Assembly: GCA_030141605.1 (NCBI GenBank)
Contig: JAQGDQ010000831.1
Span: 26,710 to 90,709, forward strand
DNA from: Tubiluchus corallicola
Lineage: Eukaryota > Animalia > Priapulida
Length of the DNA: 64,000 nucleotides
Direction: 5' to 3'
Position numbers and translations under genes: made by a program. Each line of letters begins with the position of its first letter. Positions within the stretch are counted from its first letter, which is position 1. The notes under the pieces were generated by a model. It saw only the letters and a list, made by a program, of their open reading frames with translations, searched no databases and had not been told where the DNA came from. Positions 1 to 64,000 of this stretch are shown piece by piece.

Positions 1-371
1 CATTGATAAATCTTTAGAGCTGATGTCAACATAGCGCAATCTATTATCTTTCTTCCTACAATTTCCACTAACGCATCCTCCCACTCTTCCTGTGTGATCT
101 AACCTTTCTCCCAGTTCTTTTTTTGTTCACTCATCCATTCTTTTTTTATCGGGTTCACATGACAGTGGGCTTATACAAGCCTTTGCTTCTCTAGCCCACT
201 GCAGTACAATTAATCTTTTATGATAACGATAGTGTATGAAACATGACAATTTAATACAGTATGACGTAATAATTTTGATATCACTGTGTGCTTAATGTCA
301 TTATATTGTACTGAATGTGATAATAGTAAACTAACAAAAACTAAAAACTATATTAATAAATGAAGGCATAC

Positions 372-541
372 TTGTGTGTCTGTAATGCCTAATTTTTCGG
401 CAAATTCGGCTCTCTCCACAGCAGAGACGTATTTCTGAACTCGGAACCTCTTCTCCAACTCGTAAATCTGATCGTTAGAGAAGGCTGTGCGTGGCTTCTT
501 TCGCTTGGTAGAGGATGGCGTGCTGTCGGGCTTCTTCTCAT
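372..541 (-). CDS. NK-like homeobox gene, coding exon 2 (homeodomain residues 1-44; Tlx/Lbx/BarH-related)
   Basis: Manual translation: (D)EKKPDSTPSSTKRKKPRTAFSNDQIYELEKRFRVQKYVSAVERAEFAEKLGITDTQ. Acceptor TTTAAG|AT, donor CAA|GTATGC at homeodomain position 44/45, a typical NKL intron site. The helix-3 exon is not within 1-371. Not in the ORF track. Confidence 0.92.
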
Positions 542-590
542 CTTAAATAAAGTTCCTTTGTTAAAAACAGGAAAAATTGGGGGCAAAAAT

Positions 591-1345
<755 letters not shown>

Positions 1346-1889
1346 AGTAAAAATTAAAATTAGTACTTTACGAGAGACTCGAATTTAAATGCCACATAAG
1401 TCGGTCGGTCGATCGGTGAGTCAACCAGTCAGGAGACAGTCAGTCAGCAAATGAACGGATGTAGTTAATTTTCTAAATAAATGATCTCAAATAGTGGAAT
1501 CCACAAATTCTTAATAACAAGGAAATACATCAGTCTGTACAAATATCCGGCAATAGGAGAAACCTTCTGCGCTCTATTTAGAATTTTTTTAACAACAAAA
1601 ACTACACAAAAAAATGAAGATATTTGTATCTACTAATTTGAATGAGTCCAAAGTCTAATCAACTCAATTCTGCAAACGAGGAACTTGGTATCGTAACTAG
1701 TGAACTAAGAATTCGCAAAGCAAAGTAGTTGAAAATACCTCACATCTATAAAATACTGGAAAAGAATATACTGTTTTTTCAAAAGTGACATGTGAAAGAA
1801 TTCTTACCAGTTATTACATGCATTTCACTATTCGCTTTAATAAGATGGGCACTACCGCCTGCGTTTCGAAAACGTGTTAAACAAAAACG

Positions 1890-2190
1890 TGCACTGTACC
1901 CTCCTAGTTTAGATGTGTTCAGTTGTGACGTAGCGCATACGTTTTTCTACGACGTTATATATTATTTTTGTTTCTTAACAATAACGTCAAAGATAATAAT
2001 TACAGTGTTAAAGTTCAAAAGTGTTTAACATGCACTGTACCCTCCTATTTTAGATGTGTTCAGTTGTGACGTAGTGCATACGTTTTTCTATGACGTTATA
2101 TATTATTTCTGTTTCTTAACAATAATAATATTGTTTCTTAACAATAATAATATAACAAAGACAACAATTACAGTAATAAAGTTCAAAAGT
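1890..2190. repeat. Tandem duplication of about 140 bp
   Basis: TGCACTGTACCCTCCTA...AAAGTTCAAAAGT occurs at about 1890 and about 2031. Confidence 0.85.
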
Positions 2191-2203
2191 TAGAATGGTG
2201 TAC

Positions 2204-2669
2204 CTGGCGTCTGTGTTACACTCAAACACCCCGAAGAGATGACGTCTCCTCCACTTTCTTTTTCATCAGAAGCTTGGCTGCTGACAACGGAAGGCACCTC
2301 CTCAAGTTGCGTGAAGTCTCTAGGTTCATAACCAAACAGAATGTTCTCCTTATTCGTACCCACCTCTCCCTCTTCCAGAGCTGTAAACTGCTCCTTGGCG
2401 TACACGTACCCCACTTCAGGGACCTTGGATTCGAACCCCATCTTCGTAGGCGGCACCTCTCTGTAGTAATCAGTGGGCGCCGGGTAGTAGAAACTACCCA
2501 TCCCCGTATTTCCCGGAACGTACGACGAAATCACGGACGGCTGTAAGTTCTGGTTTGTCGATCTGTCCATCTTTCGCTCAGTTAGCACCTGTCTGGGAGG
2601 CTGATGATCGCCGCCTATGATGCGCTCAATGGTGAAATACTTGGAATTCCCTGTTTCAGAAACCATCAT
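2204..2669 (-). CDS. NK-like (NKL) homeobox gene, coding exon 1 (contains eh1 motif)
   Basis: ATG at 2669 gives MMVSETGNSKYFTIERIIG..., where FTIERII is an eh1/Groucho-binding motif. The exon ends at CCAG|GTACAC, a phase-1 donor that joins the homeobox exon in frame. Confidence 0.8.
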
Positions 2670-3354
2670 AGAAATGACTAATTTCACACAACTTACTATC
2701 TTTTTTACTCTCACTACGTCACAAACTACGAAAACAAATTATCAACAGACAGGTATGTACTTAGAAGATGAGGAACTTTCAGTTTCCTTGACTACTCTCA
2801 GTCACAAACTACAAAGACAAATTATCAACAGCAGGTATGTTCTTAGAAGATGAGGAAAGATGAGAAACTTAGAAGTTTCAGCTTCATTGACTATTCTCCC
2901 ACTTACCTGTCCAACTGGAACAGACGCAAAGCGGTAATTCGTCCAATCACGGACAACAAAGAAGCAGATTAAACGCAATACGACACTAATGAGAGGAGGT
3001 ATTAATGATTGCAAACTTTGATTACGAACTGATCATTGGCAATCAATATCGAACTCTAATGGCGGCCCATACAAGTTTGAACAGCGGGCACTAATACTAA
3101 AGTGTACAGTCAGAATATGAACTATCACATCTGCTGTATCAGCCGATGGGCTTTGACAATAGCTCCATTGACCGAAGCCAAGTGGACGTTAGCAGCCTGT
3201 ACACAAGAGTATCACGAACTGTACACAATTCGGCGGCCGCCCTGTAGCGGTGAGTCGTTTGGTCGGCCGCACCCCCCCGGGGTTGGGAGAAGCACAGAGT
3301 CGGTTTAAGAGTCGGTTCCGGGTAGGTTAATCCCTAGGCAGACTTGATCTTTGG

Positions 3355-3777
3355 CAGGGGCGGAACTAGATGTGGTAAGCAGGGGGCGCAAAAATTTTCT
3401 GGGGGGGGGCGAGGTATCCGAAGTGGTTAAATAATGGTTAAGCCAATTTTAACCCCTTTTATACTGCATGCAGGCCTATAATTAGCAGACAGAGCAATAA
3501 TGAGAAAATTAACTCTCAGTTAACCTAACGTTATTAATGTGCCTCTAACTAAATTGTTATTTACAGAAATTTATCACGCACAAGTTTTAAGAAAATAATA
3601 CACTGAAGCTACCAAACATTTTTTTACCTAATTCTAATTCATGTTGAAAATAATTACATGCGAACTGCAATTTTCACTGCAAAAAAAATTATTTGTCCGA
3701 TTTTGCAGGGGGGCGCAAATTTTGACAAAGGGGGGGCGCTCGCCCCACCCCCTCGCTCCCCCCTAGTTCCGCCCCTG
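3355..3777. mobile_element. hAT-type MITE
   Basis: Terminal inverted repeats (TIRs) CAGGGGCGGAACTAG/CTAGTTCCGCCCCTG; 8-bp TSD ATCTTTGG/ATCTTTGC. Confidence 0.88.
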
Positions 3778-4005
3778 ATCTTTGCGAGTTCCCGGTCGGG
3801 CGCATTGTCATTTTCTTGGTAATCTGACTGCGCAGCATTTTTTTGTCGCCATTAATGGGTGGTGATGAGACGGTGGTAGTTTGGGTTTGTTTAACGTTTT
3901 ACTCGTAATTTCGTTTATTCTCAGAAAGATTGGTCGCCTCTGCAAAGCTTTGGGTGTCGGCGTATGTGTAATAAAGGATGTGAAATGTAAAGGATCCGAT
4001 GAGTG

Positions 4006-4565
4006 CACATAACATGATCATTACTGTCCAAAAACAGCTCAAGGGTTATTTACAAATTCACGATAAACACTTTTGATCACATAACATGATCATTACTGTC
4101 CAAAAATAGCTAAAGAATTATTTACAAATTCACGATAAACACTTTTGATCACATAACATGATCATTACTGTCCAAAAATCGCTAAAGAGTTATTTACAAA
4201 TTCACGATAAACATTTTTGATCACATAACATGATCATTACTGTCCAAAAATCGCTAAAGAATTATTTACAAATTCACGATAAACACTTACGATCACATAA
4301 CATGATCATTACTGTCCAAAAATAGCTAAAGAATTATTTACAAATTCACGATAAACACTTACGATCACATAACATGATCATTACTGTCCAAAAATAGCTA
4401 AAGCATTATTTACAAATTCACAATAAACATTTTTGATCACATAACATGATCATTACTGTCCAAAAATATCTAAAGAATTATTTACAAATTCAGGATAAAC
4501 ACTTTTGATCACATAACATGATCATTACTGTCCAAAAACAGCTAAAGAGTTATTTACAAATTCAC
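4006..4565. repeat. 72-bp tandem repeat (about 8 copies) derived from the 3' end of the adjacent LINE
   Basis: The unit CACATAACATGATCATTACTGTCCAAAA... recurs at 4006, 4078, 4150 ... 4510. On the minus strand it contains the last codons and stop of the LINE ORF. Confidence 0.95.
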
Positions 4566-4959
4566 AATATGACTTTGGGTTTCCATTGAAAAATTCATGC
4601 AGATCGTTGAAGTTGAGTTCATTGTTATCTTCACGAAGGTGATTAGTAAGTGGACAAAAACAGATAACATGCTCTTCTGTTTGAATGTTTAAGCCAGAAC
4701 AGGAGCATAGCCTGTCTTCTCTTTTCATCCTTGCCCATCTTTCAGTCTCAATAGCTAGGTTATGTGAGGAGAGGCGTAACCGAGATGTTTTAATCCTATG
4801 GAGCTCATTTACTTTAACGCTATACATTGCACTGACAGATAGTTCGGGATTCAGATAGAGACAGGTGCACAGTTTAGTTCTTTCGGAATCCCTGATATGT
4901 TGTTTTGTGTTCTCGAGGTCGTCAGGGATAATATCCGTTTTACGAAGGATAGCTTTCAC
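4525..4959 (-). mobile_element. 5'-truncated non-LTR retrotransposon, ORF2 C-terminus
   Basis: RLRLSSHNLAIETERW...LCSC...EEHVICFCP is a C-terminal cysteine/histidine knuckle typical of LINE ORF2. Confidence 0.8.
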
Positions 4960-5109
4960 ATATTGTATAGTTAAGTGAATTCACTACATTAAAGTGAATA
5001 GGGTATTCTTACTCTTCATATACTACACTTAGTACTACATTTTCCACTACATTTAGAAATAGTAAGCACAAGTTACAATTTGATTCTTGTTATATGACAG
5101 TCATATGCT

Positions 5110-5730
5110 TGTCAAATTCCCCCCTGTTAATATGACCCCATTTGAAACTACTACATATAATATTCTTAATTACTGAATAATTGTATTGTTTTGTTTAGAT
5201 TTAGGTATCTAACTTTATTATTTTTTGTTTACAGTTCTTTTTGGATAATTTGCATCATTTATACTTTTTTATTATTATTATTTTCTTATTTGTTTTTGTT
5301 ATCTGCAGCATCACCGTTAATTTCTAATATACTAATGTATTACTATATGTTAATAAGGCTCCATTTGAAACTACTACATATAATAATCATAATTACTGAA
5401 TAATTGTATTGTTTTGTTTAAATTTAAGTATCTAACTTTATTATTTTTTGTTTACAGTTCTTTTTGGATAATTTGCATCATTTATACTGTTATTTTTTTT
5501 CTTATTTGTTTTTGTTTTTGTTATCTGCAGCATCACCGTTAATTTTTAATATACTAATCTGATAATAATATAATAATATACTGATTTATCTATTTATAAG
5601 AAAGGGCAGGAGACTAGATGACCCTATGGTCCTTCCCTGCCCTGCTCCATGATTATAATTGCTTAATATATAAAAAACATTTGATGTTAAACTAATTGGA
5701 GAAAATAAATGTTCTATGTCTGTGTCTATG
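5110..5730 (+). mobile_element. 3' UTR and tail of a CR1/L2-group LINE, with an internal duplication of about 220 bp
   Basis: Reverse-complement match to 38513-39150; terminal stem-loop GGGCAGG..TAGATGACC..GGTC..CCTGCCC, then AATAAA and a TCTATG-type tail. Confidence 0.7.
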
Positions 5731-5920
5731 CCAGACCAAAATCCCTGTTAACATTTGACTGTGTAAACGTTATGATGCTAACGAAGCACAGGACGAACGT
5801 TATTTTAGCAAAAGATGTACTGCATATAATTTGCGTTGACATCAGTAATTTTCTGAGATTTCTGACTTGTATCCTTCATTTTCCTGCGTGTATCAATTTG
5901 TTTTTATGAATAGCATAGAG

Positions 5921-6420
5921 CAGGGGTGTGCAAATTATCTGACTAGCCGGGCCACATTAAACTTTCCCGTAATTCCTGCGGGCCACAGGCAGTTTGATCA
6001 AGGAACCAAGTACAGAAAGGCCTAATAACGATTTTTTTGCATCCGACCTGCGTACATCATTACTACTACACTCAAGAAACTATTTTAGAAGTTATTAAAA
6101 TTTATATTACAAACCATATATTTCTACTTTCAGGACAGATAGTGGTAATTTCATTACAATGCACATTAGTAATGTGTATCACACAGTCTGTGTAGTACAG
6201 TGACATTAAGCTACAACCGTCTTGTAAGGGTTAATGGCATCCAATCTAGTAGAAAAAACTACCTGCGCTATCTTTGGGATCATGGCACGGACTTCAGCTG
6301 GATACACTCAATTAATCGCCCGGGCCGCACTTTCATTAGGTTGACAAATATCTTCGCGGGCCGCACAAATTCTCTCGGCGGGCCGCAAGTGGTCCTCGGA
6401 CCACAGTTTGCACACCCCTG
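5921..6420 (+). mobile_element. hAT MITE family A, copy 1
   Basis: TIRs CAGGGGTGTGCAAA/TTTGCACACCCCTG; TSD GCATAGAG/GCGTAGAT; five copies in the window. Confidence 0.93.
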
Positions 6421-6537
6421 GCGTAGATGACACAGATATAATCACCGTAGTAACTGACCTCTTTGAATTGACTCATGACGTATTTCTGATTAGAGAAATA
6501 CCCGGTTCATTAGTGAGTCAAAATGAGTGCATCGGAG

Positions 6538-9535
<2,998 letters not shown>

Positions 9536-9554
9536 TACTTCTAATTCACATAGT

Positions 9555-9850
9555 CAAAAATCACGCAAACGTTTCGACAGATTACTGCTGTCATCGTCAC
9601 TGGTAAATTTTACAAACATACAGCCTGTTTATATAGGCAGAACCTATAGAACATTGTGCAACTAATTAAGTCGTTAACAGACGCCAACTAAGTTATATGT
9701 CTCTTCGTCCATGTTGGAACTACCGCTAAAACTAGTCCAACGTTGTGACGCAGCAGATCACGTGGCTTACAACGTTGTGACGCCGCAAATCACGTGCCTT
9801 CTCGACCTGTGACGCAGCAAATCACGTGCCTTCTCGACCTGTGTCGGGTC
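9555..9850 (-). mobile_element. Putative Penelope-like pseudo-LTR remnant with a degenerate hammerhead motif
   Basis: Minus strand reads TATATAAA (about 9628-9635), then GTGACGA-T-GACAG-loop-CTGTC-GAAAC-GTT. Three TGTGACGC..ATCACGTG repeats lie upstream on that strand. Confidence 0.5.
9744..9832. promoter_or_regulatory. Three tandem modules of a TGACG half-CRE plus a CACGTG E-box upstream of the TTLL-like gene
   Basis: TGTGACGCMGCARATCACGTG occurs three times; a putative 5' UTR intron follows at 9887-10002 (GG|GTGAGT ... TCCAG|). Confidence 0.45.
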
Positions 9851-10018
9851 AGCAAATTAACCTGCATATATCTGCAGGACAGCTGGGTGAGTATGGTATG
9901 TAACATAGAGACAGGTTCTTAACTAAATCAACTGTATTTGCTGATACAGTATGCACACCATGTTGTATTTGCTATTATAATGGCAGCTTGATTTAACTCC
10001 AGATCTTCAAGAACACCA

Positions 10019-11620
10019 ATGGCTTTAATTTTTGAATTTATTGTGATTTCTTTAATGCATGTAGTGAAAGTTTTGAGCGACGATCAAGCACTGCTGAACA
10101 ATTCAATGATACGAGAATGTCCGCGGGTGATACCATCGCTGACTCCTAGTCTCTTCCCCAATGTTGCACCTGTAATCAACTTCGGATTACCTGGCCAGAT
10201 CGTCGAAGAGCTTCCAAGTTTACATAAAAGGCTTCTAAAATGGAAGGTCAGTACGCCACAGTCGGAGGAGATAGCCAAAGAATTGATCGCGGAGCATTCC
10301 AACATTCGTTTAACAGATGATGAGACGTGGATTGGATGTTGGTGTCTTCCCATGAGAGTATCTGAGTATAAACAGTTATCACGATACCAGAAAGTTGATC
10401 ACTTTCCAGCTTCGAAGTCACTGTGTACGTGGAAAAATACTTTTTGGAAGCAATTTCTGCGCATGCGTTATTTGCACGGACAAAAGGAGTTCAACTTTGC
10501 ACCTTTGACTTTCATTCTGCCCCAAGAAAAGTGTGAATTTTTAAACTATTCAGCATCAAATCCCAGGAAAAATATGTGGATTACCAAGCCGTTTGATACA
10601 TCCCGTGGTGAGGGGATCAAGATAATCAGCAACAAGTCTAAACTTCCAAGTGGAAATGTGATTATCCAAGAGTATATTTCAAAACCTTACCTGATTGAGG
10701 GACGGAAATTTGACATAAGATTGCACGTATATGTTCCTTCACTAGAACCGTTAAGAATCTACATTCACAGAACAGGAACAGTTCGGTTTGCAACAAATAA
10801 CTACACCTGTGCTTCTGATGATCTTGAAAATAATTTTGTGCATCTGACAAATACTCATATTAATAATAAAAATCCCGATTATCACACAAAAAGATTCACC
10901 AGTTTTGGAGAAGCGCCACACAGATGGTCTTTGTCATCTTTGTGGCATTATTTAGAAAGGAAAGGCATTAAGACGGAGGAAATATGGTGGAAAATCAAAG
11001 ACATGGTGGTGAAACAGTTTATTAGTTGTGAATCTGACTTATATAACGCCTTGAACACTTACGGAAGCAGGCCCTATTCGCACCATGAACTGTACGGATA
11101 TGACATCTTACTGGACAACAAATTAAAGCCATGGTTATTAGAATTCAACACCAGCTCGGGCATTGCAAAGCCAACTTTCGTTACACAGATGATAACGGAC
11201 TATCTTAATACGGCTGGATATCGCGTGCCTAAAAGATCCAAACAGTTTTTCGCAAAACGGAAGAACATTTCTTCATCACAGCATGGATTCACGTTACTGC
11301 GCGATTACGATCTCGCTCCATTCGAGAAAGAAAAACGAAAACATTTTACTACAGAAGCGACTGAAGGCGAAGCAGCAGCAAGTATTCTAGATGACCTGAC
11401 ACCAGGTGACGTGCGTGTGCTAGTAGAAGCAGAAGACGAGTTTCAACGACGTGGTGATTTTGAGCGCATCTTTCCCAGTCCGACATCTCATAAATACTTG
11501 AAATATTTTCATAGGAAAAGTTACGGTAATTTATTGCTGGATGCGTGGACGAAGAAATATCACAGCAATCCTCGGGAAGGTTTAAAGCGTTTGAAAGAGC
11601 TGTGTTCAAAATTCTTGTAA
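10019..11620 (+). CDS. TTLL4: Divergent TTLL4-like tubulin-tyrosine-ligase-family (ATP-grasp) protein, intronless CDS, with a signal-peptide-like N-terminus
   Basis: 533 aa. SLFPNVAP, WIGCW, HFP, WITKP..SRGEG, QEYISKPYLIEGRKFDIR, VRFA, HLTN, ELYGYDILLD..LKPWLLEFN and C-terminal LTPGDVRVLVEAEDEFQRRGDFERIFPS all align by recall with human TTLL4. Probably a paralog or retrocopy rather than the ortholog. Confidence 0.9.
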   Translation: MALIFEFIVISLMHVVKVLSDDQALLNNSMIRECPRVIPSLTPSLFPNVAPVINFGLPGQIVEELPSLHKRLLKWKVSTPQSEEIAKELIAEHSNIRLTDDETWIGCWCLPMRVSEYKQLSRYQKVDHFPASKSLCTWKNTFWKQFLRMRYLHGQKEFNFAPLTFILPQEKCEFLNYSASNPRKNMWITKPFDTSRGEGIKIISNKSKLPSGNVIIQEYISKPYLIEGRKFDIRLHVYVPSLEPLRIYIHRTGTVRFATNNYTCASDDLENNFVHLTNTHINNKNPDYHTKRFTSFGEAPHRWSLSSLWHYLERKGIKTEEIWWKIKDMVVKQFISCESDLYNALNTYGSRPYSHHELYGYDILLDNKLKPWLLEFNTSSGIAKPTFVTQMITDYLNTAGYRVPKRSKQFFAKRKNISSSQHGFTLLRDYDLAPFEKEKRKHFTTEATEGEAAASILDDLTPGDVRVLVEAEDEFQRRGDFERIFPSPTSHKYLKYFHRKSYGNLLLDAWTKKYHSNPREGLKRLKELCSKFL

Positions 11621-12244
11621 TCAAACTGAAACCAAAGTTCTTGTTTCATTTAATAAGGCAACTGTGGTAAAAGTAATACGATTGTAGTCACAGAAAACAC
11701 TGTAAACAGAGGTTAATACCACTGTATGCTTTATTAACATAATTAGTATGTCCAGTATAACATAAATGTCCAACAGCTCCCATAAAGTGGATTAACCTGA
11801 CTGTTCAGAGCACAATTGAGTAATAACAGACAGGTGACTAGCAGGTAACAAACAGAAAAGCTGGTCAAAACCAAAAGCTTTACATTTCCGCCACAGATGG
11901 CGCCTCGTGTATGATAAGTAAGATTAACAAAAAGAAAGCTAAGTCTGCTACACCCGGCTCCTAATGAGCGCTTATAAAGTGGTCATCACAATAATCTGCT
12001 TGTAAGTCACTGTACAATATTACATGAACTCTGAACAGTAACACTTAGATGCTACTTAGTACATTTAAATATTTTTGTCAAAACTGAACAATCATACTTT
12101 GCTAGTTAAAACTATTCCAGTGAAACATTTTGAGTGAAATAATTCCAAACATGAAAGTTACAGATACATACTGTTAGCTAAAGCACTACAAAGCAATGAA
12201 TCAAATAACGAATCGATAATAAGATACGATGTAATAAAACAGAA

Positions 12245-14380
12245 TCTGTTTGTTAATGAAATTAAAATGATCTGCATTATTTAGCTGATACAGTATACTG
12301 ACATTGCCTAAATGCTCAAAGAAACTGCACTTCGCAATTTGGTGATTGAGGAAGAATACCGTCCCACTGCCGCACTGAAGTAAGTAAAATCGTAAATTTA
12401 TCGTTTGCAACAGCCTTATGTCCGCAGTAATGCTGTTATGAATAAATTTCGGAATCATGAATTAAGTGATTAATTAATGGAGTTATCAACTTCATCAGAT
12501 TATGTTGATAAAGAGACCTCCAAATTGGATCAGAGAAATTTATTAAGAAATATGTGAACTCACTTAGCTGGTAAAGCATATATTTATTGTAAGGCAAGGA
12601 ATTATTGTCACGAGAGTTGTGTTTACAAGTAATAGAACAGGTGTTCATTTAGAGAGGGAAAGTTTGTCACAGGTGTTTGAATTTAAGAGAAGCGAAACTG
12701 AATTTTATAACTTGAAGTGGTCAGGAGTATATACCTCCTGTAATGTAACGGAGTCGTAGAGACAATCTTGTGAGAAGGAATTATTGCTCTATAGATTTTA
12801 TCTTAAGCTCTAGTAGCCGGGTTGTGAATAACCTTATAGCAATTAATGTACTAGATGTGAATCCCTCCTTCAGTCTTAAGTCAAGTTTTATACGATCACA
12901 TGCGACAGATAAGAATCAATATTAACTAGGGAGATTAATATTGCATATCAAAAGGGTGACTAAGATAATAAAGTGATAACTGGTACTCGGATCCAGGTTC
13001 ATTAAGAAGGAGATATGTGGTAAAAGTAATACGATTAAGAAGAGTTTGTTAATGAAATTAAAATGATCTGCATTATTTAGCTGATACAGTATACTGACAT
13101 TGCCCATGCGCTTCGCAATTTGGTGATTGAGGAAGGATACCGTCCCACTGCCGCACTGAAGTAAGTAAAATCGTAAATTTATCGTTTGCAACAGCCTTAT
13201 GTCCGCAGTAATGCTGTTATGAATAAATTTCGGAATCATGAATTAAGTGATTAATTAATGGAGTTATCAACTTCATCAGATTATGTTGATAAAGAGACCT
13301 CCAAATTGGATCAGAGAAATTTATTAAGAAATATGTGAACTCACTTAGCTGGTAAAGCATATATTTATTGTAAGGCAAGGAATTATTGTCACGAGAGTTG
13401 TGTTTACAAGTAATAGAACAGGTGTTCATTTAGAGAGGGAAAGTTTGTCACAGGTGTTTGAATTTAAGAGAAGCGAAGCTGAATTTTATAACTTGAAGTG
13501 GTCAGGAGTATATACCTCCTGTAATGTAACGGAGTCGTAGAGACAATCTTGTGAGAAGGAATTATTGCTCTATAGATTTTATCTTAAGCTCTAGTAGCCG
13601 GGTTGTGAATAACCTTATAGCAATTAATGTACTAGATGTGAATCCCTCCTTCAGTCTTAAGTCAAGTTTTATACGATCACATGCGACAGATAAGAATCAA
13701 TATTAACTAGGGAGATTAATATTGCATATCAAAAGGGTGACTAAGATAATAAAGTGATAACTGGTACTCGGATCCAGGTTCATTAAGAAGGAGATATGTG
13801 GTAAAAGTAATACGATTAAGAAGAGTTTGTTAATGAAATTAAAATGATCTGCATTATTTAGCTGATACAGTATACTGACATTGCCCATGCGCTTCGCAAT
13901 TTGGTGATTGAGGAAGGATACCGTCCCACTGCTGCACTGAAGTAAGTAAAATCGTAAATTTATCGTTTGCAACAGCCTTATGTCCGCAGTAATGCTGTTA
14001 TGAATAAATTTCGGAATCATGAATTAAGTGATTAATTAATGAAGTTATCAACTTCATTAGATTATGTTGATACAGAGACCTCCAAATTGGATTAGATAAA
14101 TTTATTAAGAGAATATCAGAACTCACTTAGCTGATAAAGCATATATTTAATGTAAGGCAAGAAATTATTGTCACGAGAGTTGTGTTTACAAGTAATAGAA
14201 CAGGTGTTCAGTCTTAGGTCACGTTTTATACGATCACATGCAAAAGATAAGAATCAATATTAATTAGGGAGATTAATATTGCATAATAAAGAGTGACCAG
14301 GTTTAATGATAACTGGTGAGCCGTGACTAAGATAAGAAAGCGATAACTGGTACTCGAATCCAAGACCATTAAGGAGAAGC
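12245..14380. repeat. 781-bp tandem repeat, about 2.5 copies plus a degenerate tail
   Basis: Near-identical ORF translations are offset by 781 bp (12436/13217 and 12922/13703). Confidence 0.92.
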
Positions 14381-14709
14381 TTATAATGCTAGAGTTGTCC
14401 TAACGAAACCCAATTAGCAAATCCCCAAACGACCTGCCAGGTGTGTCATGAAGACCTCTCAAAGCGCATGTATATTTCGCGGAAAGAAAAACAATTATCC
14501 TTTGCAGCCGATAAAAAAGTAAGTAGCTGAAATACTAGCGTAGTAATAAAAACAAGTCAAATTTTAAGCAAGTTATTGTGATAACAACAAATGGTAGTTG
14601 ACACATATGGCACAAATGATAACAATTTGCACAAGACAACGTATAGACTGATAGAAAAATAATATGGAAAATTAATAGGTTGGAAGCAGCAGCAAATGTC
14701 ATTATACAA

Positions 14710-15074
14710 TAGGGGTGAGCATTCTCTACCAGAAACCGAATTCGAATCGAACCGAATTTGTGACTTTCGAATTCGAATTGAGATTGAACGATTTTCGAGC
14801 AAGTTTTCGAACCATAAGTAAAAATTAGTCTTACAAAGATCATGCGTATCACTAGATTTTGTTCTGGAATAAAACGATTAGTAATTTGTTTAAAATTGTG
14901 CACAGAAATCACAGCTAAATTATGCTAATTGCATGATGTTTCAATCGTTTTAGTGATCAGGAACATGTGTGATTGAAGTGCTGAATTATTCGAATCTATA
15001 CTTTTGGATTCGAATCGAGTTCGAACTAAAAAAACTCGTTCGAATCGAACTCGAACGATCGATGCTCACCCCTA
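14710..15074. mobile_element. hAT-type MITE with internal TTCGAA-rich repeats
   Basis: TIRs TAGGGGTGAGCAT/ATGCTCACCCCTA; perfect 8-bp TSD TTATACAA. Confidence 0.9.
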
Positions 15075-15164
15075 TTATACAATATAATTATAACATAAAT
15101 ATAAGCATTATTACAATTTTAGGTAGTTATTAATTTCATTATAGAGCCACTGGGTAAGGTAAAT

Positions 15165-18100
15165 AAGAAATGAACATGGAAAAATGGCACAAGTAGATAT
15201 GAACATGAAAAAATGGCACAAGTAGAAATGAACATGAAAAAATGGCACAGGTAGAAATGCACATGAAAAAATGGCACAGGTAGAAATGAACATGGAAAAA
15301 TGACACAGGTAGAAATGAACATGGAAAAATGGCACAGGTAGAAATGCACATGAAAAAATGACACAGGTAGAAATGAACATGGAAAAATGACACAGGTAGA
15401 AATGAACATGGAAAAATGGCACACGTAGAAATGCACATGAAAAAATGACACAGGTAGAAATGAACATGGAAAAATGACACAGGTAGAAATGAACATGGAA
15501 AAATGGCACACGTAGAAATGCACATGAAAAAATGGCACAATAAGAAATGAACATGGAAAAATGGCACAAGTAGAAATGCACATGAAAAAATGGCACAGGT
15601 AGAAATGAACATGAAAAAATGGCACAGGTAGAAATGAACATGAAAAAATGGCACAGGTAGAAATGAACATGAAAAAATGGCACAGGTAGAAATGAACATG
15701 AAAAAATGGCACAGGTAGAAATGAACATGAAAAAATGACACAGGTAGAAATGAACATGGAAAAATGACACAGGTAGAAATGAACATGGAAAAATGGCACA
15801 GGTAGAAATGCACATGAAAAAATGACACAGGTAGAAATGAACATGGAAAAATGACACAGGTAGAAATGAACATGGAAAAATGGCACACGTAGAAATGCAC
15901 ATGAAAAAATGGCACAATAAGAAATGAACATGGAAAAATGGCACAAGTAGAAATGCACATGAAAAAATGGCACAGGTAGAAATGAACATGAAAAAATGGC
16001 ACAGGTAGAAATGCACATGAAAAAATGGCACAGGTAGAAATGAACATGAAAAAATGGCACAGGTAGAAATGAACGTGAAAAAATGGCACAGGTAGAAATG
16101 AACATGGAAAAATGGCACAGGTAGAAATGAACATGAAAAAATGGCACAGGTAGAAATGCACATGAAAAATGGCACAAGTAGAAATGAACATGAAAAATGG
16201 CACAGGTAGAAATGAACATGAAAAAATGGCACAGGTAGAAATTAACGTGAAAAAATGACACAGGTAGAAATGAACATGGAAAAATGACACAGGTAGAAAT
16301 GAACATGAAAAAATGGCACAGGTAGAAATGCACATGAAAAATGGCACAAGTAGAAATGAACATGAAAAATGGCACAGGTAGAAATGAACATGAAAAAATG
16401 GCACAGGTAGAAATTAACGTGAAAAAATGACACAGGTAGAAATGAACATGAAAAATGGTACAGGTAGAAATGAACGTGAAAAAATGGCACAGGTAGAAAT
16501 GAACATGAAAAAATGGCACAGGTAGAAATTAACGTGAACAAATGACACAGGTAGAAATGAACGTGAAAAAATGACACAGGTAGAAATTAACGTGAAAAAA
16601 TGACACAAGTAGAAATTAACGTGAAAAAATGGCACAGGTAGAAATGAACGTGAAAAAATGGCACAGGTAGAAATAAACATGAAAAATGACACAGGTAGAA
16701 ATGAACATGAAAAAATGACGCAGGTAGAAATGAACATGGAAAAATGGCACAGGTAGAAATGAACGTGAAAAAATGACACAGGTAGAAATGAACATGAAAA
16801 AATGGCACAGGTAGAAATGAACATGAAAAAATGACACAGGTAGAAATTAACATGAAAAAATGACACAGGTAGAAATGAACATGAAAAATGGCACAAGTAG
16901 AAATGAACATGAAAAAATGGCACAAGTAGAAATGAACATGAAAAAATGGCACAGGTAGAAATGAACATGAAAAATGGCACAGGTAGAAATGAACATGAAA
17001 AAATGACACAGGAAGAAAAGAACATGAAAAAATGACACAGGTAGAAATGAACATGGAAAAATGGCACAGGTAGAAATGAACATGAAAAAATGGCACAGGT
17101 AGAAATGAACATGAAAAAATGGCACAGGTAGAAATGAACATGAAAAATGGCACAAGTAGAAATGAACATGAAAAAATGGCACAGTAGTGTGTGGCACAGG
17201 TAGAAATGAACATGAAAAATGGCACAGGTAGAAATGAACATGAAAAAATGACACAGGAGAAAGAACATGAAAAAATGACACAGGTAGAAATGAACATGGA
17301 AAAATGACACAGGTAGAAATGAACATGAAAAAATGGCACAGGTAGAAATGAACATGAAAAAATGACACAGGTAGAAATTAACATGAAAAAATGACACAGG
17401 TAGAAATGAACATGGAAAAATGGCACAGGTAGAAATTAACTTGAAAAAATGGCACAGGTAGAAATGAACGTGAAAAAATGACACGGGTAGAAATTAACTT
17501 GAAAAAATGACACAAGTAGAAATGAACGTGAAAAAATGGCACAGGTAGAAATGAACATGAAAAAATGACACAGGTAGAAATGAACATGAAAAAATGACAC
17601 AGGTAGAAATTAACATGAAAAAATGACACAGGTAGAAATGAACATGGAAAAATGGCACAGGTAGAAATTAACGTGAAAAAATGGCACAGGTAGAAATGAA
17701 CGTGAAAAAATGACACAGGTAGAAATTAACGTGAAAAAATGACACAAGTAGAAATGAACGAGAAAAAATGGCACAAGTAGAAATGAACATGAAAAAATGG
17801 CACAGGTAGAAATGAACATGAAAAAATGACACAGGTAGAAATGAACATGAAAAAATGGCACAGGTAGAAATGAACATGAAAAAATGACACAAGTAGAAAT
17901 GAACATGAAAAATGGCACAGGTAGAAATGAACATGAAAAAATGGCACAGGTAGAAATGAACATGGAAAAATGGCACAATAAGAAATGGCACAGAAAAAAA
18001 TAACACGGTAAGAAATGGCACAGAAAAAAGTATCAGAAATGGAAAAATAGATAAAAATTGCACAGGCAAAAATGACCAGCAAAAAATGGCAGAGGGAAAA

Positions 18101-18195
18101 TGGCAAAAGTAAAAATAGCACACGCAGACATAGGTAAAAATGGCACGGGTAGGAACGGCACAGGAAAAATGGCACAAATGGAGAAGTAGAAAAAA
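15165..18195. repeat. 29-bp satellite (about 97 copies) GGCACAGGTAGAAATGAACATGAAAAAAT, degenerating after about 17980
   Basis: Direct reading; accounts for the long Phe/Cys/His-rich minus-strand ORFs. Confidence 0.97.
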
Positions 18196-18439
18196 TAGTA
18201 ATTATATTATTTTTATAAAATTGATTTTAATAATACAGCTAGAATGCGCTTAGAAGGAAGCTTGACAAAAGTTGAACAATCCAAAACCTGTTCGTTTGAT
18301 ACGTTTGAAAAAAAACAAAACACAAGATCAAAAAAACTAGCAAAAATGTAAATGTATTGGTGCCATACAGACTAGCAAAAGATATTTTGTTCGTTGAATA
18401 GAACTGTAATCAGTAAATCACGAATATTGCTACATAGTG

Positions 18440-18930
18440 CAGGGGTGTGCAAATTGCGGCCTGGGGCCACTTGTGGCCCACCGAGAGAATTTGTGCGCCC
18501 CGCGAAGAGATTTGTCAACCTAATGAAAGTGCGGCCCGGGCGATTAATTGAGTGTATCCAGCTGAAGTCCGTGCCACCATCCCAAAGATAGTGCGGGTAG
18601 TTTTTTCTACTAGATCGGATGCCATTAACCCTTAGAAGACGGTTGTAGCTTAATGTCACTGTACTACACAGACTGTGTGATACACATTACTAATATGCAT
18701 TGTAATGAAATTACCACTATCTGTCCTGAAACTAGAAATATATGGTTTGTAATATAACTTCTAAAATAGTTTCTTGAGTGTAGTAGTAATGATGTACGCA
18801 GGTCGGATGCAAAAAAAAATCATTATTAGGCCCTACTGTACTTGGCTCCTTGACCAAACTGCCTGTGGCCCGCAGGAATTGCGGGAAAGTTTAATGTGGC
18901 CCGGCTAGTCATATAATTTGCACACCCTTG
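18440..18930 (-). mobile_element. hAT MITE family A, copy 2
   Basis: Reverse complement of 5921-6420; perfect TSD ACATAGTG. Confidence 0.95.
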
Positions 18931-20571
18931 ACATAGTGTTTTTAATTTTGACGATAGTAATAGACTGACATATATACATACCAAGTCAGCTTATAAGACT
19001 ATATATATTATTAAGCAAACGTTACAGACAGCGTTAAGCGGTTTTCAAAACGAGATTTTCTCGGAATGGAACTTAAAACTAACTCGTGATTATTTGTCCT
19101 GGTGGAAATAATAAGAAATACTAAACACTCCCTCTTAGACCTCCACGAAGTGCTTCACGGAAGTTTTTTGCACGTGGTGTTCGGTCAAATTTGGCGAAAA
19201 AAACGGGGGCGGGGACGCCCTATAGGCGCTTTCTTCACAAAGCATCGTGGAACTCTGTTAAGTAGTTTTTGCGTGACAAGCTTACTGATATAACAGACAA
19301 TTTGAATGCCTTGAGTTATTCACGTTTGATTTGCTTTACTTGCTTCAAAAATCACGCTTCTTCGCAAAGTGAAAACTTACAATACTGTGCTGCCACCTAT
19401 CGCACAAATTTTCTGCTTTCTAGGCAGCTATGCTAATTTTATGGTGCTCATAATTACACATAACCATAGCTGTAACTGAATGCTAATACCTAAACAAGTA
19501 AAAAGCACGAAAATTAATAGATCTGTAACTTTTTCGACATTTTTCAAAAATTCCCATTGCAAATTTTGGCAACTTGTACTAAATGTACCAATTTAAGTAA
19601 AAATACTATGTTTGGTCAATCAGATTTTCTACAAGAACTTTTGCGTTCTTTACTTTCTAATTTCTAAATTACAATTTTGCATTCACTGGATATAGTCCAA
19701 GTAGTATCACTGAAAAAAGCCATTCTATCGAACTATTAAACTTGCGGAATATACCATAACTTCGTTTTTTCAAACCTATGGATATGTTTTCCAAATTTTG
19801 TACGGCGCCAGATTTTAGGGACTCGCTGTTAAAAAAAATTATTCTCCTCCGAAAATGCATATCCTTTCATATTCATACAATGCGTGTATTTTATACCGCA
19901 CCACAAGCAGTTACAGGCCTTCCTGTTATATAAGTACCATACAACAAGCAAGCAAAGATAATGCATTGATCTAATAAGCCACAAGCAGTTGCGCAGTCTG
20001 CTTGTATATAAGAACTAAACGTATGTAAATAACGATGACCACATAGTTACTAGGTAATTATCAGCTTGGGGCGTAGTGTCTTAAAACGCTGATGTTCAAA
20101 CCCGGAAGTTTCAGATTCCGGATGGCAATGATGGAGCAAAACCATCTAATCTTGCATTCAAAATCAACAAATCGCTCAAATATTGACCTTGTGTTCGGAG
20201 TCTAAACTAGTGACACCTATAGCTGAATAGCACACAGATGTCAAGCACAAAGCTATAGTTATATGTAGCTAGGTAAACTACTACAACTACTGCTGCTGCT
20301 ACCACTACTACTACTACTACTACTACTTTGTTTTTAAATCATAAAGTTGTAATGCTATTTTTGAAACGTTGAGCATTTATAATGCTACGTAGCACTTTAT
20401 TTCACTGATTCAGCTTAAAGCGACGTCTTTATCACTTTTTCTTCTCTCTTCTTTATTTTTATACATTTATTTATTTGTGCTTGCAAATTGGATAATGCTC
20501 AAAATTGCTCATGTTATGTGTTGGACCTACACAGACAGTTTGTTGTCCCGCCATTTTTATTGGGCAATAAA

Positions 20572-20853
<282 letters not shown>

Positions 20854-21385
20854 GACACTCCCCCTGACACTAAAGTTACAGTGAAAAATGACAAGTTATA
20901 CTTTTAGTAGCTTGTGTGGTCAAATGAAAAGCCTTAAACTGAATGATGAAGATATTAGCTTATCTTGCGAGTAATAATATGACCTAGCGAGCTTTGACCA
21001 TGGTATGGCCAGTATGGGTAATGACCATGGTCCAATAAAATAGCGAAGTAGATTGGTTATACATAATGTAGCGGCTACAGCAAGTTCTAAACCAACATTT
21101 TCGATCTACGTAACAATGGAATTCAAGACAAAGAAAATATAGAATTCTAACTTGAATTCCAATCTGCCACGTGCTGCTAAAACAGATACAGCCAGTCGCA
21201 TCTATAATTTCACAGCATGCAAGGTCAGAGTTAGACAGCGGTGTGTTAGTCGAGAATCTCATGTAGGCCTATTTTATGCTCACGAATAGGTCAAAGGTAT
21301 GTAGTTTTTTACTGTAACAGCTACTTGGCGTAAGGAAAAATCAAACAAAGTATGAATTAAAGTGTGAAACTAAATGAAAATCTTT

Positions 21386-23368
21386 ACGGCGCGTTCAGAC
21401 TAGCGAATCTTCTCTCTCAAAATGAAAGCAGTAAGCAAAACACAATTGAAGATGAATTAACATTTCATATTAAATTTTACTTGTCCAACCCATGAAGCAA
21501 TAAGAGAAAAATATGAAGACAGACTCCACAATTTTACCTTTTTAAAAAAAAACCAGCTTACCCTGGTTATTCAATTCCGAGAACAAAATTGACCTAAATA
21601 CCTTTGTGCAGTTTATCACTGAATGTATCCTGGCAAGATTGTCTAAAACACGAATAATAGTACAAAAGTAATAATGTGGCAATCCTGGCTATACAAAAAT
21701 ATTGTAATTAGAATATATTTGAGCACTAGTATTATATATATATATATATATATATATAACCCATTATAGTCAGGGCCTATTTCAGCCTAAGCAAGTACCG
21801 GGGAAGTAGGGCGTGTTAGGCCCCCTGGGGGGGGGGGGGGGTGACGCCGCCCAAATTTTTGAACTGCTAGAACGCCGGAGAAACATTTTCGAAGAGAAAA
21901 TATGGAGTTATACAGTTGTTAAAGGAAAGAACAATTGAAAGAAAAACTGCTCTATTCTCAAGACCAGTCCTTAATACTTGTCAAATAGTTAAATCAAAAA
22001 CAACATCTTTGCAATATGTAATACCGTACTCTCACTTCCGTACTGTATAATTATATTACTCTACACTAGGTGAAAAAACAGAATTCCTATTTCTTTTGTG
22101 AAAGTATTATTATACATAACAAATATTTCTGTAAAAGTAAAAACATTCAGTTCAATACTCGTCTTTAGCAAGTTAAAAAAGCTAGTGAAGTCTTATGGGT
22201 ATTTAATTAATAACAGCAGATATGATACCATTATTACGTATCGTCCTGTTGGTTGGCTTTGTCATTATCATCTATGCCATCATTGGTCTGAAGCTTTTCT
22301 CAGGGAAACTACAAAATGGGCAAACATTATTACAGTATCTTAATAATGGTATCATGGCGCCAGTGAGCCGGTGATTTAAAGCAAAAATGGACCCAATCTT
22401 AAACTGTAGGTCAATACAATCTACTTTTTTAAAATATTGAAAGGAAACATGCTATTTCTTCAAAAATGACTTACGTGAAAGAATTATTGTCACACAAACA
22501 CATAATGTTCTTTTTGTACTTGCCAATGTATGTAATGCATATTTGTGCAATAAATCGAATTGAATTGACAGCAATTTTACTCGCAAGTGTGAACTTGCTT
22601 AAATGTATAATATTAATCTGTAGTTCTACTGGTATATAATGTTCTTTTTGTACTTGTCGATGTATGTAATGCATATTTGTGCAATAAATCGAATTGAATT
22701 GACAGCAATTTTACTCACAAGTGTGAACTTGCTTAAATGTATAATATTAATCTGTAGTTCTACTGGTATATAATGTTCTTTTTGTACTTGTCGATGTATG
22801 TAATGCATATTTGTGCAATAAATCGAATTGAATTGACATCAATTTTACTCGCAAGTGTGAACTTGCTTAAATGTATGATATTAATCTGTAGTTCTACTTG
22901 TATATAATGTTCTTTTTGTACTTGCCAATGTATGTAATGCATATTTGTGCAATAAATCGAATTGGATTGACAGCAATTTTACTCGCAAGTGTGAACTTGC
23001 TTATATGTATGATAGTAATCTGTAGTTCTACTGGTATATAATGTTCTTTTTGTACTTGTCGATGTATGTAATGCATATTTGTGCAATAAATCGAATTGAA
23101 TTGACATCAATTTTACTCGCAAGTGTGAACTTGCTTAAATGTATAATAGTAATCTGTAGTTCTACTGGTATATAATGTTCTTTTTGTACTTGTCGATGTA
23201 TGTAATGCATATTTGTGCAGAAAATCGAATTGAATTGACAGCAATTTTACTCACAAGTGTGAACTTGCTTTGCGAGTTGCTGTCGACAAAAAATTGCAAA
23301 TCTCTGACACTAACTGAGCATGCGTGTGAGTTAATTTGGCGGGAAATTTGCTAGTCTGAAAGTGCCGT
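21386..23368. mobile_element. Possible non-autonomous TIR element (PIF/Harbinger-like ends) enclosing the 134-bp array
   Basis: ACGGCGCGTTCAGACTAGC at 21386 and GCTAGTCTGAAAGTGCCGT ending at 23368 are imperfect inverted repeats; the TSD is unclear. Confidence 0.4.
22502..23270. repeat. 134-bp tandem repeat, about 5.7 copies
   Basis: Repeated ORFs offset by 134 bp (22626, 22760, 22894, 23028). Confidence 0.95.
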
Positions 23369-23815
23369 TGATGCTTTGTGGGATATTCTTTTTATGCCAT
23401 TATCTAAACTCATAGTAATTACGTAGATCAAATAATAAAAAAATCAGTTATTGGTTATATAATTGCTTAAACATATTCTACCTACATACTTCATGATGTG
23501 TATAGCAAAAGTAAAATAAATAGCATGCAGTGACAGCAGATAGGCATACATGTAGAATGCAGACACAGCAGAAATTACTGGAAATGTTTTTAAATCGTAA
23601 AGTTGTAATGCTATTTTTGAAACGTTGAGCATTTATAATGTTACGTAGCACTTTATTTCACTGATTCAGCTTAAAGTGACATCTTTATTATTTTTCCTTC
23701 TCTCTTCTTTATTTTTATATATTTATTTCATTTCTGCTTGCAAATTGGATAATGCTCAAAATTGCTCGTGTTGGACCAACATAGACAGTTATCCTGCCAT
23801 TTTATTGGTCAATAA

Positions 23816-24150
<335 letters not shown>

Positions 24151-24607
24151 TACTAGTTACTATCTGCTATGAAAAAAATATTATTTCCTTGAATATTTTT
24201 CTCAATCCGAGTTAAGCCTGTGCTTTAGAACATTCGTAACATATTAATCACGACGTCTTAGCACTTACGATTTCTAAAAGCTAGTTTATTTATACATTTT
24301 TTTATCTAAGCGTTCGTACGAAAGGGGAACCTAATTATGTATATCAGTTTGCAACGCGTGCCAGGTGAACTAGTCCTGGTGGTCGTGTCACTTGCTCTTG
24401 CAGCAAACATACAAACGTGACACCAAATCATCTCAATCAATAGTGAATATCGTGTCAGGAGGTCTCATTTTTATTACTTAAGGAGTGGTGAAGTAGGGGA
24501 GATTTACTAATGTACACAAACATTTCATACAAAACAGGTTTACAGCGGAGAGCTTAATCAAACAGTTTCCGTCTATAACAACTCACAGAAAGGCTATTGT
24601 GTAAGCC

Positions 24608-25429
24608 ATGGCATTAGAGTATAACTTGCAATACTCCACTGTGTTCGAGTTCGAAAGAGTGCGCAGTTATGAAAGATGGGGTGCAGGAAAAGGGTGGATG
24701 GGACAATATGTCCACTGGTCAGTGTACCTTTCCATGGGCTACGTATTATGCATATTTGGAATCCAGCGTTTCATGGAGCATCGACCAGCGTACAAATTGC
24801 AAATCTTGCTGATTTTATGGAATTCGCTTCTGGCAGTGTTCAGTGTATTTGGTGCCGTCAGAAGTGGGACAGAGCTGCTGTACGTACTGCAGACGTTCGG
24901 CGTCACACGCTCAATATGTAGCCAAAATTATCTTTACCACGGAGTCATCGAATTTTGGTCTTTCGCTTTTACGTTTTCAAAAGCGCTAGAATTGATTGAC
25001 ACCGTCTTCGTGGTGCTACGGAAGGGGCGTCTGATCTTTCTCCATTGGTACCATCACATCACCGTGCTCATGTTCACCTGGTATGCCTACATAAACTGCA
25101 TTGGTGCCTGCAGATGGTTCATGGTGATGAACTTTACCGTTCATGCACTGATGTACGGTTACTACGGTCTGCGTGCGGCCAAGGTGTACGTTCCAAAGCC
25201 AGTAAGCATGGTCATAACCACAATGCAGATACTGCAGATGGTGACAGGCATGACTGTCGCTGTCGCCGAGCTATACCTTCTGCACAGTGGACAGTGTCCG
25301 AAGTCCAGTAAGAGCACATTGTATTTCGCCATAGCAATGTACTTAAGTTATTTGGTTTTGTTTGTGAACTTTTTCTACCAAAACTATCTCTCGCCATCTC
25401 AGAGTAAAGTAAAACAGAAGGAAGTTTGA
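24608..25429 (+). CDS. ELOVL6: Very-long-chain fatty acid elongase, ELOVL6/ELOVL3-like, intronless CDS
   Basis: 273 aa with multiple hydrophobic helices; motifs SKALELIDTVFVVLRK, FLHWYHH (HxxHH), MNFTVHALMYGYY, ITTMQILQM, MYLSYLVLF; C-terminal KxKxx ER-retrieval signal (KQKEV). Confidence 0.93.
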   Translation: MALEYNLQYSTVFEFERVRSYERWGAGKGWMGQYVHWSVYLSMGYVLCIFGIQRFMEHRPAYKLQILLILWNSLLAVFSVFGAVRSGTELLYVLQTFGVTRSICSQNYLYHGVIEFWSFAFTFSKALELIDTVFVVLRKGRLIFLHWYHHITVLMFTWYAYINCIGACRWFMVMNFTVHALMYGYYGLRAAKVYVPKPVSMVITTMQILQMVTGMTVAVAELYLLHSGQCPKSSKSTLYFAIAMYLSYLVLFVNFFYQNYLSPSQSKVKQKEV

Positions 25430-25902
25430 AAGGCTTTTATTTACAAATTAAATAAAAATAATACATTTTTAAATGTACTTACTAAAAAATGTGTTTTTCT
25501 CGAATGTGACACTCAGCGATTTGCATTTTGTTGTTATAAACTTATTGTAAACAGATTTTAAAATACATTGTAACAGGACGATGATAAATATTGTGTGTCT
25601 ACCTTAATTTATTGTAATTTGTTAATACATGTATTGTTTTAGATTAATAACTACTCTTCAATAAACTTTTACATTAGTACTATTGTGCAGTCGGTAATTG
25701 TGTGGTTGACATTAGCGTGTAGTGCTTCTGTGTAGAGATTCAGTAGGGTTAGTATTTTAGCAACATAGTAAATGTAGCCTATATTTTGAGTAAAACTGTG
25801 TATGATTGTTGACTGAAAACCAACGACTGATTGATCTTTGTATTATTTGAAAAAATACATCGCTCTTTCTATAGTAACTTTTACGGAATGAATAAACGGG
25901 TT

Positions 25903-26200
25903 TGAGACATAGACATAGACATTTTATTTTTCTGCAATTTGTGTCACAAATGTTCGTTTTACAAAAAATAACTTTGTCTGTGGAGATGGGGGCGAGGAAA
26001 GACCGTAGGTCATCTACTCACTCACCCCTTATAATTTAATGTTGATGACAGAAAAAGAATTGATGACACAGGATGCAAATAAACTAACAAAATAAAGCAA
26101 TAACATAAGCAGAATTATAAAAGCAAACATAACAACAATCGCATAAGTGAAAAAAATAATAAACAAACAGTGGTAAAAATAAAATGATGATGAAATTAAT
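25903..26200 (-). mobile_element. 3' terminus of a CR1/L2-group LINE
   Basis: Minus strand: stem-loop GGGGTGAG..TAGATGACCTACGGTC..CTCGCCCC, then AATAAA and a (TCTATG)n tail. Confidence 0.55.
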
Positions 26201-27713
26201 CACAATGTCGTAATTTATGTATGGAGTCACGTGACTTTCAGTGTAAAAGCATGCATTTATTTAAATACGTTTTGCAGTCCTACTGCTGTAACCTTTTGCG
26301 TTTGTTTGATTGTCTTAAAAATGCCATAAAACATACACTTGTGTAACTAAATCAGTGCCTAGCAAGAGTAAATATTTACAGCAGTACAGATACGTTTACT
26401 AAGTCAATACAAAATCCTCTCGAAAAAGTGATTCGCTGGTACAGAATACACGTAAGAAAAATCCAGAATGCAGGTAAGAAAAATGAAATGTTAGCCTGCA
26501 AGATCAAGCATGATAACATAATCGAACACATTAGAGGTATAGGGATTTTTACTTAGATTTTTAGATTTAATGGATTTATTTCGCAATAAACATATACATT
26601 ACATGTTCATCGCTAATCAGTTTTTGTTAACACAAAATTATGATATAATTCATGAATTCTGCGCTAGAGACCTAAGAAGCTAGCTTATGGTAGGTCACTA
26701 GAATTAGTTACGAAAAAAATTACAATATATATATTTGTAATTAAAGACAAAAATAACCAGTTTCAGCCAACAGTTGAAGCAATAAAACGCATTGAAACTT
26801 GACCTACTGTCAGTTTCACAATGATGGGATAAATATTTAATAAATTCCACACCTTTCTATGACGTTGTGGATTAAAAATCCTAAGATGGCGAGCAAATCG
26901 GAAATAAAAATGAAAACCGTCATTTATACTGTAAAATTTATACTCTGTCCGCTAGACTCCCAAAACGTGGTCAATGGTGCCATTAGTAAGGCAAATTCTC
27001 ACAAGCATTTTCATAAAGTCATGTGCTTCTGGGTGTCAGACATGGCTGGTGAACGCCAGGGCCGGTGTTAGAAAATGGAGGGCCCAATTAGAAAATTGTT
27101 TGTGGCGCCCTCTGCCCTACAAAAGCTGAAGATTGGTGTTTTATGCTTCCCGGAAATATTCAAATAAGTAAATAGAACCTGTTAAAATATGCTAAATGTC
27201 AAATAATTATGCTCCTGAACCCAAGCCAAATAAGGGAAACTTAAGGAGTGGTGTCACGTGACGACGTGGGCAAAGAGTTAACCCGCTTGTCAGACTGCGC
27301 TCGCAGCTCATATATAGGTCTTCACACTTACACGCAGGACGTCTCTTGTAGATCAGGGGCCTTGGCATTGCTATCCATTTATTATATTTATTGTGATGTT
27401 ATTTAATAAATGTGTTATTTCGCAAACAAAGTCTTGATAGCTTTGCCATTACTCAAACGTTCATAAACAGCTACACACAGCTCACACACGCACTACCACT
27501 ATACCACAGACTTTATAATTTTACTAAATATCTCAGCCAGGAATAAGCAAGAACAAGAAGTATATTCGTAGCTTTAATTCTAAATGGTTCTAACGGAAAT
27601 GTTGGCCTTGCGGCTGTGAAGTAAAAAAATGCACTGTTTTGCTTTCCCATGTTTGCTGTTTGGAGGTAATGTAACGTTTCTGAATGTAATTTTCTGAAGC
27701 ATCACTCCCAGTA

Positions 27714-28325
27714 GCGAGACATGGGCTACCTACACAAGACAGGAGACCAGACTCAACTCCTACCACATGAGGTGCCTGCGTCGGCTACTTGACATTAGGT
27801 GGGAAGACAGAATTTCCAACCGCGAGGTCCTCAGCAAGGCCAAGACAACATCAATCTTTGCTATGCTGAGTCAGAGGCGTCAACGCTGGCTAGGTCATGT
27901 CAGACGCATGGACAAGGGTCGTCTTCCAAAGGACATGCTGTACGGCCAACTCGAGGAAGGCACGCGTCCGACCGGTCGGCGTCGCCTGAGGTTCTCTGAT
28001 GACTGCAAAAGAGACCTCAAAGGCACTCACATAGACGTCAGTTCATGGGAAACCAAGGCAGATGACCGGCCAGCTTGGAGACAAGCAGTCAGCGAGGGCA
28101 TTAAGAAGGCTGAGGAGGACAGACATGAGAGACAACGTCAAATGAGACTGGGAAGTAAAGCATCAATTAGTTCTCTCAATGACCCCGTTTTCACCTGTGG
28201 GGACTGCGGCAGAGACTGCCATTCCAGGATCGGGCTCTACAGCCACAGCAGACGCTGCTCCAGCTCCACTTTATGGCGCAACGCATCGTCTTCATAGACG
28301 GACGGAGGCCGATAAACGATGATAA
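27714..28325 (+). mobile_element. 5'-truncated RTE-clade LINE (ORF C-terminus, stop at 28297)
   Basis: ETW..., RCLRRLLDIRWEDRISN.EVL, RWLGHVRRM...RLPK..LYG and the C2H2 finger CGDCGRDCHSRIGLYSHSRRC; 10-bp TSD ACTCCCAGTA at 27704 and 28326. Confidence 0.92.
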
Positions 28326-29721
28326 ACTCCCAGTAATTTTAACTGAACGCACCTTTGTGGATGATACTGGCCCATTTCTTCACGCTCGGAAAACTGTTTG
28401 TACAAATTTGTGCATTGCAAGAATGAAGCGAAATAATGCTGTGACCATGTAAGTTTTAAGAGTTAACTTTGTCTAGTACTAAACTGGGCACCATTGTGAT
28501 AATCTGAATAGCAGTAGAAAGAACTGTGAATAGTTTTTACGGCGCACTACCCTAAAAAGAGTTCCGTTTTACAATAGCCAAAAAGATTAGTAATGACATG
28601 GCTGCTAAAGCTATGGAATGATTAGGCCTGGTTGAGCGAGTAATGGTCAAAATTAAATGCGACGAAAAGTGTCATGTAGTATGTCAATTCATTTCAATTC
28701 AGTTTTATTTGCACAAATACATACAATGTACATTGGCAAAGCAATACATGTTAAATACTACATAAACCAGCTGTGTGCAAAGTTATTTTCATAAACAAAT
28801 ATTAAGATATGGTATTATCATACTAAAATCATAGTTACATAAAAATTGTATAATTTAGCAATGGAAAAAGAAAAATGACTTAAAAGCAGTAGATATCTGT
28901 ATCAGCTTTTTAAATGAAGATTAAAAAAAATAACATAATGAGAGTTGGAAATAATTTAGCTAAAGTCTGCTGCCAAAGTGCTGATTTCGTCTTCCCTAGG
29001 AATCCGAGTTGTTGCCAAAAGTTTCTTTTATTGATGTCGTAGATGTATAGATAGATGAACTGATGTGGACTACGATGACTTATGACATTTAGGCAGGTAA
29101 AGAATTCAGTTACGATCTGAGCAGACTTAAAAGGAAATTTTTCTGTAAAGTAAATAACATACTGTGCACGAAGGGGAATGGTTGATAAGAAATGACTACT
29201 TTGTATCTGAGGAAGACTGCTTACCAAACTTTAACATGTGCCACAAGAGTTGGGTGAGTAAAGCATGTGTTGCATGGAATAAAATTTACATGAAGATTTT
29301 CCACTATTAACAAAATGAAAGTGTAAACATTTTTGCAATATTATTGCAACTCCATCAGAGACACTCATAAAAAAATCTTTCTTTTTGTGGAACATCAATG
29401 GCGCTACCAAGCCTTTCCATTGCCAGATTTTTACGCGAGTTTTATTAGACTGGACAGAGTATACCGAGAAAATATAGCCTACCCACTTAATCTTACAGAT
29501 TATTATATGAAAACTACTGCCGAGAATTGACCTCTTCGCTCAGTACTAAGAGAAATTTCGTAGAAAAAAATTGACACTGAAATTCGGTACACTTATAGAT
29601 CATGTTATTACCTGGCGTTATGTGTGCATTTTTCATATTATCTTGTAAACGTAGCGTGATATATGATTCATACTTGTATGCTGTACCGATCTACGATGCG
29701 AAATAAACTATTCTCTTCTTC

Positions 29722-29723
<2 letters not shown>

Positions 29724-29768
<45 letters not shown>

Positions 29769-29860
29769 TTACTACTATTATTATTATTATTATTATTGTT
29801 ATTATTATTATTATTTTACTACTATTATTATTATTATTATTGTTATTATTAATTATTTTT
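29724..29860. repeat. (TTA)n microsatellite
   Basis: Direct reading. Confidence 0.9.
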
Positions 29861-31151
29861 CTTATTGTTGATGAACTAAGGCAGCTGACAAACGCAAACT
29901 GTTTAGTTTACCAAATTGCCTTTGCCTGGCTTATATAGTTATGACGTGTATACTTGGCTGATGGTTGTTCACTATGCCTCAAAAAGAATTGCAGATAATT
30001 TCGAGCACCACCAAATAGGCAGCTAACTTTTCCCGTAAATCCGTTTCTATAAACCAGAAGACTGAGCGGTTAGATCGAAAAGAAGCCCGCGTTTGTGGTT
30101 GTGCAACAGCATTACAATTGACGGAAAATTACTTAAGCTTCTGTATACTGCATTTTTTGCAATTAGGGGTAATAAATTTAAACAGTAGAAATTCGATCAT
30201 TATTATAATCTACGCATGCAGTAAAAATTGATTCATAATAATTAATATCATTATAATACAATTTTTCTGCCAAATTTATAAAACTAAATAGGGAACGAAT
30301 AGCTCTCCTGTGTAGTAGTTAGTATAGTAGTAGTAATTAGTGGAAAGTCATTTGGATAATTGACCGCCCACCACCGGATCTTCAACCAAACGAAGCAGTC
30401 GTTGATCAAAGGGCGAAATGTCGTTTTTTTCGGTGTGCGATGTCTGGGAAACAAGCTACGTTAACGATCTGTTTATATTCATCCGCTTAAACTTATTTGC
30501 TTTTTCAGTAACCATCAATACTATAAATTTGATAACAATTATTTATTTAACAAACTGTTACCGGATTTCTGTTAAAGGCGTTTTACGATTTGTCTGCAAT
30601 TTAGGCAAAGGTTATTGCTGCTTAACCTTTTGCACTATTTTTCGCGCAGTAATTTTTCAGGCGCGAAAATTCGGCAATATGAAATCGTTGTTAGTAGATA
30701 TTTTTTGTTGTTTTAATTTCATGGGGTAAAAAACTTAACGAAAGCACTGTACTTCCGTCTACCACTTATTATAGCTTTGAAAATATAAAGGTAATATTTT
30801 ATAAGTAACTGTGAGTTATGATGTAAAGATTTTACTATATTTAGATTATTAACAAAATTAATATAATTATAATTTCTAGAACTCTGATCAGATTGATTCT
30901 TAGTGGCGCGGTACCGTACATTGTATTAATGGAAAATTTCCGCTACAGTCAAACAGCAAAAAATTTGATTCTGAAATGACGTCACTACAGTGGCAGTCAG
31001 AATCGTGTCCACTACATTTCGTATACAAGAATAGAAATAGTAGAATATTCAACGTAAGTAAAGCATCCAGAAAACATTGTGGGGGGTAAAAAGCGGTCAT
31101 TTATCTTTACCCCCTATCCATGCTGTAAGGTACAGTACAAGAGTACTCTCT

Positions 31152-31166
31152 TGGCGAATTTTTGAA
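31152..31166 (+). promoter_or_regulatory. Putative CDE/CHR cell-cycle element of the MKI67-like gene
   Basis: TGGCG-AATT-TTTGAA has the 4-nt spacer before a CHR TTTGAA. A donor AAG|GTAATA at 31178 could end a non-coding exon 1. Confidence 0.5.
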
Positions 31167-32477
31167 GAATTTAAAAGGTAATATAGTAGGCGTATGTGGT
31201 TATTGTTAAATTGCCATATCGTATTGCATAACGCTTGTTGTGTAGTCCAATTAGTTCAAAATGTTTCCCGATGCTTAATTTTCTTTAAAACACAGACATT
31301 CTTTTATCTTATCTCCACAAAACACCAAGTGTAGTATTTATAGTTTATTTTATACAGTCATTATTTATTTACACTTGTAAGCCCTGCCATAATTAAGTAC
31401 TGAATAATAAGTCAGTAATTTAAGAATCAAGTTAGTAAAGGAATGGTTCAACAATAATAATATTCGATCGTATTAAAGCAAAGCCAGACCCAAGCTTAAA
31501 CTGTAGGTCAAAACAATTTACTCTACCCTGTTGAAAGGAACACTATTTTTTTCAAAAATGACTTATGTGAAAGAATTATTACCACACAAATACAATTTCA
31601 CATTCGCGTCGCTAGTTCTTTGCCGTTTCGTGCATTTCGGAAACGCATTATACAAAAACAGGTACTGTAGTTTCTGTTTACAGTTACTGTTAGTATCTCA
31701 GGAACTCCGCATGTTCTACAGCTCATGCGTGAGCACAGCGGTAAATTTGAAATTTGAATTTTTATCTTAAAACGTGCCTAATTTTAGTACAACACACTGA
31801 ATATCTTACAGTAGCACTGTACGTCAATTTTCGCTTTCACAAACACATGCAACAAGCTCATGGAATATTTTTGCTATTGAAAATTATATTAGTTTGTGAT
31901 ATCATCAATAGTTAGCTCGCCCACCATTAATTAAATTTTTAATCTATTATTTAATTATCAGAAACGCGTTTGCAGTATTAATCGTATTAAAATGTTTACT
32001 TTTTATCGGACTTGAAAATGGGGTAGTATATGAAAAATCATCCTGTCTTCCTTCAATATTACCTGCAGAATAAAATTTCAGTGCAGGGTTTCTTTAAGCT
32101 ACATGCGAAAATCTACCAATCTCATCTGCTGGAGATGTAAAATTTGACAATTTTTTTCTAAAAAGGCATTGGTTTTTTTACTCAAATTGACTGATGATAC
32201 AATAACTGTGTGAAACATTATTCTCGCTGTAAATCATTGTTAACATTAGGGCTGAGACAGTTAGGCTTTTTAAATAACCGTTTAAAGTTTAAACATTTAT
32301 TATTGCATTCGGACAACCATTCAACCGTTCCTGATGATGTCATACATTGTTTCATTCATTTCTTGCAGGAGTAATCTTAGCCGGTCAAATCTATCATGCG
32401 CCAGCTAGAATGTCCAACTTGACGGCATCCTCATAACATAAGCGAGTGAAAAACTTTTTACTCTTTACCATTTAGAT

Positions 32478-32978
32478 CAGGTGTGTGCAAATTATCTGAC
32501 TAGCCGGGTCACATTAAACTTTCCCACAATTCCTGCGGGCCACAGGCAGTTTGATCAAGGAGCCAAGTACAGAAAGGCCTAATAACGATTTTGTTTGCGT
32601 CCGACCTGCGTACATCATTACTACTACACTCAAGAAACTATTTTAGAAGTTATTAAAATTTATATTACAAACCACATATTTTTACTTTCGGGACAGATAG
32701 TGGTAATTTCATTACAATGCATATTAGTAATGTGTATCACACAGTCTGTGTAGTACAGTGTTATTAAGCTACAACCGTCTTGTAAGGGTTAATGGCAACC
32801 GATCTAGTAGAAAAAACTACGTGCACTATCTTTGGCATCGTGGCACGGACTTCAGCTGGATACACTCAATTAATCGCCTGGCCCGCACTTTCATTAGGTT
32901 GACAAATCTCTTCGCGGGCCGCACAAATTCTCTCGGCGAACCGCAAGTGGCCCGCAGGCCGCAATTTGCACACCGCTG
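32478..32978 (+). mobile_element. hAT MITE family A, copy 3
   Basis: Same sequence as 5921-6420; TSD ATTTAGAT/AATTAGAT. Confidence 0.92.
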
Positions 32979-33161
32979 AATTAGATGCTTTTGTGCAACC
33001 AGATTAACTGAAACAATTTTCTATTAAGTGGGCCATTGCTAACTGCGTACGCCAACTCAGAAAAGATACATTTCGTAAATACGGATATGTAGAAAACTTG
33101 GCTAAGTAACGGTTAAATGGTTAGTGATTTACTAACGGCTGCACCTGTTAGCGGATGGTTA

Positions 33162-33670
33162 CAGGTATCAGAATCCGCGGAATTCCGAGTTTTTGGAAGA
33201 CCATTTTTGTAAATCGCGTAAATTTGTTGAGAAAATTTTTCCCAGTACATTATTTCCCACTGACCCAGTACATTATTGCATAAGCTGACCGCTAGTTGGC
33301 AGGCCGTCACTTTGTTTACATCCCGTAAATCAGTGTAACCACGTGTATATCTCTATGTATAAAAATATAGAATCAATTGTGCGGAGTTATTTGAGTCAAT
33401 TGCAGACAGTTTTCATATACTTTTGCATAGGAGCAGCCAGCGTTTTTGAGACAATTAGGTATCATGTATCCTTGATAGTCGGGTATTTTAAATTATGTAC
33501 GAAACAAGGTAACTGATATTTTAAGTCCACTTAGAGGCTCTCTATGGTCACAAAATTGCAATTTTTTGCTGCCTCCAAGGGGGCTTCCTTGAACTCCATT
33601 GGGGGCCTAGGCGGCCCCAAAACCCCCGGCCTGTTTCGGAGTTTTTTGCAATTTGTCATTCTCATCCCTA
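33162..33670 (+). mobile_element. MITE family B (CAGGGATGAGAA TIR), degenerate copy
   Basis: Internal sequence matches 46894-47406; ends with TTCTCATCCCTA. Confidence 0.8.
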
Positions 33671-33736
33671 CAGGTAACTATCTCAGCCTTAGTTAATATT
33701 AAAATTAAAGAAATGATTGATTTATTGTTTTCTAGG

Positions 33737-33828
33737 ATGCCTTTATATGGCAAAATTGTGGTCATTAAACGGAATGGACAGGATGGTGCACACTTTCCTT
33801 TAACCGTGCCACAGTGCCTTTTTGGCAG
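33737..33828 (+). CDS. MKI67: Ki-67-like protein, coding exon 1 (FHA domain start)
   Basis: TCTAG|G ATG; MPLYGKIVVIKRNGQDGAHFPLTVPQCLFG(R), compared with human MWPTRRLVTIKRSGVDGPHFPLSLSTCLFGR; phase-2 donor GCAG|GTAGG. Confidence 0.92.
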
Positions 33829-33988
33829 GTAGGTAAATTATATGTTTATTCTATCACTTTAAAATCTATAAGTCTTTCTGAATGATTTAGTTGAAGTACG
33901 TGACTTAAAAAACATAGTGGTTATGGGTCTTGCTTATGTAAAGGGTTGAAAACCTTTGTTTCTTCATTTAGTAACAATGACTATTAAA

Positions 33989-35034
33989 CTTGGCTGTGGA
34001 TTTGGTACATTAAACTCCTAACTCTGGCTCCAACTCCATCTCCTAGAGTCAATCAATCAATCAATTAATTTATTTCACTCCAGCAATACATATACAATAC
34101 ATCAACATACAATATTATTGAAACAAAAAGAAACAGTATAGGTAAAACAAACGTTGATGAAGTCAAATTAACCAAATAAAAGAGTTGCTGTATGACACCT
34201 TGAAAGCTTGGCTTGTTAAGGTGGCACAAATGAGTGCATGAAAGAATGGTTAGGGTTAGTAGACATGATGGAATAGAAAAAAATAGTAAGATTAGGGATA
34301 GGAAGAAGGAAAAGAGGAGAAGAAACGACCACAGTGTATGTTTAATTTACATGGAGGTATATTAAAATAGCATTATAATTAATTGGAGGCCATATATTGC
34401 GACTGCATGAGACATGGAACCATTTAAATTGTATTATAAGTATGAATCAAAAGTGGTCCTTTTCAAGTACTTTTTGAAACTATAAATAGTTTTGTGTATT
34501 TTTACTTGGGCACTTATTTTATTCCAGTTATTGGGGGCTGTGAATTTAATAAAGAGTTTTAGGAGCCCTGACTCCTGCCTTTAAGTAATAGTTTGTGGTA
34601 CTCTCTATATTTAGCTACAGTGACATTTTATCACCACTTCTCATGATAAAAAAACAGTCTAGCTGCATAGATGCCAATATGAAAGCGTCTCAAAATGGGA
34701 CGTTATGCATAAATGCATTACATGTTAAAAGTAACTGGAGTCCGAGTTTGTCTATTTTTTACCAACTCTAACATTGACTCCTCTAACAATAAGTGTACTA
34801 CCTAGTCCCGACTCCAACTCAAAAACCCGATTCCTTTAGCATTTAATTTACTGTCGACTCCGACTCCAGTACCCTAAGTTTTAACAACTCCGACTCCTTT
34901 AAGCAGTTAGTTTTAACAACTCCGACTCCTTTAGCAGTTAATTTACTGCCGACTCCGACTCCAGTACCCTAAGTTTTAACAACTCCGAGTCCTTTACCAG
35001 TTAATTCACTGTCAACTCCGACTCCACAGCCATG
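33989..35034. mobile_element. hAT-like element with ACTCCGACTCC repeats, containing a nested LINE 3' end (about 34051-34560, minus strand)
   Basis: Ends CTTGGCTGTGGA/TCCACAGCCATG; TSD CTATTAAA/TTATTAAA. The nested part translates to FIKFTAPNNWNKISAQVK..SFKKYLK* and ends in an (ATTG)n tail. Confidence 0.7.
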
Positions 35035-35145
35035 TTATTAAACCTATTTTCAGTCGTTTGAAAATACCCATTTCCTTTTGGTTATGGTTTTTGCCAGCTA
35101 TAAAAATTTTCTTTCTTGTTTGAGTAAAATTAATACATTTTACAG

Positions 35146-35227
35146 GAGCAATGAGTGCGACATACGGATTCAGCTGCCCAATGTTTCCAAAGAGCACTGT
35201 CGCATTGATGTTAATGAAAATGGAGAG
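35146..35227 (+). CDS. MKI67: Ki-67-like protein, coding exon 2 (FHA)
   Basis: SNECDIRIQLPNVSKEHCRIDVNENGE, compared with human GIECDIRIQLPVVSKQHCKIEI; TACAG| and |GTAAGT. Confidence 0.93.
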
Positions 35228-35267
35228 GTAAGTTTCGTTGCACATTTACCTAAAGTACATTTTAAAT

Positions 35268-35749
35268 CAGGGTTGTGCAAATTATCCGACTAGCCGGGCC
35301 ACATCAAACTTTCGCGCAATTCCCGCGGGCCACAGGCAGTTTGGTCGAGGAGCCAAGTACAGAAAAGCCTAATAACGATTTTTTTGCATCCGACCTGCGT
35401 ACATCATTACTACTACACTCAAGAAACTATTTTAGAAGTTATTAAAATTTATATTACAAACCATATATTTCTACTTTCAGGACAGATAGTGGTAATTTCA
35501 TAACAATGCTTATTAGTAATGTGTATCACACAGTCTGTGTTGTACAGCGACATTAAGCTACAACCGTCTTGTAAGGGTTAATGGCATCCGATCTAGTAGA
35601 AAAAACTACCTGCACTATCTTTGGGATCGTGGCACAGACTTCAGCTGGATACACTCAATTAATCGCCTGGGCCGCACTTTCATTAGGTTGACAAATCTCT
35701 TCGCGGGCCGCACAAAGTCTCTCGGCGGGCCGCAATTTGCACACCCCTG
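35268..35749 (+). mobile_element. hAT MITE family A, copy 4
   Basis: TIRs present; TSD TTTTAAAT/GTTTAAAT. Confidence 0.92.
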
Positions 35750-36512
35750 GTTTAAATGTACACTGCAAAATGTTGCTTAGTAAGTTAAATAAGAGAATGA
35801 AATGAATTCATCTTGCGTGAACTTTATTTGTTTGAACAGCAAAAAATGCATTAAGATGCAGTTAAGTAAATTTTTAATAGTGAATTTTCGCTTATGAAGG
35901 TCAAGCTTAAATGGCTTCAGATTTGAAGCCCAATATTGAAAGAATTTGACGAATTCAAATCAAAATTAAAAACACATACATTAAATCGTTTTGAAAACCC
36001 AACATACGTAAACGATAATATATATTCATCCACAAATTTTATTTACCATTTTAAATTATATGTATGTGTTGTATATAGTCTATTATAATTTCCGTGTAAT
36101 ATTATAATGTATATCTAGTTTTAAATTTTTGACACAGTAGTTTTTAGTTTGCACTGGACGCATTTGCCTTTAACAGTTGTGTGAATTTTATTCTCATGCT
36201 GCGATATTCTTTTATGCTTTTATAGTTATAAATATCGATTTTTTTTATGGCAAATAAAGATTATTATACACACACACACATATATATATATATAAAAAGA
36301 TCTTAATATTGGTTTCGGGCTTTCAGGACAGTTTAAAATACAAACTATAAAATCTTTTGTCCTATGTTTTGTCTTCTAGCTGCAGGTATCGGTCAATTTC
36401 GGGAAATATTAGACATTCGTTTGCTTTAGTTTTGCAACAAAAGATCTAAAAGTCATAAGGATCTTCGCTTTCTTAAGTTTGGGCTGTATTTGGTACAAGA
36501 TATTAGCATATG

Positions 36513-36513
<1 letters not shown>

Positions 36514-36588
<75 letters not shown>
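36514..36588. repeat. (GT)n microsatellite
   Basis: Direct reading. Confidence 0.97.
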
Positions 36589-36590
<2 letters not shown>

Positions 36591-36739
36591 TGTATTGGTA
36601 TTTGCGAACGGGCGTGATTTTGTTTATGTGATGATGTTTCGCTTATTGAGGCAGTTTAATTACACATTAATTAGTGTCGTTAAGCAGGAATGTAACTATG
36701 TTTGCCTAAGATCATGCTTTACGTTCTTTTAACTGCATA

Positions 36740-37177
36740 CCGTATTTTCCCGTGTATAAGAGACCCTTTTTTGCTCAGAATTTTCACTTTAAAAATAGGG
36801 GGTCTCTTATACATGGGAGTAAGTCTTTTCAATAAGATGCATAAATTGTGACACTAATGATTTTAAAGAAATAAGTGCTCTACAACTGTTTTGCGTGTCG
36901 CGTTCGACTATGAAGCGGTTGTAAGCAATACAAGCATCGTGACACAGGCATTATCTCCTCGTTTTCTCTTTTCCTGTTACAGGTTTGCAGGTACGCACTT
37001 TAATATATAACAGTACTCTTTTTCTACAACACATTAACTGGTTTTATTTTGTTTTCAGTACCGCACTGAGTTGAAAAAAGTTGTACTCTACCCTCTAAAA
37101 ATGTCCGTCTGAAAAAACTTTTTTCCAGAATTTTTGCCTAAAAATTGAAGGGGTCTCTTATACACGGGAAAATACGG
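36740..37177. mobile_element. Tc1/mariner-pogo-type MITE
   Basis: TIR CCGTATTTTCCCGTGTATAAGAGACCC at both ends; TA TSD. Confidence 0.9.
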
Positions 37178-37622
37178 TAATTGTATGTTCCACTATAGAA
37201 TTTGAAAGTGATTCTATGGGGCCGCTTTAAAATTCGATGAGTTATGAAAGAACCGTTTGTCATATAATAATAAAAGATGAAAATAATTTTTGCTATGTCG
37301 TATGAATATTCATACACAACTATTTTTGCGCGTGTATACTGGTAATGCAATTACTGCTGATCTTGGTCATGGAAAATCAATATTTGGTCAGCGAAAAGTC
37401 AGGAAAATTTATTTTAAAATAAATAAATATATTTAAAAAATAATAATATTTTAATATAAATAAATAAATATAGGGAATCCTGTATGATGTTTGTAAATTA
37501 TTTTGTATCTCATTTACGTACCTATACTGCTTTTGCTTTCCAATGGAACTGTGGAACTTGTCATGTATATATATATATATTATATATATATATATAGACC
37601 ACATGATTTTTTCTTTCTTTAG

Positions 37623-38045
37623 ATCTTTCTCAGCAATTTGAGCAGTGTTAACCAGACAGTCCTCAATGGAGCCTCCATTCGCGACCCCGAGCACATCAAG
37701 CACAAGGACGTCTTCACCGTTATCGATCGGTCATTTCGCTTCGAGTTTCCTCCCGGTTCTCCGTTTCGCACCTCGCAGAACCAGCTTCCGACCGAGATAC
37801 CGCGGGGTTCTCCTCGAGGTTCTGCGGCCGAGGCGCGGATATTGACGCCCTCCAAGGCTGCGAGCTCTCCGTCTAAAAACGTGCAGAAGCGTTCCCCGAC
37901 GAAGAAGGACTCGTCCGTGAAAATCATCTCGCCAAAGCAGAAACCGCCGTCTCCGCTCAAGTTTATCGATGCGTCTCCACCTGGAAGACAGGTTGCGGGA
38001 AACGGAGACGTGAACAGACAAAAGTCTTTTAGTTCCGGTCGTAAG
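37623..38045 (+). CDS. MKI67: Ki-67-like protein, coding exon 3 (end of FHA plus SP-rich region)
   Basis: IFLSNLSSVNQTVLNG...HKDVFTVIDRSFRFE, compared with human HGDVITIIDRSFRYE; phase-0 ends TTTAG| and AAG|GTAGGT. Confidence 0.9.
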
Positions 38046-38512
38046 GTAGGTGAAAACTTCATTTTAGGTTGGGATATGGTACTAGACATATTATTATTAT
38101 TATTATTATAATTCTTTATTTAAAATTGTACGCATATACAAATATTTACATAAAATACATACAGGGACCCTCTATTTGCAGGGTATGGTTAAAAAAACTT
38201 TGTAAATAAAGTAGCTGTTATATTCGCAAGACTTTTAAATACCAATAAATCAATATACCAATAAAAGAACAACTAAAATCAAATAGTACCAGTTTACACA
38301 AAACGACCTGTATAATATCAAAGTGACAGATATAATATAAAAGTTCAATATTTTATACTAAAGTTTGTAAAAACGAATCACAAACTAACTCAGAGAAAGC
38401 AACTAGCAGGTTTTTGTCTCGTGAGATATAAATTTTACTAATGTTTTGAAATTGTAGGCTATTTGGGTTATGCCATTTATGAGTTATATCCCACAGGTGT
38501 TCGGGTCTGCAA

Positions 38513-39530
38513 CTAGACACAGACATAGAACATTTATTTTCTCCAATTAGTTTAACATCAAAAGTTTTTTAAATATTAAGTGATTATAATCATGGAGCAG
38601 GGCAGGGAAGGACAATAGGGTCATCCAGTCTCATGCTTATTTTCTCCAATTAGTTTAACATCAAAAGTTTTTTTAAATATTAAGTGATTATAATCATGGA
38701 GCAGGGCAGGGAAGGACAATAGGGTCATCCAGTCTCATGCTTATTTTCTCCAATTAGTTTAACATCAAAAGTTTTTTTTAAATATTAAGTGATTATAATC
38801 ATGGAGCAGGGCAGGGAAGGACAATAGGGTCATCTAATCTCCTGCTTATTTTCTCCAATTAGTTTAACATCAAAAGTTTTTTTAAATATTAAGTAATTAT
38901 AATCATGGAGCAGGGCAGGGAAGGACAATAGGGTCATCCAGCAACGGTGATGCTGCAGATAACAAAAACAAAAACAAATAAGAAAAAAATGATATTAAAA
39001 ACAGTATAAATGATACAAATTATCCATTAAACAAAAAATAATAAAGTTAGATACCTAAATCTAAACAAAACAATACAATTATTCAGTAATTAGGATTATT
39101 ATATGTAGTAGTTTCAAATTATTAACAGGGTTTTATTAACAGGGGAATTTGACCAAGGTTAGTGAGTAAAGTTAAAAACTGAGAGTATAGAAAGAAAAAA
39201 ATAAGCATCAGAAAAGTGTAATATAGAAAAATTTATGAGAAAAAGTAAGTATGAGAAAGAGCAACGATTACTTAGGAGATGAGGAGAAAAAAGAAAAGAA
39301 AAAACCTGCTAGCTTGCTTATTAGTCTTACAAGTTATGTACTACAGGTATATCCTTTTAGTAAGAATTTTGTGTATTTTTTGGAAGCAGAAAATAAGCTA
39401 CCTTCAAAGGTATCTTTTGGCAACGAATTCCATAATTTAACTCCTCGTGATTTTAAGCTATTGAAACCATGTCGGGTAAAAAATTCATGTCTAGGACTGA
39501 CCATTGATGCAAAAATAAAGCACAAGAAAC
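38513..39530 (-). mobile_element. 5'-truncated CR1/L2-group LINE with a 4x amplified ~104-bp 3' end
   Basis: ORF end ...SLKSRGVKLWNSLP... (39334-39525); 3' UTR shared with 5110-5730; the unit recurs at 38541, 38644, 38748 and 38853. Confidence 0.75.
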
Positions 39531-40039
39531 ATTGTTCATGAATAATGCTTTTAAAAACTCTTGAAATGCCACATCGCTTGCATATTGTCTGTCTTGCATC
39601 ATTGTCTTATTAAATCATAGCATGGGTTAGCGCTAACGCTTTATAAAACTTGCAAAGTTAAACACTTGCGATGACTGTTAGGTGCAGCCATTTTAACGGT
39701 AAGTTGTTTGAAACAAGTTTTAACAACATTGCGTAAAGTGTGAAAAAAATAATCAGAGCATTCGCAGTCAGGGAAGAGAATTTTCCTCGGATACGCGGAA
39801 TTCCGAGTTTTTTGGGACCTGCTGGGCTAGTTGTTCTTAGCTAGTCAAGCCTTGGTGAAATAACTTTAAAATCACCCTTCTTGTAATCTAATAATTCTGA
39901 TTTTAAATGCATTGGGAACAAATTTGTACTGATTTGTATGTAAACAGTGTTCTACATGTTTTCAGCTGCTGACCATTTAAAATATTGACTTAATTTTGGA
40001 AAATGGAATTTCAGCAGTAAGACACACACATACATGCTT

Positions 40040-40270
<231 letters not shown>

Positions 40271-40430
40271 CATTTCTGCCACACCTTTCGAATTCGCTCA
40301 TTCCTTTTCTTCTCTCTTGTCTTCCTTTTCGTCAAGAACCAGTATGCTATAACGATAGATACAGTATCTTCTTCACTTCATGTAATAGTATACGTTTAAT
40401 GTTCATTGGCATAATCTCGATATTTGGCAG

Positions 40431-40608
40431 GCACCAAGCCTCAGTAGTCCCTTTGTTGCACGAAAGATGGCGCCACTGAGAAACAGCATAGGCAACCTGC
40501 GCAGAAAATCCGTGCCTATCCGGGAAGTCGATTGTGATTCAGGGGGAGACGCTCCATCTCCCAGTCGTATGTCTGCACGCATACGGACACCTACTGAGAA
40601 AATACTCG
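40431..40608 (+). CDS. MKI67: Ki-67-like protein, coding exon 4
   Basis: GGCAG| APSLSSPFVARKMAPLRNSIGNLRRKSVP...TPTEKIL |GTAAGG; phases 0 and 1 fit exons 3 and 5. Confidence 0.8.
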
Positions 40609-41728
40609 GTAAGGAGTGACCTCATAAACATATACAATAGATTTTGTAAGAAAGTTTCACTGACGAAATTATGCCCAAGGATTGTTGCAAAAGTGCAGTA
40701 AATGTTTCATTTCGTCTTGTTCGTTTCAGAAATTCCGTTTCATTTTTTTTTTGAACTAAGACAATTTCGAGAAGGAAGCTCAGTTAGCTAAGTACCCAGA
40801 AGCTGAGTTTTTATTGGTGCATTGCCTCCCCTGTAAAAAACGACAATTTAAAACAGCTTGGAAAAGAACATTGTATCTTATTTTCAATCATTCGTGTATG
40901 CAGAATTGTGCAAGTTTTTGTGGAGAAACGTAGTAAATCCGTCGCGTAAGTGAACCTGTTAAAACCTGTTATTATTATTGTAGATAGCCCGTTCAGCGGT
41001 GGGTGTAGTAGGCATATTTTGAATTTGCGAGAGGGCCACGGCGTCCTGTGACGGGCGTTTTCCCGGACCCAACTCGTGATTTTTTCGAAATTTTGGTCAA
41101 ACAGCCTGCAGAAAAAATGTTCTAGCAGCGTCTGGTGAGACTCTCGAGAGGAGATATATAGCTCTTTAAAAAGAGGAAGAAAGGGGCTACACGATGATGT
41201 GGGCTATATTTTAGGGCAGGTCCACCTAGAGGAGTGACGACGAGTTAATTAGATGTTCTATTTTTGGCAATTTTTGCTTGGAAAACTGCTGACGCAAAAC
41301 CATTGTTCTGACGTCATCCATTGTACTCTGTCTATAACCTTATAACTTTAATTCAGTAAAAGCTGCTGCTGGCTTTGCTTTATAAATGAGGACTATGTAG
41401 GATGTTCGCGTATTTTTGATTATATGTGTATTTATAAGCAAAACTTTGCTAGTTATTATTATTATTATGCTTTTATACTCTGTGTGCTCTTAAAGTGAGC
41501 CGTATGATAAAGCTATAAAACTTGAGTTTTTCTGCTTGGTTTATTGATGTGCCGCACAGTTCCACAAATTGCTGATACTTTCCTACTTGAAATGACGTGA
41601 GCAAGTACAATTTTCCCGCCGATGTGATGTCATTGGTAGAAGTAGAAACATGGTTTTTAAATTCTGTCTTGCGTTGTTGTTGTTGAGACATTGGCTGTCC
41701 ATTTCATTAAAGTTAATTTTCTTTGCAG

Positions 41729-44700
41729 ATTTGCAAAAACAGAGCAGCAAAAAGCGCAAGTCCTCGGATGTTGATTTCGAAGCAGACGGTCCGTCTTCGA
41801 AAAAGAAAAAGATATCGTTTGGCCCTAACCTTAGTCCGGAGCAGTTCGATAGAGCCTTGCCGCCTTCTACGCCCCTGCGTAAAGGTGCGGTGCCCGACCG
41901 GAGAAAATCCGTACCCGTCCCTCAACCTCTTACTCCGATTATCAAAAAACAGAAACGCCGGAGTGCAGTGGGTGTAAAGAATGTTGTCAGTAGAGTGACT
42001 GAAAACTTCCAAGATGGCGGTGCCACAGAACAGGCACATTCACCAACATCTGCTTCTCCAAAACAAAAGAAAGCATCACCTACAGCAAAGACGTCTGTTA
42101 GCAAGTCACCTCTTACCTTGGTTTTAGAACACAGAAGTCCAAAGTCTGTGAATTCTAAAGCCTTGAAGCTTAAATCACCGGAGAACGTTACCCCAAACAG
42201 AAAACTGTCAGCTGGTGGAAAAAGTGTCGCTCGGGATGATGGTACGTCGCCTTTTGCCAAAGTAAAATCGCCCGCAAAGGGGTCTCCAAGATTTGAAAAA
42301 GGTTCGCCTAAATTTGCACAGTCTAAGACACCATCGCCAGGCCCAAAATCTTTGAAAGCTGTTGGCACATCGCCAAGTCCAGATGCGGTCATGGCCAGAA
42401 CTCCAAAATCAGTAAAATCGAAAGGTTCTCCAAAACTTGTGAAGTCTCCGCCGAGCCGGGATGCTTCTGCTGTCAAGACGCCAAAATTGAAAGGTTCTCC
42501 AAAACTTCCAAAGTCTCCGCCAAGTCGAGATGCTTCTGCCATCACGTCGCCGAAATCTGTGAAATCGAAAGGTTCTCCAAAACTTGCCGAAGGAGGTAGT
42601 CCGAAACTTACAAAGTCTCCGCCAGGGCCAAATGTAGTCACGGCCAAGACTCCAAGATCGCCAAAACCAAAAGGCACTCCAAAAATTGCAAAGTCTCCTA
42701 AGTCACCTGCTAAGACAATTTCACCAGGTGGCAAGAGTCCAAAATCTGTCTCTCCTGCAGCAAAGAAAGCAAAGACTTTGAGTCCACAAATTGCTAACCT
42801 GGCTTCTACACCAGCATTTAAGTCCAAAGCTGGTTCGCCTAAACTTAAAACTTTTACACCGCCACAATCAAAGAAAGTCAAATCTCCTACATCGGTTAAA
42901 TCACCGAAAGTAAAAAGCATGGAGAAGTCTCCAGAATTTTTAGCTTTTATGCCCGAGCTTTCCACGCCGCAAACCGATTCGCCAGAATTTGTAAAATTGC
43001 CAAAACGTGCTATACAGAAAACGCCTCGTGGCAAGTCTGTCAAGATCAAGACGCCAAAAGCTAAATCTTTAACGCCGTCGCAGAAACACCCAGGTAGCGC
43101 CAGAAAAGTAGACGAGCTTGTCTTATGCACACCTGACACGTCGCAAGACGAGGTAGACATTGCCGCATCCGCCACAAAGAGCAAAACAAAGGCAAGTGCA
43201 CAAAAGGTGAAGACCAAAATGAAAACGCCAAGATCCTCGAAGAAGAACCTTACCTCTAAAAAGACGAAGCTGAGTATCAAAAAGGGGAAAACGCCCCGAA
43301 AGACGCCCAAACATCCTAAATCGTGGGCTGACGTTGTAAAGAAGGGAATCGCTGTTACGGGTGTGCAAAAACCAATTAGCAAACGAAAGCAAAAGTCGGC
43401 GTTGAAGGTGCTCAAAAAGGCTAAAAAGCGGGGAGTATTGCAGGCGGAAGTGGTAAAATATGCTAAAGGCAAAAGAGCCAAATTGCCCGATTCGAACAGC
43501 ACCGGTCATGTCGTTTCACCAGCAACGATAATCATACACAAGAAGCTTCACAAAACTCCAAAAATCTATCGGAAAGGGAGGAAAGGGCTCGCAAACGTTG
43601 CACAATCCCCAGAAAATGTTAGTTTTACCGGCATTGCGACTATGCTGCAGACCCCCGTGAAAGGAAAGCAGACGGCAGCAGATGTGGATTTGGGGAAAAT
43701 GAAAATGAAAACACCAACTGCTCTAGTTGACTTAAAAACTCAAGGTTCAGCTAAGAAGCGGATTCCGAAAGGACATGTTGACATGTCTCCGGAGACTATC
43801 GTGTTGCAAACTCCACATGGTGGGCCATCACAGGTAGCTTTGCACACACCAAAGAGTGTTAAGTCTAAACGTGTGAGCATGACAAAGAGTACCAAGAAAA
43901 TAAAGACACCAAAGTCAACAACTAAAAAAACTCCCAAAAGTATCAGCATGCTTCCGTCTTCTCCATCTTTGTCTGCAAAAAAGAAGACACCAAAATCTAG
44001 TAAGAACTCTCAGTTGCCTGAAAAAATGTCTTCACCTGCTTTTCCAGTTATAGTGGACTTGCAGACTCCTAAGTCTACAGAAATGCTTAAAACAACTTCG
44101 CCATTGTCAGTCTCACACAGTCGAACACCTAAATCTAGCAAAAAAGCCAAATCACCTGCAAATGTAACACCAAAATCTGCTAAAAAGCTTAAAACCCTGG
44201 CCAAGGTAACACCAAAATCTAAAACACCCAAATCTGCTAAAAAGTCTAAAACACCGGCTAATGTAACTCCGAAATCTGAAACACCCAAATCTGCTAAAAA
44301 GTCTAAAACACCGGCTAACGTAACTCCGAAATCCAAAACACCCAAATCTGCTAAAAAGTTTAAAACACCGGCTAACGTAACTCCGAAATCCAAAACACCC
44401 AAATCTGCTAAAAAGTCTAAAACACCGGCTAACGTAACTCCGAAATCTGAAACACCCAAATCTGCTAAAACACCGACTGATATACCACCATTGATGTTAA
44501 CTCCGGAAGGCGAAATACCTGAATCTGGTAGGAAGACAAAATCCACACCTTCTTTGACAACAAAGGCAAAAACGCTCAGCTCTAAGAAGAAGCAAGCGAA
44601 GACACCTGTAACGTCGCAAGTCACATTCTCAGCTGCCAAAATATCTTCAAAAGCAAAATCATTACAAAGTCCCAGGTTGGCTGGCGTTAAGAATCTATTG

Positions 44701-46450
44701 AAATCGCCTAATGTTGTTTCCAGTCCTCAACTCTCCGGGGTGAAGGCGATGATGCGTTCTCCTAAGGCCAGCAGAAGTCCTCGGGTGGCTGGCGTCAAAG
44801 AACTTCTGAAAACGCCAAAAGCTAGTGCTAGTCCGAAAGTTTCTGGCATAAAAAGAATCGTGGCGTCGCCTACAAGTCCAAGAAGTCCCAAACTTTTGGG
44901 AGTAAAGGAAACGATGAAGGTGCAGAAGAGTCCTCAAAGTCCTAAACTGTCTGGCATAAAAAAGCTGATGCAGGGACAGAAAAGTCCCAAAAGCCCAAAA
45001 TTGGCGGGCATAAAGAAAATGATGAAGACTCCGAAGAGTGTCCCGAGTCCCAAAATGTCCGGCATAAAGAGAATGGTGCAGTCACCCAAAGCTGTGCAAA
45101 GTCCGGAGTTGTCTGGCATTAAGCACTTGTTTACGAAGCCTAAAGAAACCCCCGAGATTGATTTAACCGGATTAGCTGAACTAGTTGCATTACCTGTAAC
45201 AGAGTCACCTGGCAAGGAAGTTGTCGTTCAGAAAAAAGGCAGTCCCAAGAAGCGGGCGACAGCAAAAACTGCAAAACTTACTAGAACCGAAAAACCTTCA
45301 AAAACTGTGCGTTTCGACACGTCAACTACCAGCACAGATGAGGCGACACCTATTAAATCCGCAAGAAAAACTCGAAGCAAGGAACAGACAGTCAGCCCTC
45401 CGAAAGGAAAGCCACAGAAAGCAAAGAGGAGTCGTGGTTCTCCTTCCAATGAAGCCACCTCTGAGTTGTCACAAGTAGCGCCCGCTACAAATGACCTTTC
45501 TTTCAAAGTTTCGACATCTTCTGAAGTTTCTCCACTTGCAAAGAAAGCTAATACACGCAGAACTGCTAAAAAGGTCACTTCTCCCGCTAAAAAATTGTTG
45601 GATGAAGAAACCAGCACACAGCGTAGTTCTAAACGTGGTAAAAAGTCTGCTTCATTATCAGATGAAAATTTACCGTCAAAATCCACCCGCGGTAAAAAGT
45701 CAACAAGCTCTTCTTCTGAAGAAGCTGATTTGCCCGTATCAAATAAAGCGAAAAGTCCAGCTAAGCCAAAACGTGGCAGAAAAGCTGCTATTGCCTTACC
45801 AGAGGAAGCTATTGCAGTCGTGGGTACACCTGAAATATCTGTAAAAGGGCGACGGAGTAAGAAAGTTGTTGGACGCCTGATGTAGCAGAGGAAACAGCTG
45901 CTAAATCAAGACGAGGTAAAAAAGCCGCTACCTTGGCAACTGTAGAATCAGCCACATTGCCTACATCACCTGCGAAGCCAAAACGAGGCAGAAGGGGTGC
46001 CGCAATATCATCCGACGAATCGATTATGTCCCCGCCTAGTAAGTTGCCGCCACCTGCGAGATCAAAACGGGGTAGAAAAGTTACAGCGGTATCATCCGAA
46101 GAAGCGATTGCGACACCGCAGAGTAAGTTGGTCTCGACGACGAAATCCAAACGTGGTAGAAAAGGTGCTGCATCATCGTCGAATGAATCGAACGATTCTG
46201 TTTTCGCCGAAGCGCAGGGTTTACCAAGGTCTAAACATGGCAGACAGCCGTCCGAGGACGTTGCGAGCGCAACCGGCAAATCCCAGACTGTCGTTGCGAA
46301 GCCAAACAAACAGCTTGCTGATGACGAGCCGCAGGTGGTCAAACGTGAGTCCCCTGCTACGACGCGACGGAAAAAGGCTGCGAAGACAAAGTCCAAAGGC
46401 TCTCCAATAACTGATACTGAGCAGAAAGTGCCACTTTCAAAGGCTAAAAG
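41729..46450 (+). CDS. MKI67: Ki-67-like protein, giant coding exon 5 (PP1-binding motif, CD motif, S/TPK repeats) with an apparent frameshift near 45870
   Basis: KKISFGPNLSPEQFDRALPPSTPLRKG (PP1 RVxF region), SWADVVK, STGHVVSPATIII and LSGIKKLMKTP-type repeats. The frame stops at 45885, but the same composition continues in another frame to the donor AAAAG|GTAATT. Confidence 0.88.
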
Positions 46451-46893
46451 GTAATTGCTTTCATTAATAGTTCATTAAATGTTTTTTTTTGTTTCGTCTG
46501 TGCATTGTTTCGTGCTTTTATGCAAGAATCTAGAAAATTGTAAATGCTCACAGTAAAGTTATTGTTGCAAATGCAATTTTTTGTAGCGTCTCTGAGATTT
46601 GTGACTCGTTCAGACTAGTGAATTTTCTATTTCGCGAGTTTTCTGCCCTACAGCAAACTTGTAAATGTGAACTGCTTTGCGTGTTACTGTCAGCGGTTAT
46701 TACAAATTCTTCAACCGTTGCTGCAAGTTCTTTTCCTGAGAGTTACTGTCTAGTTTGAACTCTCCTGCAAGTTACTCTTCACACTTCTCACCATGATAGA
46801 GAACAGAACATCAGCTCGCTCTTACTATCGGAGAGTAACTTGCCACAAGCCTTGCTCTCTACTTAGAACACGCGAGTTACTCGGCATAAAAGC

Positions 46894-47406
46894 CAGGGAT
46901 GAGAATTTTCCCCGGATACGCGGAATTTCGAGTTTTTGGAAGACCAGTAGTGCCATTTTTGTAAATCGCGTAAATTCGTTGAGAACATTTTTACGGACAC
47001 AGTACATTATTTCACAAGCTGACCGCTAGTTGGCAGGCCGTCACTTTGTTTACATCACGTACATCAGTGTAACCACGTGTATATCTCTATGTATAAAAAT
47101 GTAGAATCAATTGTGCGGAGTTATTTGAATCAATTGCAGACAGTTTTTATATACTTTTGCATAGCAGCGGCCAGTACTTAGACGTTTTTGAGACAATTAG
47201 GTATCATGTATCCTTGATAGTTGGGTATTTTAAATTATGCATGAAACAAGGTAATTGATATTTTAAGTCCTCTTAGTCATAAAATTGCATATTTGTTGCT
47301 GGCTCCAAGGGGGCTTCGTCTGCCTTGAACCCCCATGGGAGCCTACGCGGCCCCCAAACCCCCGGCCTGTTTCAGAGTTTTTTGCAATTTGTCATTCTCA
47401 TCCCTG
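46894..47406 (+). mobile_element. MITE family B
   Basis: TIRs CAGGGATGAGAA/TTCTCATCCCTG; flanks ATAAAAGC/ATAAAAAC. Confidence 0.9.
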
Positions 47407-47496
47407 ATAAAAACTCCCTAGATGTTAGAACGTGAGTTGCGCCCTGGATTGCACTTCCACGTCAGTTAACTTACTGTCACTTTACTGATTGTTCAG

Positions 47497-47709
47497 GGGA
47501 AAGACGACGGCTGCGACTACGGTTCTGCCAAGTCCGGTGAAGACGGAGACCAAGACGACTCGACGGGGCAGGAAGAACGCTACGTCGTCGTCGCCCGTCG
47601 TAAAGACCGAAAAGCCAGTCGGTAAAAGGGCAGCGAAAAGGAAAGCCAGCGACGAAGTTTTCATCACTTCTCCCGTTAAAAAGGAAAAACTTGATGTGAA
47701 ACCTGCAAG
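47497..47709 (+). CDS. MKI67: Ki-67-like protein, coding exon 6
   Basis: TTCAG| GKTTAATTVLPSPVKTETKTTRRGRK... CAAG|GTAGGC; phase 2/2. Confidence 0.8.
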
Positions 47710-48448
47710 GTAGGCTGTACCCGATAGGGAAAATACAGGCTATCCTGGAAAGTCAGGGAAGAAGATTATTTGGTAAAAAGTCAGGAAAAATGATGAAAAT
47801 AGGGCGAAAAGTCGGGAGAATTGGAAAGGGTTGCAAAAATAATCACCATGAACGGATATCCTTCCAAACGTTTTTCCAATAAAGTTTTACTGGCAGGCTC
47901 CCAGTTTCGATTTCTGTTCCAAAAATAACGATTGGCCGACACATTACATATCAGTATGTGTATGAATGTCCGTACACAAAAATGTTTGAATATGTATACT
48001 GGTAATGCAATTTCTGCTTGTCTTGGTCATGGAAAATCAACATTTGGTCAGGGAAAAGTCAGAGAAATTTATATAAAAATTCTGTTGGAACAATGTTTTG
48101 AAGTGCTGTATAATTTTGCTGTACACACTTCCATTGAAGTCTCTTGATCTCATATTATATGCTAAATTGCTGCATTGAAATTACATTGAGCCGCAAACGA
48201 ATAGCGTTTACTCTAACAACGTGGCTCAACTCTGTATATAAAATTGAGTAATTACTAGTTTTTTAGTTAGATTTACTGTTACGAAACATCCGATCAAGCC
48301 AGTTAGATTTACTGTTACGGAACATTCGATCAAGCCTTTACTATGCACATGCCCATGTCTTCATCGTGCTCTTGTAACGACGTATAAAAATTTTAAGCAA
48401 GTTCTGAATCAACTAGTCGTGTTATCGTTCGCATTTGAAATATTGCAG

Positions 48449-48696
48449 GGCCACGAGGAAGAAGCAGACTGCTGTTCAGGCTGATAAAGATTTGGAAAAG
48501 GCAAAAAGGTCTGCTAAAGGCAAGTCTGCAGAGGAGAAGAGCACGCCAGCTACACCAACAGCAACGAAACGGGGTGGTCGCAAGACTGCAGCGGAGAAGA
48601 GTGCGCCGGCTGCGCCAGCAACGAAACGGGGTGGTCGCAAGGCCGCAGCAACGAAAGCAACCACGTCACCAGTTCAGGAAGCTAAAGGGAAAAAGG
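48449..48696 (+). CDS. MKI67: Ki-67-like protein, coding exon 7
   Basis: TGCAG| ATRKKQ...KRGGRK (twice)... AAGG|GTAAGT; phase 2/1. Confidence 0.8.
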
Positions 48697-49403
48697 GTAA
48701 GTGAAGAAGTTTCAGTTCCGCTGTTACTCGAACATTAAATTTCACGGCAGCTTTATTTTGGTAAAAGAGCAACCATTTTCCAAAAGCTCCTGTGGGAAAA
48801 AGTACTTCCAGTTTCTTTGCCTATCTACCTGCACGTTGTATACTGTCCATTGTTCATGATGTGTTATTTCTATGGCAACAGCAGTTTTGTTTTGTTAGTA
48901 AACAAGTGTGTCGTCTGTGGCATTCAAATGAATTTAAAATTCACGTTTTTGCATTGTGTACTTATTAAATACTCTGACTGTAAGCTAAGTTTGAAGATAC
49001 TCGAAAGTATCATATAGACTATCTGGTATTAAAAGTAATAAATGTTTTGTTAATTAACATTATTGATGGCAACATACCGACTGAAGACATGATGAGTAGG
49101 CCTGTAATGATACATCGCCATGCGTCACGCATCGTGATGTCTTTTATTATGATATGCTTATAGTCGAAGCCCAGCCGTGTCGTGATAATCTGAGTCAATG
49201 ATGTTTAACAAATTAGCAGATGCTTAACCGTATGCTGATAAAAGTATTTGGCATTGATTCAAGCTGCTCTTGTAGAGTGTATTGTAAATACCTCTCAATC
49301 TGTGCAGTGAACAGTACTTGACTTGACACAGGCACTGCTAGTAGCTATTGAAAATGCAAGGTGTTTAATCTGTAGTAGGCTAATTACCTTGTTTACCTAT
49401 AAG

Positions 49404-49910
49404 AAGGGATGAGAATTTTCCGCGGATATGCGGAATTCCGAGTTTTTTGGAAGACCAGTAGTGCCATTTTTGTAAATTGCTTGAATTCGTTGAGAAAATT
49501 TTTACGGACCCAGTACATTATTTCACAAGCTGACCGCTAGGTGGCAGGCCGTCACTTTGTTTACATCACGTACATCAGTGTAACCACGTGTAGATCTCTA
49601 TGTATAAAAATATAGAATCAATTGTGCGGAGTTATTTGACTCAATTGCAGACAGTTTTTATATACTTTTGCATAGGAGCGGCCAGTACTTAGGCATTTTT
49701 GAGACAATTAGGTATCATGTATCCTTGATAGTTGGGTATTTGAAATTATGCATGAAACAAGGTAACTGATATTTTAAGTCCACTTAGAGACTCTCTATGA
49801 TCACAAAATAGCAATTTGTCACTGGCTCCAAGGGGACTTTGCCCCTCAGCCCCATTAGGGGCCTAAGCAGCCTGTTTCAGAGTATTTGCAATTTGTCATT
49901 CTCATCCCTG
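49404..49910 (+). mobile_element. MITE family B
   Basis: (A)AGGGATGAGAA...TTCTCATCCCTG, flanked by TATAAG on both sides. Confidence 0.88.
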
Positions 49911-50208
49911 TATAAGCTTGTGAAATGGCAAAAGGGAATCAAAAAATGCATAAAGCAACGTCTAAAGCTAAAGTATTGGTACGTTTTTCCTCTCTTGTGG
50001 CTTGTAAACACGTTACACAAGTAATAAATAAAAATTAAACAGTCATTCGAGCTTGTTTCTCAGTGCAGTGGATAAGAATATTCACACGTGTACTACCACT
50101 TGTGATGCCATTGATAGAGAAGTAGCAAATGCCAGAAAAGTGCATTAAAATGTCAACACTTTTCCTCTCGGTTTGATTTTGCAAGTTAAAAGATCTCTTT
50201 TGTTGCAG

Positions 50209-50366
50209 CTGCTGGTAAAAAGGCGCCGTCTCCGGCCAAAAAGCCTTCAAAAACGGCATCGTCGGCTAAAAAGCCTCCACAAATAGCACCGTCGGCGGCT
50301 AAAAAGTCTCCAAAAGCGGCATCACCGGCTGTGCGAACGACACGATCGACGCGGAAAAGGAAATGA
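50209..50366 (+). CDS. MKI67: Ki-67-like protein, last coding exon
   Basis: TGCAG| AAGKKAPSPAKKPSKTASSAKKPPQIAPSAAKKSPKAASPAVRTTRSTRKRK*. The summed CDS is 6117 nt (2038 aa) if one base is restored near 45870. Confidence 0.8.
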
Positions 50367-50986
50367 GCTGCAAAGTACTTCTCTCGTCGTCCGTACATTC
50401 CTTACACGCCACAAATACTTGCAATTTCCGACACATTTTATGCTCGCTTGTATTTTGGATTTGGTTGGCGTGTATTTGTTTTAAAGTGTAAATACTGAAA
50501 CTTAGTCTATTGTACTTAACCCGATCTCTTGTATCAAATACACAAAATCTTTTCTATTGAAATACTATTTACTCACTTATTAGATACTTTTGGAAATAAC
50601 TGATTAGATTTCAATTATTTAGTGGATAATTGCCAGCAGTGTAGGACCGGGTGATTTGTCTCAAATTAACACCAACAGTGAGTTTTCCTATAATTTCCAC
50701 ACGTCTATGCTTACGGCATCAAACAAATATGTATTTTCGGATTTTCGTCTCGGTATTTGTTCACACGAAGTGTATTATGTCACTTGTACACGATCATTCA
50801 AAAGCTGTTGGAAGCAGTTTACCTTTGGAAACTAATCCATCAGTGAACACTCGTGTTCTACTTACTGCATGCGTACAGTGACTCACTGGAAAAAGAAGTC
50901 GAGCAAAAATATGCTTTTACAGAAGTATTGAACCTATCTGGCACTTGATATCATATTACCCATAGTATTAACAGAAGTAACAAGAC

Positions 50987-51660
50987 AGTTACTTTGAAGT
51001 AAGCATTCTTTATTCTGGCATAATAACCAAGTTGCATCAGTTACTTTGAAGATAGCATTCTTTTGTCTGGCATAGTAACCAAGTTGCATCAGTTACTTTG
51101 AAGATAGCATTCTTTTGTCTGGCATAGTAACCAAGTTGCATCAGTTACTTTGAAGATAGCATTCTTTTGTCTGGCATAGTAACCAAGTTGCATCAGTTAC
51201 TTTGAAGATAGCATTCTTTGTCTGGCATAGTAACCAAGTTGCATCAGTTACTTTGAAGATAGCATTATTTTGTCTGGCATAGTAACCAAGTTGCATCAGT
51301 TACTTTGAAGATAGCATTCTTTTGTCTGGCATAGTAACCAAGTTGCATCAGTTACTTTGAAGTTAGCATTCTTTTGTCTGGCATAGTAACCAAGTTGCAT
51401 CAGTTACTTTGAAGTTAGCATTCTTTTGTCTGGCATAGTAACCAAGTTGCATCAGTTACTTTGAAGATAGCATTCTTTTGTCTGGCATAGTAACCAAGTT
51501 GCATCAGTTACTTTGAAGATAGCATTCTTTTGTCTGGCATAGTAACCAAGTTGCATCAGTTACTTTGAAGTTAGCATTCTTTAGTCTGACATAGTAACCA
51601 AGTTGCATCAGTTACTTTGAAGATAGCACTCTTTAGTCTGGCATAGTAACCAAGTTGCAT
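50987..51660. repeat. 52-bp minisatellite, about 13 copies
   Basis: Unit CAGTTACTTTGAAGATAGCATTCTTTTGTCTGGCATAGTAACCAAGTTGCAT, contiguous with no spacers. Confidence 0.96.
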
Positions 51661-52990
51661 ATCGAGCCAATAGCCTTCATACGTATGAGGTTATTTAAAA
51701 TGAATCAGACAAGATTATAAAGCCCCTCAAAAATGAAAATACGATTTCATTTTTCATTAAATTAAAATAACTTAATTACTCGGTCAGAATAAGGAATGCT
51801 CTTTTCAACAATACGTGTTGCATCATTCAACTAAAGAGGCTGGCGCTTCTCGTTTAAATTTGTAGTTGCCCATTTTTAAAGACGACTGCTGCATTTGTAA
51901 ATTAGTCGCGAATGTTGATCGAGCGCATTTAGGATTTATTCTTAGCCGGTAGTAATTTGTGTAATATGTATTATTTGCTGTTTAGAAGACTAATTGTGGA
52001 CAATATGTTGCGTGCTGTGTATATTTATAAATAATAATTTTCTCTTGTAGATTAGCATTTAGTATAATTGCAATATTTTACATAGGACTTTGCATTTTAA
52101 ATACAATTTCTATCAGCATATATTCATGTTAATTACCCTAATTGCAAGTATGTGTGTAATAAAGTTCGCTATTGTTCTTGATTTGACGTTACGCAATGTA
52201 AAACTACGTAGGTAGTTTGGTTATGTTAATGCTTTTAAATGTGCACACAATTTTAACTTCGGGGTTTTTGTCAATGAAAACAATTTGAAACAAATTTATT
52301 TTAAGGTTTAGTTGTATGATGTCTGTAACTGAGTAATACATAATACGTCAGTGGAAACAATTTGAAACAAACTTATTTTAAGGTTTAGTTGTATGATGTC
52401 TGTAACTGAGTAATACATAATAATACATAATGATGTGAAGCGTATGTATTGTTTAGTTTGTTTAATTTCTCTCTCATCATAATAAATACGTTCTACTTTG
52501 TATAACTTTTTTAACTAAGTTGTATTACCGAACTGGTTTGACAAAAGTGTTTACTTACTTTAGCTAATGCCCGTGAACAATTTTCTGTAAAAAAAGTTCA
52601 AAATAGTTGGAAAAGATTGTTTGTAACAAATCTTTTATCCAAATGAAATATTTTCGTGAAAAATGCCAAGATTCGTGCATTGTCTATACAAAACTGCTAA
52701 AACTCCATCACCCGCCATTCGTTGTGCCGTGTGGCTCTCTTTTGCTCAATAGAAAAAGAACTTATGTAAATCACTTTTTCACAGAGATCAAAGTATCTTC
52801 ATTTAACGTAGATTTGTGTAACTGTAGATGGTTTAATAATGTCGTCAGTGTACTTTTTACAGTATTGTTCATCGCTTTAGAAAGCTAGTAAGATGCTAAA
52901 CACTGTTAGCATTGAGATGTGTTAAATGTTTTATTTTACTTTGTTCTGTATTTTACTCAGCATTAAGCAATATAATTGTGTTTATGTGTA

Positions 52991-53517
52991 CAGTGGACTC
53001 TCGTTATAAGAATCACCTCGGGAGAAGGCAAAGTGATTCTTATAACGAGCGATTCTTATAACGAGCATGACCCAGAATTGCTTTAAAAAATTTTATGCAC
53101 GTAAAAATTTTTTATTTCCCGTAATTACGCTAGAAACGACATGAAACAGCATAATGTTTTTCTGGACTAAATAGGACCTAAACATTGCTAGACTAATGTT
53201 TTTATTTCATGGTTGGGTAAATATTTCATGATGCCAGAATTGCCTTAAAAATTTTTTAATGCACATAATTTTTGTCATAAAACAAACAAATTTGAAATCT
53301 CTGTGGTGTCCGCCACGCCCACTGCGCAGAACCATGTAAGCAGGGCGTCAGAGACAATGGAGTTGGCGCCAAAATTGATTCTACTATCGAAAGAAGGGTG
53401 ATTCTTATACGAGCGGATTTTCACTAGGAAAATGCAGATTCAATTCGGGAAACGCGATTTTGATTCTTATATCGAGCTGATTCTTATACGTGTGATTCTT
53501 GTAACGAGAGTCCACTG
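52991..53517. mobile_element. Tigger/pogo-type MITE
   Basis: TIRs CAGTGGACTCTCGTTATAAGAATCAC/GTGATTCTTGTAACGAGAGTCCACTG; TA TSD. Confidence 0.9.
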
Positions 53518-55419
53518 TACATTATTATTTGTGGTGTACCATAATTTTTCAGTAGCATTTCTTACATTTCTCCTAGCTGTGTCAAAGGTGTGTTTCCGTA
53601 TTGTAAGACTCAAGTAGCTAGTTGTAAAGAAATCTTATGATATACAGCTAATTATTCTAATTATTTAAGGTTTGTTAATGACGCTAAATTTTCAAAAGAA
53701 ACTATGTACTTACATAAAACAAGTTCGGCATAACTGTATGCGCTAACTATTATTCCAATCAACACTTTTTTAATGTATTGATTTAGAAATTTTTTAACGG
53801 CCCAAACAGAAAGTCTTTTGTGTAATTACCTTCTGCATAATGTTTTGGAACATCTGCGGGTGGAACCATCGCTTGTTCGTCAAAAATAAAGCGCTGGTAA
53901 TCTGACCTAATTGTTTTGCACAAACAAATGATACCTCTCATGATCATCATCATCATCATCTTTTCTAAATTTTTACCTTTGCCAACAAATTTTGGTTGGT
54001 CAAACACCTGTTGGTCGGGTGCGGGGTGGGTGTAGTATAAAACGCAAACCTCTAGTTTTGGATATACATTGTCGCTGATAGAGAGAGCAAAGTTTTCTAA
54101 TTTTCGAAGCCGCAGGGGCCAGAAATATCATGTCGAACTTCATTCTGCAACGTTCTGTTGGCATTCATATTTGGCGAATGTAATTAAATATGAATTTTTG
54201 GACATGGCATGTCAGTGGAGTGACGCATTTGCAGCTGTTGTTTGCCATGGTGTAATACAGCTGCATGTTGCACGCTGAGCAATCGTCTGCAACCGTAAGC
54301 GAAGCTTAAGTTGCAGCGCCTCTATTTTAAGTCATTTGATTCTGATAGTAAATCACGTGGTGTGAATGGCACTGTGCATAATGTACATCATTTTTATACT
54401 GAGATGTAATATTTACGGATTCGAAATAAAATTGTCCTAATTCTTTATGGTTACGTGTATGTTACTTCTGCAGGCTTCTAGCATTGCGACGTCACTACCA
54501 TTTATTATTAATATATAGAGGTATATCAGTTGAGACTACATGTATGTCGAAAATATGGTATTGGTTAGTAATGGTTCGTGTGCAATGGAAAAGAGTTTCG
54601 CAAATAAACTACTGACAGTATGACAGTGTTAGTTTTTTTTCTACATTGTTTGTGTATGTAGAATTTCTTCGGATAATGTTACCGAGACTTTTTGTTTGTG
54701 TAACTGGCTATTTTTGGGTTATGAAATAAAATAAACAAGCAAAAACTGTTCAACTTCATCAACTAGTTTAACCATATTAACTTCAAGCAAAGTAATAAAT
54801 TTTATGGACGTTTCATTCTTTGCTTCATTTTGGGGGAAAGTATATTATCTAAATTGCTGTTGAAATAGAGTTATGTTCCGGTTCTGCCACAGCAACCAGC
54901 ATCAGTATGCCCTTCATTAAGTACTTGAGCTTGCAGTGTGCAAAGCAGTATTTATATGCATAAAATTTATTTAAAAGATCTAAAAAATGGGAGTCTATGC
55001 GTGCACAATGTTACTGAAGAGTGATGGTGTGAAATCTTTCAAGGGCGTCAAAATTCGATAGAATTCGAACATCAGTAAAAATCATTTATTAAAAATTCTA
55101 GCAATAAATTTACTCATAATAACAAGCAATGGTACTTAGATATACAATGGCAATAGAGTGAATAGACAATTATACTTGTCAATAAAGTTTTGCTGCACAA
55201 GTTGGGGACCTTGACAATCAGTTGTCTTATTTTTGACACACAAACAGTGTCACCTGAATGAGACAAAGCTTTGGTATTGTGGTTTTAATTTTTACTAAAA
55301 ACGGCAATACCCAAGCTGCTCAGCTCACACTAGCAATCTGCCTCTCAAAAATACGTATTCTATTTTCTAGGTCCACCCTGTATTCACCAGCGCTTGTTGC
55401 GCGCGCATAAGCTATTGTG

Positions 55420-55461
55420 ACGCGTGAAAAATGGCGATTGCCATGGGTTTCTTAAAATGTG
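55420..55461 (+). promoter_or_regulatory. Putative first (5' UTR) exon of the UBE4B-like gene, with a YY1-like AAAATGGCG motif
   Basis: CpG-rich patch at 55390-55440, AAAATGGCG at 55428, donor GTG|GTATGT at 55462. Confidence 0.45.
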
Positions 55462-56667
55462 GTATGTGTTATTGTTTTTCATTTTCTGACATATGAAGAC
55501 GAGAACTCAGCAAGATATTGTTTTAAACAATGCAAGTGAGCAAAACAGGTTTTTGTTACAGATTCTTCACTTTTGCCGATTTCGGCCCATTTCACAACTA
55601 TTTAAATTCTTGAATGTCATCGTTGTCTTATGAAGTGTGGACACGTTAACTAGTATATTGTGAAGGTGTTGTGTGAACTTTTTTTAAATGGAATTTTAGC
55701 AGCTTTTAATAGCATAGCACTTATTGAACCTTGAAATATATTGCTTTTGGTGTACTAGTCTGCACAGAGTGTACTAGTCCCGTTACTTTAAAAAGTAATG
55801 TTTCTAAAGTCTTTCTTCATTGTCATTACACCCAGCAGGCATAATCCTACTTTCAAGAATCGGTCAATTGTCTGCACATGAAATGTAAACACAGAAAACG
55901 TCTTGTTAAAAGTAAAAAACCACAATAGTTGTTAAACTTTTTTGCAAATCCTGCAGTTTCGCAACTGTGATCAAAAGTGGAAAACTGTCATATCTATAAT
56001 AAATTTCTAGTTTCCACAGTTGTCACTTGGCTAAAGTTTTCATTAAACAGGACTTGTATACCATTGAAGAGCTAATCTGGTTTGCCTTTTTTGTTGCAAA
56101 AGTTTAAATCTGGATCATTCTTTGGTTAAAAGAAGTTGTTCGTTGTAAGTGAAAGGGTTAAAATGCAATTTGCTTAGATACTGATGGCCAGAGAAATCTT
56201 TGAAGTTTATCTTTAAAAGGTCGAGTGCATCAGGAATTTCTTTTTCCTACGCGTGTTATGTGATTGGACGGAATATGTCTTGACGGACATAAAATGTACA
56301 ATTTTACATGTACATACATTGATATATTGTTTTTTCATGTCCATGATATTTATGTTCAAATTTAAACTTAATCTCAGTTAATCTCAATAGTTTTACACAC
56401 CTTATTCTGAAATCTTCATCAAGATAATTGCGCATATGATTAATTAATAATAGCAACATTACTTACAGGGTGGTTGACTTTGGTAACTTAGTTTTTCGCC
56501 ACCCTTTCACCAGTCACATGAACAACATAATTTATTCTTTTAATAACCTTGTTACTTTGTATCATATTATCGTTTCATGCTTTGTGTTTGTCTTGTAAAA
56601 AAGATGATAAATAAATATACTTACTTTACTTACTTACTTTCAGATTAGGTAACCTTGATTAGCTGGT

Positions 56668-56803
56668 ATGGCATCAGAAAACACAAATGACGATATAGCA
56701 GATGATGTTGAAGAAAGAGACGATACGTCCATACAGTCCGAACAAACAATGTCGGCAAACAATGACGAGGAATCGCAACCCATTGACCTTGATGTTAGGA
56801 CAG
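56668..56803 (+). CDS. UBE4B: UBE4B-like ubiquitin conjugation factor E4, coding exon 1
   Basis: Acceptor TTTCAG| at 56643, in-frame stops, then ATG: MASENTNDDIADDVEERDD...DLDVRT; phase-1 donor CAG|GTATAG. Confidence 0.65.
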
Positions 56804-56939
56804 GTATAGATCATCCGCCATTATTATCTGTTGAGTACTGATTTTAAACTTTAGGTATTTTTGTTAAAACATGAAAACTAGTGGTGGCAGTAGTGTCGCT
56901 GATGACTGTTGTCACTTAATGTCACTGTCGGACATGACG

Positions 56940-57151
56940 AAATATATGGTTTTTAATATAAATTTTAATAACTTCTAAAAAATTTTCTTGAGTGTAGTAG
57001 TGCAGTAGTGATGATGTGCGCATATTGGATTCAAAAAAAATCGTTATTAGGTCCTACTGTACTTGGCTCCTTGATCAAACTGCATGCAGCCCACAGGAAC
57101 TGCGGGAAAGTTTAATGTGGCCCGGCTAGTCAGATAATTTGCACACCCCTG
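56940..57151 (-). mobile_element. hAT MITE family A, partial copy 5
   Basis: Reverse complement of the first ~210 bp of family A, ending TTTGCACACCCCTG. Confidence 0.85.
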
Positions 57152-57335
57152 GTTTAAAACATTTTTACGTCAGCTTTGTTTACATATTTTCCATGTCAGT
57201 TTTCGATTGTGATTGTTGTCATGTCATCGCTTGCCGATAATTAATTCTTAAAACGAATTATTTAATTATCAGAAATGTTTTGGCATTCTTCAAAATAGGG
57301 CAGAATTCGCCATCCTCTTTTCCTTTACATGTTTT

Positions 57336-57864
57336 CAGGGATGAGAATTTTCCCCGGATACCCGGAATTCTGAGTTTTTGGAAGACCAGTAGTGCCATTT
57401 TTGTAAATCGCGTAAATTCGTTGAGAAAATTTTTACATTATTACCCAGTACATTATTTCACAAGCTGCCCGCTAGGTGGCAGGCCGTCACTTTGCTTACA
57501 TCACGTATATCACTGTAACCACGTGTATACCTCTATGTATAAAAATATAGAATCAATTGTGCTGAGTTATTTGAGTCAATCGCAGACAGTTTTTACATAC
57601 TTTTGCATAGGAGCGGCCAGTACTTAGGTGTTTTTTAGACAATTAGGTATCATGTATCCTTGATAGTTGGGTATTTTAAATTATGCATGAAACAAGGTAA
57701 CTGATATTTTAAGTCCACTTAGAGGCTCGCTATGGTCACAAAATTGCAATTTGTTGCTGGCTCCAAGGCCACTTCCCCCCCCCTCGAACCCCATGGGGGC
57801 CTATGTGGTCCCCGAACCCCCGGCCTGTTTCAGAGTTTTTTGCAATTTGTCATGCTCATCCCTG
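57336..57864 (+). mobile_element. MITE family B
   Basis: CAGGGATGAG...CTCATCCCTG flanked by TGTTTT on both sides; ends 22 bp before an exon. Confidence 0.9.
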
Positions 57865-57886
57865 TGTTTTATGTTTTTCGTTGTAG

Positions 57887-57998
57887 GAGGACAGACCTAT
57901 GCCGTAGAAACGGATAGCGACGCTGTTTCAATGGGAAGTTTCCCTGATGCGCTGTCTACGGGCAGTTATCCTTCTAGGGATGAGATTGGCGACAAAAG
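57887..57998 (+). CDS. UBE4B: UBE4B-like, coding exon 2
   Basis: TTGTAG| GGQTYAVETDSDAVSMGSFPDALSTGSYPSRDEIGDK |GTCAGC; phase 1/2. Confidence 0.7.
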
Positions 57999-58144
57999 GT
58001 CAGCAGTTCGGTTAACATTTCACTGTCCGCTTCTGTGAATGAGTTAGCTATGCTAGGCATTGTTTCTTTTTGTACATTGCAGCGCTTTCTAGACGGTAAG
58101 CTTTTTTGCTTTCCACGTTTAGCCTGTGGTCTCACAAATATCAT

Positions 58145-58537
58145 GTTGTTGGCATCCTTCTGTCTCGGAAGACAATGGTGTGTGCGACAAGAGAGTCAGT
58201 TATTGATCACATTGATGGAGCTGCAGCATCGACTGTGGCTCAGCTGTGCGATCCTTGAACGTCCCCAGGACGCACGCCTGGGCAAGGTGTATGGAGATCC
58301 TGAGTTGCCCAGACAACAGGAACCCCCTCTCTTCCTCCCTGGTGTTGGTTGGTTGGCATCCTTCTGTCTCGGAAGACAGTGGAGTGTGCGCCAAGAGAGT
58401 CAGTTATTGATCACATTGATGGAGCTGCAGCGTCGACTGTGGCTGAGCAGTGCGATCCTTGAACGTCTCCAGGGTGCACGCCTGGGCAAGGTGTATGGAG
58501 ATCCTGAGTTGCCCAGACAACAGGAACCCCCTCTTCC
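58145..58537 (-). mobile_element. Two tandem copies of a short non-autonomous element with an RTE-derived tail
   Basis: Minus strand encodes RSRIALLSHSRRCSS (RTE C-terminus-like) and ends GAAGGATGCCAAC(AAC); a third copy is at 59630. Confidence 0.7.
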
Positions 58538-59629
58538 TAATATAAACATAATATTTATAAATATCATATATATATTACTTGATTTTACTGCATAGTAAAA
58601 ACACTTATAACTTGTTTTAAAGTACAAGAAAATGGGGTAACTGGAGTAAGTTTCAGAAAAATCGCCTTAAAAATTTATATTACATTGTTGCAATTTTATG
58701 CATATATCGTACTTGCATTGAAAGGAATTTTTGTTTGTTTTCATTTTAAATCTCGCGCAGTACAGTTCCGAGGGCGCCGTTACATGACGTCACTTATGCA
58801 AATGTAAATCAGGGGGAGAAAAGGCAATGCTAAATTATGACCCAAAAGAACTTTCCATGCAAATGCATTTCGTTTACCTTCTGGAAAGACTTATGTAACT
58901 AGAAATAATAATTTAAAATGTTCGTGCCAATTATAAAAATGTCGCTGACACTGACGTCACAGTGAAAAAGTGACAAGTTATGTTTTTAGTAGCTTACGTG
59001 ATCAAGTGAAAAACCTTAAAGTAATAAACTGAATGGTGTAAGTTGACTAGAGATGAGCTGACCTTTGACACACGTGTCAGGGTTCAAAAAGTTAGAAATT
59101 CTAATTACATGTTCACGCCAATTGGTAAAACGTCGCTGGCTCACCGTACAGGGTGCGCCGTTCACTAACCAAAAACATATTTTAAATTTTTTTGATGAAA
59201 TACAGTGATTTCAAGTTTTGCTTAGTTAGTAACATGTGTGCTAAGAATGCTTTGATTATTTTTTCAAACTTCACGCAATATTATCAAAACTTGTTTCAAA
59301 CGATCTACCATTAAAATGGCTGCATCAGACGGTCATCGTTGGAGTTTAAATTTACAAGTTTTATACAGCGTTACTGCCGACGCAAGTCCTGCGTGCAAAA
59401 GGGCAGTACGTAAGTGGTATAAAATTTGAAGAGGAATTTTCTAAACCTTACGTAAGCGGAGGGTTTTTTTGTCCTTTAACACAGAAATCACAGCTAAATT
59501 GTAATAAACATTCTGACAATGAAGAATGCATATAGTTGAAGTACTGAATTATTCGGATCCATGATTTTAGGTTCAAATCAAATTCAAACTAAAAAACTTG
59601 TTCGAATTGAATTCAAATTAAAAAACTTT

Positions 59630-59885
59630 GTTGTTGGCATCCTTCTGTCTCGGAAGACAATGGAGTGTGCGCCAAGAGAGTCAGTTATTGATCACATTGA
59701 TGGAGCTGCAGCGTCGACTGTGGCTGAGCAGTGCGATCCTTGAACGTCTCCAGGGCGCACGCCTGGGCAAGGTGTATGGAGATCCTGAGTTGCCCAGACA
59801 ACAGGAACCCCCTCTCTTCCTCGCTGGTGTAGTCCAAAGGAAAGCGGAGCAATACGTTTGGCACCAGGTTGGCTGCAGGAGCTAA
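59630..59885 (-). mobile_element. Third, longer copy of the RTE-tailed short element
   Basis: Near-identical to 58145-58537 and extends further 5'; (CAA)n tail. Confidence 0.7.
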
Positions 59886-59971
59886 TTTACTAATTAACTA
59901 ATTAGTTTGATTCATAATGGGATTGTGCTTGTTCCAACGAGATGTGATGTTATTCAAAAATCTTGTTTTAG

Positions 59972-60056
59972 CATGCAGTCACAATGGGATGCTGACTCGG
60001 GTATTGAGACAATGGAAGTTGATGAAATTGACAATAAGCAGAAGAAAAGACATCGG
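59972..60056 (+). CDS. UBE4B: UBE4B-like, coding exon 3
   Basis: SMQSQWDADSGIETMEVDEIDNKQKKRHR, compared with human [25 protein letters not shown]; phase 2/0. Confidence 0.85.
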
Positions 60057-60591
60057 GTAATTTAATTTATATTTTAATACATTAAAAAAAATTAATAATA
60101 ATAAATTTATTTGGAAGTGCAAATACAAATACAGTATCAAGAAACACTGGGAAAAGCTAGATATTAACAATAATGATTATATGGCAGCATGCATATAATA
60201 AATGGGAACAACCAGAAGTAAAACTCGTTAGGGGCTTGCACCATTATAAACACGTCCAAATAATGAGAAAAAAGAACAAAAAAACGAAGGTTTTCGGGCA
60301 ATTTAAAAAAAATAGTTGTACAAAGTAAGGATAGAAGTGATGGATAAAAGAATGTTCAAAAGGGTAGGAAGAGTGGCTTGTGGGGAGATTCGGCTCATGA
60401 GATGACGAAGCACTCTGGATTCTACTCAGAAAGAACACAAAGTTGTGGCTGTTGTGTCACACAGGAACAGTAGGTGGTTATCGAGACTAGTTTATATAAG
60501 AAGCAAACAGATATTGTTTAATTGCCGTTTTAAAGCGGCAAATGTTACACTGGTACTTTACATATTCGTATGCTATACCACTGAGCTACAG

Positions 60592-61254
60592 CAGAGATGG
60601 GTGGTTATCACTTTTTCGTTTATCCGCAACTGCAAAATCCGGGTCTGTACATATCCGCATCCGCAAAGTCCGCATCTGTACATATCCGCAACTGCAAAAT
60701 CCGTATCTGTACATATCCCCAGTCGCAAAGTCTGCATCTGTACATGTCCGCATCCGCAAAGTCCGCAGCTGTACGTATCCGCATCAGCAAAATCCGCATC
60801 TGTACGTATCCACATATGCAAAATCAGCAGATTTAGTGAAAATTTGAATATCCGCGTATCCGCATGTCCACAAAAATGTAGGTAACAAATCAGCTAGGCT
60901 TGGTATGTGTGTCCTATTGTTAAAAACCGCTTCTTTGTATGAATCGCCAAGTAAGAATAAATTACAAACGATTAGGAACAATGTTTTACATCTGGGAATA
61001 TTCAGGTAAAATGTCGGGAAGCAGCAAGAAAGCAAGAGGTGATCAGAACATCTTAAAATAAACTAGCGATGAATGGCGTTTAATGAGGCATGCTTAACAA
61101 ATTGAAATTGGGTAAACCTTTTGTGCAAACACTTTTGCATGCTGCAATTTCGCGTAGAATCCGCATATCCGCACGTAGTTCACCATCCGCAATCCACAAA
61201 ATTATTGCGGATACTTCAACTGCATGACCGCAATCCGCTATCCGCACATCTGTG
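60592..61254. mobile_element. hAT-type MITE with ATCCGC internal repeats
   Basis: Ends CAGAGATG/CATCTGTG; perfect TSD AGCTACAG. Confidence 0.88.
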
Positions 61255-61293
61255 AGCTACAGGCTCACCTGGATCAACGGGTCTTGACTATAT

Positions 61294-61998
61294 ATTGTGT
61301 TTCTAAAGTAGGTTTATTGTATTTTTAAAGTAGGTTTTATTGTGTTTCTAAAGTAGGTTTATTGTGTTTCTAAAGTAGATTTTATTGTGTTTCTAAAGTA
61401 GATTTTATTGTGTTTCTAAAGTAGGTTTATTGTGTTTCTAAAGTAGATTTTATTGTGTTTCTAAAGTAGGTTTATTGTGTTTCTAAAGTAGGTTTTATTG
61501 TGTTTCTAAAGTAGGTTTATTGTGTTTCTAAAGTAGATTTTATTGTGTTTCTAAAGTAGGTTTATTGTGTTTCTAAAGTAGATTTTATTGTGTTTCTAAA
61601 GTAGGTTTATTGGGTTTCTAAAGTAGATTTTATTGTGTTTCTAAAGTAGGTTTTATTGTGTTTCTAAAGTAGGTTTTATTGTGTTTCCAATGTAGGTTTA
61701 TTGTGTTTCTAAAGTAGGTTTATTGTGTTTCTAAAGTAGGTTTTATGGTATTTCTAAAGTACGTTTATTGTGTTTCTAAAGTAGGTTTTATTGTGTTTCT
61801 GAAGTAGGTTTTATTGTGTTTCTAAAGTAGGTCTTATTCTGTTTCTAAAGTAGGTTTATTGTGTTTCTAAAGTAGGTTTATTGTGTTTCTAAAGTAGGTT
61901 TTATGGTGTTTCTAAAGTAGGTTTTATGGTGTTTCTAAAGTACGTTTATTGTGTTTCTAAAGTAGGTTTTATTGTGTTTCTAAAGTAGGTTTTATTGT
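61294..61998. repeat. 22/23-bp minisatellite TTATTGTGTTTCTAAAGTAGGT(T), about 31 copies
   Basis: Direct reading. Confidence 0.95.
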
Positions 61999-62210
61999 TC
62001 CGCATTTTTATAAACAATATTCCATCCTGGCTTATCGCAGTTATGATTCTGTTGCTGATACAGTGCAAAATAAATATGAACAATTTTTGCCACTTCAAAA
62101 CGCTTTCTAGAGAAATAAGAGAATTATTGATTTTTTTTTTACCAAAATGTATTTGGTAAACTTAACTGTCTTGTCTTCACCATTTAATTTAATCAACGTT
62201 TTTACTAAAG

Positions 62211-62361
62211 GAATCGAGCATGTCTTCGGAGGTGGAGGACGAACCTCTTCTGTCTTGCATCTCAAGACTATTTCGAGTCAAGTGGACGATGGGAGATGGA
62301 TCAACTCCGGATCACGTCCACTTGCCAGAGCTTGCCGAATCATATGCTGAAAGACCAGATG
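62211..62361 (+). CDS. UBE4B: UBE4B-like, coding exon 4
   Basis: ESSMSSEVEDEPLLSCISRLFRVKW...VHLPELAESYAERPD, compared with human EVSEEQALQLVCKIFRVSW...IFLSSLSAQF; phase 0/1. Confidence 0.85.
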
Positions 62362-63242
62362 GTTTGTCATTTGCACCTGCTAATTAAATAAAAATGTGGT
62401 TTTTTGTCATGTAGTTTTGAGAATCGTATCTGCATTTTTTTGTTGTTGTTGCTGTCGTCATCATTAACAGACTTGTACGTTGTACAATTGTTTAGACTGC
62501 TTCAGAAAAACGTAATCAGTTTAGTGTTTTACTGTAACATGCGCAGACCAGCTGACTTCCATTTATGCGTGAAGTCAAATGCCATTATAACAACTATGGT
62601 TTGTCCAATGCATTACGCTGTCTAGGATGTCTGTGAAATTAAAGGAAGACCGGACGATTGTTTAGACTCAATCTCATTTTAACTTACTGTCCAAAATATA
62701 CATTTTCTTGCCTATAAAAGTTGGCAATTGTTTCTTATATTTGAATAATTAGCTTAGAAAGTTAATTAACGGCAACCAAACACAGCTATTGCTTACGTCA
62801 GAAACTGACCACAGATTGCGCAATGGCAGACATTTACCCTTGCGCGTCAACCTCGTTTGCGTAAGTGTTACTACTTAAATGTGAGATGTCATGAAAATGG
62901 GCTCTACTTCATATGATGTCAGAAACTAACACTGTAGTTCATGATCATGGTTATCACGGTATCGCCCGTCTATTTGTCGGCCACGCGAATGTGACGAAAA
63001 GGTGCCCGCTGCCAATCTTAGTAGATTCACTGAGCTGCGCGTAGCTTTGAAAGTTTAGCGAAAATTGAGTTTCCGAGGTAATTATTATTTAATCTAAGCT
63101 TTGATTTAAAATAAGCTATTGTAGTTTTCAGTATTTTAGAGTATTCTTTATTCTGAACTAATGTTTACACAATCATCCGGTTTTCCTTTAGCAAACAATA
63201 ATTATCCCTAATTGCACAACTAATTTCACAGTGTTTTTACAG

Positions 63243-63384
63243 GTTACACAAACTTCAAGTATTTGATACACGAGATTGTGATGGAAATTATAATATCACT
63301 GAATGTGAATCGGGAGAGCCCGTTGTCTTGCTTGAAGCCAGCCGAGGTGTATAATCAAACAGTGTACGGGAGCTCATCAAAAAG
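63243..63384 (+). CDS. UBE4B: UBE4B-like, coding exon 5 (gene continues beyond the window)
   Basis: GYTNFKYLIHEIVMEIIISLNVNRESPLSCL, compared with human VFSDFKDLIGQILMEVL..RDENPFASL; phase 1/2. Confidence 0.82.
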
Positions 63385-63741
63385 GTTTGTTTTACATTAT
63401 CTTTTCTGATCGAGTTTTTTCCGAACAAAGTTAGTACTTGGCGGATGGACTGCACCGTGTTTAGCTGTGTTGCATAGACTCGTAAATCGTAAGTGTATTC
63501 AATCAGTACTTACATTCGATTAGTAATGTACACTTTTATTAACGTAGTACTTTACAGAATACGATTCAGTTTATTAATAGCGTTCCTTTGTCTTGTGCGA
63601 TATCCTTATGCCTTATTCTTTAACCCTTTCGCTATGGAAGGCCGCACACTGCTTAATACACTGTTAATGTTAGGAACTCTGATTAATTTAATGCGTTATA
63701 TGGTATTTATAGTCTTTATTTTTTATGGCAAATAAAGATAT

Positions 63742-63805
63742 TATATATGTATGTATATATATATATATATATGTGTGTGTGTATGTCTACAAATATATAT
63801 CTATC

Positions 63806-63851
<46 letters not shown>

Positions 63852-64000
63852 CGTGCGTGCGCGTGCGTGTGTATATATATATTATATATGTATGTGTATA
63901 TATATATATATGTGTATATGTATATATATTATATATGTATGTGTATAATATATATACATATACACATATATATATATATACACATACATATATAATATAT
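63742..64000. repeat. (TA)/(TG)/(CGTG) compound microsatellite
   Basis: Direct reading. Confidence 0.95.

Follow-up and report, generated by a model that had tools for sequence, protein, structure and literature searches.

A divergent TTLL4 offshoot with a signal-like start and a remodelled donor pocket in a priapulid, a candidate secretory-pathway ligase

In a window of 64,000 nucleotides from the priapulid Tubiluchus corallicola (the whole stretch of DNA analysed here), we found an open reading frame at 10019-11620 of the forward strand that runs for 533 codons from an ATG at 10019, free of stops and without a coding intron (Table 1). Its best matches are named TTLL4 proteins, at 40-42% identity over ~92% of the length and with homology from about residue 36, and the Pfam TTL domain (PF03133) covers residues 122-397 (E 6e-69). 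TTLL4 is a tubulin glutamylase, and the gene is a divergent offshoot of it that has remained intact; both the best hits and the tree (98/84) place it within the TTLL4 group and not with TTLL5. The predicted structure (mean pLDDT 68, pTM 0.75, built on a 10-sequence alignment) matches TTLL6 with a Z of 34.1 (rmsd 2.8 over 369 residues) and TTL with a Z of up to 26.9, and is uninformative on residues 1-41, where pLDDT is below 50 on that same alignment. The absence of coding introns suggests that the offshoot is a retrocopy that acquired a new front end. CpG content was uninformative.

The neighbouring genes, namely a LINE-type reverse transcriptase, a homeobox gene, an ELOVL gene and a Ki-67-like gene, indicate that the window is animal DNA. 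Elsewhere in it, at 22207-22371 of the forward strand, lies an isolated fragment that resembles a membrane segment of voltage-gated channels (Pfam Ion_trans, E 1e-4, under the curated cut-off), and no other channel pieces were found among the 150 short ORFs scanned, of the 212 listed. The sequence 3' of the offshoot, at 12230-14020, is duplicated with a spacing of ~780 bases, and neither AATAAA nor ATTAAA occurs within 600 bases past the stop codon of the offshoot.

Table 1. Coordinates of the features at and around the TTLL4 offshoot (positions in the window)
Feature	Position	Strand	Remarks
Homeobox gene	351-542 and 2190-2738	-	upstream exon with a motif that we take to be eh1-like
LINE-type reverse transcriptase ORF	6345-9257	+	stops ~760 bases short of the start codon; an A-rich stretch and a (TC)n run come next
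32-base tandem unit, 3.1 copies	9744-9843	+	each unit with GTGAC-N3-GC and TCACGTG; matched 3 times in the window and never in 100 shuffles
In-frame TAA	9858-9860	+	precedes the ORF by nine codons once 9886 is joined to 10003 in silico
Predicted 5' UTR intron	9887-10002	+	GTGAGT...CAG, 116 bases; takes out five upstream ATGs
Predicted signal peptide	10019-10078	+	residues 1-20; cleavage after V-L-S; acidic +1/+2; no basic n-region, Glu at 6
Rival TAG acceptor	10062-10064	+	within the DNA that encodes the signal; splicing to it would leave out Met1
Met30	10106-10108	+	first ATG past the rival acceptor, in frame, six residues ahead of the homology; start of a possible cytosolic form
TTLL4-homologous body	10124-11620	+	residues 36-533 and stop, no coding intron; TTL domain 10382-11209
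Arg196, branch-initiator arginine (predicted role)	10604-10606	+	TTLL6 Q180 position
Arg302, replacing the first glutamate-selecting lysine	10922-10924	+	TTLL6 K283 position
E375-x-N377 active-site motif, then a loop five residues short	11141-11182	+	Val388 at the TTLL6 K377 position; new Lys384; open sequon N-T-S-S
Fatty-acid elongase (Pfam ELO)	24605-25429	+	single ORF; second intron-less coding region in the window

A previous description made from the letters of this DNA (hereafter the sequence-only reading) had proposed that splicing of a 5' UTR intron leaves an in-frame stop upstream of the ATG, which would accordingly be the start. The donor GTGAGT, the acceptor CAG and the in-frame TAA are all where it had placed them, no ATG lies between 9714 and the donor at 9887, and none of the 28 local donor-acceptor pairs tried supplies an upstream in-frame ATG. 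That the ATG at 10019 is the start beyond doubt is nevertheless not forced by these features, because the intron is only predicted and the DNA that encodes the signal contains a second acceptor, so that an upstream stop is no proof of the start, and use of the acceptor at 10064 would yield a cytosolic protein that begins at Met30. At the 5' end there may also be a micro-exon of nine bases (9878-9886) or a farther donor. Further upstream, the differences among the 32-base units leave two motifs untouched, GTGAC-N3-GC, which we take to be an ARE-like (Nrf2/Maf-type) site, and TCACGTG, presumably an E-box, and this stack of sites in front of the donor hints at a candidate, perhaps inducible, promoter. 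One RNA run gave short pieces on repeats only, both at 8000-13000 and in a control region at 24500-37000, and is silent on expression; in the control neither the ELOVL ORF nor the FHA exon of Ki-67 was covered by any piece.

The encoded N-terminus reads MALIFEFIVISLMHVVKVLS, with the predicted cleavage directly before two aspartates (DD). Its best 12-residue Kyte-Doolittle mean is 2.52, the hydrophobic stretch being interrupted by E6, H14 and K17, and it has both an N-terminal hydrophobic core and a (-3,-1) cleavage site under the crude hydrophobicity and cleavage rule of this analysis, which is not SignalP. For comparison we took 159 canonical proteins of the TTLL4 type, each beginning with Met and carrying both TTLL4 motifs, with isoforms counted and Lingula excluded; none of them has a hydrophobicity of at least 2.5 in the first 30 residues, and one reaches 1.95. 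Equally hydrophobic are 17 of the 439 open ATG-started 35-codon stretches of the window, and 5 of the 439 also satisfy the crude cleavage rule, both counts including the offshoot itself; in simulated stretches the corresponding numbers are 233/20,000 and 93/20,000. Acceptor-like sites with an in-frame ATG and a signal-like stretch in front make up 10 of 994 in the window, a count that includes the offshoot locus and some duplicated sequence. The chance of such a start in the DNA of the window is about 1% (0.5-4% according to the rule used). The signal-like start, with its V-L-S site, is thus real and exceeds chance about a hundredfold, as had been proposed in kind, and is matched by no canonical TTLL4-type protein of that set. 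The additional claim that it replaces the long N-terminus of TTLL4 holds only in part: the hydrophobic start is present, but the canonical models P0024 and P0003 have only 8-17 residues before the first conserved motif.

The strongest alternative is a cytosolic TTLL4 retrocopy translated from Met30. In it the hydrophobic codons would be bypassed, or would form the T-rich 3' end of an intron that uses acceptor 10064, and the enzyme would act in the cytosol on tubulin or on other acidic proteins there, perhaps using a different donor. The two acceptors, at 10064 and 10002, have equal pyrimidine counts (10/17 each) and the ATG that follows the former is in frame, while the first 20 codons contain 48% T vs ~26% for the remainder. 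Moreover, an intron end of the Ki-67-like gene (41650-41730) reads in frame as a false signal with a hydrophobicity of 2.59, which indicates that hydrophobic in-frame stretches can be intron ends and provides a control for such findings. The protein itself would also be at home in the cytosol: with a net charge of +18 (5th-95th percentile of 121 cores, +9 to +36; Lingula family, -9 to +6) and a basic stretch at residues 401-414, its core fits tubulin or any acidic substrate, an N-glycosylation sequon on the active-site residue N377 would be harmless there, and TTLL4 models with short fronts do occur. At the same time, for the cytosolic form to be right, chance must have brought together an ATG, a signal-like stretch and 29 open codons, at the rate of ~1% given above, the context of Met30 looks poorer for a start than that of Met1 (by general start-context rules), and Lingula has signal-bearing TTLL4 offshoots with similar pocket changes. 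On balance we consider the cytosolic form unlikely, though worth keeping in view.

Six N-x-S/T sequons, at residues 27, 176, 205, 261, 377 and 416, had been taken as a further sign of secretion. All six are present, but they give it no support, as their number is at chance level, without enrichment over shuffled sequence (shuffle mean 3.4, P(at least 6) = 0.11), and one of them sits on the active-site Asn377; we dismissed them as evidence for this reason. Among 121 related cores 470-560 residues long, at least six sequons occur in 8 and at least five in 28; the core of the offshoot has five. The open sequon N-T-S-S at N377 was found in 1 of 354 motif-bearing proteins, the offshoot itself, and nearly all the others carry a proline three residues on. 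Since this site could be glycosylated in the ER, where glycosylation would likely block activity, it counts against a fully active luminal enzyme. Cysteines, a weak criterion for secretion, gave no pairs common to the offshoot and its close relative P0008 (8 Cys vs 2).

The active site keeps much of what a ligase of this type uses. In an alignment to the TTLL6 structure 6vzq (construct offset of 50 inferred), complemented by 10.1101/2020.06.07.139295, the phosphate- and metal-binding TTLL6 residues K125, R219, R241, D346 and E359 correspond to K139, R234, R256, D362 and E375 of the offshoot, and N377 is also kept, while the TTLL6 H362 position, which is Ile in initiases, is Thr378, neither Ile nor His. 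According to that paper, the side chain of the glutamate is held in TTLL6 by K283 and K377, two lysines that are invariant among glutamylases, and an alanine at either one leaves the enzyme inactive. Among 121 related cores, 102 have lysine at the second of these positions; for the first, the pattern used matched 94 cores (27 were unmatched), of which 93 have lysine. The offshoot lacks the two-lysine sequence signature of glutamylases, with Arg302 at the first position and Val388, after a five-residue deletion, at the second. Compared with the branch-initiating monoglutamylase TTLL4, it spans the same region, beginning at the SLF motif and running to the C-terminal helices, and keeps the initiator arginine and the ATP and metal residues. 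It differs from TTLL4 in its signal-like start and lack of coding introns, in the arginine at the K283-equivalent and the loss of the K377-equivalent with the deletion, in Thr-His instead of Tyr-Ser after a conserved Asn, and in Thr-Ser-Ser instead of Ile-Ser-Pro after the active-site Asn. By alignment, then, the residues of ligase chemistry are kept while the donor signature of a glutamylase is lost.

What such a pocket might accept can be considered from two sides. R302 and the new K384, both also found in P0008, could retain an acidic donor, Glu or Asp, which is our first guess, and K384, being nearby, might compensate for the lost second lysine. On the other side, the stretch ending at residue 387 aligns to TTL through residue 343, which we take to be the tyrosine that TTL has at the second-lysine position, with equal lengths in the two proteins. 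Because the shortened stretch has the length of that in TTL, with its tyrosine, a hydrophobic donor is possible, and the loop ending in F387/V388 would suit it. The offshoot has the ATP-grasp ligase fold in common with TTLL6 and TTL (6vzt, 6vzq, 4i4t); it differs from TTLL6, an elongase with both lysines present, and from TTL, for which the paper cited above gives an acidic residue and a tyrosine at the two positions where the offshoot has Arg and Phe/Val.

The relative P0008, a 465-residue record that is 47% identical, is the sister of the offshoot in every tree, with support of 99-100. It begins inside the domain, its front end missing, and has 19 derived states in common with the offshoot, both pocket changes included (counting columns with agreement in at least 75% of the 20 canonical rows). 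That the pocket changes are shared at 47% identity indicates that the remodelling is old and has been kept. Further searches with the protein or with an alignment, of limited recall (one missed a sequence of its own query alignment), returned only P0008 as a close relative, and P0008 was also the only close relative among the best 150 of 11,514 matches in a search of 1.84 billion representatives. A metagenome scan gave 31 loci at 29-40% identity to the offshoot, and an ESM Atlas search with it gave TTL clusters only.

A second alternative is a secreted or luminal pseudo-enzyme. The signal would then be real, but the protein would only bind ATP or acidic proteins and ligate nothing, or would be a copy in slow decay. 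Loss of either lysine inactivates TTLL6 (in the paper cited above), the proline after the active-site Asn is gone, opening a sequon seen in no other of the 354 proteins, and the terminal branch is long, all of which would be compatible with lost activity. We find a pseudo-enzyme quite improbable all the same, as all checked phosphate- and metal-binding residues are retained both in the offshoot and in P0008, at 47% identity, and no stop or frameshift interrupts the 533 codons.

A screen of the N-termini of the first 252 proteins brought up a Lingula anatina model, P0185, with a textbook-looking signal, and a search with P0185 gave TTLL4-like RefSeq models of Lingula anatina in 8 clusters, 6 with a front end and 2 beginning inside the domain, all of them predicted models annotated only as TTLL4-like. 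A signal-like hydrophobic start was present in all six front-bearing models (1.99-3.68; in P0342 after the second Met). Like the offshoot, these six (XP_013397583.1, XP_013384622.1, XP_013397584.1, XP_013388994.1, XP_013398234.1 and XP_013384644.1) combine a signal-like start with a TTLL4 core, are similarly short, with a short C-terminus, and have a shortened second-lysine loop and mostly a K-to-R change at the first lysine (5 of 6 aligned rows). They differ from it in being only ~35% identical, in a longer acidic linker and a near-neutral core, and in retaining the proline after the active-site Asn; most Lingula TTLL4-like models lack the initiator arginine. Chance does not easily account for six different hydrophobic starts; animals therefore very likely possess TTLL4 offshoots that carry signals, and the presence of such a family raises the prior for a secretory reading of the priapulid gene.

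Whether the two share an origin was considered in trees of hand-picked row subsets (19-42 rows). The offshoot and P0008 joined the Lingula group at 97 (quick tree), 98/95 and 94, joined it weakly at 83 (quick tree) and, with a long leech branch in the same group, at 83/68, and did not join it in FastTree nor in the finished mixture-model tree, whose bootstrap had not fully settled. Placing the offshoot with arthropod-side TTLL4 (p 0.30), or the Lingula family with mollusc TTLL4 (p 0.39), was not rejected. Derived states shared with Lingula were no higher than in controls (4/37 for the offshoot and 3/34 for P0008, vs 0-4 in eight control rows). One ancient clade with the Lingula family was not accepted, given derived states at control level and an undecided mixture-model tree, and convergence is as likely as common descent. 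The TTLL terms searched for do not occur in the main text or supplement of the Lingula genome paper (PMC4595640), nor in a 2026 proteomics supplement (PMC13425148).

TTLL enzymes are known for writing the tubulin code, and a few marks on proteins other than tubulin, in the cytosol or nucleus. The sequence-only reading ascribed a hydrophobic N-terminus to the TTLL15 type and took the offshoot to be independent of it; what our analysis adds to this comparison is the placement of the offshoot inside TTLL4. By PMC5051658, the TTLL-15 of C. elegans is closest to TTLL5 and, like the offshoot, is a TTLL-family protein without a direct mouse orthologue; the word 'transmembrane' is absent from the main text of that paper. 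Non-tubulin substrates of TTLL4 and TTLL5 exist, as stated in PMC13052805. A literature search on titles and abstract starts, with most subscription papers outside its scope, returned no description of a secretory TTLL, and a search of the priapulid cuticle literature returned nothing relevant. Among TTL-domain proteins of other lineages, P0073, P0421 and P0429 have strongly hydrophobic starts, and in one ESM Atlas cluster 18% of the members combine TTL with Peptidase_M8. Outside animals, TTL proteins of a secretory type may thus be widespread.

Taking these lines together, we lean, with modest confidence, towards the offshoot being a secretory-pathway ligase with altered donor choice. Of the case made for such an enzyme in the sequence-only reading, the arguments from sequons and from the start codon fail, but the proposal itself remains the best reading, now backed by the signal-bearing Lingula family and the remodelled donor pocket, support which that reading did not have. 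We hypothesise that splicing removes 9887-10002 behind a first exon that is non-coding and that translation begins at 10019, after which the signal would be cleaved after Ser20 or retained as a type II anchor. Luminal ATP would then drive formation of an acyl-phosphate on a substrate carboxylate, followed by an isopeptide bond, so that side chains of secreted proteins would receive an amino acid, in all probability not a glutamate held as in other glutamylases. Cytosol-facing anchors are usually trailed by a basic cluster. An uncleaved anchor of that kind, which would hold the enzyme on the cytosolic face of a membrane, still acting on tubulin or membrane proteins, agrees with the missing basic n-region, a 19-residue mean hydrophobicity of 2.18 and the basic core, but is very unlikely, as two aspartates and not a basic cluster follow the stretch, which is itself broken by E6, H14 and K17.

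More broadly, and more tentatively than for the single gene, we suggest that TTLL4 may have been repeatedly turned into animal secretory ligases that add a non-glutamate residue (aspartate or a hydrophobic one) to acidic side chains, the priapulid offshoot among them; we would place this idea somewhat below an even chance. If it is true, candidate substrates of these enzymes would be proteins of cuticle, shell or matrix. From the changed donor pocket we would expect new chemistry, for which the Lingula paralogues offer ready parallel cases. If the offshoot is luminal or secreted, amino-acid tagging would also take place on extracellular proteins, a modification that nobody seeks in matrix proteomics.
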